The notes under the pieces: generated by a model
Database searches by the model: none
The model's input: the letters and a program-made list of their open reading frames with translations, nothing else
What the model was told of the DNA's origin: nothing
Position numbers and translations under genes: made by a program
Shown here: positions 1 through 64,000 of the stretch, one piece after another
Numbering within the stretch: the first letter of the stretch is position 1
Layout of the letters: each line of letters opens with the position of its first letter
NCBI GenBank assembly: GCA_973895155.1
Contig: OZ316891.1
Span: 23,311,899-23,375,898, forward strand
DNA: 64,000 nt
Source of the DNA: Marsupella aquatica
Taxonomy: Eukaryota > Plantae > Marchantiophyta
Direction of reading: 5' to 3'

Positions 1-1420
1 CTAAAGAAATGTTGTGATAAAATGTTAATGTAAACGCCATGTGCTCGAGCCCCGGAATTCAGTCACACACGATGCTTGTGGCAAAGAAGGAAGGGTGGGG
101 GAGTAATCTCGCTCACCTTCTATCCAAGACTTCCACAGCCCTCAAATCCAGGCTTTCAAAAGAGCTTTGGTCTCTCGAGAGCCCCCTCTTCCGCCTTGCT
201 GCTGCTGCTTCTCCTCTTCTTTCTCTTGCAATCTTACAGACTCCAGTTGCACTCCTCCACGCTCCGACCTTCCAATCATCATCAGCGGCATTGTCGTCAT
301 CATTGTCACCAGGGACGGCTCGTCGTTGTGAGGCCCATTTGCGACTGCATGAAAATCTGTTCTCTTCCTCTTCCTCCTCGAAAAAAGAGTGGAATCGGAC
401 TCTTTCTGTCATTTTCATCCCTCCTCTGCATTCGTTTTGTGCGTGCTCGGATTTCCGATTATCAGTCATTGCTTCTGTTTCATTGCTTCTGTTTCATTGC
501 TTCTGTTTCAGGTACCGGTCCCGACACGGGCTGAATATATGAAGGTCTAGCCTGAATATATGACGGTCTAGCCGTGACAGGAAACACTCCCTATCTGTAC
601 GCAGGCAAATGCTGCATTGTCGGGAAACTAGATTGCCTGAAGAGAAGGGAAGGGTAGGGAAAGGAGCAGTTCAAGCGCGCATATTTAATTTTAATTGCGC
701 ATTTGCAAAAATATTACTGGAGTGATAATGCGTTTTGTAGGCACAGACCCTGTTTCTTCCTTGCGCTGAAGCTGGGCCTGCATGAAACATCGGAGAAGCA
801 GTTTCTTAGCGCGAAATGCCTGCCCTGCGCAGAATGTTGAAGCAGTACTGCAAAATTCATTGTGTGCGTGAATGAGTAAAACAAGCAATCGATCAAGCAT
901 GTGCAAGCACAAGGAATCAATCACATTGACCTGCTCGGGGATTCCATAAAGGTCTGGGACGTTGTGTGGAGATCAATATAAGTATGTTCCAAGGAGGAGA
1001 AATGTGCTTGTGTTCATCTTTCAGCTTCACAATTCTCCATAGAGATCAAAGGCCACGTGCAACATTGAAAGTTCTCATTGAAATTTCTGAATTTTGGGGG
1101 TGTTGAATTTCATCATTGTTGCTTATTTTCTCGAGACATGCCTGAAGCTTGAAGAAATTGGACAACCCTAAACCCTGAACTTGGTTTACAGATAGCGGTG
1201 GCGTGCAGGATCCAAAGGAATTGGTGTCATTGCTTAATTACCGGAGCAGAACGAAAATATAGACGGTTTCAAATCCTAACACAGCTACCTACTTGATTAT
1301 CGATTGCCTTGTATGGACCTACTTCAATCAAATCGATTGACAATGGATCTACTGAATGAAAAATCATCTACTTTCAATGTATCGACTGCATTGCATCAAG
1401 ATGAAATCGAGAATGTACCA

Positions 1421-2271
1421 TCAAGACTTGCTGTTAAGAGGAGAAGAAATCCGCCATCGAATCAAACTCACTACTCCCTTGTGGATGTTGGGAAAGTATT
1501 GTGCTGCCACGACATCTTTCACAGTAATCCCAACATGTTCATCATCAAGAATTTCATCATCATCAACTGCCGCCGTCACTTGAGGGACAGTGACCATTCC
1601 AGTGGCAACCATTTTGGTTTGATCCAACCAATGTAGAGTTCAACCAACTCTGACATCCAGTTTGCCCGATGAAAATAGTCACGCTTAGTGTCTGTGGTGT
1701 TTGCCGAACAAGACTGTGAAACAAAATCCACCTTGTCCTTTTGCTTCTTAGAGGAAGATTTGTTGCTCCCATTGATATCAACATTCCATACTTTATTGTG
1801 GACGTTAGCCACATCCCATAGAACCCATGCCAAGAGCCCTTTGCCTCTTCAATTGTTGCAGCTCCACCATGTGCGTAAGGTAAAGTCTTACTACCATGAA
1901 TCACATCTGTGAATTTTACACTAACCCAAGACTCACCGAGTAATATGTTATGACTTCTCTCCATTGGATCGGTCTTGAAAACAACTCCAAAGGCCACACA
2001 ATGGCCAAAGATAAACATTTCAACCTTATCGCCTGGCCTTAGGGTGGTCAAAGCATCCTCCTCTACATTTGCAACATTATGGATGTTGTTATCTTTTTGA
2101 GTCAAACAACTACCAATACTGATGCATTTTTGAGTAATCTTATCTGCAGATTGATATGCACATGACATATCCCAAATGACACATGAGTCAATGACATCAT
2201 GAATATTTTCTGCCCTAGGCATTGGAAAAGGGAGCTTCCTAGTCTCACCAAAGGCCTTCTCAATGAGAACC
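1421..2271 (-). pseudogene. Tnp1/En-Spm (CACTA accessory, PF03017-like) domain gene, 3' part, frameshifted; about 3 tandem domain copies
   Basis: ORFs 1563..2351, 1576..1833 and 1421..1627 contain VAFGVVFKTDP..HNILLGESWVSV..LPYAHGGAATIEEAKGSW, LPFPMPRAENIHDVIDSCVIWD and VATGMV..GITVKDVV..LIRW. These match the VAxG..DP..LG..V..LP..TI.DA.G..W pattern of Tnp1-like domains (by eye). Confidence 0.6.
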
Positions 2272-2599
2272 TGTGACGGGGTCCCGCCACGGTAAATCAC
2301 CATTAGTGTCACCAGCAAGACACCTGTAAATAAATAAGCCCATAGACGCAAGTTTTTTTTAATGTTCTTTAAATCTGTAAAGTTTTTTAAAGCATCTCGG
2401 GATAGTCGGAGATCCCAACAGTTTTGTCTAGACCCGGGTTAATTATGGGGCAAAAACCAGGGGGGGTTTAAAATTGTGACTTTCCGGGAAGGTAAGGAAG
2501 TCCGGGAAATAATCATTTAATTTTTTGGTAACACCCCTTCTAAAGCAACACTCAGGCAGGACTGGAGGAGTATGGGGGGTTTAATTAAACCCCCATTAA

Positions 2600-3200
2600 A
2601 TCCTTCCGCGAGCTGCGAGCTGCCGCGAGTGAGGAGTATTGGGGGGTTTTACAATAAATCCCTCCTAAGGAGGGCCGCGAGCTGCGATCTGCGAGCCCTG
2701 CAGAGGGCGGGAGCTGCTGCAAGCTGCCGCGAGTGAGGAGTATGGGGGGGTTTTAAAATAAATCCCTCCTAAGGAGTCCGCGAGCTGCCGTGCGAGGAAG
2801 GGGAAGCGTCCGCGAGTGAGCCGCAAGCCGCGAGCTGCCAGGCGCGAGCTGCGAGGAAGGGGAAGCGTCCGCGAGTGAGCCGCGAGCCGCGAGCCGCAAG
2901 CTGCCAGGCGCGAGCTGCGAGGAAGGGGAAGCGTCCGCGAGTGAGCCGCGAGCCGTGAGCTGCGAGCTGCCGTGCGAGGAAGGGGAAGCGTCCGCGAGTG
3001 AGCCGCGAGCCGCGAGCTGCGAGCTGCCATGCGAGGAAGGGGAAGCGTTCGCGAGTGAGCCGCAAGCCGCGAGCCGCGAGCTGCAAGGGGCGAGGCGCGA
3101 GCTGCGGGCCGCGAGCCGCGAGCTGCGAGGCGCGAGCTGCGGGCCGCGAGCCGCGAGCTGCGAGGCGCGAGCTGCGAGGAAGGGGGACTCCCGCGAGTCG
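2600..3200. repeat. GC-rich minisatellite built from 7-bp GCGAGC(C/T) units with a higher-order GCGAGGAAGGGGAAGCGTCCGCGAGTGA unit
   Basis: Directly visible tandem repeats, preceded by duplicated GAGGAGTAT(T)GGGGGG(G)TTT blocks. Confidence 0.9.
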
Positions 3201-3577
3201 GGACAAAGGAGGGCTCCGGGGCGCAAGGCTAAAAGCTGCTCCCGGGGGGGTTTTCGTTGTTTTTTTCTCTCCCCTCTTTTCTCCTTTTCACACGACCCTT
3301 CTCTTGCCGAAAGCAAACTCGAGTTTCTCTCCCTTATTGCCGAAAGCTTTCTCCTTATGTTACAATTATTTGAGCTTTCTCTCCAATTCTTCTCAAGGCT
3401 CACTCATGGGGGATTGCGGGGACTGTCAGGGCATTAACGACAACAACATGGAGTGACGACGGAGGGGATTGAGAGAAATAAATTAATCGGGCTACGGGGG
3501 CTGTTTCGGGCCAGGGAATTGACATTGCTACGGGTGGCGGGATTTGGTGATTGAGAATTTGATTTCAGGATGCATGA

Positions 3578-5431
3578 ATGCTAGATCAACCGGAGTTTAG
3601 TGTGGCACGCATTCGGAGATACAAGGCTGCTTACCGTGACTACGTGGAGACTTTGATTGCAAGGGAGAGAGAAGAGAGAGAAGCTACGATGAGCACGGGA
3701 TTGGCAGCAGGTTCCACACCGGTGGGTAGGAGGATTTTTCGTCGAATTTATCCCAAGACCTCCGCCAAAGTGATGGAGGATTGTCGGAATATTTTCCAAG
3801 CCACCGGGGTTACAGAATTCATGAAGGTGGAGATTACCATCCCTCCGGGGAAGAGCTGGGACATTGAGGCCGGGATGGAGTTACGAACGGAGGGAATCTA
3901 CTTTGAATGTCTCAAACGTGTAGTGCCCCATGTGGAGTTGGCTAGGCTGCTGTTTCTGGGGAATCAGAAATTCTCATTCACACCTCGGCACATTAGGGGA
4001 GAACTCACGTTGAAGATGGTGGCCACTTGGGTGATTAATCCCACCTCCACCACTGCCATCCCTCTTTCCGCTGTCAAGGATGTTGAGTATAAGGGATTCC
4101 TGGCCAAGGTTCATCAACGGGTCCTTGGCAACGTGCAATCCGGGGTGGTGAATGAAGAGCATTTCGTGGTAGCTATGGACATCAAGAACCACCCAGCCCA
4201 TGTGTACGGATGGTGGTACTACGGGTTGAAGAAGCTGTTGGCCGCTGATCCCGGGAGTGTGAAACCAGGTGGGGCTGTACATTTGATGGGGTCATTTGTA
4301 TTGGCCAGGGCAGAAGGGTTGATTGGTTCCCCGGGACAGGAAGACACGGGATCATCTCTCACCACGGAGATCCGGAGTATTGCCACTACCGTTATAGGGA
4401 AGCTCACGGAGGAATCATCGTCGGCTGGTGGGGATGAAGATAGAGGAGAAGAAAACCAGGATGAGGACTACACGTTGGAGTGGCTTGAATCATTCATAGG
4501 AGATCCAAAAAAGCCCCTGGTCTACAACATTCCGGATGTTTACCTGGCAGAGCTATGGGATTTCAGAGAGGGAGTCCATGAGGGACTCAAGCTAATCCAC
4601 GCATTGAGAGATTCTCTCAAGCATGCCTCAGCCAGAGTAGAGACGTTAGAGCAGAGTACCCTATCTCTGAAGGAGGTGATCAAGGCCAAGGAGGGGACCA
4701 TTCATGAGAAGGTTAAGCTTCTCCAAGCAGCTCACGTAGAGATCTCCAACTTGAAGGGAGCCTTGTCCACCAAGGCCAAGGAAGCAGAAGAGGTGGGAGC
4801 ATTGAGACAAGCATTGGCCAAAGAGAAGCAAAATTCTAGAGAAGTGGTGGAGTGGAGAAACCAGGTGGGAGCACTACGGAGTCAGGTGGCCGCCTTTGAG
4901 ACACGAGCAAAGAGGAGTGAGGCCTTGAGTCTGGGAAAACGGAAGAGCCCCGGCACACCTAGCTCCACACTTTCCCCGGATTTGATCTCCCAGGCTATTG
5001 AGATGGTGGTGAAGGAGGTTAGTGGGAAGTATGGGCCCTTGTTGGATGGAGCCAAGAAGAGTCAGGAGAAGAGCAAGGGCTTGGAGAAGAAGCTCCGGGA
5101 GGTACGGAAATCATTACGGGAGGCTCAGATCAGTACGGGGATGCCACCCAGGTCTGTCACCCCCGGGACTCCCATGGCCACAGGGCAAGTTCTACCGTTG
5201 GAGTTGCGGTCCGGAGAAGATGCTACCCTATGGAAGGACACCATTGGTGAGGGGTACATCAAGGCGTGGCAGGCCTTGGCCACTTTGAGGAAGCAAGGGA
5301 GCGGCAGCACGAAGAGTACCCCGGTAAAGAAGAAGAAAAGTGAGGTGGCACTCACTCCCGTGAGTGATGAAGAGGAGGCCCACTCACGGGGCACAAGCCA
5401 GGGCACCGAGAGTGAAGAAGAGGAGGAGTAG
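3578..5431 (+). CDS. 617-aa retroelement accessory-type protein: N-terminal globular region, coiled coil, basic/acidic tail
   Basis: Uninterrupted ORF with an E/K/A/L-rich helical segment (about aa 340-500), a KKKK patch and an EEEEE terminus. It lies inside the putative solo LTR C. Confidence 0.6.
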   Translation: MLDQPEFSVARIRRYKAAYRDYVETLIAREREEREATMSTGLAAGSTPVGRRIFRRIYPKTSAKVMEDCRNIFQATGVTEFMKVEITIPPGKSWDIEAGMELRTEGIYFECLKRVVPHVELARLLFLGNQKFSFTPRHIRGELTLKMVATWVINPTSTTAIPLSAVKDVEYKGFLAKVHQRVLGNVQSGVVNEEHFVVAMDIKNHPAHVYGWWYYGLKKLLAADPGSVKPGGAVHLMGSFVLARAEGLIGSPGQEDTGSSLTTEIRSIATTVIGKLTEESSSAGGDEDRGEENQDEDYTLEWLESFIGDPKKPLVYNIPDVYLAELWDFREGVHEGLKLIHALRDSLKHASARVETLEQSTLSLKEVIKAKEGTIHEKVKLLQAAHVEISNLKGALSTKAKEAEEVGALRQALAKEKQNSREVVEWRNQVGALRSQVAAFETRAKRSEALSLGKRKSPGTPSSTLSPDLISQAIEMVVKEVSGKYGPLLDGAKKSQEKSKGLEKKLREVRKSLREAQISTGMPPRSVTPGTPMATGQVLPLELRSGEDATLWKDTIGEGYIKAWQALATLRKQGSGSTKSTPVKKKKSEVALTPVSDEEEAHSRGTSQGTESEEEEE

Positions 5432-6700
5432 ATAGTCGTATGGATGTGGTTGTACGGCCTCTGGATTTCCAACTTTTTTGTGAGGGGTCACTCACGGGCT
5501 TGTTGGAAAGAGCTCGCGGAGCTGATTCCAACAAGAGGCGGCGCTCCTCAAACGGAGCCAGGATGAGCAAGTTATGGCCCAACGAAATTGTGTTTTCGCG
5601 ATACGGAAACGACCATAACTCAGGCGTCCGATGTCCGTTGCGAGTGCGGCTGAGTGATTCGGGATCAGGAGGAGAAGGGCTATCCAAGGGTGAGCTCAAA
5701 AGTACAGTTGATAGGGCACCTAGTTTCAGCCATTGTGGGGTGCCTTGCAATTTCAGGGTTCACAGAGTACAGTTGGGGCGCCGTCGAAGGCACCGTCGGC
5801 CCCTTGTTTAGGGTTTAGGGTTTTAGCAGCATGTGTGTGCCGCATGCCTTTTAGTTTAGGGATTTCTTAGTGCAGGGTTTTAGCGGCGCCGCTAGGGTAG
5901 CCGCCATCGTTGTGACCCCATGAGGGGTGCTTTGGTGTGGTTTTTTTTGGTATTTAGGGGGAGAGCCCCTGAGTAGTGAGGGGGGAACTCAGCGTAGTAC
6001 TTGGATGCTTTGGAGTAGCTTTTGTGAGGAGCGCACCGATTAGGAGAAGTTCAAGCCAGAGTAGTGAGGTGGAGAACGTAGCACTTGTCCCCGGGAGGCA
6101 GGAGTTGGGCAGACGGTAGGAGGCCGGGTTGTCCTTGCATGTGTTACGGGAAACACCAAGAGATATGGATTTGGCTTGAGGTTCCAATACTTTGTGTGTC
6201 ACTTGTTGTTGCTTGTGTTGTTTGTTTTCCTCCCCTAGTGCGTGTGGTCGGTGTCGTTGTGGAAACATTTTCCCGTGTCACTAGTGTTCAAATCTTATTG
6301 TAAATGTTGGTATGCTTGCCCAAGAGAGGAGGGGGGTGGTGACAGCACTCACCCGGTGGGCATGAGTTGTAGATGGTAGGACCAGTCCCTTGGACTTGAT
6401 CAAAAACGGAGAGACCAGTCGGTAGACTTGATCAAAAAGTACACTTCCGGGAGCGGAATCAAACATACTCATCCTTAGGTGTGGAAATCCTCCAAATAGC
6501 GTCCCTCCACGACCCCGTAATACGATACCAACGGTTTAAGCAAGGAAAAGCACGGTTTGCACGTATTAATCGTTGGATAGGCAAGTGACAGAACCCCAAT
6601 TCGATTCTCTCCCAACACAATATTTTGAACACTCTCTCGTGGATCTGTCTTTTGAATTGTCCCATTTCCAACGTCGTAACCATCCATTGTCAAGGTCACA

Positions 6701-6745
6701 TAACCGTCCCTAGAAAACCTTTGAGACATCCTTTTCCTATTATCC
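6701..6745 (-). pseudogene. Upstream exon piece of the Tnp1-like gene interrupted by element C
   Basis: Minus-strand acceptor-like ttttttcagtgtgcag followed by IIGKGCLKGFLGT, in frame with 2271 downward. Confidence 0.45.
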
Positions 6746-6824
6746 TGCACACTGAAAAAATGGATTAAAACCAAAGTCATGCAAATTTTGATTCAGACCA
6801 AATGTTGAATCTAAATTTTTACTT

Positions 6825-7595
6825 AGACCAACCAAGTTTGGATTTGGGCTGGGACCATCCAAGTCTGGATTTGGACTGCTATCCTTCGAGTCTGGATTTG
6901 GACTACGATCCTCTGATTCTGGATTTGGACTGGAACCATCCGAATCCGGATTTGGACTACGATCCTCCGATTCTGGATTTGGACTGGGACCATCCGAGTT
7001 CGGATTTGGACCGGGACCATCCAAGTCCGGATTTGGACTACGATCCTCCGATTCTGGATTTGGACTGGGATCATCCGAGTCTGGATTTGGACTGGGACCA
7101 TCCCAGTCCAAATTTGGACTAGGACCATCCCAATCCAAACTTGGAATTGGACCATCCAAGTCCAAACTAGGACTTGGGCCAACCCAATCCAAACTAGGAC
7201 TCGGACCATCCCAATCCAAACTAGGACTTGGGTCAACCTAATCCAAACTAGGACTCGGACCATCCCAATCCAAACTAGGACTTGGACCATCCAAGTCCAA
7301 ACTTGGACTCAGACCATCTCAATCCAAAGTTGGACTCGGACCATCCTAATCCAAAGTTGGACTTGGACCATCCCAATCCAAAATAGGACTTGGACCATCC
7401 AAGTCCAAACTTGGACTCGGACCATCCCAATCCAAAGTTGGACTCGGACCATCCCAATCCAAAGTTGGACTCGGATGATCCCAATGCAAAGTTGGACTTG
7501 GATGATCCCAATGCAAAGTTGGACTTGGATGATCCTAATCCAAACTTGGACTAGGACCATCCGAATCCAAACTTGGACTAGGACCATCCTAGACC
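6825..7595. repeat. 27-bp hairpin minisatellite (core GGACCATCC flanked by TTGGACT/ATCCAAA), roughly 28 copies
   Basis: Tandem 27-bp units giving 9-aa periodic ORFs. Perfect 13-bp stem at 7085-7113 (ATTTGGACTGGGA-CCA-TCCCAGTCCAAAT). Confidence 0.9.
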
Positions 7596-8489
7596 AACCC
7601 ATGATGTAATGGGAGATAAACTTCAAACATCTTAAGCTAAGAAAAATCCAAATTTAGGAAGACTCCGTATTTTACGGATCTCCCTATATGGTGTAGCCTA
7701 AAGTTTGCGTGGTCTTAAGGCAGACCCTAATGTCTACATACAATTTCATGAAATAATGGAACCTTATATTTGAATGCATTAAACCTTAATATACTCACCT
7801 TAGTATTAAGATCTGGTAGAAGATGAATATCACATCCAAGGGGTATACATTGTTGTTTGTAGATTGGGAAAAACTTTCCCAGAACCTTGAAATACAAGCT
7901 ATATGCCACTAAATCTTGGGAGTAAAAAACAAACTGAACCCTAAACCACACATGTCTGTAAACGATAAACTGAGAGGACTCCAAAAGTCAAGAAGCTGGC
8001 TAAGCTGACCCATTGAAGGTAAGTGGCTCAATACATGAAATTCTAAGAGAAACTCCGGATTACATGGAGCTTAGATTTGGGAAACTAGAACAAGAATGAG
8101 CTCCGAAGTGGGCGTCTCCCAAACTATATACCCTTTGCTCGAGTCGGCTCAACTGGAAATCGCGTGAAGATAAGGGTCGAGTACCCCTTCACACACCTTA
8201 TCTTCACGAGCCTAATTGCGCGGGGACTACCATGCAAGGTTGTTGGGCAGCACACCAAGGAACAAGGCCCGTATTCAGGGTGAGGGCAACGGGCTGTACG
8301 CAGGAGCAGGCCATACGCAGGAAGGCCGCAAGCAGGAAGGGGTGAAGGCTGTACATAGGAGCAGGCCGTACAGATCGACGCAACCGGCCATACAGAGGCA
8401 ACCAGCTGTACGCATCCCAGGGTGAGGCAGGAGGGGGTAAAGGGACGGAGAGGTCCAGCCAGGACCTCATTCTCACTCCTTGCAAACTC

Positions 8490-8585
8490 ACTCTCTCTCC
8501 GCCTCCGCCTCCGCCTGCCTCTGCCTCTCCTCTCCTCTCCTCTCCTCTCCTCTCCTCTCTGCCTCTCCTCTTGCTCTCGCTCTCT
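8490..8585. repeat. CT-rich microsatellite (CTCCGC, CTCTC), continuing at 9226-9312 after the MITE
   Basis: Visible simple repeats on both sides of the TIR element. Confidence 0.85.
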
Positions 8586-9225
8586 AGGCCTCATTCACAA
8601 TTGGGTGTACCTCGCAGGAACCACTTTCAGGACTCAAAAACATGCTTTTTTAGTGAAAAATGACTTTTGTAACATGAAAAAAGCACCATCATGATTTTAT
8701 CTCAAGACATTTAAGTCTAATTTTTTCACAAGACTATTTTACATGGTGTTATCTACCTCACCATGTAGATAAATCAAGTTTTCAACTGTTTTAAGGGATC
8801 CTATTATTGATGGCCGTAAATAAGCCAAAATTACTGATTATTTTTGTCCTGTACATAAAGGTTTAGTGTGTGTCAATATTTGAGTTTTGAAATATAAGAT
8901 TATTCTATTAGTATGCATGCTTTGGTAAAATTTCATTGTCTAAAATGCATTTTTTAGAGTCCTTTTGAGTCCTGAAAAGATGTGACCCATTGCGTGACAA
9001 GTCATTTTATCAATCTTTGAAGGACATATAAGGAAAGCTTCAAAGTCTCAAATGCTAGATAGTTTAATGAATGTTACCAACCTACAGGATGTTTATTAAG
9101 TATAGTACATCAAATTTTCTATATCATCTCATTACACCCTACAAATGATATCCTAAAGCATAATAAACTATGGTCACTTTTGAGTGTGACGTTCCTTTTG
9201 GGTCCTCCAATTGTGAATGAGGCCT
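8586..9225. mobile_element. MITE, 640 bp, possibly PIF/Harbinger-Tourist-like
   Basis: 19-bp perfect TIRs AGGCCTCATTCACAATTGG / CCAATTGTGAATGAGGCCT around an AT-rich non-coding interior. The TSD is ambiguous within the CT repeat. Confidence 0.75.
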
Positions 9226-9543
9226 CTACTCTCCGCCGCTCTCACTCTTGCTCTCCGCTCTCCGCCGCTCTCACTCTTGCTCTCCGCTCTCTCTCCGCCT
9301 CCGCCTGCCTCCGTCTTTTTCATTGCCCTAGATTGGACGTCTGCTAAGACACCATGTGTCACGCTGCCATGTGTCAGGAAGATGGAAGCAAATCGCATCC
9401 TTGTGATGTCCTCCGTGGAAGCAACGGAGGAGTTTGACCTCTCCTCTATGAGCGACAGTGTAGAACTGGCACTCAAAGACTCCAGACAATTTCAATCACG
9501 AATCCCTAGTAAGTATCCATCACCTATCCTCCCTAACTCTTAG

Positions 9544-9805
9544 CGGACTGGGACCATCCGAGTCCAAAGTTGGACTAGGACCATCCAAATCCAAAGTTGG
9601 ACTCGGATGATCCCAATCCAAACTTGGACTCGAACCATCCCAATCCAAACTTGGACTTGGATGATCCCAATCCAAACTTGGACTCAAACCATCCCAATCC
9701 AAAGTTGGACTCGGATGATCCTAATCCATCCAGGAGATTGAATCCTGATTGTAGAAGCAAGTCTAAAACCATCTCAAGTTGGACTAGGACCATCCTAATC
9801 CAACA
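9544..9805. repeat. Second array of the 27-bp hairpin minisatellite
   Basis: Same GGA(CC/TG)ATCCCAATCCAAA(C/G)TTGGACT unit as at 7120-7590. Confidence 0.85.
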
Positions 9806-10208
9806 AGAGTTATTCGAATGTTTTAAAGGTTTTAAGTCTAACATGGATGACGTTTATGATGCAGGGAGCGATCTTGTTGGTTTCAAACCCACAATTGCAC
9901 CGACCAACTGCCCCCGGGGTCCTCACTTATTTTCTTCCGACCCATCACGCGCGAATAAGTATAGGGTTTTTTTATTGGGTTTAGTGAAATACTTTTAAAT
10001 TTTTGTTGAAGAACATTAGGGTTATTTTAATCCAATTTTGAGAATTATAATAATCATAGGGTTTTTTAAAATCAAATATGAGAATATTCTTGGAATATTC
10101 CATTAAGTTAGGGGTAAAATAATTCCTTAAAAAAACTTTATTGACTTAACTTTTAGGGTGTTTAATATTCCCCCAAAACTTCGAGCGTGATATGGGACAT
10201 CCCTAGGA

Positions 10209-11878
10209 TTGAGGCCCCCGAGCAACTGCCTGGACGGATTCTTACTAGATGAGAGATCCCCAGGCTTCCGATGGGGGCTTGAGTTCTCAAGAACCCCGCT
10301 CAATAATGAAGTGTCATCAAGCACGATTGAACCTATTTTGACCTTAAAGTGCAGAGGAAATGATAGCCTGACTTTTGTTTGCGGACTTGTGGTCTCTGTT
10401 GGCATTGGGGGAGAGGGATGAAATTGGTCATTCTGGAGATGCACAATAGGTCCTGTTGGGTTAAAGTTAACCTTCTGTCAAAGGCATACTCCTTTGAATT
10501 CAATGTCGAATGGCACACAAATGGGGAATTGAGCGTTTTGTCAATGGGATTTTTTCCAAAGACCTATGACACAAAGAAGTTGGTCGACGGGGTAACTGGT
10601 ATGCTTCTAGTCGACATTATGTATGGGTTAATTTTCAATATTTGAAACTCAACATGATGAAGCACCAAGGCAATTTCTCTTTTCCAACTACCTGGACGTT
10701 AAGCAATTTACTTGAGAAAGCTGGATTGTTATTGTTGGATTTGGAGGAGCCTGGTGTTTTAATTGATAAGGATGTTTCATTTGCTTCCAAGTTTGATTTA
10801 GTCAAAGCAAAGCAATGGATAGAATCTTTGTCCAAGGCGAGAAAGCTTCCAGCGGTGAATACAAACCCTGAGCCTAAGCAAGCGCCAGAGAAAGCTCCAG
10901 AACCTACAACTGAGACCGCGGGAACTACAGCAGCGACCTCTCAAAGAGCAATGGGAAAAAAAAACAAAGCCAAAGAAAACTTCCGGTTGAGAAGAAACTT
11001 GCTGTGGAGAAGCCGGTTGAGAAGCCAAGTACGAGAAGCCAAGTACGAGAAGCCGAGTACAAGAAGCCAAGCACGAGAAGCCAAGTTGAGAAGCCGGTTG
11101 AGAAGAAACATCCGGTTGAGAAACCGAGTGCAAGTGAAAAGAGGCCAAGACAGAAGAAGAAACAGAAAATTGACAGTGCCATCATGGATGACACTACAAA
11201 AAACCAGACAATGCATTCACAAGATGTGGACGAGCAGTTGGATGCTCCTGAGGAGAAGAAGGTCTTAGAAGGTAATGAGGTACTGCAACAAATGGAACAA
11301 TATTATACGTTTGGGATCAATTCGATATTTTCTATTCCCGTAGAGAGTATTTTCCCTGTGTCGGCAAGACTCTGTTACAGAATGTTGAATGCAGACCATG
11401 TAAGGGATGTGGCCAATTCCATGATAAGAAATCCGGGGCATGAACCACACATAGTAGACTTGATTCCTTACACTGCAAAACATAGAAACCTAATGCAGTA
11501 TGACAACACAAAATCAGATAGGAGGGACTTTGTAGCAGCCGTGAAAAAGGGCGAGGTTCAATTCCTTGCCATTAGCAATCAACATTCGGCCAGAGCAACC
11601 AGATGGATTCGAGAATGGGCAAAGAAGGACGCCAAGCTAACAACATTGGCAAAAAAGCTGGAATTTCAAAAGTCAAGAATATTATCTCATCGAACACCAT
11701 CGTCATATTAGTTGAGCATTCAATGCAATCTAATGCTATCAATAGCACGATGGTGTTTCAGTCATGCTTCAAAGATACAGTCGTTCATGCTAGGCGAGAA
11801 TTTGTGGAATGTGGAAGACCTAGCCGGCCAAAACATGGGGACAACAAAACAAATGCTCAAGACAATCAAAAATTTCAG
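10209..11878 (+). pseudogene. Exon 1 of a decayed gene: unknown N-terminus, K/E/P-rich repeat linker, ParB/Srx-like domain
   Basis: Chain of overlapping frameshifted ORFs (10209, 10379, 10642, 11004, 11603). Motifs FSIPVESIFP..RMLNADHVRDVANSM..VQFLAISNQHSARA..LVEHSMQSN resemble the ParB N-domain. Ends at donor CAG|GTACG (11878/11879). Confidence 0.55.
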
Positions 11879-11949
11879 GTACGAAGTGTTACTGCTTGAT
11901 GGGTACAATACCGTAGACTCTCATGGTAGTCTTTGAACATAAAGCTTCA

Positions 11950-12212
11950 AGTTTGGTTTGGATTGAGATGGTCCAAATGGATACATGCACATTCAGTAGA
12001 ATATTTCCACTGATATCGTCTAGTTTTGTGTTGGACTGGGATGGTCCCAGTCCAAATGGATTCATGCACATTCAATAGACTATTTCCACTGATATTGTCT
12101 AGTTTTGTGTTGGACTGGGATGGTTTGAGTCCAAATGGATTCATGCACATTCAGTAGAATATTTCCACTCATATTGTCTAGTTTTGTTTTGGACTGGGAT
12201 GGTCCCAGTCCG
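11950..12212. repeat. 79-bp tandem repeat (about 3.3 copies) containing the hairpin core in the opposite orientation; probably intronic
   Basis: TCCAAATGGA recurs at 11972, 12051 and 12130. Each unit contains a TTGGACTGGGATGGT(CCCAGTCC)-type core. Confidence 0.9.
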
Positions 12213-13752
12213 CACCTGAGTGCCTTCAAACAAATGAGTTATAGTGGTGGACCTTGCCACCCAACGCCCTCACCAATCCCGGCACCCACGCCTAAGTGCC
12301 TCTGGTGCCCGAACGCCTCCACGGAATACCACGAGCAAGCACCTAAGTAGTGCTCTTTGCACCACCAACGGCCCCTCCCATACAAAGCCGCACTTGGTCT
12401 CTCTAACACAACCGTTACTCAACGGTCCTCACAGTCTGCACAAGCAACCAAGCACCTCGGTAAGTAACCCCTCAGGATCTAGAACTCGCCAAGTCTAGCA
12501 TCCTAACTCAAGCTCAACAGACGTTGGTAAATACGTCAGCGATAGGTCCTCCCGATGCCATAAGCCGGAACCAGAACCCACGCCCATTTTTTGTCCAGAA
12601 CAACTCCTTCCTTGGGCGCGGCACGGGTTCCCCCTCGTACTTATCCATCACCAACTGACCGCCTTGACCTCAAGACATGCTCATGGCCCCCAAATAAGCG
12701 TAGCTTGTCCCCAAAGCTTGTCTCAACACGCCCGGACCAGAATGGCCCCGGCTCTAGCAACCAACTCCCAGTTCGCCCCATTGATGGTCTAGGGCCAAGC
12801 ACCCTTGGGACTCAACCTCCCACCTACTTGGCCTTGCCTCCCCAACGCAAGCTCCCTTGGGAGACTGAACGCGGCTTGGCTGCTGTTCGACGGGATTTGG
12901 CAAGTGGGTGAGCTAACACCCACTTCCCACGAGAAACCATGGCACCTCCAGACCCAGCTGAGCTCAAGAGGACGTAGCCCTCCTCGAGAGCTTTCCAACG
13001 CACCCAAGAAGTCCTCCAACGGGAAGATATCGTCATTTTCGTTTGACGTCTTCCCTTGGTGTTGCGACCACCGCGGCTCACGACTTGGGCTCGCCCTTGG
13101 CCCCCAGGGAGACACCACTCCTCTCATATATGCTTCTGGAGACCTGCCACCCCCAGACCAACTTTGGTCCTCAATATTTGGCATACAACTAGAATCCTAT
13201 TTTGCATAACGGGCGCGCCACGAACTGGCAACGCCTATAACTCTCTTGTTAGGCATCCGCAAATGGAGTGCCTTAGCCCGTTGTCACCGGGCCGACCCAG
13301 TGCTCATGCCTAGGTCCTCAGGTCTCATCGCCGCTCAGGGCCCCGATCGGCCCAACCCGGATCGAGCCATAACTTGCGCCCCAAGTGTCCGTTGCCCATG
13401 GAGTCAACTCCATTGGCCTTGGGCCCACGCGGAGCTCACACTCAAGCCCTCAGAACTCAAAGTCCGTCCGGATGGTCGACCTTGAGCCCAGCTCATATCC
13501 CCCGTGACCCGACCAGCTCCCAGCTAGCCAAGGTCCTTAGTGAGTGTCACCAGCTTGGCGCCTTGCCTTCGCCAGTGCCACTTCCCAATGCCCACAAGTC
13601 TCCCCATGCTAAGTCCTCCCCGGATGGCCTATCTGGGCCTGGACCATAAGGGAGCTCAGCGTCAGAGTCAACGACGCGCGGAGCTAAGTGTTAAGGTAGT
13701 CAAGTTTCGTGACTATTATGGAGAACTAACAAACTTTCCTTTGCAATTGTAG

Positions 13753-15200
13753 GATTGGTTGGCTCTTGCAAGAATGACCATGGAAAGGAAAGATTGTTGA
13801 AATGTTAAATACTGGTTACTTTTTGCGGACAATGCTCTTTTTAAGTTATGGAGTTTGGTATGCCAGTTGTGGTTGGATGGAAAACTTCCCGATGGAGTTG
13901 GGGTAGAAGGAAATGAGAAGTCTGAAAAAGCAATTACTGTTGCCATGTTTCGTTGTTTTGATGGTGAGTTGATCTCACCAAGAGACATCACAAGAATACT
14001 GACACGGGTGAAGTCAGGAAAGGTATTGCTAAAGAAAGATGCCTCTAATAAATCAGACATGCCATCTATAGAGGAGTTGGCCAAAGATGTGAAGATCGTG
14101 CAGAAACTGAAGTCCCTTATTGAAGACTACTATTGCACCAAGGATGCGGTGAATTTCCCGGCAAATACTAATTGGGGGAAAGTAGTTGAGGTTCTTCCTA
14201 CGCTAGCAATTGATTCAGAGTTCAGCAGGTGTCGAAGAGCCGCTGGCGAGGTCTATCTTGCCAACCTTTTAAAGCCAAATCATACGCGGGAGAGCGCAAT
14301 CTTGCCGACGGCATTGGCATTCCACCTAGATGATATATACTGCCAAAAATTTGGTGGAGGATCTCGTTCTCGGACCCTACCATGGGTTACATTTTTTAGC
14401 GACAATCTCATGAAGACCATTGATCCAGAGTCATTCATTGCAAGAAGCTCCTCCGACCTGCCCTCTTGCCATTGTTGATTTTAGCCGGCTTCAGCAAAAA
14501 CAGTGGACTGAAGCAGAGATTCTCGTTCTCTTTGAATACATTGTGGAGCTTCCACAAAATCCAACGATTGTTGTGATGCCCGTTGTGACAATAACAGTTC
14601 ATCCTAGACAACTTGCACTGAATGTCCATGGTGCCCTTTGTAAATTGGGACAAGAGAAATCTTTGACCATTCACATTGAGTATGGGAGTTATTCCCGAGA
14701 TGATCAACCGCACCCTCATGACTCATGTTGGGGTGGGGGGATTGAAGAAGTTATCTTTGCGGGGATTTCTCGAGATGAAGATGTCAATTGTAATGAAGTT
14801 TTCAAGCCCAACAATCCAAAGCCCAAATTCTTGTATACTTCAAAGGATGTTGATTACAAAGTATGCAAGATCGACAAGGGAAAGGGGAAGGCTAAGGAAT
14901 CAGATGAGGGGACACAACACAACAACCTTAAAGTAGTTTTGGACCCGGAAGAGGCCGTCAAGATTATGAATATGGCCCCTCGATTTGAGATAGTTGGCAG
15001 TCGCGGAGGGTGGGTTAATCCTCATGCCAAACCCACACGGATGATCCAAAGGATTATTGAATCCTTGTCACAACCGGGAGATTCGGTTCTAGATTTTTTC
15101 TCGGTGCCAAGTCATGAAGACATCATTTTTTTATGATAGGGAATGCTTTGTTTATTGTGACTCTCAGTCCGAGAGGCATTTTGTGGAGCTTTTGCTTCCT
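13753..15200 (+). pseudogene. Exon 2 of the decayed gene, ending in a beta-class N6-adenine/N4-cytosine DNA methyltransferase-like fold
   Basis: Acceptor ttgcaattgtag|G at 13752. ORFs 13855..14478 and 14420..15136. NPHAKPTRMIQRIIESLSQPGDSVLDFFS matches the PF01555-type HPxxKP..LI..S.PGD.VLDPF motif. LAIVDFSR sits where DPPY/SPPY is expected. Confidence 0.6.
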
Positions 15201-15688
15201 ACCTTTGCAAGAGAGTTCCCTCACTTAAAGCCCATTGTGAATCACTTGCTGAAAATTCTCAACAATGGGCTACCACTGTTGTGGTTGTAGCTGTCACTGT
15301 TGAATCTGATGGTTTTGAGTCTCAAGATGTTGCTAACAAAGTGGCTGAAGGCGTAGAGGCATCAGAGGGGGCATATGTCAAGAATTTGGATGACCGTGTT
15401 GGTCAAGGTGAGCCTTACGATGTAGATGATGATATTGGACTTGCACCAAACCGTTCATTTGTTTTGATTTGATGACATCCCTCCGGGGCCCAATGAAGTC
15501 CAAGTTGATGATAACTTGGACAAGGATGATCCCAATCCAACAACGCCGGGAGGACAGATGGAGCAAATGGAAGGAGCAAGGGTTGATACGTTTGATCATC
15601 TTTCTTCAACCAATCTGATCAATGAAGGCACAATGAGGCTTGGAGATTCAAATGAAGCTGAAACTTAAGAATTGTCTCAGGGGGAGAC

Positions 15689-16308
15689 TATGATGCCTAG
15701 CCAAGAATCACTAGGCCCGTCACTAGGCTAGTTTAAATGATAAAATAAGGAGTAGAACCTGGAAACACATTAGTATAGTAGCAAAAAGATGGAAAATATA
15801 AACAATTAAGGGTGGCTATGGAACCCAAGCCGAGGCCGGAAGTAAGGACACCGGGGGAGGGAACACGATTAGGGTTAGGGTGCGCTAAGTGCCGACGGCT
15901 ATGGGTAACTAACGGGAAGGAAGACCAATCGGGGGGGTAAGGATCGATTGCAAGGAATGATGGCTCATTTGCAAGCACGAACTAAGCAGCCAACTACGGG
16001 AGGCCAACTACTATCAGCTGCTTAGGCAAGCACTCTGGGCGGGAGCAGGTACCGACAATCAACTCAAGGAGGGTATGAGCAACATCAATCAAGCGGCTCA
16101 TTTTTGGGGATCCCTATTAGAACGGGCAACTGAGGACATTGGGACCTACGAGGATGAAGAATCGGAGAGAGCCGCTCGGGAACGGCAGGAGCTCGCTCAA
16201 CTGTGGGAGCTGCAAAAGTCTGCCTTCTTAGGAGGAGAACTCATCATGGCTGAATTCATGTGGACACCTGCTACCGACAAACTCGGCGATCTTCTATTTT
16301 GTAAGAAC
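15689..16308 (+). mobile_element. Diverged family-A-like LTR, 5' fragment (resumes at about 17699-17797)
   Basis: TATGATGCCTAG resembles the TGTGATGCCTAG terminus. Encodes MSNINQAAHFWG..ESERAARERQELA, as in the A-LTR ORF. EVQLHFAREEDACFTAMQ..GSGLE follows the B insertion. Confidence 0.85.
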
Positions 16309-17695
16309 TGTCACGTCATCAGCCTTGGCCTTAACTCGGGCTTCAGCTTTAAACGGGCACATCCTTCGTAAATATGAGGGTTCGGGTAGGGAGGGACGAA
16401 TGTAATGCACCCAATTCATGTAAACTAGCGCTAAGTGCGCCTACTGTTAGATACGGACATCTCCTAGGTATGGTTTGTGTTCCGCCGCCGAAACGTACCT
16501 TAGTCGATAACAGGATCGACCCCGGCTTAAGGACTTCTAAGCCTTCGTGTTGTCCGCCCTCGATTCGGATGCGATGATACAGGTCCTCAACCCATGCTCG
16601 CAACCACATACCCGCAAGCTGCACCCTGTGCACGATTTGGGTAGTGCGTTCGGCCCGGCGTTGTCACCTATACACAAGATTCACACATACATACACGCGC
16701 ACAAGCATACAATCTCGATTTACACGAAGGAAATAATGGGAAAGGATTTTACTACATAGGGGACATAAGTGTACACTTGGTTGACCCGACAGCTCCGGAA
16801 TGAACAGGTTCAAGGCCGAGGGTGTACACTACAACGGAGCCCGGCTCCGCACTCGCCCGGCGAGCTTAGTCCTACCCCCTCCCCTTGGTACTCTTTCACT
16901 CCCAGAGGTCAGGACTCCCCGCATCTACCACCGATGTCCAACTCTGAGACTAAAACCCCCCCCCCTTGCCTCTACCGAGGGGTGCACTAAATACTAAGGG
17001 CCGAGGAACGGAGTGTCCTCCCGCCCAAAGATTTGCTGACTAAGGTCCTAACTAAGCTGACTGTCAGGCCAAAAAATGGCTGTCTTATTAGAAGATCCTA
17101 ATCTACGCAGGCTGGACAGCATGGCAGTGCTGCTGTAACTAAGGCAGGTGCCTGTCCCAATAGCTTGACTTAGCTATTCCTAACCCTATTCCATTCCTAC
17201 TCCACCGCTAATGTCTGGCACGCTTGCCAGAGCCGCCCGAGTGGGAGCGGTCCTCCCGCTGCCTGCAAAGTCTATCGTTGTCCAACTTGAGGAGCTCGAC
17301 TTGGTCTAGCAGAGATTCGTTCTCTCACTTCGCAGCGTCCGTCTCCTCCGCTGCCTCCTGGCATGCCTCCTCCAATTGCTGGGCGTTGCTCATCAGCTTG
17401 CCCACCAACTGGTCCTGCTTCTCGGCTTTGGTCTGAAGCCGCGCTACTTCGGCTTGTAGCATGGCTATCTCCGTAGTGTCCCGCTGGGCCCGTTCTTCGG
17501 CCTCCTCCAAGTCTTTCTGCCAAATGACAGTTTGATTCTTCAAACTATCAATTTGGGACCGGAGCCGTGAAATCTCGGCCTTGTTCCCAGCTTTGGCCTA
17601 CTCGGCTAGGGCGGTAAGGGCGTGCACCTTTGCTAACAACTTATTGGCGGCTGCAACTTTGGGTCGTAGTTGCAGAAGCTCAGCCTCTTGAGTTG
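16309..17695 (-). mobile_element. Family-B LTR fragment inserted into the A-like LTR, then truncated by deletion
   Basis: Starts TGTCACGTCATCAGCCTTGG as at 30849, is colinear with the other B LTRs, and encodes the KNQTVIWQKDLEEA coiled-coil tail. Confidence 0.9.
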
Positions 17696-17799
17696 CAACT
17701 GGAAGTGCAATTACACTTTGCACGTGAAGAGGATGCATGCTTTACGGCTATGCAGACTCGGAAGTACCAAGGCTTCATGGCCGGATCCGGCTTGGAAGA

Positions 17800-18620
17800 T
17801 GTGACGCCGATGACATGGTCCTTGTTCTATAATCTGAGTAACTAGGTTGCTATATGCAAGGAGTAGTTATTGATACCGCATAACAATTAGCAAGTTGGCA
17901 AGAATAAGGGCAATCATGGCGTTAAGAGTAGGGATAAAGGTATTTCAGCTTGGAGATTGCACAACCAAGGCAGACATAGTTGAGGTAGTCATTGTCAAGG
18001 CCACAAAGGAGAAACTGGGGAAGAGAGGATTCAGCTCTTCAAGCATACCATCTTCTTGACAAGCAAGATGGAGCATGGAGGCTCTTCAAGACGCCGATAC
18101 AGAGGTAGGCGTGGTAATTCAAGGAAGCGAGTCTCCATAGCTGAATATGAAGCTGTGGGGTATGGTGATTATGCTCAAGATGAAATCTAAATGTCTTGGG
18201 TGTGTAGCTTTATTTTGTTATTTGGGTTAGTGGTTCATAGTCTAGTCTTAGAATGTTAGGGAAATAAAAGCTATGTTGCGGGTGGTCGGCAACCATATCT
18301 CTTTCAATACGTCACCAAATCTGGATCTGTAAAGAGCATTGGAAAGATCTGGTCAAGACGAGTAAAATTGATATATAACACTTGGGAAACGGAGGTGTAT
18401 TAAGGAAGATACGGCCTGATTAGGGGTAATTGTAATGTGCAAGCAAACAGTAAAAATTTTACTCGCACGAGCAAAAACATTTCCTGCATGACCCCTATTT
18501 TTCTACATGTAACTGCCTTGCTATCAACTACCTGGTTGGTAACATCCCTGTTGGGGACTCCCTTTTTGCTAGCAAGCTCGCTAGCAATCTGGAATCCTTT
18601 AAAAAAACACAAAAAATGTA
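17800..18620. mobile_element. Unclassified LTR-like fragment
   Basis: A-LTR homology stops abruptly at TGTGACGCCGA (17800), which resembles the A/B LTR termini. The right end is not identified. Confidence 0.35.
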
Positions 18621-18625
18621 AAGGG

Positions 18626-18817
18626 TGTTGTGACATTAATTCTATCAAGATCTCAATCAATCCATCAACAACTCCAATTAAAGTATGACCAATTCATGGT
18701 CATATATATACAATGTTAGTTAGGGTAGTTATGATCCTATTCATCTCCCTTCTACTAATTCGTACCCTTTCAGGTCTCCCTATCCACTGTGTTTGGGATA
18801 ATATTTGTATTACAACA
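18626..18817 (-). repeat. 3' LTR of the copia element
   Basis: No differences from 23910-24101 by eye. PPT at 18818-18825. Confidence 0.95.
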
Positions 18818-19147
18818 CTCCCCCTAGATTGCTAATAATGTATCATTTGGTGCAATCTAATGGGTAATAAATAGTTATCCAAATGTGGTATTTCTAATCT
18901 GATTTGCCATCAGGTGTAACCTCATTAAAAACCCTCTGCTTTCTTCTAGGGATAAAAAGAGTGTTACCACCCACAATGATGGGCCAGAAAAATTTATAAT
19001 GTATGTGTTCTCTATTTTGTAAATAGAGGTAATGGAAGTTCTCGAGTATTGAAAAATATGTGTTTCAGGCTTTGTGCTTTCCTGCTTGTGGTGTATTATG
19101 GTTTAGGTCATATTGGTTGGTGAGTCGACTTATTGTGGGTACTGTAG

Positions 19148-22100
19148 TCAAGGTTTCAGGATTGAGAGTCGACGCATGCCGATGCCCTCGCAGTGTTCAT
19201 TGTGCAGGATTCTAGGTAATGGTTTCGTGAAAAGGTCAGCTCTGTTTTCTTTGGAAGGGATCCAGACTATGTTGATGTGATCCCCGTGTTGTTCTGCGGT
19301 GTAGAAAAATTTCGGTGCTATATGTTTAATTCTGTCTCCTTTTATGAAGCCCTTGGTGATTTGATTGACGCAGGGTCGGTTGTCTTCAAAGATCGTTGTT
19401 GGAGCTGTCAGGTTAGGTCTTCCGGCAGAGGTATGGATGTGGTTGACTAGTTGTCGAAGCCAAACACATTCTCTACACGCTTCGTAAAGTGCGATTACTT
19501 CAGCATGGTTCGATGAGGTAGTGGTGAGTGTCTGCTTGGTGCTTTTCCACGATACTGCAGTCCCGCCTTGAAGGAACACATATCCCGTCTGGGATTTAGA
19601 ATCGTCAGGGTCGGATAGATAACCTGCATCGGCATAGCCCATGAGTTTGTTAGGAATCGTATTAGCATAGTATAGTCCTATATCTATTGTGCCTTGCAGG
19701 TACCTGAGGACTCGCTTGATGCCGTTCCAGTGGCGGATTGTGGGTTGGGAGCTATGTCTTGCAAGTAAGTTCACTGCGAACGCTATGTCGGGTCTGGTCT
19801 GGTTCGCAAGGTACATCAATGCTCCAATGGCGGAGAGGTAAGGTTTTTCTGGGCCGAGAAGTAGCTTTGAGTCTGTTCTCTTATGAAATATATCCTTTGT
19901 AGGGTCTAATGATCGAAGGTCCATCGGTGTAGTAACCGGATATGACTTGTCCATATTTAACTGCGCTAATACCTTGCGTGTGTAAGTAGACTGGTGGATA
20001 AAGATGCCTCCCGGTAATGTCTCGATCTGTATACCAAGGCAGTAATTTGGTGTGCCTATGTCTTTCATTTCGAATGCTGCTTTTAGAGTTGCTATCGTGG
20101 TGGCAGTGAGTTCAGGTGTACCAAAAATACTTATGTCGTCGACGTAGATCGCGGTAATAATGAACTCATCTCATATATGCTTGATAAATAAGCATGGAGC
20201 TATCTCGTGATTCACGAACCCAAGAGCGAGCATTTCTGCCTTAAATCTTTGATACCAAATCCTCCCGCTCTGTTTAAGGCCATAAAGAGAGCGGAGGACC
20301 TGTACAGCAATCTTGTTCTTGGATTTCTCTTTGCTGACAGTCTTGTTCACAGGTATCTTAACCTTGGTGGGACAAGATGGTATAGCATCAAGCTCTGTCT
20401 GTTTCTCGAAAACAGTGGGGGTTGATCTGTGGTTGATCAAGTTCATCTGCATTTCTGTAGGTACAATCTGGTCTACGCCAGACTTTAGATCTGGAGATAA
20501 TGGGAGAAGTTTCTCCCCCTGAATATGGAATTTAACTCTGTTAATGAGTTCAGGCGGGGCCTGCATATAGATCTCTATGTCTAAAACTCCATAGAGATAT
20601 GCTGTGACGACGTCCATCAGGTGCAGCTTAAGTTTATGAATCAATGAGAAAGCAATTAGGTACCTGTATGTGATGGCGTCCATAACCGGGGCATAGGTGA
20701 GGTCATAGTCCTTTCCCCAAATTTGTGTGTATCCCTTTGCAACCAATCGTGCCTTGTGTCTAATGACTTCACCTTTTGAGTTACGCTTTCTTACCAGTGT
20801 AATTCTATGTCCTGTCAGGTTCATGTCGGGTGGAGCTAGACAGAGTTTGCCAAACACCTGACGGGAGATAAGTGAGTCGAGTTCTGAATTTATGGCTTTT
20901 TCCCATAGGGGCCAATCGTCTTGTTTTCGTGCTTCACTGACTGTGTGTGGCTCGGTTCGATCGGAGGAAATTGTCTCTAATATGAGAAATGAAAAGTTCT
21001 CATTAATCGCGGTGTCTTGGCGGATCCAGACGTTCCCTGTGTGTGCATAGTTCAGGGAAATTTCTTCATTGTCGGCACATGGTTCCGGTATAGTTGAGAG
21101 TAAGGTAGTAGTTGGGCGTTTGTTCCTTAGTGTCCGATCCTTGGAACCTGGTGGGCGTCCTCTTTTTGCTTTGGGTGCTGCTGCAGTTGCTGGCCGTTCG
21201 TTGATGGAGATCCGGGCAGGGGTATTTGCTGCCTCTATGTGGGATTTGGTTACATTCGCGGCGTCATTGAAGGCGTCGGGTAATTTCTCCATCATTTGAT
21301 GTAGGTGTAATATGCGTTTTACTTCATCATTGGCTAATTTGGTCCTGGGGTCATTCCAAAACTGGTCCGTAGTTTGCCACTTTAGTTGGGTAGGCTCGAG
21401 TATGTCTTGTATGTCAGTGGTGCTCAATGTAGGGAATATCTCCTCTCGAAATTGACAGTCATTGTATCTTGCTCGGAATATGTCCGCAGTCGTTGGTTCT
21501 AGATATCTTATTATCGAGGGGGAATCAAATCCAACATATATACCGTTCTGGCGCTGTGGTCCCATCTTCGTCCTCTTGGGGCCTAGTATAGGAACCATTA
21601 CTAAGCATCCGAATGTCTTAAGGTGTGATACATCTGGGATGGTTCCGTATGCCATGTGGTATGGTGAATATGAATTAAATGCTGACGGTCTGAATTTCAG
21701 TAGTTCCGCTCCATGCAGGACGGCGTGTCCCCAAGCTGTAATGGGAAGTTTTGTTTGCATAAGCACTGGTCTCGAGATCATTTGTATGCTTTTAATGAAT
21801 GATTCTGCCGTGCCGTTCTGAAAGTGGACGTAAGCCACTGAGTATTGGACTATTATACCTAGTGTAGTGCAGATATCGTCGAAGGCCGGGGATGTAAACT
21901 CGCCGGCGTTATCTATCCGGATTGTGCGAATGGGTGAGTTCGGGAATTGCGCTCTCAGCCTGAGGATCTGAGTAAGTAGGCGCGCCAGGACCAAGTTACG
22001 GGTTGAGATAAGTGATACTTGGGACCATTTTGTTGAGGAGCAGATCATCACTAAAAAGAATCGAAAGGGTCCACTTGGGGGGTCGATGGGGCCACATACG

Positions 22101-23755
22101 TCAATGTTCAGTGTTCGAGGAACGCCGGGATCCTGTGTACTGTCTTCGAGGCTGATGGTCTGATCTGGAGTTTTCCTTGTGCGCATGCTGGGCAGATTTC
22201 CTTCATAGATGTGGGCTTTACCGTATGGGGTATTCCGCGGGTGTCCTTGAGAATTCGATGGTACATTGAGGTGCCTGGGTGGCCCAGGCGACGGTGCCAC
22301 AGCTCAGTAATTGTGGGTGTCTCTGCTTCCACCTTGTATGTGTGTATCGGGGTGGCATATAGTCTTGGTGGGTGGTATGGTAATGATTCATGTATAATTG
22401 GGTCTTCACCAGTTTCTGTCAGTATCTGTAGTGAGTTATTATTTGGGCCTGAAGTTGAGCGAATCTGGTAGCCATTTTCGTGGACGTCTTGAAAACTCAA
22501 TAGGTTCCTGGTCGCGTTGGGTGCGTATATTGCAGAATGTATGTTGATCAGTGTTTTGTTTGGGAGTAGAATTCTTGCAGGGCCGTGGCCTTCCTCTAAG
22601 TTGTTGGTTCCCGTTATGGTCGTCACTAGCCGATTCGATGGTGATATCTTTTGGAAGTAACGTTTGTCTCTTAATATAGTATGTGATGTGCCATTGTCCA
22701 GGATACATATGTTATCGTCAGAGAGGGAGGGGGCCAATGTCTCATCTGTGGCGAGATGTATCTCTGGGGGTGGCTCAGAGTTCACATACTTGCTGAGGTC
22801 TGCATCGATTTCTAGGTAGTTTGCTACCGTCATTGTTTGCGCTGTGGGCAAGCTTGCCTGATATCATTTGACTAAGTTTGGTTGGGCTCGGCAGTCGCGC
22901 TTGATATGTCCGGGGCCGCCGCATCGAAAGCATTGGATGGGTGGTTTCTGGGGGTCTCATTGCCAAGAGGTCTTGCTTCGTGGAGATTGTGTCATCGTGG
23001 GTTTGTTATATCGTCCTCTCTGGAATCTGGTCTTCGTATATCGTGGGTTTGTTATATCGTCCTCTCTGGAATCTGGTCTTCGTATATCGTGGGTTTTGTT
23101 TGGCGTGGTGTCCCTGGAATCGTCCCTTGCCTTTGAATGTGTCGGCCGCTTTTGTGGAGTTATATTGTATTTCCAATTTCGGGATAGTTCCTGGTGGTCT
23201 CGTTTTAGAGTTTTGCATCAAGAGTAGGTCGTTCTTCTCTGCCAGGAGCATAACGGCAATGAGGTCTGAGTATTCGGTGAAGTGCATCTGTCGATACTGT
23301 TGGGCTAATGTCATGTTTGCTGCAGGGAAGGTCGACAGCGTCTTCTCTATCTGGTCGGCTTCCGAGATTTGTTGTCCGCATACCTTCAATTGGGAGGTGA
23401 TCCGGAATAGTGTGCTGTTGTAGCTTGCTATTGTTGGGTGATCGAGGACTCGGAGGTGTATCCAATCGTTTCGTGCTGCCGGTAGGGAAATCAGTCGGAG
23501 GTGGTCATATCTTCGCTTGAGTGCATCCCATAGCGCCCTCGGGTTGTATTCGTCAAGATATTGGGCCTGTAAGTCTTGGTCTAGGTGATGTCTAAGGATG
23601 AATATGGCTTGAGCCTTGGTCTGTAGGTTTCCATGGTGATCTGCAATTATTATGTCCCCGAGTCCCTTCGCATTGAGGACGATCTCGGCGTTTTGTGACC
23701 AGGATAGGAAATTTGATCCATCGATCTTCAATACTGGGAATTGTAATTTCTCCAT
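19148..23755 (-). pseudogene. Copia gag-pol polyprotein, disrupted
   Basis: Gag 23006..23755, CFRCGGPGHIKRDC knuckle, protease ILDNGTSH, LWHRRLGHP, integrase IRIDNAGEF, RT KARLVAKG/LYGLKQSGR/IYVDD, RNase H GYADA..IFEDN..ADLFTK. Broken by a 46-bp duplication, a frameshift near 22110 and TGA stops near 22868 and 20171. Confidence 0.93.
22994..23096. repeat. 46-bp tandem duplication in gag causing a frameshift
   Basis: ATCGTGGGTTTGTTATATCGTCCTCTCTGGAATCTGGTCTTCGTAT at 22994 and 23040. Confidence 0.9.
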
Positions 23756-23909
23756 GTATAATAAAGTGGCTCGGGGGATTCAGAAGAAATTGTCTGTCTT
23801 CCCGATTGTTTGTCTTTCAGAGGATAGGTGTGTATGGAAATTATCAGAGTTCAACGCGTCTGGTCTCTTTTAGCTCGAGAAAAATCTGAGACATCAGGTG
23901 CTGATAACG

Positions 23910-24101
23910 TGTTGTGACATTAATTCTATCAAGATCTCAATCAATCCATCAACAACTCCAATTAAAGTATGACCAATTCATGGTCATATATATACAATGT
24001 TAGTTAGGGTAGTTATGATCCTATTCATCTCCCTTCTACTAATTCGTACCCTTTCAGGTCTCCCTATCCACTGTGTTTGGGATAATATTTGTATTACAAC
24101 A
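23910..24101 (-). repeat. 5' LTR of the copia element
   Basis: Identical to 18626-18817 by eye. PBS immediately adjacent (23897-23909). Confidence 0.95.
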
Positions 24102-24134
24102 AAGGGCACCAAAAAGCAACTGAAATTTGGAACC

Positions 24135-25870
24135 TGTTGTGGGAGAAATGAGACAAAGAGTTGGTTCCATCTTTACTCTTGGTAGAATATGTACATGTGG
24201 CTACGGCCTAAGTAGTTAGGGTAGTTACATAGGTAGTTATCCCAAAGGTAGACTTAACTCAAGTATGAGTTACAACACTCCCCCTTTGTAACATTGGGGT
24301 TTAAATGTTACAATCAAGAGTCTACTTTGGGTATACTCAGTGGTATACAATAGGTTTTGTTTATGTCTAGCCTATTTTATAAATGGTGTAGCCATCTCAA
24401 GTCTACTATAAATGAAAAGCTTCTCCTAATAGATGTCTTATAATTCATGTTGCATGGTAAAGTGTAAGTGGGGGATGTAATCTCATTAAAACCTCCCCTA
24501 CTTTCTTTGTGGGAGGAAAGAGTATTACCATCCCCATGGGTGAAAAATAATTGGGTTTAAGCATATAGTGTATGTGTAATTTCTACAAAGTCTCTTAAGG
24601 TGCTTGTCAGCACTATAGGCTTGTTGAAAATCTTCCTTGGTTGATTGTTTCTCGTGTCTCCTTCCAATCGGGAAATGGAGACTCCTTGATGGTCACCGAT
24701 TACATGCCATGACAAAGTAAAGTATTAGTACAAAATGAAGATGATATGGTGTAATCCATGGCCTTGGAATTGGATTGGGTGTCCAACCCTAGATTTGGTG
24801 TGGGCATAACCTATTTGCACCACATCACGTACCATATCCACAACATAGGGTTATCATATTGGGGTATGGCGCACCATCTCTTATGGTGCCTTACCATGCC
24901 ATGTCTCACCTTATGGTACCTTATGACCTGGTACTGTACCTCATATTATCATATGGTACTTTAATATCCAGTATACCTCATCAAGTATTGGTAAGTGATT
25001 GTGTTAACACCATGTTCAATCATTTATAAAAATTCCTTAGATTTCATGATTTGCCATATGCATGGAATAAAGTTCCATTTTGTAGGTATTCATTGGTGCG
25101 AAAGGCACTTGTGCAATAGGCACATCCCATGGGTTACATTGCTTGATGTCAAGTCTTACTTGAGGTCTCCCCCTCAATTTGTCAAATATATGTCCTTTTT
25201 GCCTGGGTGTACAGTAGGCACCCATTTGTTTCCATGTGCAGTAGGCACAGGGCTTTTATGTGTAGTAGGCACCCCTGGGAAAAATATCTCCCCCTGAATT
25301 TATGAAATTAATTGGTGGAAGTAATCATCATTTGTCGCCATGTAGGTTCTATACTTTAGCTTCTTTCTTTATGTCCTTACTTCATGCTTTGTTGTTTGGT
25401 TTTTCTTGCCTTTTGAAGAGAAAGTCTCTTTGTTCTTTAGTTCTCCATTCCTTAGTGTAAAATGGTCTTCTTAGAAGAAAAGGTGGAGGACTTTCCTTTG
25501 GTTTGATGGCTTCCCTTATGCCCGATGTCTCATCTTTAGCTTGTACCACGATCTCCGTCTGCACTGGACGTCCTTCTCTCTCCTGGCGTTCCTCACGTTC
25601 TCTCTTTGGTTTTTCGGGTTTGTGCTTCCTTCAATGTTCTTGGATTTATCCTCCTTGCCTTCGGTGCTTATTGTTTCTCTCCTCTGTCTCGCATTCTGTC
25701 CTTCAAAGTTTTCAGTTTCTCCCTTCGCGTTCGATCATAGACTGTCTTTATATGTTTGCGATGTTGCCTGCCTTGCTCACGATCTGCGTTCGCTTTTGAT
25801 AACGAGGTCACCAATTTCTATGAACGTTTTGACCTCATTCTTTGTGAGTCCTGGGAGGTCAATTTGCATG
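24135..25870 (-). mobile_element. Decayed, deleted Bianca-like copia relative (3' LTR about 24135-24277, PPT 24278-24285)
   Basis: TGTTGT..ACAACA followed by CTCCCCCT. Shares the 3'UTR motifs GTAA.CTCATTAAAACC and AAGAGT.TTACCA with the neighbouring element, and an internal CTCCCCCTGAAT. The far end is uncertain. Confidence 0.55.
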
Positions 25871-27503
25871 CGGTAGGAGTCATCCGTTTCTTTAAAATCC
25901 CACGGTGGTCTAGAAGAGTTCAGGAATGGTGACGCCATTGATACAGGTGCTGCTCGAGCAAAGAACGGTTCATCGAAAAACTCAATCCATTGTGTCGATC
26001 ATTGATAGGAGACTCCGGTTGGGGAAGAAGAAATCAAAGGCACAAAAAATGCCTAAGGGAGAGAGTTTTCCGCGGTGCGACAGAGTGTCCGAGTCCCCTC
26101 TTCTCTTCTCCACTTTGTTTTCCTCGTACTCGGGCGACATCTCCTGAGCAGCCGAGGCCTTTATCCACGGCTTACCGTAATGTAGTTGCATGACACAATT
26201 TACCGCATTCCTTGCATTGCTATCTTTCAACGCAGCAGACCTCCGGACAATTGTAGGAGTTTCTAGTGGCTTCGCACTCAATTCAATGTGCTTGCATAGT
26301 TTTCTTGGTCACAGTTTTCGGTAAGAAGAATGAGAAATCAATCCAATTAACTTCATCAACTCCAGGGACTCACAGACAGATTGGTAGTACCGGTGGAGAA
26401 AGAGCAAGAGAACGTAGTGAAACGGACTGGACCAGGACTATTGACGCATGTGTGAACTAATGTGGCGCAGGCCAGTTCAGAATGTAAAGCAGGACTACGA
26501 TGAAAATTCATTCGCGGATAACAATGAAAGAATCACTGTGTGACTTTGGGAACTAAGACCCTAAGCGGGGATAGCATTGCCTTTCCCGCAGTCCTCATTG
26601 CACGGCAGGAATGAAGAGACACAGCAGGAATTACTCGGGCTTCAGCTTTAAATGGGCACATCCTTTGTAAATATGAGGGTTCAGGCAGGGAGGAAAGAAC
26701 GTAATGCACCTAATTCACGTAAACTAGCGCTAAGTGCGCCTACTGTGAGATACGGACACCTCCTAGGTATGGTTTGTGTTCCGCCGCCGGAACGTACCTT
26801 AGTCGATAGCAGGATCGAGCCCGGCTTAAGGACTTCTAAGCCTTCGTGCTGTCCGCCCTCGATCCGGATTCAATGATACAGGTCCTCAACCCGTCCTCAC
26901 AACCACATACCCGCAAGCGGCACCCCGTGCATGACTCGGGTGGTGCGTTCGGCCCGGCGTTGTCACCTATACACGAGCTTCACACACACATACACGTGCA
27001 CAAGCATACAATCTTGATTTACACGAAGGAAATAATGGGAAAGGATTTTACTGCACAGGGGACATATGCGTACACTTGGTTGACCCGACAGCTCCAGAAT
27101 GAACAGGTTCAAGGTTGAGGGTGTACACTACAACGGAGCCCGGCTCCGCACTCGCCCGACGAGCTTAGTCCTACCCCCTCCCCTTGGTGCTCTTTCACTC
27201 CCAGAGGTCGGGACTCCCCGCACATACCACGGATGTCCGACTCTGAGACTAAAAACCCCCTGCCTCTACCGAGGGGTGCACTAAATACTAAGGACCAAGA
27301 AACGGAGTGTCCTCCCGCCCAAAGATTCGCTGACTTAGGTCTTAACTAATCTGACTGTCAGGCCAAAAAATGGCTGTGTCTTATTAGAAGATCCTAACCT
27401 ACGTAGGCTGGACAGCATGGCGGTGCTGCTCTAACTAGGGCAGGTTCCTGTCCCCATAGCCTGATTTAGCTATTCCTAACCCTATTCTATTCCTACTGCG
27501 CCG

Positions 27504-30093
27504 CTAATGCCTGGCACGCTTGCCAGAGCCGCCCAAGTGGGAGCGGTCATCCCGCTGCTTACGAAGTCTGTCGTTGTTTGCCTTGAGGAGCTGGACCTGG
27601 TCTAGCAGAGATTCGTTCTCTCGCTTCGCCGTGTCCATCTCCTCCGCTGCCTCCTGGCATGCCTCCTCCAGCTGCTGGGCGTCGCTCGTTAGCTTGCCCG
27701 CCAGCTGGTCCTGCTTCTTGGCTTTGGTTTGGAGCCGCGCTACTTTGGCCTGTAGCGTGGCTATCTCCACAGTGTCCCCCTGGGCCCGTTCTTCAGCCTC
27801 CTCCAGGTCTTTCTGCCAGATGACAGTTTGATTCTTCAAACTGTCAATCTGGGTCCGGAGTCGTGCAATCTTGGCTTTGTTCCCAGCTTTGGCCTGTTTG
27901 GCTAGGGCGGTAAGGTCATGCGCCTTCGCTAACAACTCATTGGCGGCTGCAACTTTGGGTCATAGTTGCAGAAGCTCAGCCTCTTGAGCTGCAACTTTGT
28001 TCTTTAAGTATATGGACTCCACCCGGTACCGCTCTATCCTTTGAAGGGCCTCTGACTGGGCCCGACCTGCCTTTACTACGGCAACCAACTCCTGATTGAA
28101 GAAACAAGCTACCTTCCGGGAGAAGCCCGTTCAGAAATGTGCCCGGTATGAAGAGTTCCAGGTGGTCCAGGTTGTGCCTGTCCGGAGTTGGGCATGGGCA
28201 GACGTCAACACGCGCGGGGGCGGGGGCGGTGACATCCAGCCCTGGGGACATAGTGTTGGAAGGGGTTGGAGTGTCCTCCTGCAACAATGTCCGGTTCTCC
28301 GAAATAGCCACCGGTGGGTCTTTGGGAGACCCGGGCTCGAGTAAGGCCTCCGTTGTACCGACTTCTGTACTTGGCCCGACCTGTTGGATCGCATCTACAC
28401 TTGCGATTACCGACCCATCCGGTACCTCCTTGGTCACGACTACAGCTACTTGTGGAGGTGGGGTGGGTGAAGCCTGCATGTCCGCTGGACTTCGGGCCTT
28501 GGGTTGGGGCCGTCTCTCCAAGGCCGGGAAAACCCACCTAGCTGGGACCAGCTTTGTAACGTTGACACGGGGAAGGGTTCGTCGATCAAACCGAGCGTAC
28601 CACTCAAGAATGATCTCGATGTGGCTAGAAAATACGCCTTCCCGCCAATGTATAGCGTATTTCTTTGCCGCTCCATCTCTTCATGGAATTTCTTCGCAAA
28701 GTACAACGCCCACTTCCTAGGTCGATAGTTCTCGACCTGGATAACCTGGGCAGCGGAGATCTGCCCTTTGGGGTTTCATCATGTGGAGGGCGTATCTTTG
28801 GAACCCCAATTGTTCAGCTATCTTGGGGATGAGGCAGGTCCTCATCACGAACCCGTTGTCCATTGCTCCCTTGGAGGGAAAACTCAAGGATTGGTACTTG
28901 GCTCCCTTGCCTCCGGGAGCCCATGCTTCGTTTCGGTGGTCACCTTTGGGTAACCCGAAGATCATCTTGAGCCGTTCTTCCGCGAGGGACATATTCCTTC
29001 CCCACAGCCAAGTATGTTGACGTGCGTCATCATAATTCTTGACGAATTCCGTCATGTCCTCCCTGTAGTACCTGCAAGTGTTCCAGGGGAGAGAAGCGAG
29101 GTGCTCGAATCCCTGAGTCTTTAGGTACATTGCATGCTTGGGATGGAGGATGTTTTTATGCACGTTTTCCCCCATTTGGTGCATTGTCACCTTGGCCGCG
29201 GCTACCGTGGCCAATGGTAACCCGGATGCAGCGGCGGGTTCCTTCCTCTTCTTCCCCCGTGACTAGCTCGGGGAGGGTGACACCTCCCCATCCTCTTGAT
29301 CGGGCATAGGTAGTGCTACCGCCGTTAGTATTGGGCCCGAGGTGGCCATGGTCACCGTTTTGTCTGCTGGAGCCGCTCCTTGGGTCCGAGCATGGGGAGG
29401 GGACAATGTAGTGTCGGCCCCCTGAGTGTTTGCTCCTCTGGGCCGCCTGAGCAAGGGTGGGGTAGCCTCATCGTCGTCGCTAAGGTCCACAGCGTTGATG
29501 ACGGAGCATACTTGTACTGGCGGGGCGATCAGCGGTGGGGGTTGGCTAGGCTGAAGCTGAGGCTGAAGCTGAGCCTGAGTCTGCATTGGTGCGGGTATGA
29601 GTATGGGGTCGACTGGGCCGGCGCCGGCGGTTGAGGGTCTAGTTCCCATGAAGCTCTGCAGGTGTTGGTAGAAGTTCTCCGAAGCAAGTGTAGATGGCCT
29701 TGTTGAACGGGTAGTACTGGACTCGCTATTGATGATAGCCCAAACCTGAGTAGGGATGTGATCAAAGTGATGTCGTTGCAAGTTGATCGTACCCGGGATA
29801 TTGAAGACCTCGTCCGGGAGCCGAAGCAATGCTTCCCAGAAACCGATATATTTGTCTCCGTTGAAGAAGTACCTAGATACCTCTGATGGTCGGTAGAGCT
29901 TGCTCTAAGACGGGTAGTCAAAGTTAAGGATATAGTGGTGTCGCCCTGCTAGGCGAATGGCTCTCTTATACTCGCGTTCGATTTTGTATCGGCGCGGGTT
30001 GGCGTGTTTCAATGAGTCGGCCAAATGTCTTTTGATAGATAGGAACTGAGTCCAGAATCGAATGGCCGAACTGGAGAGAATCGTGTGCGACAT
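27504..30093 (-). pseudogene. LTR-encoded accessory ORF of family B (about 870 codons when reconstructed), fragmented
   Basis: Consecutive fragments 29905..30093, 29263..29829, 28717..29214, 27976..28521 and 27504..27935. Contains the QGFEHLASLPW..MTEFVKNY..MIFGLP domain, then a coiled coil ending GKRARH. Confidence 0.75.
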
Positions 30094-30193
30094 TCAGAGG
30101 AGATAGCAATGGCAACTAAGAGAGAACGACAGAGCTGGGGTCGAAGCTGGCGCGTGGACTGATGGACTGGTGCACTACAAAGGGTCGGCTCCC

Positions 30194-30201
30194 TTTTTAT
30201 A
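30194..30201 (-). promoter_or_regulatory. TATA-box candidate (TATAAAAA) in the B LTR upstream of the LTR ORF
   Basis: About 100 nt upstream of ATG 30093; conserved in the other copy near 50420. Confidence 0.5.
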
Positions 30202-30593
30202 CCTTGAGGGCTTGTCGATTGCCCAACGTCTCCTCGTTGCCTATAGGCTGAACCGTTCACGCTTGTAGTGTACCGGCCACTCCGCCGGTCTGAGTCAGTG
30301 CGTGTCAGTGGCCGCTTCCCTAAGTTTGTTATACGGACCTGAGGGAGAGGCCTTTGCACGCTCGCAACCCGGGCGTGCGAGTGGCGACACGCCACCAGTC
30401 CAAACGTGAATTCCCCTTATTGACTAATGATTTCCTACTCATAATGGTTACCTAAATATTGTCGTTATGCTAATAATAGCGGCCTAAGATACCCCTAACG
30501 CGCGTGCTAAGCGCGGTCTAGACTAATTACTCATTACTCACCGTACCGGCGGCGTCACATTAGCGGACAGCGGGTAGCGGCCTAACCCGAGAT

Positions 30594-30690
30594 CACGGGT
30601 TAGCTCTACTCGGGTTAGATAGGATAGCTAGGTTAGCCAAACTCGGGTTAGCTATGTAACTCGGGTTAGCTATGTAACTCGGGTTAGCAT
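30594..30690. repeat. Short tandem repeat ACTCGGGTTAGCTATGTA (18 bp)
   Basis: Two exact and several partial copies between two B LTRs. Confidence 0.75.
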
Positions 30691-31622
30691 AGTAGTGAGT
30701 ACCCCCTCTTGGTTACGGGGGCATAACTTTCTGTGTATTTGACCAAATCAGCTATAATTGACCTCGTTGGAAAGAGGAGCTCAAGCCGCTTCCAACGCTG
30801 CTATCCACACAGCAAATGGTTGAATAGAGAAATCGGGAGAGGAGGCATTGTCACGTCATCAGCCTTGGCCTTAACTCGGGCTTCAGCTTTAAACGGGCAC
30901 ATCCTTCGTAAATATGAGGGTTTGGGCAGGGAGGGAAGAACGTAATGCACCTAATTCACGTAAACTAGCGCTAAGTGCGCATATTGTTAGATACGGACAC
31001 CTCCTAGGTATGGTTTGTGTTCTGCCGCCGGAATGTACCTTAGTCGATAGCAGGATCGACCCCGGCCTAAGGACTTCTAAACCTTCATGTTGTCCGCCTT
31101 CGATCCGGATTCAATGATACAGGTCCTCAACCCGTGCTCACAACCACATACCCGCAAGCTGCACCTCGTGCACAACTCGAGTAGTGCGTTCGGCCCGACA
31201 TTGTTTCCTATACACGAGATTCATACACGCATACACGCACACAAGCATACAATCTTGATTTACACGAAGGAAATAATGGGAAAGGAGTTTACTACATAGG
31301 GGACATAAGTGTACACTTGGTTGACCCGACAGCTCCGGAATGAACAGGTTCAAGGCCGAGGGTGTACACTACAACGGAGCCTGGCTCCGCACTCGCCCGA
31401 CAAGCTTAGTTCTACCCCCCTCCCCTTGGTACTCTTTCACTCCCAGAGGTCGGGACTCCCCGCATATACCACGGATGTCCAACTCTGAGACTAAAAACCC
31501 CCCTGGCTTCTACCGAGGGGTGCACTATATACTAAGGGCCGAGGAACAGAGTGTCCTCCCGCCCGAAGATTCGCTGACTAAGGTCCTAACTAAGCTGACT
31601 GTCAGGCCAAAAAACTTTGCCG

Positions 31623-33810
31623 CTAATGTCTGGCACGCTTGCCAAAGCCGTCCGAGTGGGAATGGTCATCCCGTTGCTTGCATAGTCTGGCATTGTCCGA
31701 CTTGAGGAGCTCGACTTGGTCTAGCAGAGATTCGTTCTCTCACTTTGCCGCGTCCGTCTCCTCCGCTGCCTCCTGGCATGCCTCTTCTAGCTGCTGGGCA
31801 TTGCTCGTTAGCTTGCCCACCACCTGGTCCTGCTTCTCGGCTTCGGTCTGAAGCCGCGCTACTTCAGCTTGTAGCGTGGCTATCTCCGTAGTGTCCCGCT
31901 GGGCCCGTTCTTTGGCCTTCTCCAAGTCTTTCTGCCAGATGACAGTTTGATTCTTCAAACTGTCAATCTGGGATCGGAGCCGTGAAATCTCGGCCTTGTT
32001 CCCAGCTTTGGCCTACTTGGCTAGGGCGGTAAGGGCGTGCGCCTTTGCTAACGACTTATCGGCGGCTGCAACTTTGGGTCGTAGTTGCAGAAGCTCAGCC
32101 TCTTGAGCCGCAACCTCGTTCTTTAAGTATACGGACTCCTCCCGGTACCGCTCTATCCTTTGAAGGGCCTCTGACTGGGCCCGACCTGCTTTTACTACGG
32201 CAACCAACTCCGATTGAAGAAACAGGCGACCTTCCGGGCCATGAACTCCCCGGTATCCCGGGCAATTTGATGAGAAAAATCTCCTAGAAGCCCATTCAGA
32301 AAGGTGCCCGGTACGAAGAGTTCCGGGTGGTCCAGGTTGTGCCTGTCCGAAGTTGGGCACGGGCAGACGTCAACACGCGCGGGGGCCAGGGCAGTGACAT
32401 CCAGCCCTGGGGACGTGTTGGAAAGGGCTGGAGTGTCCTGCTGGTGTGATGTCCGGTTCTCCGGAATAGCCACCGGCGGGTCATTGGGGGGCCCGGGCTC
32501 GAGTAAGACCTCCGCTGTACCGACTTCTGTACCTAGCCCGGCCTATTGGATCGCACCGATGGTTGCGATAACCGACCCACCCGGTACCTCCTCGGTCACG
32601 ACTACAGCTACTTGTGGGGTGGGGTGGGTGAAGCCTGCGTGTCCGCTGGACTTTGGGCCTCAGGTTGGGGCCATCTCTCCAAGGCCGGGAAAACCCACCT
32701 AGCTGGGACCAGCCTTGTAACGTTGACACGAGGAAGGGTTCGTCGATCAAACCGAGCGTACCACTCAAGAATGATCTCGATGTGGCTAGGGAAATATGCC
32801 TTCCCTCCAATGTACAGCGTCTTCCTTTGCCGCTCCATCTCTTCATGGAATTTCTTAACGAAGTACGACGCCCACTTCCTAGGTCGATAGTTCTCGACCT
32901 GGATAACCTGGGCGGCGGAGATCTCCCCCCGGGGTTCCATCATGTGGAGGGCGTACCTTTGGAACTCCAGTCGCTCAGCTATCTCGGGGATGAGGCAGGT
33001 CCTCATCACAAACCCATTGTCCACTGCTCCCTCTGAGGGAAAACTCAAGGATTGGTACTTGGCTCCCTTGCCCCCGGGGGCCTGTGATTCGACTCGGTGG
33101 TCCCCTTCGGGTAACCCGAAGATCATCTTGAGCCGTTCTTCCATGAGGGACATATTCATTCCCCGCAGCCAAGTTTGTTGACGTGCGTCATCATAATTCT
33201 TGACAAATTCCGTCATGTCCTCCTTGTAGTACCTGCATGTGTTCCAGGGGAGAGAGGTGAGGTGCTCGAATCCTTGAGTCTTCAGGTACACCGCATGCTT
33301 GGAATGGAGGATGTTTTTATGCACATTTTCCCCCATGCGGTGCATTGTCACCTTGGCCACGGCTACCGTGGCCAATGGTAACCCGGATACAGTGGTGGGT
33401 TCCTTCCTCTTCTTCCCTTGTGACTGGCTCGGGGAGGGTGACACCTCCCCATCCCCTCTATCGGGCATAGGTAGTGCTACCGCCATTAGTAATGGGCCCG
33501 TGGCGGCCACGGTCACCGTGTTGTCTGCTGGAGCCGCTCCTTGGGTCCGAGCATGGGGAGGGGACGATGTAGTGTCGGCCCCTTGAGTGTTTGCTCTTCT
33601 AGGCCGCCTGAGCAAGGGTGGGGTAGCCTCATCGTCGTCGCTAAGGTCCACAGCGTCGATGACGGAGCATACTTGTACTGGCGGGGCAATCGGCGGTTGG
33701 GTTTGGCTAGGGTGAGGCTGAGGTTGAGGTTGAGGCTGAGCCTGAGTTGGTGCGGGTACGGGTATGGGGTCGACTGGGCCGGCGCCGGCGGTTGAGGGTC
33801 TAGTTCCCAT
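31623..33810 (-). pseudogene. LTR-encoded ORF in the B 3' LTR (C-terminal two thirds; the N-terminal part lies at 49384-50313)
   Basis: ORF 32608..33810 (400 aa) and downstream fragments are homologous to 27504-30093. Confidence 0.75.
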
Positions 33811-33852
33811 GAAGCTCTTCAGGTGTTGGCAGAAGTTCTCCGAAGCAAGTGC

Positions 33853-36800
33853 TGTGATGCCTAGACAGGAATCACTCGGCCGGTTAAGTGGGTAAAGCAG
33901 GAAGGCACCCTAGGAACACCTTAGTATAGTGACAAAACAAGGAAAATATAAACAATTAGGGGCAACCATGGAACCCGGGCAGAGGCCGGAGGTAAGGCTG
34001 AGGGTGAAAACCCGATTAGGGTTAGGGCGCGTTAAGCGTCGGCGGCTAGGAAGGATCAACGGGAAGAAGGACCGGCAGAGGAGAGGGGTAAGGAGCGCTT
34101 GCAGGAGATGGTGGCTCATTTGTGAGCACGAACTAGGCAGACGACTACGGGAGGCCAACTACTGTCAGCTGCTTAGGCAAGCACTCGGGGAGAGAGTAGA
34201 TACCGACGATCAACCTAAGGAGGGTATGAGCAATGTCAATCAAGCGGCACATTTCTGGGGATGCCTGTTCGAACGGGCAACTGAGTACATCAAGACTTAC
34301 GAGGACGAGGAATCAGAAAGGGCAGCTCGAGAACGGCAGGAGCTCGCTCGATTGTGGGAGCTATAGAAGACGGCTTTCTTAGGAGGCGAACTCATCAAGG
34401 ACGAGTTCCTGTGGACGCCTACTTCCAATCAACTCGACGATCTTCTGTTTTGCAAAGACAGCGTCGTCGGCATCCGAGAGGCCATCAAGAACTGCAACGA
34501 CATACACTGGGAATTAAAGGGTAGCACGGAAAGGTGGACCCGGGCAACGGTACTAGGAGAAACCTCCACGGCAGCAGAGATGAAGAGGAAGGGAGCCGTC
34601 AACGATGAAGCCACCCCGGCAAAAAGAACGAGGTCGGCGGCACCAAAGAAGCCAGCCGAGCAGCAGAGCAGGAGGCAGGGAGAAGCCGAAGAGGAGGAGG
34701 TCGATCCCATCAAGGCCATTCCAACCAGGGATGACACCTAGAAGGGCTGGGCGGCAACCCTACCGGTGGAGGTGCAACTACATTTTGCACGAGAGAGGAT
34801 GCATGCTTTACGGCCATGCAGACCAAGAAGTACCAAGGCTTCATGGCCGGATCCGGCTTGGAGGCCTTTGTAAGATTACCATGGCTGAAGCCGGAGGTAC
34901 CGGAGTCAGACCTATTAGAATTCGTGGGGTCATGGGAACCCGAGACCAATTGCACGAGGATATATGGGAAGGATTTCTATCTTACTCCCAAGGTAATTGC
35001 CGAAGTGTTTGGCCTGCCGATAGGCAATAAGACCAAAGTTGATACCAGGAAGACCTTGCCTGACAAGGAGTTCCGGTCGTTCCCCGGGCCATCAACGAAG
35101 AATGGCTTCTTCCGGAACACCTGCACCAACCCGCACATAGGAGAGATGATCGACTTCTTGCGGGTGACCATGCATTGTAACTTGCCGAGGGTAGAGATCG
35201 GCAAGGCACAGGTCTATCTGGCAGAAAGGCCAGACCCAAGCCGGGACTACAACGGGTACCTCCTCAACCAATTGAAGAAGATCTTAAAGGAGGAGCAGCA
35301 GGTAATCGGCATGGGGAGCGTGTCGCGGCTTGGCTATCACATGCCGCTGTTGTGCCGGTATGCCAGAAGTCAGACTTTTGCCCTGGTACTTCCCCTGCAG
35401 GTAAGGGCACCCGAGGAAGCTCCAACGCCGAGGCCGTTGGCTGAGAAGCCTCAACCACCTGTTAGTCCTACGATCGAGCAGGTGTTTAGGCCCAGGAAGG
35501 AAGACTTGCCGATGCAGCAACCAGGCATGCAGAGTCTGCTGAAACTACTAGAGAAAGAAAAGAAATCGGCATCGGCAACAACAACGGCAACGGCAACAAT
35601 GCAGGACACTACTACAGAGGTAGGCCTACACCGGCTCACAAGAGAAAACCCCTTTGCTGGAGACAAGGAGAGAATCAGGCCGGAATCCAAGCCAGGTGTT
35701 CGAATGTACGTGGGAACCTCAAGCTCCGAATCTGAGGCAGAATTGCCTGAAGCTCCTACCGACGAAGAGGAGAGGGAGAAGCCGGACGTCCAAGAGGTAG
35801 AGGAGGCAGTGGAGGACTGCAGCCATGATAATTCCGGCTATGGGTCGGACCATCACGTTCCAGGAGTAAGGACCTGTGGCCGGTTTGTCCCCACACTTCC
35901 AAGGGTAGTGCGAGGGGACCCCAACCAGCAGAGTAGCCCTGAGTCTCCCCCACCAGATGTTGCTCCCCCGAGCTTCGACGGCATAAAACAGACGGTGCAG
36001 GAATTTCAGGAGCGAATCAAGCAGGAGGAAGAGGCCGCCCTGGCTAAGGAAAAGGATTTACCAGGAGGAGATTGGCCGGAGGACATCAGGCGGCTAGCCG
36101 AAAAAGGAAGCAAACCTCTAGCCACGATTGAAGAGATCCGCAGGACGGCTTGGGAGCAGAGGCCACGATGGGCGATGCCGATCACTTCTACTTACTCCAC
36201 CTACGCTAAGAATAGAGCCATGGAGTATGGTGAGATGTGTGGGGAACTTGCGCTCGACATCTTTGGAGAGGAGTTGGAGGTAGGACCCTTTTTCCATAGG
36301 GAGCAGTTGGAGAAGCACCAATTAGAAGAAGCGGTGGCTTTAGAGAGAAGCAAGAAGGACGAGGTCATTCGGCGGCTTAGGAGGATGGAAGCCGAGATTG
36401 AAGATCTAAGGGCGGCCAAGAAAGCCCAAGATGAACTGCGGATTAAACGACATGAGCTGAACATCATGCAGGGGCAGTTGGACACCGCGCAAGCTGATAA
36501 TCAGAATATCAAGGATAAACTGACTCAGACACAGGAAGAGTTGGCCGACACGATCAAAGAGAGGGAGAAGTGGAAGCAAGAGCTGAAGAATACAGAGGAG
36601 GCCCACATAACAGCCAACAGCCGGGCCATGGCGGAGACCCAAAGAAAGGAATGGGCGTTGAAAGGGGAGCTCGAGAAAATCCGCGGAGCCCTTGAGCAGA
36701 AGGAGGTCGAGTTAGGGAAATCCTATCAAGGGATTATGGCGCTGCAGCAGGAGCTTGCGTCCCTGACGGCCAGCTTCAAGGCCGACCTAAGGGAGAAGGA

Positions 36801-38502
36801 CGAGATGCTCGAACAGACTTACGCCAAGATGAACCAGATGAAGTCTGTCATCATTGCAAAGCTCGACAAGGAGCTAAGAGCAACCAAGGAGGAGAGGGCT
36901 ACCTTGAAGAAGGAATTGGAGGAAGCCCACAGGGAGCAGGAGGAGGCCAAAAACGAGCTGGAGGGGGCACGTAAGGACCTGGATGAAACCCAAGAGGAGT
37001 TGGAGGAAATCACGAGGAAGATGGAGAACCTACAGCGGCGGGCCGACAACCAAACAGAGCGGCTGAAGAAACAAGCCGCAGTATTTAAATGCTTAGCTGC
37101 AGCAGGTCCATCTCCCGTTGGGACAAACCAGTTACCAGGGGTGGTAATTGCCGAAGGACAAGCCGCGCCAACTGCACCAGTGCCGGAAGTAAGTGGGAAG
37201 GGGAAGGGACCAGCTGCCGAGCCACCAACGAAGAAGAAGCGGAAACCTTCAGGGTCAAGGAGTAATACGACTTCACAGGCCGTGGTGATCAAGGAGGTAG
37301 ACCCAGCACCGACCCCAGACAGGGTCACGGCTAAGGATCCAACTACCCTAGGGGAAGGGGAGGCCGAAGCCGAGGGAGTGGCTGAAGCCGAAGCCGTGGG
37401 AGTGGCTGAGGCCGAAGCTGTGGGTATTGCCGAGGCCGGTGTCGAGGCTGAAGCCGAAGGTGGACCCAGTCAGGCCGATGGAGAGTTGACTCGGTCAAGG
37501 GCAGGTAATCTGTCAGTAGGCGGGCCAACGGCAGTGGCTGAGGAGGAAGTGTTGGGGGCGTCCATTGAGGATCCACCACCGGTGTCGTGACGGTGCAAGG
37601 GCGCCGTTCCTTTTAGGGAGGGCGGACGTGGAGGGAGGAGGCGTGAGTGGGCAGGGCGGGCGCGGATCTCCACGTTTAGGATTAGGATCAGAACCAGGAG
37701 CGGCCCTGACACTTAGCTTAGTGGGATTGCGGTCCCACTGGTAGGAGCAACACTTGTGCTCCTGCCTTGCTGTACATAGGTAGATTCGGGCAAGTAGATT
37801 ACTGTTAAGTAGATTAGGCTTACGATGCAAAGAATGGCGGATCCACTACCAGGATAAGTACCTGGGCAGCGGGGAGCTCAGGGCCTCTTCTTTAGCAAGT
37901 TTTTAGTTTGCACCAGCCGGGCTGGGATCAAGTAGTACGAGAAGCTCTCGGTTAGTCATACAGTGACCCTTGTGTATATTCATGTTTCCTCATGCCTAAG
38001 AGCTGAATAGAGTTGGCCTCACGGCTTAGTTCGCAGAACTTGTGTATGAGATGTACTGTTTGTATGGCAAGTGCATGGTATGACTCAGTCAGAATGAGTC
38101 ATTTTGCTATTTGTGTGTCGCATTAACTTGTGTGAAGAGTGCCCACATCAACAGAAGGAAGGAAAGTAAGCAGGGGAGTGAGAGTTGGATGTGTCGAGCT
38201 GAGAGAGGTCTTAGCGGCTTAACCAAGCCTATTGGGGATCATTCCGGTGGCGGAATCCAAACATACCTAACAAGAAGACAGGGGAAGACAGGGGAAGGCC
38301 TATATTAGGCCGGCTACGTATCTCATGACCCGATGAAGGATCTGTCCAATATATGTGTGTAAAATGTTAATAGTAGTAGTAGAAGGTTAGCAGCGTCCCA
38401 TGCCGCTAAGCCGCGGAAACGGCCTCGCCAAGCACGAAACCTGCGGGAATCGGCTTGAGCTGGGGGGTTTCTTGGGTTTAGGGAGCCATGGGACGCACCA
38501 CA
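33853..38502 (+). repeat. 5' LTR of element A (4650 bp)
   Basis: TGTGATGCC..GCACCACA; near-identical to 44727-49378. Confidence 0.97.
33968..37590 (+). pseudogene. LTR-encoded accessory gene, 5' LTR copy (924-aa C-terminal part open from 34816)
   Basis: ATG in ACCATGG context at 33968. Two premature TAGs (34364, 34739) and a 1-bp deletion near 34795 relative to the 3' LTR copy. Long coiled coil. Confidence 0.85.
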
Positions 38503-38506
38503 TTTT

Positions 38507-38526
38507 TGGCGCTAGATGGAGGGGGC
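38507..38526 (+). other. Primer-binding site, tRNA-Asn-like (TGGCGCTAGATGGAGGGGGC)
   Basis: 4 nt after the LTR. Complementary, with one mismatch, to the plant tRNA-Asn(GUU) 3' end ...CCCCTCCTTCTAGCGCCA as recalled. Identical in element B. Confidence 0.75.
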
Positions 38527-38571
38527 ATTTCTTAAGCCGTGAGATATGAAGTTAGAACGGAAGCGTAGGTA

Positions 38572-41151
38572 ATGACTGACCTTACGCCGAGGGAAGAAAG
38601 AGTGATTCAACGGGAGAGAGCTCGACTGCAGCAGCTCGCCGGGTGGCATGATACACAGCGACTGAGAGGGGCAGAAAGAGCTGGTAGCTCCGAAACTGGA
38701 AGTGGCGTCGAAGAAGACATACCAGAAGAAGAGTCGGTAAGGAGAAGTGAGTCTCCAACCGACATGGGGGAACCAGAGGCACGGCCAGACGAGAGGCCAG
38801 GGACCAGATTGAGCCAGCGGTCACGCATACATTACAAGGCATTTCATGGGAGAGGAGATGAGGATCCGGACGAATGGTTGGATGATTTCGAGGGAACCGC
38901 TGCAGCAAATGGAGAATCGGCCATCAAGATGCAGATTCTTCCCGGCCTGTTCAAGGGTGAGGCTAGGCCTTGGTACAGAGCATTAGATGTGGAAGATCAA
39001 GCCATCTGGGATATCTTCAAAACACTCTTTGTTAAGGAGTTTCGACCCATTGGAACTTCAGAACTAGCAGTGCTGAAGTTGGGACAACTTCGGTTCAAGG
39101 AGAACAAATCCTTCAGGAAGTTCTTGCAACGCTTTCAGAAACTGGTAAGACGTACAAAGACCAATGCATCTGAAGGTATGCAACTTCAATGGTTGGTGAA
39201 TGCTTTGCCACAGAAGATGAGTTTTGCAATTAGAAAGGAGAACCCGGAGACTTTAGCCGAAGCAATTAAGGATATTCAATTATACATTAATGCAGATATC
39301 ACAAGCCGGAAGAAACAGCTTAAGTCTGAGAGTTCCTCATCAGAGGAGGGATCACCCCATAAGAAAAAAGATAAGAAGAAGAAACATTCCAAGAAGTCTA
39401 GAAGTGATAAGTCAAGCTCGGATAGTGGGAGTAGCAAGAGTGAGTCATCTTCTAGTTCTGAAGAAGAAAAAACTAGGAAAAGGAAGGGCAGAAGGAGAGG
39501 GAAGACGAAAGTCAAGATGGAGGCTAAGCCACCAGATAACATCGTAGCCCTTACCGAGCAACTTAAGGCTATCATTGCAGAGGTAAAACCAAAGAAGAAG
39601 GTAGTACAGGAGGATAGCTCTGTATGGTGTGCCTTATGTTATAAAACCGGACACCATAAAGATGCGTGTCCTAAGCTTAATACTAATCATGTTCGGCATG
39701 TGGCCGAGATCAGACCATGTCAGGGAGAAGTAGAGTACTTTTTGGGAGATGCCGCTGATAGTGTTTTCGGCATCAGTGAGACTGGAGCACGAGACCTATC
39801 CAACAGACCTGCATCTCTATGGTCAGGGTTAAGGAACAATCCAGGAGAGATGTATCCTCGGATTATTCAGAACCCGTCAGTACCTCCTAGGCCGAATGTG
39901 CAAAGATTTGCGGCGTGCTATAATTGTGGTCAACCTGGCCATTTTGCTAGAGAATGCCCGAATGCACGCAAACAGGGTGATGGACAACCAGCTCAGCTAT
40001 GTATGGGATGCCGACAGGAAGGTCATATGCTAGGTCAATGTCCTACTTGGTTGGTAGGCCTGGCCGCAAATCATAAGCTTTTGCCGATCAAGATCTTACC
40101 GCCAGGTACTACCCCCGGAGGAGTTCAAATCAACCACATCGAACTAGGATGGCAAGAGGATGCCGAGGCAGAGTTCGTACCATCTGATGATGAGGCCGAA
40201 GCCCTATCAACCTTCTCAGAGGAGGATTTAGATCATGATTGCTACCGGGTCTCTACTCGATCTACCAGAAGGAAGGAAAGGTGGGATGGGCTGGCCAAAA
40301 ATAAAGGGAAGGTTACGGAGGAAAGGATCGACTCTTCGTCAACATCAACAGAAGGAGAAGGGAGGGCTCCGGCAATACAGGTAAGCCATGAGCCCACCAG
40401 TGAAACCAATCCTTCACAAGATAGCGACTTCAATCGAGATCATCCTAAGTTGTTCTACCCCTCTGTTACGGCTAGTGTTAAGGAACAACTAAGAGAATTA
40501 GAAACCCTGGAGAATACCAAAGCCATTGCCAAGGATGTAAAACAAGCAAAAGCATTGTTTGCTTCGGAAGACCCAACAGCTGTGGAGACTAGCGTGGCAA
40601 AACTGGCCGAATCCAAGACGGAAACACCACCAGAAGAGAAGCCGATTGTTCCCTATGACCTGGCTAAAGATGTACTAGAATCTAGAGTCTCGGCAACAGT
40701 AGGTCAACTATTGAAAAATAGCCCGTACTTCCGGAAGCAATTAAGGAAGGCTATTCTCGGCAAGCCGAGATTACCCAAGGTAGCAACCAGATCCAACGTA
40801 CTAATGATAGAAGAAGATCAAGGAGCCCCAGCATTACCATTAATGATTCAAGGAGAATTATTACTACGGGTACCCATCGATGGAGGATCAGGGGTATGTA
40901 TTATGATTGATTCAACAGCAAAAGGGTGGGGTCTAACACCGGAGATGACTGGAAGAGTGTTGAACATGGCCAATGGATATCAGGTCATTCCGACAGGAGT
41001 GTTAACCGGCATCAAGACAGAGATAGGAGGTATCTTCTTTAGCATTAACTATGTAGTAATGAAGCCGGTAAATCCTACGTCATTCCGGCTATTGATTGGT
41101 AGGCCATGGCTGTACCTAGCCGAGGTAATAGAAGATTGGGGTAAAAAGTAG
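38572..41151 (+). CDS. gag: Gag (three CCHC knuckles) plus aspartic protease of element A
   Basis: FHGRGDEDPDEWL capsid start; CALCYKTGHHKDAC, CYNCGQPGHFAREC, CMGCRQEGHMLGQC; protease IDGGSGV..LLIGRPWL. Confidence 0.92.
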   Translation: MTDLTPREERVIQRERARLQQLAGWHDTQRLRGAERAGSSETGSGVEEDIPEEESVRRSESPTDMGEPEARPDERPGTRLSQRSRIHYKAFHGRGDEDPDEWLDDFEGTAAANGESAIKMQILPGLFKGEARPWYRALDVEDQAIWDIFKTLFVKEFRPIGTSELAVLKLGQLRFKENKSFRKFLQRFQKLVRRTKTNASEGMQLQWLVNALPQKMSFAIRKENPETLAEAIKDIQLYINADITSRKKQLKSESSSSEEGSPHKKKDKKKKHSKKSRSDKSSSDSGSSKSESSSSSEEEKTRKRKGRRRGKTKVKMEAKPPDNIVALTEQLKAIIAEVKPKKKVVQEDSSVWCALCYKTGHHKDACPKLNTNHVRHVAEIRPCQGEVEYFLGDAADSVFGISETGARDLSNRPASLWSGLRNNPGEMYPRIIQNPSVPPRPNVQRFAACYNCGQPGHFARECPNARKQGDGQPAQLCMGCRQEGHMLGQCPTWLVGLAANHKLLPIKILPPGTTPGGVQINHIELGWQEDAEAEFVPSDDEAEALSTFSEEDLDHDCYRVSTRSTRRKERWDGLAKNKGKVTEERIDSSSTSTEGEGRAPAIQVSHEPTSETNPSQDSDFNRDHPKLFYPSVTASVKEQLRELETLENTKAIAKDVKQAKALFASEDPTAVETSVAKLAESKTETPPEEKPIVPYDLAKDVLESRVSATVGQLLKNSPYFRKQLRKAILGKPRLPKVATRSNVLMIEEDQGAPALPLMIQGELLLRVPIDGGSGVCIMIDSTAKGWGLTPEMTGRVLNMANGYQVIPTGVLTGIKTEIGGIFFSINYVVMKPVNPTSFRLLIGRPWLYLAEVIEDWGKK

Positions 41152-41471
41152 TTCACTTTCGGGACCCCCTCTATCACGGTATCCTGGGACACTAAGGATG
41201 ACCGTAGGAAAAGCATAAGGGAAGTAGATGGGTACGATAGTGGACTGGAGTCAGCCGATGAAGTACGTTGGTTAGAATGCCTCACTAACCTAACCGAAGA
41301 AGGTGTCTTTGGACCAGAGGTACCCCCCAGCGGATTATGGCAAGAACCAATGGAAGGTGACTTGGAAGAAGAAGACGAAGAGGTCGAGGACTACTTTACA
41401 ATAGAATCCACCTTTTTAGCTGCAATCCCGGAGGAAGTAAAGGATGTATACCAATTGGATGAAACGGCTAA

Positions 41472-44400
41472 GTGGGGAGCAGTAGCAGGGACAGTGGATT
41501 TTCTGCAGGCGTTGTGGCAGAGCCGACGGGGTCCACAACGCCATCGATCATCGGCAAGGAATTAAATACCAAGGGATCGGCATACAAGCCGATTACGAGG
41601 GCAGAACAAATTGAGGCCCTATTAGAAGCCGAGAGAGCACAGCGGCCTAACTCTCAGGAGCAAGAGGTGGATGAGATGGACAGACACGATCTAGAGCCAA
41701 GGCAGGAAGGGGAGCCGACCACTAATTCAAAACCGAATAGACCGGTAGGGGGACAATCTATGGACACCAAGGAAGGGACCAACTCGGCTAGTCCAGCCGA
41801 GATCCCAGTTTATGGAGGTATGAGATTAGAGAGACTGGAAGCCGAACTGGACCCGAATTTGAAGAAGCAGATTAATATGATCCAAGCACGGCAATATCGG
41901 AAGCTCGACTTAGGAGAGGGAAGAGAACTGAACTTAGGGAGAAACCTAGCACCTGAGCTCGAGAAAGAGATCAGTGACTTATTGATTGAATTTCAGGATG
42001 TGTTTGCATGGAGTCACCAAGATCTAAAGGGAGTAGATCCAACACTAGGGGAACATCGAATTGATCTCATGTTAGGAGCCAAATCATTTCGACAACCAAT
42101 TCGAAGGATGAACCCGAAGTATTCCCTGCTGGTCAAAACAGAAATCGACAAACTAGTGGAAGCTGGATTCATCACTCCAGTCCTGCATTCAGACTGGGTG
42201 TCTCCAATTGTGATAGTTCCCAAGAAAGCTGGACCCGATGGTAAACCCAAGATCCGGGTTTGTCAGGATTACAAGAAGCTGAATGAAGCAACATTAAAAG
42301 ACCATTTTCCTTTACCGTTTACTGATATGGTACTAGACATGGTAGCCAGTCATGAACTATATTCATTCATGGATGGATACTCTGGTTATAACCAAATCAG
42401 GATTCGGCAGGAAGACCAAATCAAGACGGCCTTCATCACGGAATGGGGGATCTATGTCTTCAATCGTATGCCGTTTGGACTCTGCAACGCACCAGCTATG
42501 TTCCAACGATTAATGGTGAACATTTTTCATGATTACTTGAGAAAGTTCATGGAAATCTTCATTGATGACTTTGCAGTATTCGGGAAGGCATCGAAACATG
42601 CTAAATACCTCAGGAAAACCTTCATGAGATGTAGAGAGGTGGGTCTCAAGTTACACCCAGATAAATGTTTTTTTGCAGTAACCGAGGGGGTGCTACTAGG
42701 TCACAAGGTATCAAGGAAGGGCATTGAGATTGACAAAGGTAAGCTAGCAATATGGCTAGATATCATGCAACCTAAGAACATAAAGGATGTAAGATCCTTC
42801 TTGGGATGCATTGGTTACTATCGCCGGTTCATCAAGGATTTTGCCAAGCTGGCTTTACCATTAACCAATATGCTCAAGGCAGGAGCAGACTTCGAACCCA
42901 CACCCAAACGAGTCACAGCGGTGGTAGAATTGAAGCAGATGTTAGTAGAGGCCCCAGTCATGATAGCACCGGACTGGAACAAAGATTTTCATGTTTTTGT
43001 AGATGTCTCGGGCTTCTGTATTGGCTCAGTACTAAGTCAATTGGATGAGAAAGGAAGGGACCATCCCATATACTTCGCAAGCCGTCAGCTTGCCGATGCC
43101 GAACGGAACTACTCTACCACAGAAAGAGAAGCATTAGGAGTCATTTATTCTTGTAAAAAGTTTAGGCATTATTTACTAGGGTACAAGGTAATCTTTCATA
43201 CTGATCATGAAAGTTTGAAGTACCTAGTCAATAAGCCGGACCTTACAGGCAGAGTAGCAAGATGGATTTTGCTATTACAGGAGTTTGACTATGAGCTGAG
43301 GATCAAGCCGGGAAAGTTACATGCCAATGCCGACTTCTTTTCAAGGATCACAGGTAAACCTGCCACGGATTGCATCGATGATCGATTCCCCGACGAGGAG
43401 CTATTCGTTGTGGAAATAGCTGGTACATGGTACCCGGAGATTTTACAATTTCTCAGCACTTCCAGATTACAGCCAGGATTAAGCCGAGAGCAAGCCGCAG
43501 TCTTTGTGCGGAAGGTCAGACAGTATCAGTGCATTAAAGGCATACTGCACAAGCATGGAATCAACGGCACGATTCAAAGATGTTTGGAAAAGAGAGAGGT
43601 AAAACGAGTCCTACGGGCCATGCATGGAGAGGAGGCCGGAGGACATTTTGCCCCAGTAACCACGTCTAAGAAGATATTAAATGCCGGTTACTGGTGGCCC
43701 ACCTTGCACAAAGATGTCTATCAGTTTATCAAACAATGCGATCCTTGTCAACGAGCGGGAGGACCAAGGGCGTCCACCAGGCATCCACTGCACCCTATTC
43801 TACCTCTGGCACCATTTGAGAAGTGGGGTATTGATTACATTGGACCTCTGAAACCACTGACCCACCCTCGACGAAACAAGTACATAATCCTGGCTACGGA
43901 TTATGCAACTAAATGGGTAGAGGCCAGACCAACAACGAAGGATGATGCAATTACTACGGCTAGATTCATGTATGAGCAGATCTTCACCAGGTATGGAGCA
44001 CCCCTAGAATTAGTTAGTGATAGAGGAACCCATTTTTTGAATGATATAATTAGTCGTTTAAATGAGCAGTATTTAGTTAAACATAGGCCTACTACTCCCT
44101 ACCATCCAAAGGCAAACGGGTTGACAGAACGAGCAAACGGAATCATAGGAAAGATATTGAACAAGACAGTAGCTCAGAACAAACTCGATTGGGATGATAA
44201 ATTGTTTGCTGCTGTTTTTGCTTACAATCTTGCCTATAAATCCACTACCGGTCATACACCCTTCTTCTTAACCTTTGGACAAGAAGCCCTGGTACCCATG
44301 CAACTTGAGATACCGACATTTCAAGTTACAATTGAGGAAAGAGCCTCAGCGGAGGAGAGCCTAAAGGAGCGAGAATATAGGTTAGAAGCTTTAGAGGAAG

Positions 44401-44738
44401 CGAGAATGATTTCAGCCGAGAGAGTAGAATATAGACAGAATATCATGAAGCAGCAGTATGATAAAAGGTTAAAAGTAGTTAGTATTCATACCGGTGATCT
44501 TGTGCTACTTTATGACAGTAGGTATAGTAGGTTTCTAGGAAAGCTTTACACTCGCTGGTTAGGACCCTTTAGAGTAACCATGATGTTCCCCAATGGCTCC
44601 GTACAATTGGCCAACATTACGGGAGAGGTATATCCAGTTCGCATCCATTATGACCGCCTCAAGAAATACTATATGGACGAAGATGAAGTTGTTCGCGAGG
44701 ACGCTTCACAATTAAGTGGGGAGCTATGTGATGCCTAG
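41472..44738 (+). CDS. pol: Pol (RT-RNase H-integrase) of element A, open frame
   Basis: WVSPIVIVPKK, MDGYSGYNQI, MPFGLCNAP, FIDDF, FVDVSG, TDHESL, HHCC zinc finger, WGIDYIGP, SDRGTHF, WLGPF. No chromodomain or extra RNase H. The stop codon lies inside the 3' LTR. Confidence 0.96.
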   Translation: MGSSSRDSGFSAGVVAEPTGSTTPSIIGKELNTKGSAYKPITRAEQIEALLEAERAQRPNSQEQEVDEMDRHDLEPRQEGEPTTNSKPNRPVGGQSMDTKEGTNSASPAEIPVYGGMRLERLEAELDPNLKKQINMIQARQYRKLDLGEGRELNLGRNLAPELEKEISDLLIEFQDVFAWSHQDLKGVDPTLGEHRIDLMLGAKSFRQPIRRMNPKYSLLVKTEIDKLVEAGFITPVLHSDWVSPIVIVPKKAGPDGKPKIRVCQDYKKLNEATLKDHFPLPFTDMVLDMVASHELYSFMDGYSGYNQIRIRQEDQIKTAFITEWGIYVFNRMPFGLCNAPAMFQRLMVNIFHDYLRKFMEIFIDDFAVFGKASKHAKYLRKTFMRCREVGLKLHPDKCFFAVTEGVLLGHKVSRKGIEIDKGKLAIWLDIMQPKNIKDVRSFLGCIGYYRRFIKDFAKLALPLTNMLKAGADFEPTPKRVTAVVELKQMLVEAPVMIAPDWNKDFHVFVDVSGFCIGSVLSQLDEKGRDHPIYFASRQLADAERNYSTTEREALGVIYSCKKFRHYLLGYKVIFHTDHESLKYLVNKPDLTGRVARWILLLQEFDYELRIKPGKLHANADFFSRITGKPATDCIDDRFPDEELFVVEIAGTWYPEILQFLSTSRLQPGLSREQAAVFVRKVRQYQCIKGILHKHGINGTIQRCLEKREVKRVLRAMHGEEAGGHFAPVTTSKKILNAGYWWPTLHKDVYQFIKQCDPCQRAGGPRASTRHPLHPILPLAPFEKWGIDYIGPLKPLTHPRRNKYIILATDYATKWVEARPTTKDDAITTARFMYEQIFTRYGAPLELVSDRGTHFLNDIISRLNEQYLVKHRPTTPYHPKANGLTERANGIIGKILNKTVAQNKLDWDDKLFAAVFAYNLAYKSTTGHTPFFLTFGQEALVPMQLEIPTFQVTIEERASAEESLKEREYRLEALEEARMISAERVEYRQNIMKQQYDKRLKVVSIHTGDLVLLYDSRYSRFLGKLYTRWLGPFRVTMMFPNGSVQLANITGEVYPVRIHYDRLKKYYMDEDEVVREDASQLSGELCDA
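44711..44726 (+). other. Polypurine tract of element A (ATTAAGTGGGGAGCTA)
   Basis: Abuts the 3' LTR; nearly identical in element B and similar in the element at 61959. Confidence 0.8.
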
Positions 44739-47700
44739 ACAGGAATCACTCGGCCGGTTAAGTGGGTAAAGCAGGAAGGCACCCTAGGAACACCTTAGTA
44801 TAGTGACAAAACAAGGAAAATATAAACAATTAGGGGCAACCATGGAACCCGGGCAGAGGCCGGAGGTAAGGCTGAGGGTGAAAACCCGATTAGGGTTAGG
44901 GCGCGTTAAGCGTCGGCGGCTAGGAAGGATCAACGGGAAGAAGGACCGGCAGAGGAGAGGGGTAAGGAGCGCTTGCAGGAGATGGTGGCTCATTTGTGAG
45001 CACGAACTAGGCAGACGACTACGGGAGGCCAACTACTGTCAGCTGCTTAGGCAAGCACTCGGGGAGAGAGTAGATACCGACGATCAACCTAAGGAGGGTA
45101 TGAGCAACGTCAATCAAGCGGCACATTTCTGGGGATGCCTGTTCGAACGGGCAACTAAGTACATCAAGACTTACGAGGACGAGGAATCAGAAAGGGCAGC
45201 TCGAGAACGGCAGGAGCTCGCTCGATTGTGGGAGCTGCAGAAGACGGCTTTCTTAGGAGGCGAACTCATCAAGGACGAGTTCCTGTGGACGCCTACTTCC
45301 AATCAACTCGACGATCTTCTGTTTTGCAAAGACAGCGTCGTCGGCATCCGAGAGGCCATCAAGAACTGCAACGACATACACTGGGAATTAAAGGGTAGCA
45401 CGGAAAGGTGGACCTGGGCAACGGTGCTAGGAGAAACCTCCACGGCAGCAGAGATGAAGAGGAAGGGAGCCGTCAACGATGAAGCCACCCCGGCAAAAAG
45501 AACGAGGTCGGCGGCACCAAAGAAGCCAGCCGAGCAGCAGAGCAGGAGGCAGGGAGAAGCCGAAGAGGAGGAGGTCGATCCCATCAAGGCCATTCCAACC
45601 AGGGGATGACACCTGGAAGGGCTGGGCGGCAACCCTACCGGTGGAGGTGCAACTACATTTTGCACGGGAGGAGGATGCATGCTTTACGGCCATGCAGACC
45701 AAGAAGTACCAAGGCTTCATGGCCGGATCCGGCTTGGAGGCCTTTGTAAGATTACCATGGCTGAAGCCGGAGGTACCGGAGTCAGACCTATTAGAATTCG
45801 TGGGGTCATGGGAACCCGAGACCAATTGCACGAGGATATATGGGAAGGATTTCTATCTTACTCCCAAGGTAATTGCCGAAGTGTTTGGCCTGCCGATAGG
45901 CAATAAGACCAAAGTTGATACCAGGAAGACCTTGCCTGACAAGGAGTTCCGGTCGTTCCCCGGGCCATCAACGAAGAATGGCTTCTTCCGGAACACCTGC
46001 ACCAACCCGCACATAGGAGAGATGATCGACTTCTTGCGGGTGACCATGCATTGTAACTTGCCGAGGGCAGAGATCGGCAAGGCACAGGTCTATCTGGCAG
46101 AAAGGCCAGACCCAAGCCGGGACTACAACGGGTACCTCCTCAACCAATTGAAGAAGATCTTAAAGGAGGAGCAGCAGGTAATCGGCATGGGGAGCGTGTC
46201 GCGGCTTGGCTATCACATGCCGCTGTTGTGCCGGTATGCCAGAAGTCAGACTTTTGCCCCGGTACTTCCCCTGCAGGTAAGGGCACCCGAGGAAGCTCCA
46301 ACGCCGAGGCCGTTGGCTGAGAAGCCTCAACCACCTGTTAGTCCTACGATCGAGCAGGTGTTTAGGCCCAGGAAGGAAGACTTGCCGATGCAGCAACCAG
46401 GCATGCAGAGTCTGCTGAAACTACTGGAGAAAGAAAAGAAATCGGCATCGGCAACAACAACGGCAACGGCAACAATGCAGGACACTACTACAGAGGTAGG
46501 CCTACACCGGCTCACAAGAGAAAACCCCTTTGCTGGAGACAAGGAGAGAATCAGGCCGGAATCCAAGCCAGGTGTTCGAATGTACGTGGGAACCTCAAGC
46601 TCCGAATCTGAGGCAGAATTGCCTGAAGCTCCTACCGACGAAGAGGAGAGGGAGAAGCCGGACGTCCAAGAGGTAGAGGAGGCAGTGGAGGACTGCAGCC
46701 ATGATAATTCCGGCTATGGGTCGGACCATCACGTTCCAGGAGTAAGGACCTGTGGCCGGTTTGTCCCCACACTTCCAAGGGTAGTGCGAGGGGACCCCAA
46801 CCAGCAGAGTAGCCCTGAGTCTCCCCCACCAGATGTTGCTCCCCCGAGCTTCGACGGCATAAAACAGACGGTGCAGGAATTTCAGGAGCGAATCAAGGAG
46901 GAGGAAGAGGCCGCCCTGGCTAAGGAAAAGGATTTACCAGGAGGAGATTGGCCGGAGGACATCAGGCGGCTAGCCGAAAAAGGAAGCAAACCTCTAGCCA
47001 CGATTGAAGAGATCCGCAGGACGGCTTGGGAGCAGAGGCCACGATGGGCGATGCCGATCACTTCTACTTACTCCACCTACGCTAAGAATAGAGCCATGGA
47101 GTATGGTGAGATGTGTGGGGAACTTGCGCTCGGCATCTTTGGAGAGGAGTTGGAGGTAGGACCCTTTTTCCATAGGGAGCAGTTGGAGAAGCACCAATTA
47201 GAAGAAGCGGTGGCTTTAGAGAGAAGCAAGAAGGACGAGGTCATTCGGCGGCTTAGGAGGATGGAAGCCGAGATTGAAGATCTAAGGGCGGCCAAGAAAG
47301 CCCAAGATGAACTGCGGATTAAACGACATGAGCTGAACATCATGCAGGGGCAGTTGGACACCGCGCAAGCTGATAATCAGAATATCAAGGATAAACTGAC
47401 TCAGACACAGGAAGAGTTGGCCGACACGATCAAAGAGAGGGAGAAGTGGAAGCAAGAGCTGAAGAATACAGAGGAGGCCCACATAACAGCCAACAGCCGG
47501 GCCATGGCGGAGACCCAAAGAAAGGAATGGGCGTTGAAAGGGGAGCTCGAGAAAATCCGCGGAGCCCTTGAGCAGAAGGAGGTCGAGTTAGGGAAATCCT
47601 ATCAAGGGATTATGGCGCTGCAGCAGGAGCTTGCGTCCCTGACGGCCAGCTTCAAGGCCGACCTAAGGGAGAAGGACGAGATGCTCGAACAGACTTACGC

Positions 47701-49378
47701 CAAGATGAACCAGATGAAGTCTGTCATCATTGCAAAGCTCGACAAGGAGCTAAGAGCAACCAAGGAGGAGAGGGCTACCTTGAAGAAGGAATTGGAGGAA
47801 GCCCACAGGGAGCAGGAGGAGGCCAAAAACGAGCTGGAGGGGGCACGTAAGGACCTGGATGAAACCCAAGAGGAGTTGGAGGAAATCACGAGGAAGATGG
47901 AGAACCTACAGCGGCGGGCCGACAACCAAACAGAGCGGCTAAAGAAACAAGCCGCAGTATTTAAATGCTTAGCTGCAGCAGGTCCATCTCCCGTTGGGAC
48001 AAACCAGTTACCAGGGGTGGTAATTGCCGAAGGACAAGCCGCGCCAACTGCACCAGTGCCGGAAGTAAGTGGGAAGGGGAAGGGACCAGCTGCCGAGCCA
48101 CCAACGAAGAAGAAGCGGAAACCTTCAGGGTCAAGGAGTAATACGACTTCACAGGCCGTGGTGATCAAGGAGGTAGACCCAGCACCGACCCCAGACAGGG
48201 TCACGGCTAAGGATCCAACTACCCTAGGGGAAGGGGAGGCCGAAGCCGAGGGAGTGGCTGAAGCCGAAGCCGTGGGAGTGGCTGAGGCCGAAGCTGTGGG
48301 TATTGCCGAGGCCGGTGTCGAGGCTGAAGCCGAAGGTGGACCCAGTCAGGCCGATGGAGAGTTGACTCGGTCAAGGGCAGGTAATCTGTCAGTAGGCGGG
48401 CCAACGGCAGTGGCTGAGGAGGAAGTGTTGGGGGCGTCCATTGAGGATCCACCACCGGTGTCGTGACGGTGCAAGGGCGCCGTTCCTTTTAGGGAGGGCG
48501 GACGTGGAGGGAGGAGGCGTGAGTGGGCAGGGCGGGCGCGGATCTCCACGTTTAGGATTAGGATCAGAACCAGGAGCGGCCCTGACACTTAGCTTAGTGG
48601 GATTGCGGTCCCACTGGTAGGAGCAACACTTGTGCTCCTGCCTTGCTGTACATAGGTAGATTCGGGCAAGTAGATTACTGTTAAGTAGATTAGGCTTACG
48701 ATGCAAAGAATGGCGGATCCACTACCAGGATAAGTACCTGGGCAGCGGGGAGCTCAGGGCCTCTTCTTTAGCAAGTTTTTAGTTTGCACCAGCCGGGCTG
48801 GGATCAAGTAGTACGAGAAGCTCTCGGTTAGTCATACAGTGACCCTTGTGTATATTCATGTTTCCTCATGCCTAAGAGCTGAATAGAGTTGGCCTCACGG
48901 CTTAGTTCGCAGAACTTGTGTATGAGATGTACTGTTTGTATGGCAAGTGCATGGTATGACTCAGTCAGAATGAGTCATTTTGCTATTTGTGTGTCGCATT
49001 AACTTGTGTGAAGAGTGCCCACATCAACAGAAGGAAGGAAAGTAAGCAGGGGAGTGAGAGTTGGATGTGTCGAGCTGAGAGAGGTCTTAGCGGCTTAACC
49101 AAGCCTATTGGGGATCATTCCGGCGGCGGAATCCAAACATACCTAACAAGAAGACAGGGGAAGACAGGGGAAGGCCTATATTAGGCCGGCTACATATCTC
49201 ATGACCCGATGAAGGATCTGTCCAGTATATGTGTGTAAAATGTTAATAGTAGTAGTAGAAGGTTAGCAGCGTCCCATGCCGCTAAGCCGCGGAAACGGCC
49301 TCGCCAAGCACGAAACCTGCGGGAATCGGCTTGAGCTGGGGGGTTTCTTGGGTTTAGGGAGCCATGGGACGCACCACA
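44727..49378 (+). repeat. 3' LTR of element A (4652 bp)
   Basis: Near-identical to the 5' LTR, with two 1-bp indels. Confidence 0.97.
44842..48466 (+). pseudogene. LTR-encoded accessory gene, 3' LTR copy (single frameshift near 45602)
   Basis: ORFs 44803..45609 and 45479..48466 join into one 1207-aa ORF if the extra G in AGGGG is removed. Confidence 0.88.
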
Positions 49379-50751
49379 AGTGCAGATGTCCTTGTGGGAC
49401 GGGTAGCGCTGGACTCGCAGTTGATGATAGCCTGAACCTGAGCAGGGATGTGGTCAAAGTGATGTCGTTGCAAGTCGATCGTACCCAAGATATTGAAGAC
49501 CTCGTCCGGGAGCCAAAGCAATGCTTCCCAGAAACCGATATATTTGTCTCCGTTGAAGAAGTACCCAGATACCTCTGCTGGTCGGTAGAGCTCGCTCTGA
49601 GATGGGTAGTCAAAGTTAAGGATATAGCAGTCCCCTGAGCGCTTGTTCCTCTGGGCCGCCTGGTCAAGGGTGGGGTAGCCTCGTCGTCATCGCTAAGATC
49701 CACAACGTTGATGACGGAGCGTACTTGTGCTGGCTGGGCGATCGGTGGTGGGGTTTGGCTAGGCTGCGGCTGAGGCTGAAGCTGAAGCTAAGCCTGAGGT
49801 TGAGCCTAGGTTGCATGGGTACGGGTACGGGTTTGACTGAGTTGGTCATGTTGGTTGATGGTCGAGTTCCCATGAAGCTCTGCAGGTGCTGGTAGAAGTT
49901 CTCCGAAGCAAGTGCGGACGACCTTGTCGAACGGGTAGTACTGGACTCGCTGTTGATGATAGCCCAAACCTGAGCATGGATGTGGTCGAAGTGATGTCGT
50001 TGCAAGTCGATCGTACCCGGGATATTGAAGACCTCGTCCGGGAGCCAAAGCAATGCTTCCCAAAAACCGATATATTTGTCTCCGTTGAAGAAGTACCCAG
50101 ATACCTCTGCTGGTCGGTAGAGCTCGCTCTGAGATGGGTAGTCAAAGTTAAGGATATAGCGGTGTCATCCTGCTAGGCGGATGGCTCTCTCATACTCGCG
50201 TTTGATTTTGTATCGGCGCGGGTTGGCGTGTTTTAACGAGTCGGCCAAGTGTCTTCCGGTAGATAGGAACTACGTCCAGAATCGAATGGCCAAACTGGAG
50301 AGGATCATGTGCAACATTCAGAGGAGATAGTAGTGGCAAGTAAGAGTGAACGAGAGAGCTAGGGTCAAAGCTAGCGCGCGGACTGATGGACTGGTGCACT
50401 ACAAAGGGTCGGCTCCCTTTTTATACCTTGAGGGCTTGTCGCTCCCCCGACATCTCCTCGCTGCCTATAGGCTGAACCATTCACGCTTGTAGTGTACCGG
50501 CCACTCCGCCAGTCTGAGTCACCGCGTGTCAGTGGATGCCTCCCAAAGTTTGTTATACGGACCGGAGGGAGGGGCCCCTTAACGTTCGTAACCTGGGCAT
50601 GCGAATGGCGATGCGCCGCCAGTCGGAACATGAATTCCCCTTATTGACTAATGATTTTCTACTCATAATGGCTACCTAAATACTGTTGTTATGCTAATCA
50701 TAGCGGCTTAAGATACCCCTAACGCGTGTGCTAAGCACAGTTTAGACTAAA

Positions 50752-53700
50752 TTACTCATTACTTGCCGTACCGGCGGCATCACATAGCTCCCTACTTAAT
50801 TGTGAAGCGTCCTCGCAAACATCACTCTCGGCGTCGTCGTCTTGATGGTGGTACCTCTTTACACGATCGTAACTGACTCGCGTGGGGAGTAAATCGCTGG
50901 CGTACGTTGCAAGTTCCAAAGATCCGTTAGGGTAGATCTGATTGACTAGGAAGGGCCCTAACCAACGGGTATGAAGCTTCCCTGGAAACTGCATGTACCT
51001 ACTATCATACAGAAGGACTAGATTGCCTGTCACGACGTCGACCTTCCATAGTCCTTTGTCGTGCTGTTTCTTGGAAGTTGCTTGCTTCATTACGACGTGT
51101 CGAGCTGCTAGTAGCCGTGTCTCTTCTAAGGCTTCAATCTGATAAGCTCGGTCTGACAAACTTTCAGATTCAGGTAAGCGCTCCCAAATGCTGACCCGTG
51201 GAGTGTGTAGTTCAAACTCGATGGGTACCAACAAATGTTGGCCGAACACGAGAAAGTACGGGCTGTGACTCGTAGTAGTTTTGTAAGCTAGATTATACGA
51301 GTACACCGCCGCGTACAACTTATCATCCCAATCCATTTTGTGCGCAGCTACAGTTTTGTTGAGGATCTTCCCAATGATACCATTGGCTCTCTCTACCATC
51401 CCGTTGGCTTTAGGATGATACGGGGTAGTCTTGCGGTGCTTGACTAGGTAACGCTCCGTAAGCTGGGCTACAGTGTCATTGAGGAAGTGTGTTCCACGGT
51501 CGCTTACCAACTCTAAGGGCGGTCCAAACCGGGTGAAAATCTGTTCATATAAGAAGCTGGCGCTGGTTGTGGCGTCGTCCTTCACCATAGCCCGTGCTTC
51601 TACCCAGTTGGTGGAGTAATCTATAGCTAGCAAGATGTACCTGCATCTTCGCCTTTGGGTAACGGGAGTAAACGGCCCGATATAATCAATACCCCACTTT
51701 TCGAATGGTGCTAATGGAAGCACGGACGTGAGAGGGTGATGATGAGCTCGTCTCGGGGCCCCAGCCCGCTGACAAAGGTCACAGCCTTTGATGAAGCGTT
51801 GTACATCCCGATGCAACATAGGCCACCAATATCCCGAGTCCAGAATCTTTCAGGATGTCGTGATAGCCGCAAAATGGCCTCCAGCTTCTTCTTCATTCAG
51901 GGCCCACATCACGATAAGCATTTCCTTATACTCTAAGCAGCATCGTACTTTCCCATTAACTCCTTCCTTATGTAGGTGGCCCTGTATCATGACATAAGGC
52001 CCGGCTTTCCTTAAAAACACAGCGACGGCTTCCTGATTGATGCCGTTAGGGATGCGGCCCGTTAAGAGGAAGGTGATTATTGAACCGTACCACGTTGTCG
52101 TCCCCGCCCCTACGTGGAACAAATCCTCATCCGGAAAAATATCATTAATTGGCTGATTGACTGGCACGCCGTCCAGCCTTGAAAAGAAATCGGCGTTGAG
52201 GTGTACCTTTCCTGGCCGAACCAAAACTTTGTAATTAAATTCTTGGAGAAGTAGCACCCACCGGGCTATCCATCCTGTCACGTCCGCCTTGTTGACCATG
52301 TACTTCAGGCTATCATGATCCGTGTGGAATATGACCTTGTAGCCGAGCAGATAGTGTCGGAACTTTTTACACGAGTAGATTATTCCCAGAGCTTCTCGAT
52401 CAGTGGGGGAATAATTCTTTTCGGCTGCAAATAGTTGACGGCTACCAAAATAGATGGGGTGATCACGTCCATCCTCATCTAGCTGACTAAGTACGGACCC
52501 GATACAGAACCCTGACACATTGACATACACGTGGAACTCCTTATTCCAGTCTGGGGTGACCATGATAGGTGCGGTGGTGAGTCGTTTACAGAGTTCTTCG
52601 AAAGCAATCCGTCTTCGGGGTGTCTCCTCGATCACTGCATCCTTCTTCATCATCTCAGTTAAGGGCAACGCAATTTTAGCAAAGTTTTTAATGAACTGGC
52701 GGTAATACCCTACACAGCCCAAGAAGGATCGTATCACTTTTTGATCCATGGGAAACACCACCGCCATCCAGGCCGCGACCTTCTCTTGGTCCACCTCGAT
52801 ACCCCGTTTGGACACACGATGCCCGAGCAATACTCCCTCCTCTACTCCAAAAAAGCATTTGGCGGGATGTAGCTTGAGGTTAACTTCTTAGCATCGTTGC
52901 AACGTACGTCTTAGGTGTTCGGGGTGCATGGCGACAGTTCCAAAGATGGCAAAGTTGTCGATAAAGATCTCCAGAAATTCTCGTAGGAAATCATGGAAGA
53001 TATTCATCATGAGTTGCTGAAACATGGCCGGAGCGTTACACAGTCCGAACGGCATTCTCCGAAATGCGAAAGTCCCCCATTCTATAGTGAACGTTGTTTT
53101 GAGTTGATCCGAGAGGCGAATCCAGATTTGGTTATAACCCGAATATCCGTCAAGGAATGTATAAATCTCATTTTGGGCTACCATATCTAGAACCATGTCC
53201 GTGAATGGTAACGGATAATGGTCTTTTTGGGTCGCGTCATTCAGCTTACAATAGTCCTAACAGATTCGGATCTTAGGTTTTTTGTCCGTTCCTCCTTTTT
53301 TTGGTACAATGATGATGGGAGAGACCCAGTCGCTGGCCATTACCGGGTAGAAGATATCTGCGGCGAGGAGACGATCAATTTCCTCCTTCACTAAGATGGA
53401 GTACCTCGGGTTCATGCGACGTTGTCGCTGCCGTACTGCATGGGCCCCCAAATTCAAATCGATCGTGTGTTCTCCTAACTCGGGGGAGACTCCGGTTAAA
53501 TTGTGATGGCTCCATGCAAACACATCTTCATATTCCTTGAGCAAAGCTTGGATAGATTTTTCTGCCTCCCTAGTCAGAGTGTGGCCCAGGTTAAACGACT
53601 TATCCATCCCAATGGTGTACTTCCGGTAGTGCTCCTTCCTGATGACTTCAACCTGGTTCCGCAAGCTCGGGTCCAGGCTTGCATCAAGTTCAGCTAACCA

Positions 53701-56700
53701 AACTCCTCCGTACATGGGTGGAACCGGGATTGGTTTTGGGATTGGAGTTACTTCCTCCAATAGCGAAATGGACGGATCCCAGGAGACTCGTTTCTTATGT
53801 CTCGGCCTCGGGTTTTCGGCTTCGGGCGATTGTTTAGCTGGTTCATGGTCACGAGGCTCTGCACTGGTAGAAGCAGCATCGGCTCCCTGCTTAGCGGGAG
53901 CCGTGTCCTCCGTATTGATGAGTTGTTTTTGTGTTTCCTCATCCCGGGCGGTGGAGGTGCTTGGGGTGGACTCAATAGTAGCCTTCGGGTAATTCAGGAG
54001 ATGTGTTTCCCGAATTGCCTCAACTCCAAAGACATCTTCCTCGGACAAGGACGAGACAAGTTTGATCATATTGAGTTCCTCTTCCTCCGAGGTCTCCGAA
54101 TCGTATTCCTCGGGTCCCTGTGGAGTTTTGCCCTGGTAATCGTCCATTGCCCATGATACCCGTACTGTGGGTGTCCCAAACCGTAGCTCCTTCTTTCCCC
54201 AATCCGTGACTACACGACCACCGTACAACCACGGCCTGCCTAGGAGGACCGGATAAGATGAGGGCCGAACCGGCCTCATAACTAGGAAGTTGAGATAGAA
54301 CTCCACCCCACCTACTAGAGTGAGCACCCGTGTGAGCGTGCCTTATGGGAGGACCCTTGCCCCATTTGCTAATCTGATAGCTCGGGCCGTAGGTTGATAC
54401 GTGAGGTATCCTAACTTGACTGATGTTTCTTTAGTCATGATGTTGACTCCTGCTCCTCCGTCTACGAGAACCATCTTGATGGTACAATTATTAATTTCAA
54501 TCGAGATGTCCGGCGCTCCCAGGTCCTCGCATATCATGTTGCAATCCGCGATCCCAACACGAGGTAGTCGCCTCCGCCGGCGACCCGTGAGCAACTCCCT
54601 TAGTTGCCGTCTGTACTGTGGGTTGTTCTGCAGCAGTTGCCCCACCGTCGCTGTAATTGGGCAACTCTTCACGTCTTCCTTAATATCATAGTCCTCCTTC
54701 TTTTCTTCCTTCGGCTGCTGCTCGGCTTCCTCTTGCTTTTCTTGCTTTTCTTGCTCCTGTTGCCGGGCGGTCTTGGCTGCTTTGATGTCCTTATCGATTG
54801 CCTTCTGGTACTCCCGAGCTTTGTAGGCCTCCAATTGTTTCTTGACCAGTTCTTCGATGCGGGGGAAAAATAGCTTTGGGTCGTCCCATCGGTAGTCATC
54901 GTCCTTCTCCGGGGGTATATCTATTGCTGGCTGCACCGGAGTAGTATCTTGCTTTTTCCTGCGTTTCTCCTCCTGCTTCTCTTCCTTCCGTTTGGCTCTT
55001 GTTGACACTCGGTAGCACTCCGCCTCGTCAGATGGAATAGGGTGCTCCGCCACGTCCACCAGATTCACCCACTTGGTGTTGTCATCTTGCCATTCCACCG
55101 CAATCATTTGGACGACCGCATCACTCGTGGCCGGTCCGCCCTGGGCTGGTCTTGCTGCATTTGTTTGAGCGGCCATTACCAATGGACAGTTGGCCGTGGA
55201 ATGAGCTTCCGTTTTGCAGACTTGACAAAGTGGCGTGCCACGGCCATCCCCCTGGCGTCTTGGTTTTGTGCATTCCCTCACAAAATGGCGTGGCTTCTCA
55301 CAGTTGTAACAAACCGGGGATCGCCAAATCCCTGGTTTAGGTTGAATGCTAGGGTTACTGATAACTTGGAAGCCTCTGCCATTGTTTGGGTAGGGGTATG
55401 CAGTTCTACCTGCTAAGTTACGCAGACCCACCGTTGAAATCTGATACACCGAATCAGGAGGGTCTTCAAAGAAATACTCCGTGGACTCCGCTTCAGGTCC
55501 CGGGTTGTCAACATCATCTAATTCCACCTGGTGAACTTGGTTCTTCCATCTTGGGCATTCTTGCATGACATGCCCGGATTGGAAGCACTTTGAACACCAT
55601 GCATGGGCTCGAATCTTAGATGGCTTCTTCTTCTCCACCGGCTTTTCCGCGAGATGTACTGACAGTGCTTTGAGGCGATCCGTGATTTTGTTAAGCTTGT
55701 CTGCTTTGGCAGCCTTTGGATTGGGTATCGTTCTTCGAGCACGGGGTTTGATTTTCCCCTCCTTAACCTGCCTTTTCTTCTTCTTGCTCCGGCTCTCACT
55801 TTCCAAATCACTTCCTGATGAGCTGGAGGTGGAGGACCCGCTGTTCGAAGTTGAATCCGAACTAGATTCCGTCTCCGAACTGGACGAGGTCGAACAATGT
55901 TTCTTCTTCTTTTTGCGTTTCTTCTTCTTCTTGTCATCCATTTTGGAGTCACTGTCACTGAAGGTCTCGTACTTACCCTTCTTGCGGCGTGCCCACTGGC
56001 TCCGTCGGGAGTTATATGTGGACTCCCGGTAGGTTTTGGTGCACGCTATGGCCGCTTGCATTGAAATTGGATTATTCTGGCGCACCCAGAATTGCATATT
56101 CGTGGGCAAGCCATGGAGGAACCATGTAAGCTGGAGTGCGTCGCCCGGCCTGGGCCGTATCTTGGCCGCAAGTTTCTGAAACTTCTGGATGAACTTTCGT
56201 AGGGACTCTTTTTTTCCCATGCAAAGCTGGCCAATCTTTAATAAAGAGCGCTGCTCGGATCCAATAGCACAAAATTCTTGCAGCAACGCAGCTTGGAATT
56301 GTGCCCATGTAGTCCCGGGTGGCAGCGAGTTGTACCATGGACGAGCTTCTTCCCGCATCACTCCGGGGAGGACGGTTAGCTTAATGGCGTCTTCCCCGTT
56401 AGCCTTAGCAGTGGCCTCAAACTCATCCAACCAGTCATCCGGATCATCCCCATGACGCCCTTTGAAAGGTCAATAATGAAACCGCGATCGTTGCGATATT
56501 TGTGGAGGAGCTTGGGCAGCGCGGGCCATCGGTGGGGCGGCTGCCATAGGTGGTGGCGGTGGTGGCGGTGGTGGCACAGGAACCGCAGTAGGACCGGTCG
56601 AACCGGACCCCGAAGGTCCCGGTGGTATATTCATTTGTCGGGGCAATTGCGAGTCCTCCGAGCCCGAAGAATCGGAGCTTGTTGTGGTTGCACCTTCTCG

Positions 56701-56751
56701 TTCGCTGGTCAATCTCCTCAAGTAAGCTGCTTGAGAACGAGTGACGGGCAT
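50752..56751 (-). pseudogene. gag-pol of element B, one reading frame interrupted by nonsense codons
   Basis: ORFs 54343..56430, 53257..54327, 52888..53196, 51850..52830 and 50752..51819 are in the same frame. Three knuckle-like motifs, VDGGAG protease, RT FIDNF (mutated), RH and INT. Confidence 0.93.
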
Positions 56752-56842
56752 TTACTCATGTAAATGCAATGGTTAGTACTAGGGCCTGATGTCTCCTGCC
56801 CAGGTGAATACGCACACGGCCCCCTTCTATGATATGTAGAGT

Positions 56843-56862
56843 GCCCCCTCCATCTAGCGCCA
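56843..56862 (-). other. PBS of element B, tRNA-Asn-like, 13 nt from the LTR end
   Basis: GCCCCCTCCATCTAGCGCCA on the + strand. Confidence 0.75.
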
Positions 56863-56875
56863 AAAACAAAGGCTA

Positions 56876-58892
56876 TGTCATGTCATCAGCCTTGGCCTTA
56901 ACTCGGGCTTCAGCTTTAAACGGGCACATCCTTCGTAAATATGAGGGTTCGGGCAGGGAGGGAAGAACATAATGCACCTAATTCACGTAAACTAGCGCTA
57001 AGTGCGCATACTGTTAGATATGGACACCTCCTAGGTATGGTTTGTGTTCCGCCGCCGGAATGTACCTTAGTCGATAGCAGGATCGACCCCGGCCTAACGA
57101 CTTCTAAACCTTCGTGTTGTCCGCCTTCGATCCGGATTCAATGATACAGGTCCTCAACCCATGCTCGCAACCACATACCCGCAAGCTGCATCTTGTGCAT
57201 GACTCGAGTAGTGCGTTTGGCCCGGCGTTGTCACCTATACACGAGATTCATACACGCATACACGCACACAAGCATACAATCTTGATTTACACGAAGTAAA
57301 TAATGGGAAAGGATTTTACTACATAGGGGACATAAGTGTACACTTGGTTGACCCGACAGCTCCGAAATGAACAGGTTCAAGGCCGAGGGTGTACACTACA
57401 ACGGAGCCCGGCTCCGCACTTGCCCGGCGAGCTTAGTCCTACCCCCCTCCCCTTGGTACTCTTTCACTCCCAGAGGTCGGGACTCCCCGCACATACCACG
57501 GATGTCCAACTCTGAGACTAAAACCCCCCCCCCTTGCTTCTACCGAGGGGTGCACTAAATACTAAGGGCCGAGGAACAGAGTGTCCTCCCGCCTGAAGAT
57601 TCGCTGACTAAGGTCCTAACTAAGCTGACTGTCAGGCCGAAAAATGGTTGTGTCTTATTAGAAGATCCTAATCTATGCAGGCTAGACAGCATGGCAGTGC
57701 TGCTGTAACTAAGGCAGGTGCCTGTCCCAATAGCCTGACTTAGCTATTCCTAACCCTATTCTATTCCTACTCCGCCGCTAATGTCTGGCACGCTTGCCAG
57801 AGCCGTCCGAGTGGGAATGGTCATCCCGCTGCTTGCAAAGTCTAGCGTTGTCCGACTTGAGGAGCTGGACTTGGTCTAGCAGAGATTCGCTCTCTCGCTT
57901 TGCCGCATCTGTCTCCTCCGTTGCCTCCTGGCATGCCTCTTCTAGCTGCTGGGCGTCGCTCGTCAACTTGCCCACCAACTGGTCCTGCTTCTCGACTTCG
58001 GTTTGAAGCTGCGCTACTTTGGCTTGTAGCGTGGCTATCTCCGCAGTGTCCCGCTGGGGCCGTTCTTTGGCCTCCTCCAGGTCTTTCTGCCAGATGATAG
58101 TTTGATTCTTCAAACTGTCAATCTGGGACCGGAGCCGTGAAATCTCGGCCTCGTTCCCAGCTTTGGCCTGCTTGGCTAGGGCGGTAAGGGCGTGCGCCTT
58201 TGCTAACAACTCGTCGACGGCTGCAACTTTGGGTCGTAGTTGCAAAAGCTCAGCCTCTTGAGCCGCAACTTTGTTCTTTAAGTATACGGACTCCACCCGG
58301 TACCGCTCTATCCTCTGAAGGGCCTCTGACTGGGCCCGACCTGCCTTTACTGCGGCAACCAACTCCTGATTGAAGAAATAGGCTACCTTCTGGGCCATGA
58401 ACTCCCCGGTATCCCGAGCAATTTGATGAGAGAAATCTCCCATAAGCCCGTTCAGAAATGTACCCTGTACGAAGAGTTCCGGGTGGTCCAGGTTGTGCCT
58501 GTCCAGAGTTGGGCACGGGCAGATGTCAACATGCGCGGGGCCGGGGCAGTGACATCCAGCCCTGGGGACGTGTTGGAAGGGGCTGGAGTGTCCTCCTGCA
58601 GCAAAGTCTGGTTCTCCGGAACAGCCATCGGTGGGTCTTTGGGAGACCCAGGCTCGAGTAAGACCTCCGCTATACCGACTTCTGTACTTAGCCCAGCTTG
58701 TTGGATCGCATCTACGGTTGCAATAACCGACCCATCCGGTACCTCCTCGGTCATGACTACAACTACTTGTGGGGGTGGGGTGGGTGAAGCTTGCGTGTCC
58801 GCTGGACTTTGGGCCTCGGGTTGGGGCCATCTCTCCAAGGCCGGGAAAACCCACCTAGCTGGGACCAGCCTTGTAACGTTGACACGGGGAAG
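56876..58892 (-). repeat. Truncated 5' LTR of element B with the C-terminal half of the LTR ORF (57778-58890)
   Basis: Colinear with 30849-32735; homology stops after GACACGGGGAAG. Confidence 0.9.
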
Positions 58893-59139
58893 TTGATAGT
58901 CGTGGCGATTTGCCAACCTTTGCTTCTCCAACACCTCTCTTGCTAGGGCATCGGATACCTGATTAAGAGTAGTCATTTCAGCCTAATCATGGAGCATTTA
59001 ATACGTCGGGGTGTTCAACTTCCTTTACCAATCAAAGGCCGCCCACCCTCATAGAATTAAATTCACCTACGTCCCAGGGATCCAATTTCAATTCATGACT
59101 TAGAACATACCTCACAAAATCATCACATTTAATCTCTAG

Positions 59140-60200
59140 ACTTGCTACCCTTCCTGATCGAGTCCAATGCAACTTCTCCTCTTGTAAAAGAAAGGCCCTG
59201 AGAAAAGCCTTTCAAACTGGGAACTCCCTAAATTGTGTCGATCATCAAATACTCTGTCTAGCTAGTGTCCTTGCTTCTCCAGTCCAAAGCAACTTCTCCT
59301 CTTCAAAACAAAAGCAAATCAATTTAATTTAATGTACCTCAATTTTGTTCACGATAGCTGCCAATACTGATTTGATTGACTGCTTGACCTTCCTCTCCAT
59401 GCTCTTTCTTGAAGTTCCTATTCGGATTCAAATGTACGTTGGCAGCAAAGCTTCAGACCCTAATAAATCTGGAGCTTCATTGAACCTCCTTTTTGCACTC
59501 ATTCCCCATGCTCTGAAGGCAACACGGATTTATCAAAGCATGGATCTCACATCATACCACGGATCTTGCTCTTTCAATCAATTTAACCCAATCATATAGA
59601 ACTTTCTAGAGTTGCTACCTATTTTGCGTTCCACAAGGCTAGGTATTTTAAAGGCCACTATTGGTCATTCCAAACTTTAACGCAACTTGAACTCTTGTTA
59701 ACAAACAAAGCCTTTCAAAATTTAAGCTACTCTGATTCTGTCAATCATCACATACTCTGTCCAACGTCCTTGCTTCTTCAGTGCAAAGAAAAACACCCTC
59801 TTCAAAAACAAAAGCATTGAGGCATATATTTACCTCAATTCTGCCGATGATGGCTGCTAGTGAGTGATTTGAGTCAATGTTCAACCCTTTGATCCTCTTC
59901 AGACCTCCTTCGCACTCTTTCCCGAAGTTCCCGTCATCATCAGCAATGCTTCAGACCCTAATAAAACTTGCAGCTTCATTGCCCTCCTTTTTGCACTCAT
60001 TCCCCTTGCTCATGCTCGGATTTGAATGTCATCCGCGAAGCTTCAGACGCAAATTAAATCTACAGCTTGATTGGCTGTTTGGCAGAGCTTCAAGTAAACC
60101 CTACCCTCCTTTTTGCATGAGCTCATTCCCTATGCTTTGAAGGCAACACAAATTAGAACATCTTGAATCACACATCATCGCACGACTGCTCTTGAATGAA
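59140..60200. repeat. Degenerate local duplications
   Basis: AGTCCAA.GCAACTTCTCCTCTT and CTTTTTGCACTCATTCCCC / GCTTCAGACCCTAATAAA blocks recur 2-3 times. Confidence 0.6.
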
Positions 60201-60568
60201 TTCTCACAGAGGCATCCATCTTGTGCTTCACGAGGCTAAGTATGGACCCTTGCGCTCGGCTTCGATACTTTCTGAACAAATTGTAGCTCGCGCCTAAGTG
60301 AGAAGGACTCTCACTCCTAGATTTTGAAAATTCCCTGCAGAACTAGTAGCGCCGACGACATTCTCCCACAGAACTAGTTGTCCAACTGTAAATTACATGT
60401 CGGGACAAAAAATGAGTTTCCCCAAAGGACTTTGACTCCTTGTTTTTGAAAAGTCCTCCACGCAGAACTAATAGCGCTAGCACTCTCCTAGAGAACCGGT
60501 TGTCCTTCACTCATAAATTATAGTTGCGACAAGAAAGGGGTTACCTCGGGAGCTGAAATACTAATGAA

Positions 60569-61958
60569 TGTTGTCGTATAGTGCTAAGTATCAAAAGTGA
60601 CTCTCCTCACCTAAAACCAGGGTTTCGATCCCTTTAAGAACAGATTTCAGAATGAATTGTATAACTTTTATCACTCCGAGTGATTTAGAGTCTTGAGCTC
60701 TATGTTGACTTCACTTCTCAATAAAAAAATCGAATAAACAAACAACAAAGTAACTGAACTTCTGATTTATGAATTAGAGAAGAAATGAGTAAGGATTTAG
60801 AGACTACAAGCTACTGCCACTCCTTCAGAAAGGATTTGGGCTCAGTATAGACATGAAATCTATCTCATAATTCATCCATCTCACTCTTCAAAACACAAAG
60901 GTTAATGATAATGGAATTCTCAATCTGATGAAGCAGAAGCTTTCTGATTGCAAATGAATGATATGATTTAAAATGCCGTCAACATGGTTTGACATCAGCG
61001 ATACGCAATTCAGTCAAACTCTAAACCATATTCCAGAATCAAAGCAACAGTACTAACTACTCTGAGAATCAGAATTTACTTCTCATTTATCATTAACTAT
61101 TCTTGAATTGGCTAGCGAATCCCGACTCTGCAAGCAAGCCTAGCAGTGAATTCAATATGAGTTTCAGAAATCTGCAACTGAATTCAATCACCACAGGAAT
61201 CTCTTGAATTCAATCTTAACTTCAATCAATATAGCTTTACTTCCATACAAAACACTCACAGCATGCCTTGTTACAATGGAAGGAGGAGAAAACTATTCAG
61301 AAGACTCAATTCTGAATACAGTATTAACTCTATTTCTCTCTACTTCAAATGAGCATTCTACTCTGTCTTATAAGTGCTGGAATCCTAAAATGGAGGAGGT
61401 AAGAACAGTCGTGCCTTTCCAAGCTTAAAACTAAACAAGGGAGAAGCACAGCATAAGTACTTCAACAAGGGTGGTAGAATACTACTTTACTAGTAATCTA
61501 CTTCAAAAACTAAGTGTTGAGCGGACGCTGCTAGAAGCGTCGGGAGAATCTGGACGCTGCTAGAAGCGTCTTAAGTAAAACCAACGGACGCTGCTCACAC
61601 TGCTCACAGCGTCAATACTAGGGTGGACGCTGCTCACAGCGTCGTGTGTTGAAGCTGACGCTTTCCACAGCGTCGGTCGAAATCCTCATAGAGTCTTGGT
61701 GGCGGTCGGGCACTGCCAAAAGCGTCATGAGGAGGTTGGACGCTTCCGCAGCGTCTTGAGTAAAAGAAACGGGCGCTGGTCACAGCGTCGGGCAAAGTAC
61801 ACTAGGAATCGTCAGGAAAGCCGGAGATGTCAAATATTTCTATAAGTGTCCAGAACAAGTAAATGTTGGCCGGAAGGTGTCTAAAGTGTAAGTAAATCTT
61901 GTGATATGCTAAAAATAAACAAGTTTCCAGAAAAAATTGCAGGGACACCCATACCACA
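60569..61958 (-). mobile_element. 3' LTR (about 1.4 kb) of a further gypsy-type element (family D)
   Basis: On the minus strand, PPT ATTTAAGTGGAGGGCTA is followed by TGTGGTAT at 61958. Candidate end ..CGACAACA at 60569. Internal GACGCT..AGCGTC palindromic repeats at 61520-61790. Confidence 0.6.
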
Positions 61959-62035
61959 TAGCCCTCCACTTAAATTTCGCCGTGTCCCCACAAGACATGA
62001 CCGAATTGAATCAGAAGCGAGTGACATGTTCTTCA

Positions 62036-62512
62036 TTAATAATATTCTGGCTTAATAATCCAAGTAGTGCTCAAAATCATTGACGGGAGTTGGGAGATAT
62101 CCGAATCCAGAATATAAAAATCGAGGTCATGGAATTCTTCTCCGATCTGTATTGGGACTCCTTTAACTCTTCCCCAAAGATTAATGATTCGTCCATCGAT
62201 TGATATCTGAGCAGATATCGGTTGTACTTCTTGATGAACAAATTGCTGGCACAGTCTGTGGGAGAGGAAATTAATTCGAGAGCCTGGATCAATAACAAAG
62301 TGTTGAATAGCATGTCCTCCCAGTTTGATCTTGCCTTCAAAGGAATGTTGGAAAGCACGGGGTAAAGAATTCCAACAATCCATAGTAGCTTTGATGTCCC
62401 ACATGAGCAGATAAATATCAATTCGAAGGAGAAAGAAGGAAACAATTGCAGGATGCTGCAAAAGTAACGGCTTATATACATATAAATGACAACACCGTTT
62501 GATATCTCTCAT
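62036..62512 (-). CDS. Retroviral-like aspartic protease domain
   Basis: FVIDPGSRINFLS..VPIQIG..FYILD..MILSTTWI. Confidence 0.7.
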   Translation of the reverse strand: MRDIKRCCHLYVYKPLLLQHPAIVSFFLLRIDIYLLMWDIKATMDCWNSLPRAFQHSFEGKIKLGGHAIQHFVIDPGSRINFLSHRLCQQFVHQEVQPISAQISIDGRIINLWGRVKGVPIQIGEEFHDLDFYILDSDISQLPSMILSTTWIIKPEYY

Positions 62513-62524
62513 AAATGGTGTCCT

Positions 62525-63985
62525 TCAAATCTGTGTCCTAGATAAAACACCTTGAATAATCACATCCGGATAAAAAGGAATAATAGGTAGGAACGCTAAA
62601 CACCTAAGCGACTTGAACCCTTGGGAAGCCGGTAGCATACATTGTTTTGTAATCAACTGCTCCCTTAGCTTAACAAGCTTCTTCTCATATTTAATTGGAA
62701 TAGCAAACCCACCAGGACAAACCCAAACATAGTATGGATAGGGCCATGGAATTTCCGGCACAAGGGGCGGAAATGGAGCTTGAGCTCGTCGAAGCATATA
62801 CACCCAACACCAAATTTCGAACTCCGAAAACTTATGTCGTCTGTCCTTATCAATGGGAGGAACCGCCTTCCCAGGTTCATATGTGCGAATCAAACTACGA
62901 ATCCTCGGATGGGATGTCATTGGCAAAATCTGCTGCTGCTGCAAAATGCTCTCCATCTCCAGATGTCGAAAAGCTACTCGAAAATGTTTCTTCTCCCACC
63001 TGTGAATTGAAGCCAAATTAGGGATAGGATTTCGGGGTGGCAAATCCACTGTATGCCGAAGTCGAGGAGGTACTCTGATAATGCGAGGGTCTTCGTCTTC
63101 TTCTCCATCACTTGGTGCTCCTATCCAACGGAAAATTACATCTGGCATAGCGGAAGGAATCACTGACTCCTTAACTGGTCGAATTGGCAATGTAACAGGA
63201 GACGAAGGAGCAGAAGGTTCGGGCTCCAGTGGTTCAAATTCTTCTCTTGCAACAGTAGCTGGTTGATCTGCAATGGGATGCATTGGTACTAAAACAGGAA
63301 GTTCTTCTTTAAAATTATCGCTAGGTAAAGAGACTTCCTGGTTAGTTCGATCTGTCAAAAGTACAGGAAGGGGTAGCTCGTCTGTTCCGATAGGTGCTTC
63401 TCCCTGTTCAAAATCCTGGGAAGATGCTTCAGGAAAGATCTGTCGACTGATAGCATGGCGCAACCGTTTCCAAGATTTTCGAGTATACGTCACTGAAAAC
63501 TCCTCCCGAATGTTTTTATCCTCGTTTGTAGCCAATGAAACTGGTGCTGAGCTGGTTGTCGAAGCGGGTGTCTCGGGTACCAATATGGGTACAGATATAC
63601 CCATATTACCAGATACCTGATTGCGACTCGGAAAACCAGCAGAGCCTCCTTCAATCAACTCATCTTCAGGAGAAACCCATTTTACAGGCGGAAATGAAGG
63701 AGCTCCTATCGCGGCTATTGCCTCATCTAATTCCTTAGTTATATCCAAAGGAATCGATATGAGTGAACCAGGTGTAGACCAGGCAGGGTATCTTGCGACA
63801 GATTGGGGAGAAGTCACTGGTTCACCTACTTCGTCTATATCCACAATTGCATCCTCCGAATCAACTTTAACCAGCTTCACAATTTCTGAGCTTAATATTT
63901 CTGACTCCTGGACCAGAGGGATTTCACCTATATTTGGGCTAGAACTAAGAGAGTCGGACGAATCATACTCCTGTAAAGCCTGCAA
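62525..63985 (-). CDS. Unknown Pro/acidic-rich ORF of element D (probably continues beyond the window)
   Basis: At least 486 open codons directly upstream of the protease ORF. No recognisable motif. Confidence 0.5.
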   Translation of the reverse strand: MQALQEYDSSDSLSSSPNIGEIPLVQESEILSSEIVKLVKVDSEDAIVDIDEVGEPVTSPQSVARYPAWSTPGSLISIPLDITKELDEAIAAIGAPSFPPVKWVSPEDELIEGGSAGFPSRNQVSGNMGISVPILVPETPASTTSSAPVSLATNEDKNIREEFSVTYTRKSWKRLRHAISRQIFPEASSQDFEQGEAPIGTDELPLPVLLTDRTNQEVSLPSDNFKEELPVLVPMHPIADQPATVAREEFEPLEPEPSAPSSPVTLPIRPVKESVIPSAMPDVIFRWIGAPSDGEEDEDPRIIRVPPRLRHTVDLPPRNPIPNLASIHRWEKKHFRVAFRHLEMESILQQQQILPMTSHPRIRSLIRTYEPGKAVPPIDKDRRHKFSEFEIWCWVYMLRRAQAPFPPLVPEIPWPYPYYVWVCPGGFAIPIKYEKKLVKLREQLITKQCMLPASQGFKSLRCLAFLPIIPFYPDVIIQGVLSRTQI

Positions 63986-64000
63986 AGCATCACTATTTGC

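Follow-up and report, generated by a model that had tools for sequence, protein, structure and literature searches.

A stretch of DNA from the liverwort Marsupella aquatica (64,000 nucleotides, hereafter the window) contains a broken copy of a multi-copy liverwort-type gene, and this copy is dead. Our leading reading, held tentatively and at slightly less than even confidence, is that the gene was an accessory gene of what is likely a DNA transposon, and that its product, likely a ParB-type domain joined to a non-catalytic methyltransferase fold, likely served as a self-recognition factor for palindrome arrays. The relevant features of the window are as follows:

1566..6792 (1566-2265 and 6590-6792), minus strand: ORF running divergently within the repeat that also holds the gene; it has about 300 codons, and a domain of about 60 aa in it is duplicated
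2272..6590, no strand assigned: LTR-like insertion of 4.3 kb that splits the divergent ORF, with TG..CA ends and a 5-bp target-site duplication
6844..7597, no strand assigned: upstream palindrome array, 27-bp period, 23 counted units
9382..9508, plus strand: exon 1 (predicted), ATG at 9382, GT donor at 9509
9509..9864, plus strand: intron 1, GT..AG, with 8 palindrome units at 9543-9803
9865..11878, plus strand: exon 2, with an N-terminal domain, a low-complexity lysine/glutamate/proline linker and the ParB-like domain (tblastn with P0005 and P0119)
9913..10222, no strand assigned: non-autonomous inserted element of 310 bp in exon 2, with an 8-bp target-site duplication and 13-bp imperfect inverted ends
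11334..11878, plus strand: likely ParB/Srx-like domain, 59% identity to P0002
11879..13752, plus strand: intron 2, GT..AG, in-frame joint KFQ/DWLA, 3 palindrome units inside
12031, 12110 and 12189, orientation opposite to the other arrays: palindrome units of intron 2, forming a 79-bp-period array
12243..13714, no strand assigned: later insertion in intron 2, a very abundant repeat with many unlike flanks at 12243
13753..14364, plus strand: exon 3, a helical domain separating the ParB-like part from the methyltransferase-like part, about 47% identity to P0001 and P0006
14365..15235, plus strand: exon 3, predicted beta-class amino-methyltransferase fold (DFSR, motif IV; DFFS, motif I; register by hhalign)
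15236..15689, plus strand: decayed tail, acidic, containing a single palindrome unit (at 15516) and truncated at about 15690 by an LTR-like sequence

The preliminary description presented a decayed gene of two exons. The decay is evident (frameshifts, two inserted elements and the LTR cut), but the exons number three, spanning 9382 to about 15690 on the plus strand, the extra one being the predicted exon 1. This exon splices in phase across intron 9509-9864 and aligns with residues 18-48 of the Calypogeia gene model P0005 with a score of 54, which none of 2000 shuffles equalled. The gene thus begins about 830 bases 5' of 10209, the start of the piece first described, which itself lies inside the 310-bp inserted element; at the other end, the reading frame continues beyond 15200 up to the LTR-like sequence. 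In exon 2 the frame changes near 10410, 10628, 10960 and 11700, and in the methyltransferase-like part of exon 3 at about 14431 and 15104, whereas the helical domain has one stop near 13798. At 10628 and 14431, respectively, 5 and 4 bases are present that are absent from other copies in the run contigs. Landmarks are IPVES at 11334, SNQHS at 11574, DFSR at 14477, NPHAK(P) at 15017 and DFFS at 15092. Because the gene pieces share 38-59% identity with intact relatives, they represent more than chance resemblance. The conserved C-terminal domain of the relatives was sought in the 64-kb window and not found, and an Rfam scan of 1-16400 gave no match.

The insertions that break the copy can be followed in other copies. 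The contigs of all four runs join 9904 directly to 10223 and lack the 310-bp element, whose target-site duplication is 9905-9912 and 10223-10230. The insertion in intron 2 (about 1.47 kb), probably a solo LTR, is missing from contigs of two of the four runs (joint 12238 to 13716), and in one run of four a contig joins 2265 to 6590, with the divergent frame open over the joint. The copy of the element is truncated on both sides, its right end being the LTR cut.

The relatives that bear a name are, without exception, gene models from liverworts. They bear out the earlier proposal that the ParB-like and methyltransferase-like exons form one gene with an intron at exactly 11879-13752: the Calypogeia models P0006 and P0031 span the exon 2/exon 3 junction, as do P0014 and P0119, and the single open frame of P0119 (1009 aa; its start may be incomplete) contains both halves. 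The family is multi-copy, with nine Calypogeia fissa models on six scaffolds and six Riccia sorocarpa models on three scaffolds, and many of the annotated copies are partial. Exact short-word scans, which have low sensitivity, detected no related loci in metagenome contigs, prokaryotic genomes or viral contigs, and tblastn against phages with the ParB-like protein and with the divergent ORF gave no match. For green-algal cases, Iyer et al. (2011) is reportedly the reference cited.

The C-terminal half is, in the predicted structure of the relative P0010, a beta-class amino-methyltransferase fold. In this model (pLDDT 82; the relative, not the window copy), residues 169-463 match CcrM with a Z score of 17.8 and an rmsd of 3.8 over 229 aligned residues, and M.RsrI is matched by Foldseek with an E value of 3.5e-8. 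The best 11 matches of a structure search (VIA) with P0010 are amino-methyltransferases (Z 14.1-17.8); after the beta-class enzymes come chains of METTL3-METTL14 and MTA1c (Z 8.6-11), unrelated folds reach at most 5.1, and giant-virus and phage proteins have the same fold as the model. The region between the ParB-like and methyltransferase-like parts is confidently helical in this model of P0010. Searched as part of the larger model, this domain matched no known fold clearly (best Z 4.5), which does not speak for a new fold. Single-sequence folding of P0001 gave a pLDDT of 33. The proposed relation to PF01555 is upheld by the fold of the relative and not by the Pfam cut-off: the window matches PF01555 with an E value of 1.1e-5, and the best score, 25.9 bits (window and P0007), lies below the gathering score of 26.7 bits.

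The catalytic position was described as reading DFSR in a possibly altered enzyme, and the alteration is confirmed. With the register of motif IV set by global hhalign, (D/N/S)PP(Y/F/W) occurs in none of the 44 relatives that cover the site: neither proline is found in any relative and an aromatic fourth residue in one, whereas the aspartate is kept in 40. In active enzymes, this aromatic residue stacks on the flipped base. As no relative keeps the catalytic PP(Y/F/W), DFSR is a trait of the family; an origin by decay of the window copy was rejected, and marking of the element's own DNA by methylation is less likely than first suggested. In divergent members from Riccia and Logan, this site has departed further still (DLTH, DLVR, DTTS and DATL). 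The motif (D/N/S)PP(Y/F/W), SPPY included, is absent from all 128 proteins examined, and no active methyltransferase paralogue was found among the window ORFs scanned. Motif I had been placed after the frameshift, in QVMKTSFFYDRECFVYCD; that sequence is present, following DFFS in another reading frame, but DFFS(GG) is itself motif I, and QVMK...YCD comprises the helix that follows and the strand of motif II. The DFFSGG positions are kept in 35-40 of 42 sequences, and a test against D-x-F-x-G-x-G indicated a glycine loop that lacks one residue relative to M.RsrI and the phage enzymes. The acidic motif II residue is D in 23 of 40 sequences, and the motif X lysine is present in 48 of 49. In two liverwort lineages the catalytic motif has disappeared, yet the fold and the SAM-loop region have been retained. 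From these motifs the family is probably non-catalytic, although the strongly conserved aspartate, lysine and SAM loop could be equally compatible with catalysis.

The domain in the N-terminal half is likely, if weakly supported, ParB/Srx-like. The letters of the signature reported earlier are present (IPVES and SNQHS), but the ParB identity itself is weak. Among Atlas features, ParB_N clusters account for 12 of 30 named matches (score 0.90); for P0002, DUF3723 (PF12520) clusters account for 12 of 30 as well (score 0.91). The domain has no sequence match in Pfam, NCBIfam, PHROG-ParB or the PDB. When shallow profiles were compared by hhalign with three phage ParB domains, equally high scores arose in 42 of 100 shuffles and in 42 of 60, which is the level of chance. 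In pairwise tests, for which a low gap penalty was picked after the fact, 18-312 of 1000 shuffles scored as high, again close to chance or at it. The ParB/Srx consensus G-x-x-R is an arginine-bearing nucleotide-binding motif; the three phage domains read GHGR, GHQR and GHLR at this site, whereas S(G/N)QHS replaces it in all four family sequences compared.

The gene, together with its arrays and the divergent ORF, acts as a single repeat, likely a DNA transposon. Its left edge is sharp, at about 1448, where a deep contig continues differently, and in run X2 the contig depth is 383-455 on the gene and divergent ORF compared with 14-22 on the left flank. Of the idea of cargo in a CACTA-like element, divergent from a Tnp1-domain gene, the multi-copy repeat and the divergent ORF are supported, whereas the CACTA link is conjectural; the ORF has no TNP1 or other transposase match in Pfam at E values up to 10. 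Its internal repeat scores 78, a value reached in none of 2000 shuffles, and it may resemble TNP1-type accessory domains. A scan of 48 of the 137 ORFs listed for the window revealed no transposase in this copy, truncated on both sides, and neither terminal repeats nor an element-level target-site duplication were found in the window.

The same repeat holds 35 units of a 25-bp palindrome, TTGGA(C/T)TNGGA-N3-TCCNA(G/A)TCCAA, which in the 64-kb window occur only within 6844-15540 and in none of 20 shuffles. All units lie inside the repeat, distributed over the two introns, the 3' tail and the 23-unit upstream array. The palindrome recurs in the two introns at different periods (27 and 79 bp), and either orientation is represented. 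Its most variable positions, 8 and 18, are mirror partners; each half-site thus leaves the same position free, which a candidate dimer-binding site would be expected to do. These positions are complementary in 8 of 35 units against 9.3 expected, i.e., they do not covary, and a hairpin role was rejected on this ground. A coding role is unlikely, as the arrays are intronic and, read on either strand, vary at a second codon position and include stops; a minus-strand frame is open across 6743-7237. Judged by the letters of the units, the symmetric variation suits a site for a protein better than either a hairpin or a repeat that codes for protein. The palindrome arrays are known from this single element family, and contig joints suggest that array length varies among copies.

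Within this context, the ParB-methylase-like protein would bind the palindrome arrays of its own element, with a dimer reading the two half-sites. The methyltransferase fold may have been retained as a scaffold for binding SAM and DNA. By analogy with VANC, binding at many intronic sites might keep the genes of the element expressed or shield them from host silencing. It is rather unlikely that the protein is instead an active enzyme whose non-standard motif IV (DFxR) deposits 4mC, 6mA or a different mark derived from SAM at the arrays or close to them. Such an enzyme would suit the conservation of the motif IV aspartate, the motif X lysine, DFFSGG and, in part, the motif II residue, as well as the full fold predicted for P0010, and self-modification has been proposed for the same domain pair in Ectocarpus (PMC12477816); however, the missing motif IV proline, the near-absence of the aromatic residue, the shortened glycine loop and the further drift in Riccia and Logan members argue against it. 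About as unlikely is that the gene is cargo with a non-specific or unrelated role and that the arrays are neutral minisatellites or sites for the divergent ORF product or for a transposase acting in trans. Minisatellites can arise without function, the largest array is nearer to the 5' pieces of the divergent gene than to the ParB-methylase-like gene, and the varying array length and the weak ParB assignment point the same way; nonetheless, one palindrome in both introns, with two periods and both orientations, mirror-symmetric in its variation and found nowhere else in 64 kb, speaks against this reading.

Two further explanations concern the partners and the origin of the gene. The protein might be the inactive half of a methyltransferase pair, guiding, as METTL14 does, a separate active enzyme of the element or the host, e.g., the liverwort 4mC methyltransferase. 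Although METTL3-METTL14 and MTA1c follow directly among the fold matches, inactive partners are described among eukaryotic amino-methyltransferases and Marchantia has active TSPPY enzymes, this seems quite improbable, given that the catalytic motif occurs in 0/128 proteins and that the window ORFs scanned include no active enzyme. A very improbable case is that of an expanded host gene family, or of a remnant of an integrated virus-like element, rather than transposon cargo. The lack of a transposase and of termini in the window, the spliceosomal introns and a fold common to giant-virus and phage proteins could be read in this way, but the single repeat with its sharp left edge, the many partial copies and the low-sensitivity short-word scans, which found no relative in viral or prokaryotic contigs, speak for an element. 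If the self-recognition reading is extended, a liverwort DNA transposon may have rebuilt a bacterial ParB/parS-like system within the plant nucleus, in which the protein loads on intronic palindromes and the re-wired DFxR site reads SAM or modified bases, or carries out a novel base modification protecting the element from host silencing; we consider this version unlikely.

ParB-plus-methylase cargo in algal transposons is already known, and in the available parts of those accounts its role is proposed and no test is reported. New here are the 35-unit palindrome arrays in introns, 3' tail and upstream region, and a land-plant ParB-methylase family that is probably non-catalytic. Cargo of this kind should not be presumed to be an active methylase, since the motif is gone in two liverwort lineages in which the fold and SAM loop remain. 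With a candidate target site and intact natural homologues at hand, the self-recognition idea can be tested by a binding assay.

Among known systems, three phage fusions of ParB_N and N6_N4_Mtase have the same order, ParB followed by a beta-class methyltransferase, and in five other phage methylases motifs X and I align with the plant family (hhalign probability 95.9). However, the three fusions carry DPPY and measure 408-418 aa, whereas the plant family has introns, a middle helical domain of about 200 aa and additional domains at both termini. A 100/100 branch separates it from nine phage enzymes. DUF3723, which fungal Starship transposons carry as conserved cargo (bioRxiv 10.1101/2021.12.13.472469), resembles P0002 in Atlas features and, likely, in being transposon cargo; with no PF12520 match in Pfam, it is a lead only. 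Marchantia DN4MT1, an active host enzyme with TSPPY (bioRxiv 10.1101/2021.02.12.428880), likewise has a prokaryote-type beta-class fold in a liverwort, and rotifer N4CMT is a fold match too, but the present family is multi-copy, fused to a ParB-like domain and devoid of an SPPY-type motif in 44 sequences.

VANC of Arabidopsis VANDAL elements targets tandem repeats in the introns and upstream regions of its own element (PMC5735166). The likeness is an analogy of working only: VANC has DUF1985 and DUF287, its motifs are short and same-oriented rather than 25-bp palindromes, and its function is shown, whereas here it is inferred. In Bostrychia (bioRxiv 10.1101/2025.02.11.637652), the Plavaka (EnSpm) accessory genes PAG2 and PAG3 bring ParB-like and PF01555 domains as cargo, and inverted-repeat tandem arrays adjoining the ParB-like PAG3 are proposed binding sites. 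There, two genes combine ParB with a 2OG oxygenase and the methylase with a SET domain, and the arrays lie beside the gene; in liverworts, the ParB-like and methylase-like parts are fused, and the arrays also occupy the gene's introns. The pairing of ParB and methyltransferase in a plant mobile context, put forward in the preliminary description, is less of a novelty than suggested there: the pair has been published for an Ectocarpus Sola transposon, and accessory genes with ParB and methylase domains for red-algal Plavaka. Sola1-1_Ec32 (PMC12477816) possesses its own transposase, TIRs of 282 bp and a TSD of 4 bp, and encodes a ParB-like plus N4C/N6A methyltransferase accessory protein of 1104 aa. 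Compared by description only, it differs in its transposase, none being visible in the liverwort window copy, and in a methylase treated as putatively active, whereas the liverwort family lacks the catalytic motif; nonetheless, it shares with that family the domain pair, a similar size (1009 aa in P0119) and a position opposite another gene in the repeat.

The gene in the window is a dead copy from a liverwort-type, multi-copy family that combines a ParB-like part with a methylase fold. The preliminary description of such a gene is confirmed and extended. The intron 11879-13752 stands as first drawn (donor at 11879, acceptor end at 13752), and its splicing joins KFQ to DWLA. The gene start, initially placed at 10209, lies earlier, in an additional exon at 9382-9508 that aligns with the start of the Calypogeia model P0005 with a score of 54, a value reached in 0 of 2000 shuffles.

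9509-9864, plus strand: intron 1, GT..AG, with an in-phase splice from the exon at 9382-9508

The window copy cannot make the protein. A 310-bp element, flanked by an 8-bp target-site duplication (TSD), splits exon 2 and is missing in contigs of all four sequencing runs compared, and intron 2 carries a 1.47-kb insertion missing in contigs of two of the four. Frame changes occur near 10410, 10628, 10960, 11700, 14431, and 15104, and other copies have no additional bases at 10628 and 14431. From about 15690, the DNA is LTR-like (78% to the LTR at 44727), and the C-terminal domain common to five relatives was not found anywhere in the window. In the related proteins P0001 and P0006-P0009, this conserved domain comprises the last ~120 residues and has a DE(Y/F)G motif at its end. 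The element within exon 2 (9913-10222) is abundant and MITE-like, with imperfect inverted ends of 13 bp; the very abundant repeat in intron 2 (12243-13714) ends in AGT..ACT rather than TG..CA, has a near 5-bp duplication, and is probably an unusual solo LTR.

Both halves nevertheless belong to one gene. Because two Calypogeia models, P0006 and P0031, span this exon junction and the relative P0119 holds both halves, the proviso that the exons might never be linked in other copies falls away, and the fusion is real. P0119, one open frame of 1009 aa on a 4.5-kb contig, matches the family profile in its ParB-like part (E 1.4e-38), also contains the C-terminal core, and maps onto both window exons. 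When 50%-identity representatives were searched exhaustively with P0001, 110 proteins matched at E up to 0.001. Nine of the 20 looked up were named, three from Calypogeia fissa and six from Riccia sorocarpa, and the named proteins closest to the gene are these liverwort models, so that a bryophyte source is likely. With cluster members included, Calypogeia has nine models on six scaffolds. Contig depth in one run, X2, is 383-455 on exon 2, exon 3, and the divergent minus-strand ORF vs. 14-22 on the flank (1-1450), which is a sign of a multi-copy repeat only and not a copy number. In a tree built from 15 domains of the family and 9 from phages, the family stands apart from the phage enzymes (100/100) and the window copy groups with Calypogeia proteins (95/92); four long branches are unsure, and the tree gives neither donor nor date. 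The Riccia sorocarpa model P0094 carries a NIF/FCP1-like phosphatase domain at residues 801-947 (E 2e-13); this fusion may be genuine or an artefact of gene-model merging.

The Pfam PF01555 match is limited to the motif X-I stretch (25.9 bits vs. a cut-off of 26.7). The proposed methyltransferase fold is borne out by a structure model of the relative P0010 rather than the window copy (85-row alignment, pLDDT 82), which matches CcrM with Z 17.8 (rmsd 3.8, 229 aligned). Its best 11 rows are all beta-class amino-methyltransferases covering the whole domain, with Foldseek concordant; MT-A70 proteins follow at Z 8.6-11, and unrelated folds reach at most 5.1. The alteration of the catalytic position, which reads DFSR in the window, turns out to be family-wide. 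In global hhalign, LAIVDFSR falls on the strand that bears D-P-P-Y in five phage enzymes, and among the 44 relatives covering motif IV, D is found in 40, proline in none, an aromatic fourth residue in one, and arginine in 31. These counts derive from 124 aligned proteins (P0002-P0005 omitted as duplicates or non-covering) and include some cluster near-copies; the canonical motif was present in 0/37 before cluster members were added. Motif I is DFFSGG in most of 42, one residue less than in M.RsrI, and the motif X lysine is present in 48/49.

The fold and SAM pocket are thus conserved while the base-binding motif is not. In amino-methyltransferases, such a combination favours a pseudo-enzyme, with altered chemistry as a less likely alternative. 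An active enzyme with a non-standard motif, one of the two main rival readings, would accord with the retained pocket, but it is unlikely given the uniform lack of proline, and the gene is best not annotated as an active N4/N6 methyltransferase.

The evidence for the ParB-like assignment is modest. When the domain alone was compared in the Atlas without DUF3723, ParB_N clusters made up 12 of 30 named matches at 0.90, with just 120 of 256 features shared; no ParB match emerged when sequences were searched in Pfam, NCBIfam, and PDB, and hhalign against three phage ParB domains remained at chance level, with marginal pairwise scores. The family has S(G/N)QHS at the position of GHxR in these phage domains, preceded by a ~35-residue insertion. 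A ParB/Srx fold is probable. For the whole protein (P0002, a family member), DUF3723 and unnamed fungal clusters rank first (0.91-0.92). The proximity of P0002 to both DUF3723, known as Starship cargo, and ParB_N clusters in the ESM Atlas suggests, as a lead, that a ParB/Srx-like domain could be part of DUF3723.

The preliminary description did not include arrays of a 25-bp palindrome, TTGGA(C/T)TNGGA-N3-TCCNA(G/A)TCCAA, which are new here. Allowing up to 6 mismatches, the window has 35 units:

6844-7597: 23 palindrome units
Intron 1: 8 units
Intron 2: 3 units, with a 79-bp period and in opposite orientation
Tail: 1 unit

None was found elsewhere in the window or in 20 shuffles, and Rfam gave no match in the array region. 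Variation is greatest at positions 8 and 18, which mirror each other. A hairpin role predicts their covariation, and there is none (complementary in 8/35 vs. 9.3 expected), although the units of such an array are related by descent and their counts are not independent. A protein that binds symmetrically and leaves one base unread in each half-site would produce such variation, which makes the palindrome a candidate site. Neutral arrays, the other main rival reading, are considered improbable in view of this pattern. The most likely working mode, held tentatively, is that the ParB-like/methylase-fold protein would act as a non-catalytic factor binding its own element.

The repeat carrying the gene spans at least 1448-15690 in the window, or ~8 kb after removal of three insertions. 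Since a contig in one of the four runs joins 2265 to 6590, the sequence between them is a later insertion:

2272-6590: later LTR-like insertion, TG..CA, 5-bp TSD, abundant in the runs compared

It carries a 617-codon open frame (3578-5431) of no Pfam family. Without it, the divergent minus-strand frame (1566-2265 plus 6590-6792) is open for ~300 codons and has a duplicated ~60-aa domain; Pfam gave no match for this ORF, which may resemble TNP1-type accessory domains. The divergent gene may have one more exon in an 86-codon protein-like frame at 7730-7987 (minus strand, no Pfam match). Neither a transposase nor a terminus can be seen around the repeat in the window. The layout and algal precedents suggest a DNA transposon, and the gene is not yet to be filed as CACTA cargo, as had been proposed. 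The window is repeat-rich eukaryotic DNA, in which nested LTR retrotransposons occupy about 15690-58900. A Ty3/gypsy element has very long LTRs of 4.65 kb (33853-38502 and 44727-49378, 99.6% identical), each with a ~950-1000-codon open frame and no Pfam family above cut-off. A Copia element (18625-24101; identical 193-bp LTRs, 5-bp TSD) is a recent insertion whose coding region has stops or frame changes. In AT-rich DNA beyond the nest, a ~310-bp segment is duplicated at 70% identity (59204-60184).

In the literature searched, where coverage of subscription journals is thin, no publication on a land-plant ParB-methylase transposon gene was found. The relevant parts of Iyer et al. 2016 (PMC4738411) list ParB-linked and inactive eukaryotic amino-methyltransferases, and not this family. 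Exon 2 contains 14/42-bp tandem repeats (11007-11107) coding for an EKP-rich peptide repeat, which can be likened to the tandem peptide repeats in variable regions of VANC, the anti-silencing protein of VANDAL transposons; VANC targets are tandem repeats in VANDAL introns and upstream regions (PMC5735166). In Bostrychia Plavaka elements, according to a preprint (bioRxiv 10.1101/2025.02.11.637652), the accessory gene PAG2 combines a methylase with SET, PAG3 combines ParB with a 2OG oxygenase, and inverted-repeat arrays adjoin PAG3. Transposon cargo of this sort is thus known already, and the liverwort-type family adds a variant to it rather than a separate kind.

Follow-up and report, generated by a model that had tools for sequence, protein, structure and literature searches.

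Two families of Ty3/gypsy retrotransposons, A and B, in a 64,000-nt stretch of the Marsupella aquatica genome (hereafter the window) almost certainly carry a homologous gene inside their long terminal repeats (LTRs), and the core domain of the encoded protein probably has, judging from a structural model, a VANC/PMD-like fold. We give about an even chance, arguing from the model and by analogy, to the LTR protein being a VANC/PMD-like factor, one whose likely effect would be to relieve the silencing of its own family.

The window is a nest of retrotransposons in which element A (33853-49378, plus strand) lies within the 3′ LTR of element B (minus strand). Four B LTR copies (B1-B4) had been recognized in a preliminary description of this DNA, and all four were recovered, each on the minus strand. 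The features of A and of related sequence are as follows.

15690..17796, plus strand: A-like LTR fragments that carry portions of the LTR gene and are interrupted by B1
33853..38502, plus strand: 5′ LTR of A, 4,650 bp, with a gene at 34226-37590 that has its own breaks
38503..44738, plus strand: internal region of A, with the primer binding site (PBS) at 38507-38523, a gag-protease ORF at 38569-41151 and the polypurine tract (PPT) at 44714-44726
41472-44738, plus strand: pol ORF of A, its stop codon inside the LTR
44727..49378, plus strand: 3′ LTR of A, 4,652 bp, 99.6% identical to the 5′ LTR
45100..48466, plus strand: LTR gene of A in the 3′ LTR, ~1,120 codons, one break near 45602
49116..49146, plus strand: ~30-bp motif near the LTR 3′ end, containing a small inverted repeat and common to the tails of A and B (57032-57062 in B4)

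The features of B are as follows.

16309..17700, minus strand: B1, an LTR fragment with the last 1.4 kb only (coiled coil and tail), inside the A-like LTR
26633..30559, minus strand: B2, a near-complete B LTR missing the last 25 bp
27504..30093, minus strand: the B2 copy of the B LTR gene from its Met to its stop codon, interrupted by stops and indels
29731..30093, minus strand: N-terminal domain in the B gene, a homologue of A 45100-45420
30849..33852, minus strand: B3a, the downstream piece of the split 3′ LTR of B
32722..33312, minus strand: open B core domain (in B3a), homologous to the core modelled for A and evolving under purifying selection
49384..50784, minus strand: B3b, the upstream piece of the split 3′ LTR of B, containing a ~0.5-kb duplication
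50785..56875, minus strand: internal region of B, a broken gag-pol with the PPT at 50785-50797 and the PBS at 56846-56862
56876..58892, minus strand: B4, a 5′ LTR remnant of B with its last 2.0 kb (linker, coiled coil and non-coding tail)

Element A is flanked on both sides by the 5-bp target site duplication (TSD) AGTGC, and its internal region is nearly filled by the polyprotein, with no spacer between pol and the 3′ LTR; the integrase frame continues through the PPT into the LTR. The PBS begins TGGCGCTAGA and may match tRNA-Asn; in Athila as defined by REXdb, the PBS is one for tRNA-Asp or tRNA-Asn. The A-like fragments comprise pieces at 15690-16308 (78%) and 17700-17796 (91%). Compared with B2, the B1, B3 and B4 copies are 88-92% identical, and the reconciled length of the B LTR is ~4 kb. 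The B3 LTR is split by element A and carries the ~0.5-kb internal duplication as well as a 125-bp deletion, and B2 is probably a solo LTR, since no PPT lies upstream of it. Nesting in the window runs in both directions, with A inside B and B1 inside an A-like LTR.

The gene in the 3′ LTR of A encodes an N-terminal domain, a core (45692-46273), a linker, a coiled coil and a basic and acidic tail. Because the breaks in the two A LTRs fall at different sites, both within the junction that separates the two ORFs, and because the 3′-LTR break is missing from 47%, 71%, 95% and 76% of contig depth in four runs, the parent of A most likely carried one gene of ~1,120 codons with its parts in the same order as in B. 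Comparison with the A-like fragment indicates that the N-terminal domain is constrained from Met 45100 onward (P 0.0004); the open A frame upstream of this position evolves neutrally (P 0.87) and was rejected as coding sequence. A 617-aa ORF at 3578 was also considered as a relative of the LTR gene and dropped, having no detectable homology to it.

For B, the gene runs through an N-terminal domain, a Pro-rich linker, the core, a second linker, a coiled coil and a basic end. Its B2 copy extends 2,590 nt from Met 30093, which directly follows a shared stop and is also found in B3b, to the stop at 27504, or ~878 codons after allowing for B2's own indels. A B protein of ~870 aa had been proposed; the length agrees with this reconstruction, but no copy holds it as a continuous ORF, the longest uninterrupted piece being 433 aa and the core being present only in B2 and B3. 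On the question of whether a B consensus would be continuous, every individual copy is broken, and no stop is common to all covering copies: among 814 B codons there are 9 stop positions, 7 of them private, 2 common to B1 and B3a, and 0 in all covering copies. Where three B copies overlap, frame-shifting indels each occur in one copy only. An intact 906-aa Logan protein (P0182) is an orthologue of the B gene, collinear with its N-terminus, core and coiled coil and matching the core at 40% over 338 columns (E 1e-67).

Purifying selection acts on the B core, which has 23 changed residues against 33.4±2.9 expected; none of 5,000 simulations that preserved the mutation spectrum gave a value as low. 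The same test gave no significant result for the B linker, the N-terminal domain (P 0.20) or the coiled coil (P 0.05-0.44), and the non-coding tail of the B LTR was neutral in all three frames. Raw NG86 ratios of 0.32-0.42 had pointed to constraint on the coiled coil, and this was set aside as not significant once the mutation spectrum was preserved.

At the DNA level, the LTRs of A and B are unrelated apart from a single 29-31 bp motif (blastn word size 7, E 6e-4), in agreement with the earlier view that they show no obvious similarity. The proteins are homologous: the motifs first quoted for the two families (QGFEHLASLPW.. and SGLEAFVRLPW..) align as stated, the cores share 48 of 184 residues by blastp (26%, E 5e-18), and their Smith-Waterman score is 175 versus a maximum of 53 in 2,000 shuffles. 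The common architecture that had been described was borne out and proved larger than stated, the N-terminal domain having been missed. A profile of this domain, made from ~120 aa of B2 and six homologues and built without A sequences, matches the upstream ORF of A with a score of 20 bits (E 2e-5 for 796 targets), and the highest score in 2,000 shuffles was 7.9. Faster divergence of the LTR gene than of pol was likewise upheld, with A-B identities of 26% for the core, 35% for gag and 63% for pol.

The PBS and PPT are common to A and B, as previously noted. The peptide EDASQLS(G/R)ELCDA, once taken for a shared integrase terminus, is instead a read-through of a pre-PPT DNA motif, the PPT and the start of the LTR; since a relative (L001) has this DNA after its integrase stop, it reflects cis-DNA conservation and is no integrase feature. 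Several relatives likewise end integrase at the pre-PPT motif, so that capture of an Athila-type 3′ gene by the LTR through a shift of the PPT is an unproven scenario.

One TATA-like box occurs per LTR, upstream of the gene, at position 95 in A (44821) and at position 359 in B (30195..30201, minus strand, in B2 and also present in B3); none was found in the ~900-bp LTR tail of either family. From this sequence arrangement, the gene would lie either in R/U5 behind the element promoter or in U3 with a promoter of its own. Because the gene is inside the LTR, it should arrive at both ends of the element through reverse transcription, and promoter and gene would stay together in a solo LTR; with either promoter layout, a solo LTR such as B2 retains box and gene. 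MMTV sag and HIV nef are retroviral accessory genes that also reside in an LTR and are doubled when it is reverse-transcribed, and their proteins are unrelated to the A/B LTR protein and far smaller.

Evidence on the fold of the core comes chiefly from a model of the A core with a pLDDT of 90.7 and a pTM of 0.85, computed from a 36-sequence alignment (an earlier model from 3 sequences had a pLDDT of 40 and was unusable). Using an exhaustive structural aligner against 48,161 chains, the best match was VANC21 bound to DNA (9lnk_A; rmsd 4.1, 177 of 194 residues aligned, 9% identity) at Z 7.3, within a range (7-8) that the aligner's own warning calls common by chance and typical for models without a clear match. 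A second VANC21 entry, 9lnj_A, also reached Z 7.3 (rmsd 4.4, 186 aligned), and the next-ranked Z was 3.6. Foldseek searches of PDB and BFVD gave nothing at E<=0.001 and no viral fold match, and a PDB sequence search was empty. In the ESM Atlas, the P0182 core fell with clusters carrying DUF1985 (13% of members) and PMD (20%) at a score of 0.90, and the A core with DUF1985/PMD clusters at 0.85-0.86. PF20167 matched weakly in 2 of 38 homologues (best 17 bits against a cut-off of 45), and the Pfam gathering cut-offs for PMD, PF20167 and DUF1985 were reached by none of 19 window proteins and none of the 38 homologues. Neither a word-based protein search with the A core nor the alignment A3 search, confined to proteins of 1,092-3,115 aa, found a match.

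On another reading, the gene would be an Athila/Tat-type accessory ORF of the ordinary kind whose fold is unrelated, with a chance helical resemblance behind the VANC match, as a Z below 8, 9% identity and the lack of Foldseek or Pfam significance would allow. We think this improbable: the match covers nearly the whole domain at a Z twice the next, and DUF1985, a domain carried by VANC, was found independently by a sequence-based method. It is the gap to the second rank, together with the coverage and the independent signals, that makes a VANC/PMD-like fold probable for the modelled core, in which several K/R columns are conserved. A structural likeness of PMD/MAIN to VANC is itself described in the available parts of a preprint (10.1101/2024.09.27.615353) and of PMC13547354. 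The fold had gone unnoticed in the preliminary description.

If the LTR protein is an anti-silencing factor of the VANC/PMD type, its transcription would start at the lone TATA box that precedes the gene, and the product, which has basic motifs, could be imported into the nucleus through them and oligomerize through its coiled coil. By analogy with VANC21, it may then bind LTR DNA specific to its family and relieve silencing of the family's own copies; VANC21 is described as binding short motifs that lie in non-coding tandem repeats of the transposon family encoding it, with loss of methylation (PMC5735166). Within the non-coding parts of the LTRs, there was marginal enrichment of TTAGG in A (P 0.037) and CTTAGT in B (P 0.007) among 8 tests, and no convincing tandem array of target motifs of the VANC type was found, the best whole-element word (corrected P 0.03) being no better than control DNA.

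The absence of a clear target-motif array would suit another job for the same fold, namely that of a chromatin binder serving to tether the integration complex or to aid nuclear import. So would the long coiled coil and the basic motifs, the nuclear roles that published accounts, as far as available, propose for the accessory proteins of Grande and Retand, and the insertion within the window of A in B and of B in an A-like LTR. Such nesting is, however, common in repeat-rich DNA, and the sole standout structural match is a DNA-bound anti-silencing protein; we regard a tethering or import function as unlikely, though worth keeping in view. The fold leaves the direction of the effect unfixed, since the host proteins MAIN and MAIL1, which share it, promote the silencing of transposable elements (PMC5418596, in the part consulted). 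A self-limiting repressor that controls copy number by acting as these proteins do would be in keeping with the reported role of PMD proteins in Arabidopsis silencing (PMC5418596), and its dosage would grow with every LTR, solo LTRs included. Against such a repressor, to which we attach little probability, A and B are both highly repeated in public contigs, and newer work, in the portion available, has PMD-C counteracting Polycomb silencing. Athila sense accessory ORFs have been termed env-like, and an envelope-like protein for cell-to-cell spread would follow that precedent; with no segment of transmembrane strength in any of 7 pieces (maximum 19-residue hydropathy 0.46-1.46) and no viral fold match, we consider it highly improbable.

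Turning to the spread of the two families, contig coverage was assessed in four of 16 runs, labelled as four organisms, one of them possibly the source of the window. The A stretch was covered in 30 of 30 bins in all four, and the B stretch in 30, 30, 30 and 24 of 30. The summed depth of B in runs X1 and X2 was ~20-300x that of the flanking bin, a value that marks a repeat and gives no copy number; the A and B families are both highly repeated in these public contigs. A profile search of 1.84 billion proteins returned 60 homologues, and among 20 clusters looked up (19 of core homologues, 1 of pol), 7 had Calypogeia fissa members and 1 a Riccia sorocarpa member. An LTR location is established for A, the A-like fragment and B only, too narrow a base for the earlier view that LTR-borne genes define a clade. 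No relative was found in the viral contigs searched, and metagenome contigs yielded a single locus of 1,011 bp that stops 76 bp into the LTR.

Among named organisms, those with the closest pol relatives are liverworts: Calypogeia (68-69% over RT-RH), Riccia and Marchantia. Taken by itself, this would point to a liverwort or a comparable non-seed plant as the host. We built an RT-RH tree by a quick method with a midpoint root from the 96 rows that spanned 400 or more of the 465 residues, shorter hits being dropped. In this tree A and B join two Calypogeia rows in a clade (SH-aLRT 100) that is nested among Riccia and other rows, apart from all named angiosperm rows. The two families had been called Athila-related: they are indeed close relatives of each other, but they fall outside the angiosperm clade (SH-aLRT 99-100), so the term finds support in a loose sense at most, in a tree whose angiosperm rows are Athila by inference only and which has no labelled Athila, Tat or Phygy references. 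Pfam scans of the A pol and the B pieces identified a single RNase H region and no additional RNase H (aRH). By sequence, A and B can safely be labelled as aRH-less non-chromoviruses of bryophyte type. A more far-reaching and less probable reading is that they belong to a liverwort Ty3/gypsy clade with a sequence-specific anti-silencing gene of the VANC type inside the LTR, in which every solo LTR would be a self-contained de-silencing cassette and the retrotransposon relatives of VANC/PMD would be far older than the angiosperms.

The closest parallel to the LTR protein is VANC21/VANC6 of the Mutator-like VANDAL elements of Arabidopsis (PDB 9LNK, 9LNJ; PMC5735166, as far as available), which it resembles in the predicted fold of the core, in being a transposon-encoded accessory protein that diverges fast between related families, and in its coiled coils, VANC pentamers having been predicted (PMC13547354, in part). 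It differs in that VANC belongs to a Mutator-like DNA transposon, whereas the A/B gene lies inside a Ty3/gypsy LTR and has an extra N-terminal domain; no tandem target arrays were found for A/B. We also compared the accessory ORFs of OTA Ty3/gypsy elements, that is, Athila ORF-1/PF03078 and PF20167, Ogre PMD-A/PF10536 and Retand Transposase_28 (PMC6317226, PMC11963269 and PMC5418596, each in part). The A/B gene is gypsy-borne as these are and, like them, encodes a globular domain, which in such proteins is often accompanied by a coiled coil; it gives weak PF20167 and PMD signals. The available parts of these accounts locate the OTA ORFs before or after gag-pol, most of them in the stretch from pol to the 3′ LTR, whereas the A/B gene is wholly within the LTR; PMD-A is there described from angiosperms. 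The sense accessory ORF of Athila sits in the spacer between pol and the 3′ LTR that A lacks, and A resembles Athila in its 5-bp TSD and in having no additional RNase H.

Among bryophyte elements, liverworts hold aRH-less Tat Z1/Z2 according to the available parts of PMC10508981 and PMC13468544, and A and B are like these in having no additional RNase H and in having liverwort elements as their nearest named relatives. A is like Phygy of mosses in that the polyprotein fills its internal region, and unlike it in its 5-bp TSD, since Phygy has a 4-bp NCGN TSD and both Phygy and Selgy are given 4-bp TSDs (PMC6317226, in the portion available). An LTR-borne gene is not mentioned in the parts of PMC10508981 and PMC6317226 consulted for Tat Z1/Z2 and Phygy, respectively. 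Plant accessory ORFs are described, in the portions available of PMC7264820, PMC11963269, PMC11728184, PMC5418596 and PMC12859917, as flanking gag-pol and as having an unknown function, and self-encoded anti-silencing has been demonstrated for VANDAL DNA transposons. In titles and abstracts, with incomplete coverage of the literature, we found no whole gene inside a plant LTR and no VANC-like factor of a retrotransposon.

A structural link between an accessory ORF and VANC21 offers a directly testable function, and it bears on the origin of the plant mobile domain in hosts versus Gypsy elements, which PMC5418596, as far as its available part goes, does not settle. With a gene of 2.6-3.4 kb in the LTR, solo LTRs, usually regarded as dead ends, could remain a source of a protein that acts in trans. 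Programs that search for LTRs under short length limits would be prone to overlook such elements.

Two stop codons in the LTR gene of family B, at the B2-equivalent positions 27896 and 27623, are common to the LTR copies B1 (16309-17700) and B3a (30849-33852, the downstream part of B3) and occur in neither B4 (56876-58892) nor B2 (26633-30559). Given that B3 and B4 diverge by 5-8%, they are perhaps not the two LTRs of one element in any simple sense; alternatively, each of these stops may have arisen more than once.

Two protein-profile homologues of the core, the predicted VANC/PMD-like domain of the LTR gene (P0171 and P0180, one of them from Riccia), each also carry a weak DDE_Tnp_4 match, hinting that this domain might also adjoin Harbinger-type transposases. 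In the family A LTR, a telomere-like TTAGGG doublet lies at 44880-44900, downstream of the only TATA-like box of the 3′ LTR (44821), and is retained in the A-like fragment interrupted by B1 (15690-16000); TTAGG density reaches 9-13 per kb in the non-coding parts of A versus about 2 per kb elsewhere.

The window also holds the following features:

3578-5431, + strand: intact 617-aa ORF flanked by tandem repeats
6779-7600: 27-bp tandem array; another patch follows after 2 kb, at 9545-9800
10570-15136, + strand: series of disrupted ORFs, the last at 14414-15133
18626-24101, - strand: Copia-type element with mutually identical LTRs of ~190 bp and a 5-bp TSD
30560-30848: spacer of 289 bp separating B2 from B3, in which short tandem repeats contain TAACCC
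62036-64000, - strand: remnant of a further element with a weak aspartyl-protease signal

The 617-aa ORF encodes a globular N-terminal part followed by a coiled coil and a basic end; it scores over the cut-off for no Pfam family and does not match the core of the LTR gene. For the disrupted series, the last ORF has an N6_N4_Mtase match just under the Pfam cut-off (E 1.1e-5; 25.9 versus 26.7 bits), possibly marking a decayed DNA methyltransferase gene carried by a transposon. The B2-B3 spacer occurs once within the window; its coverage in public contigs is high, and it is therefore a repeat too. The reading frames of the Copia-type element are split despite its identical LTRs.
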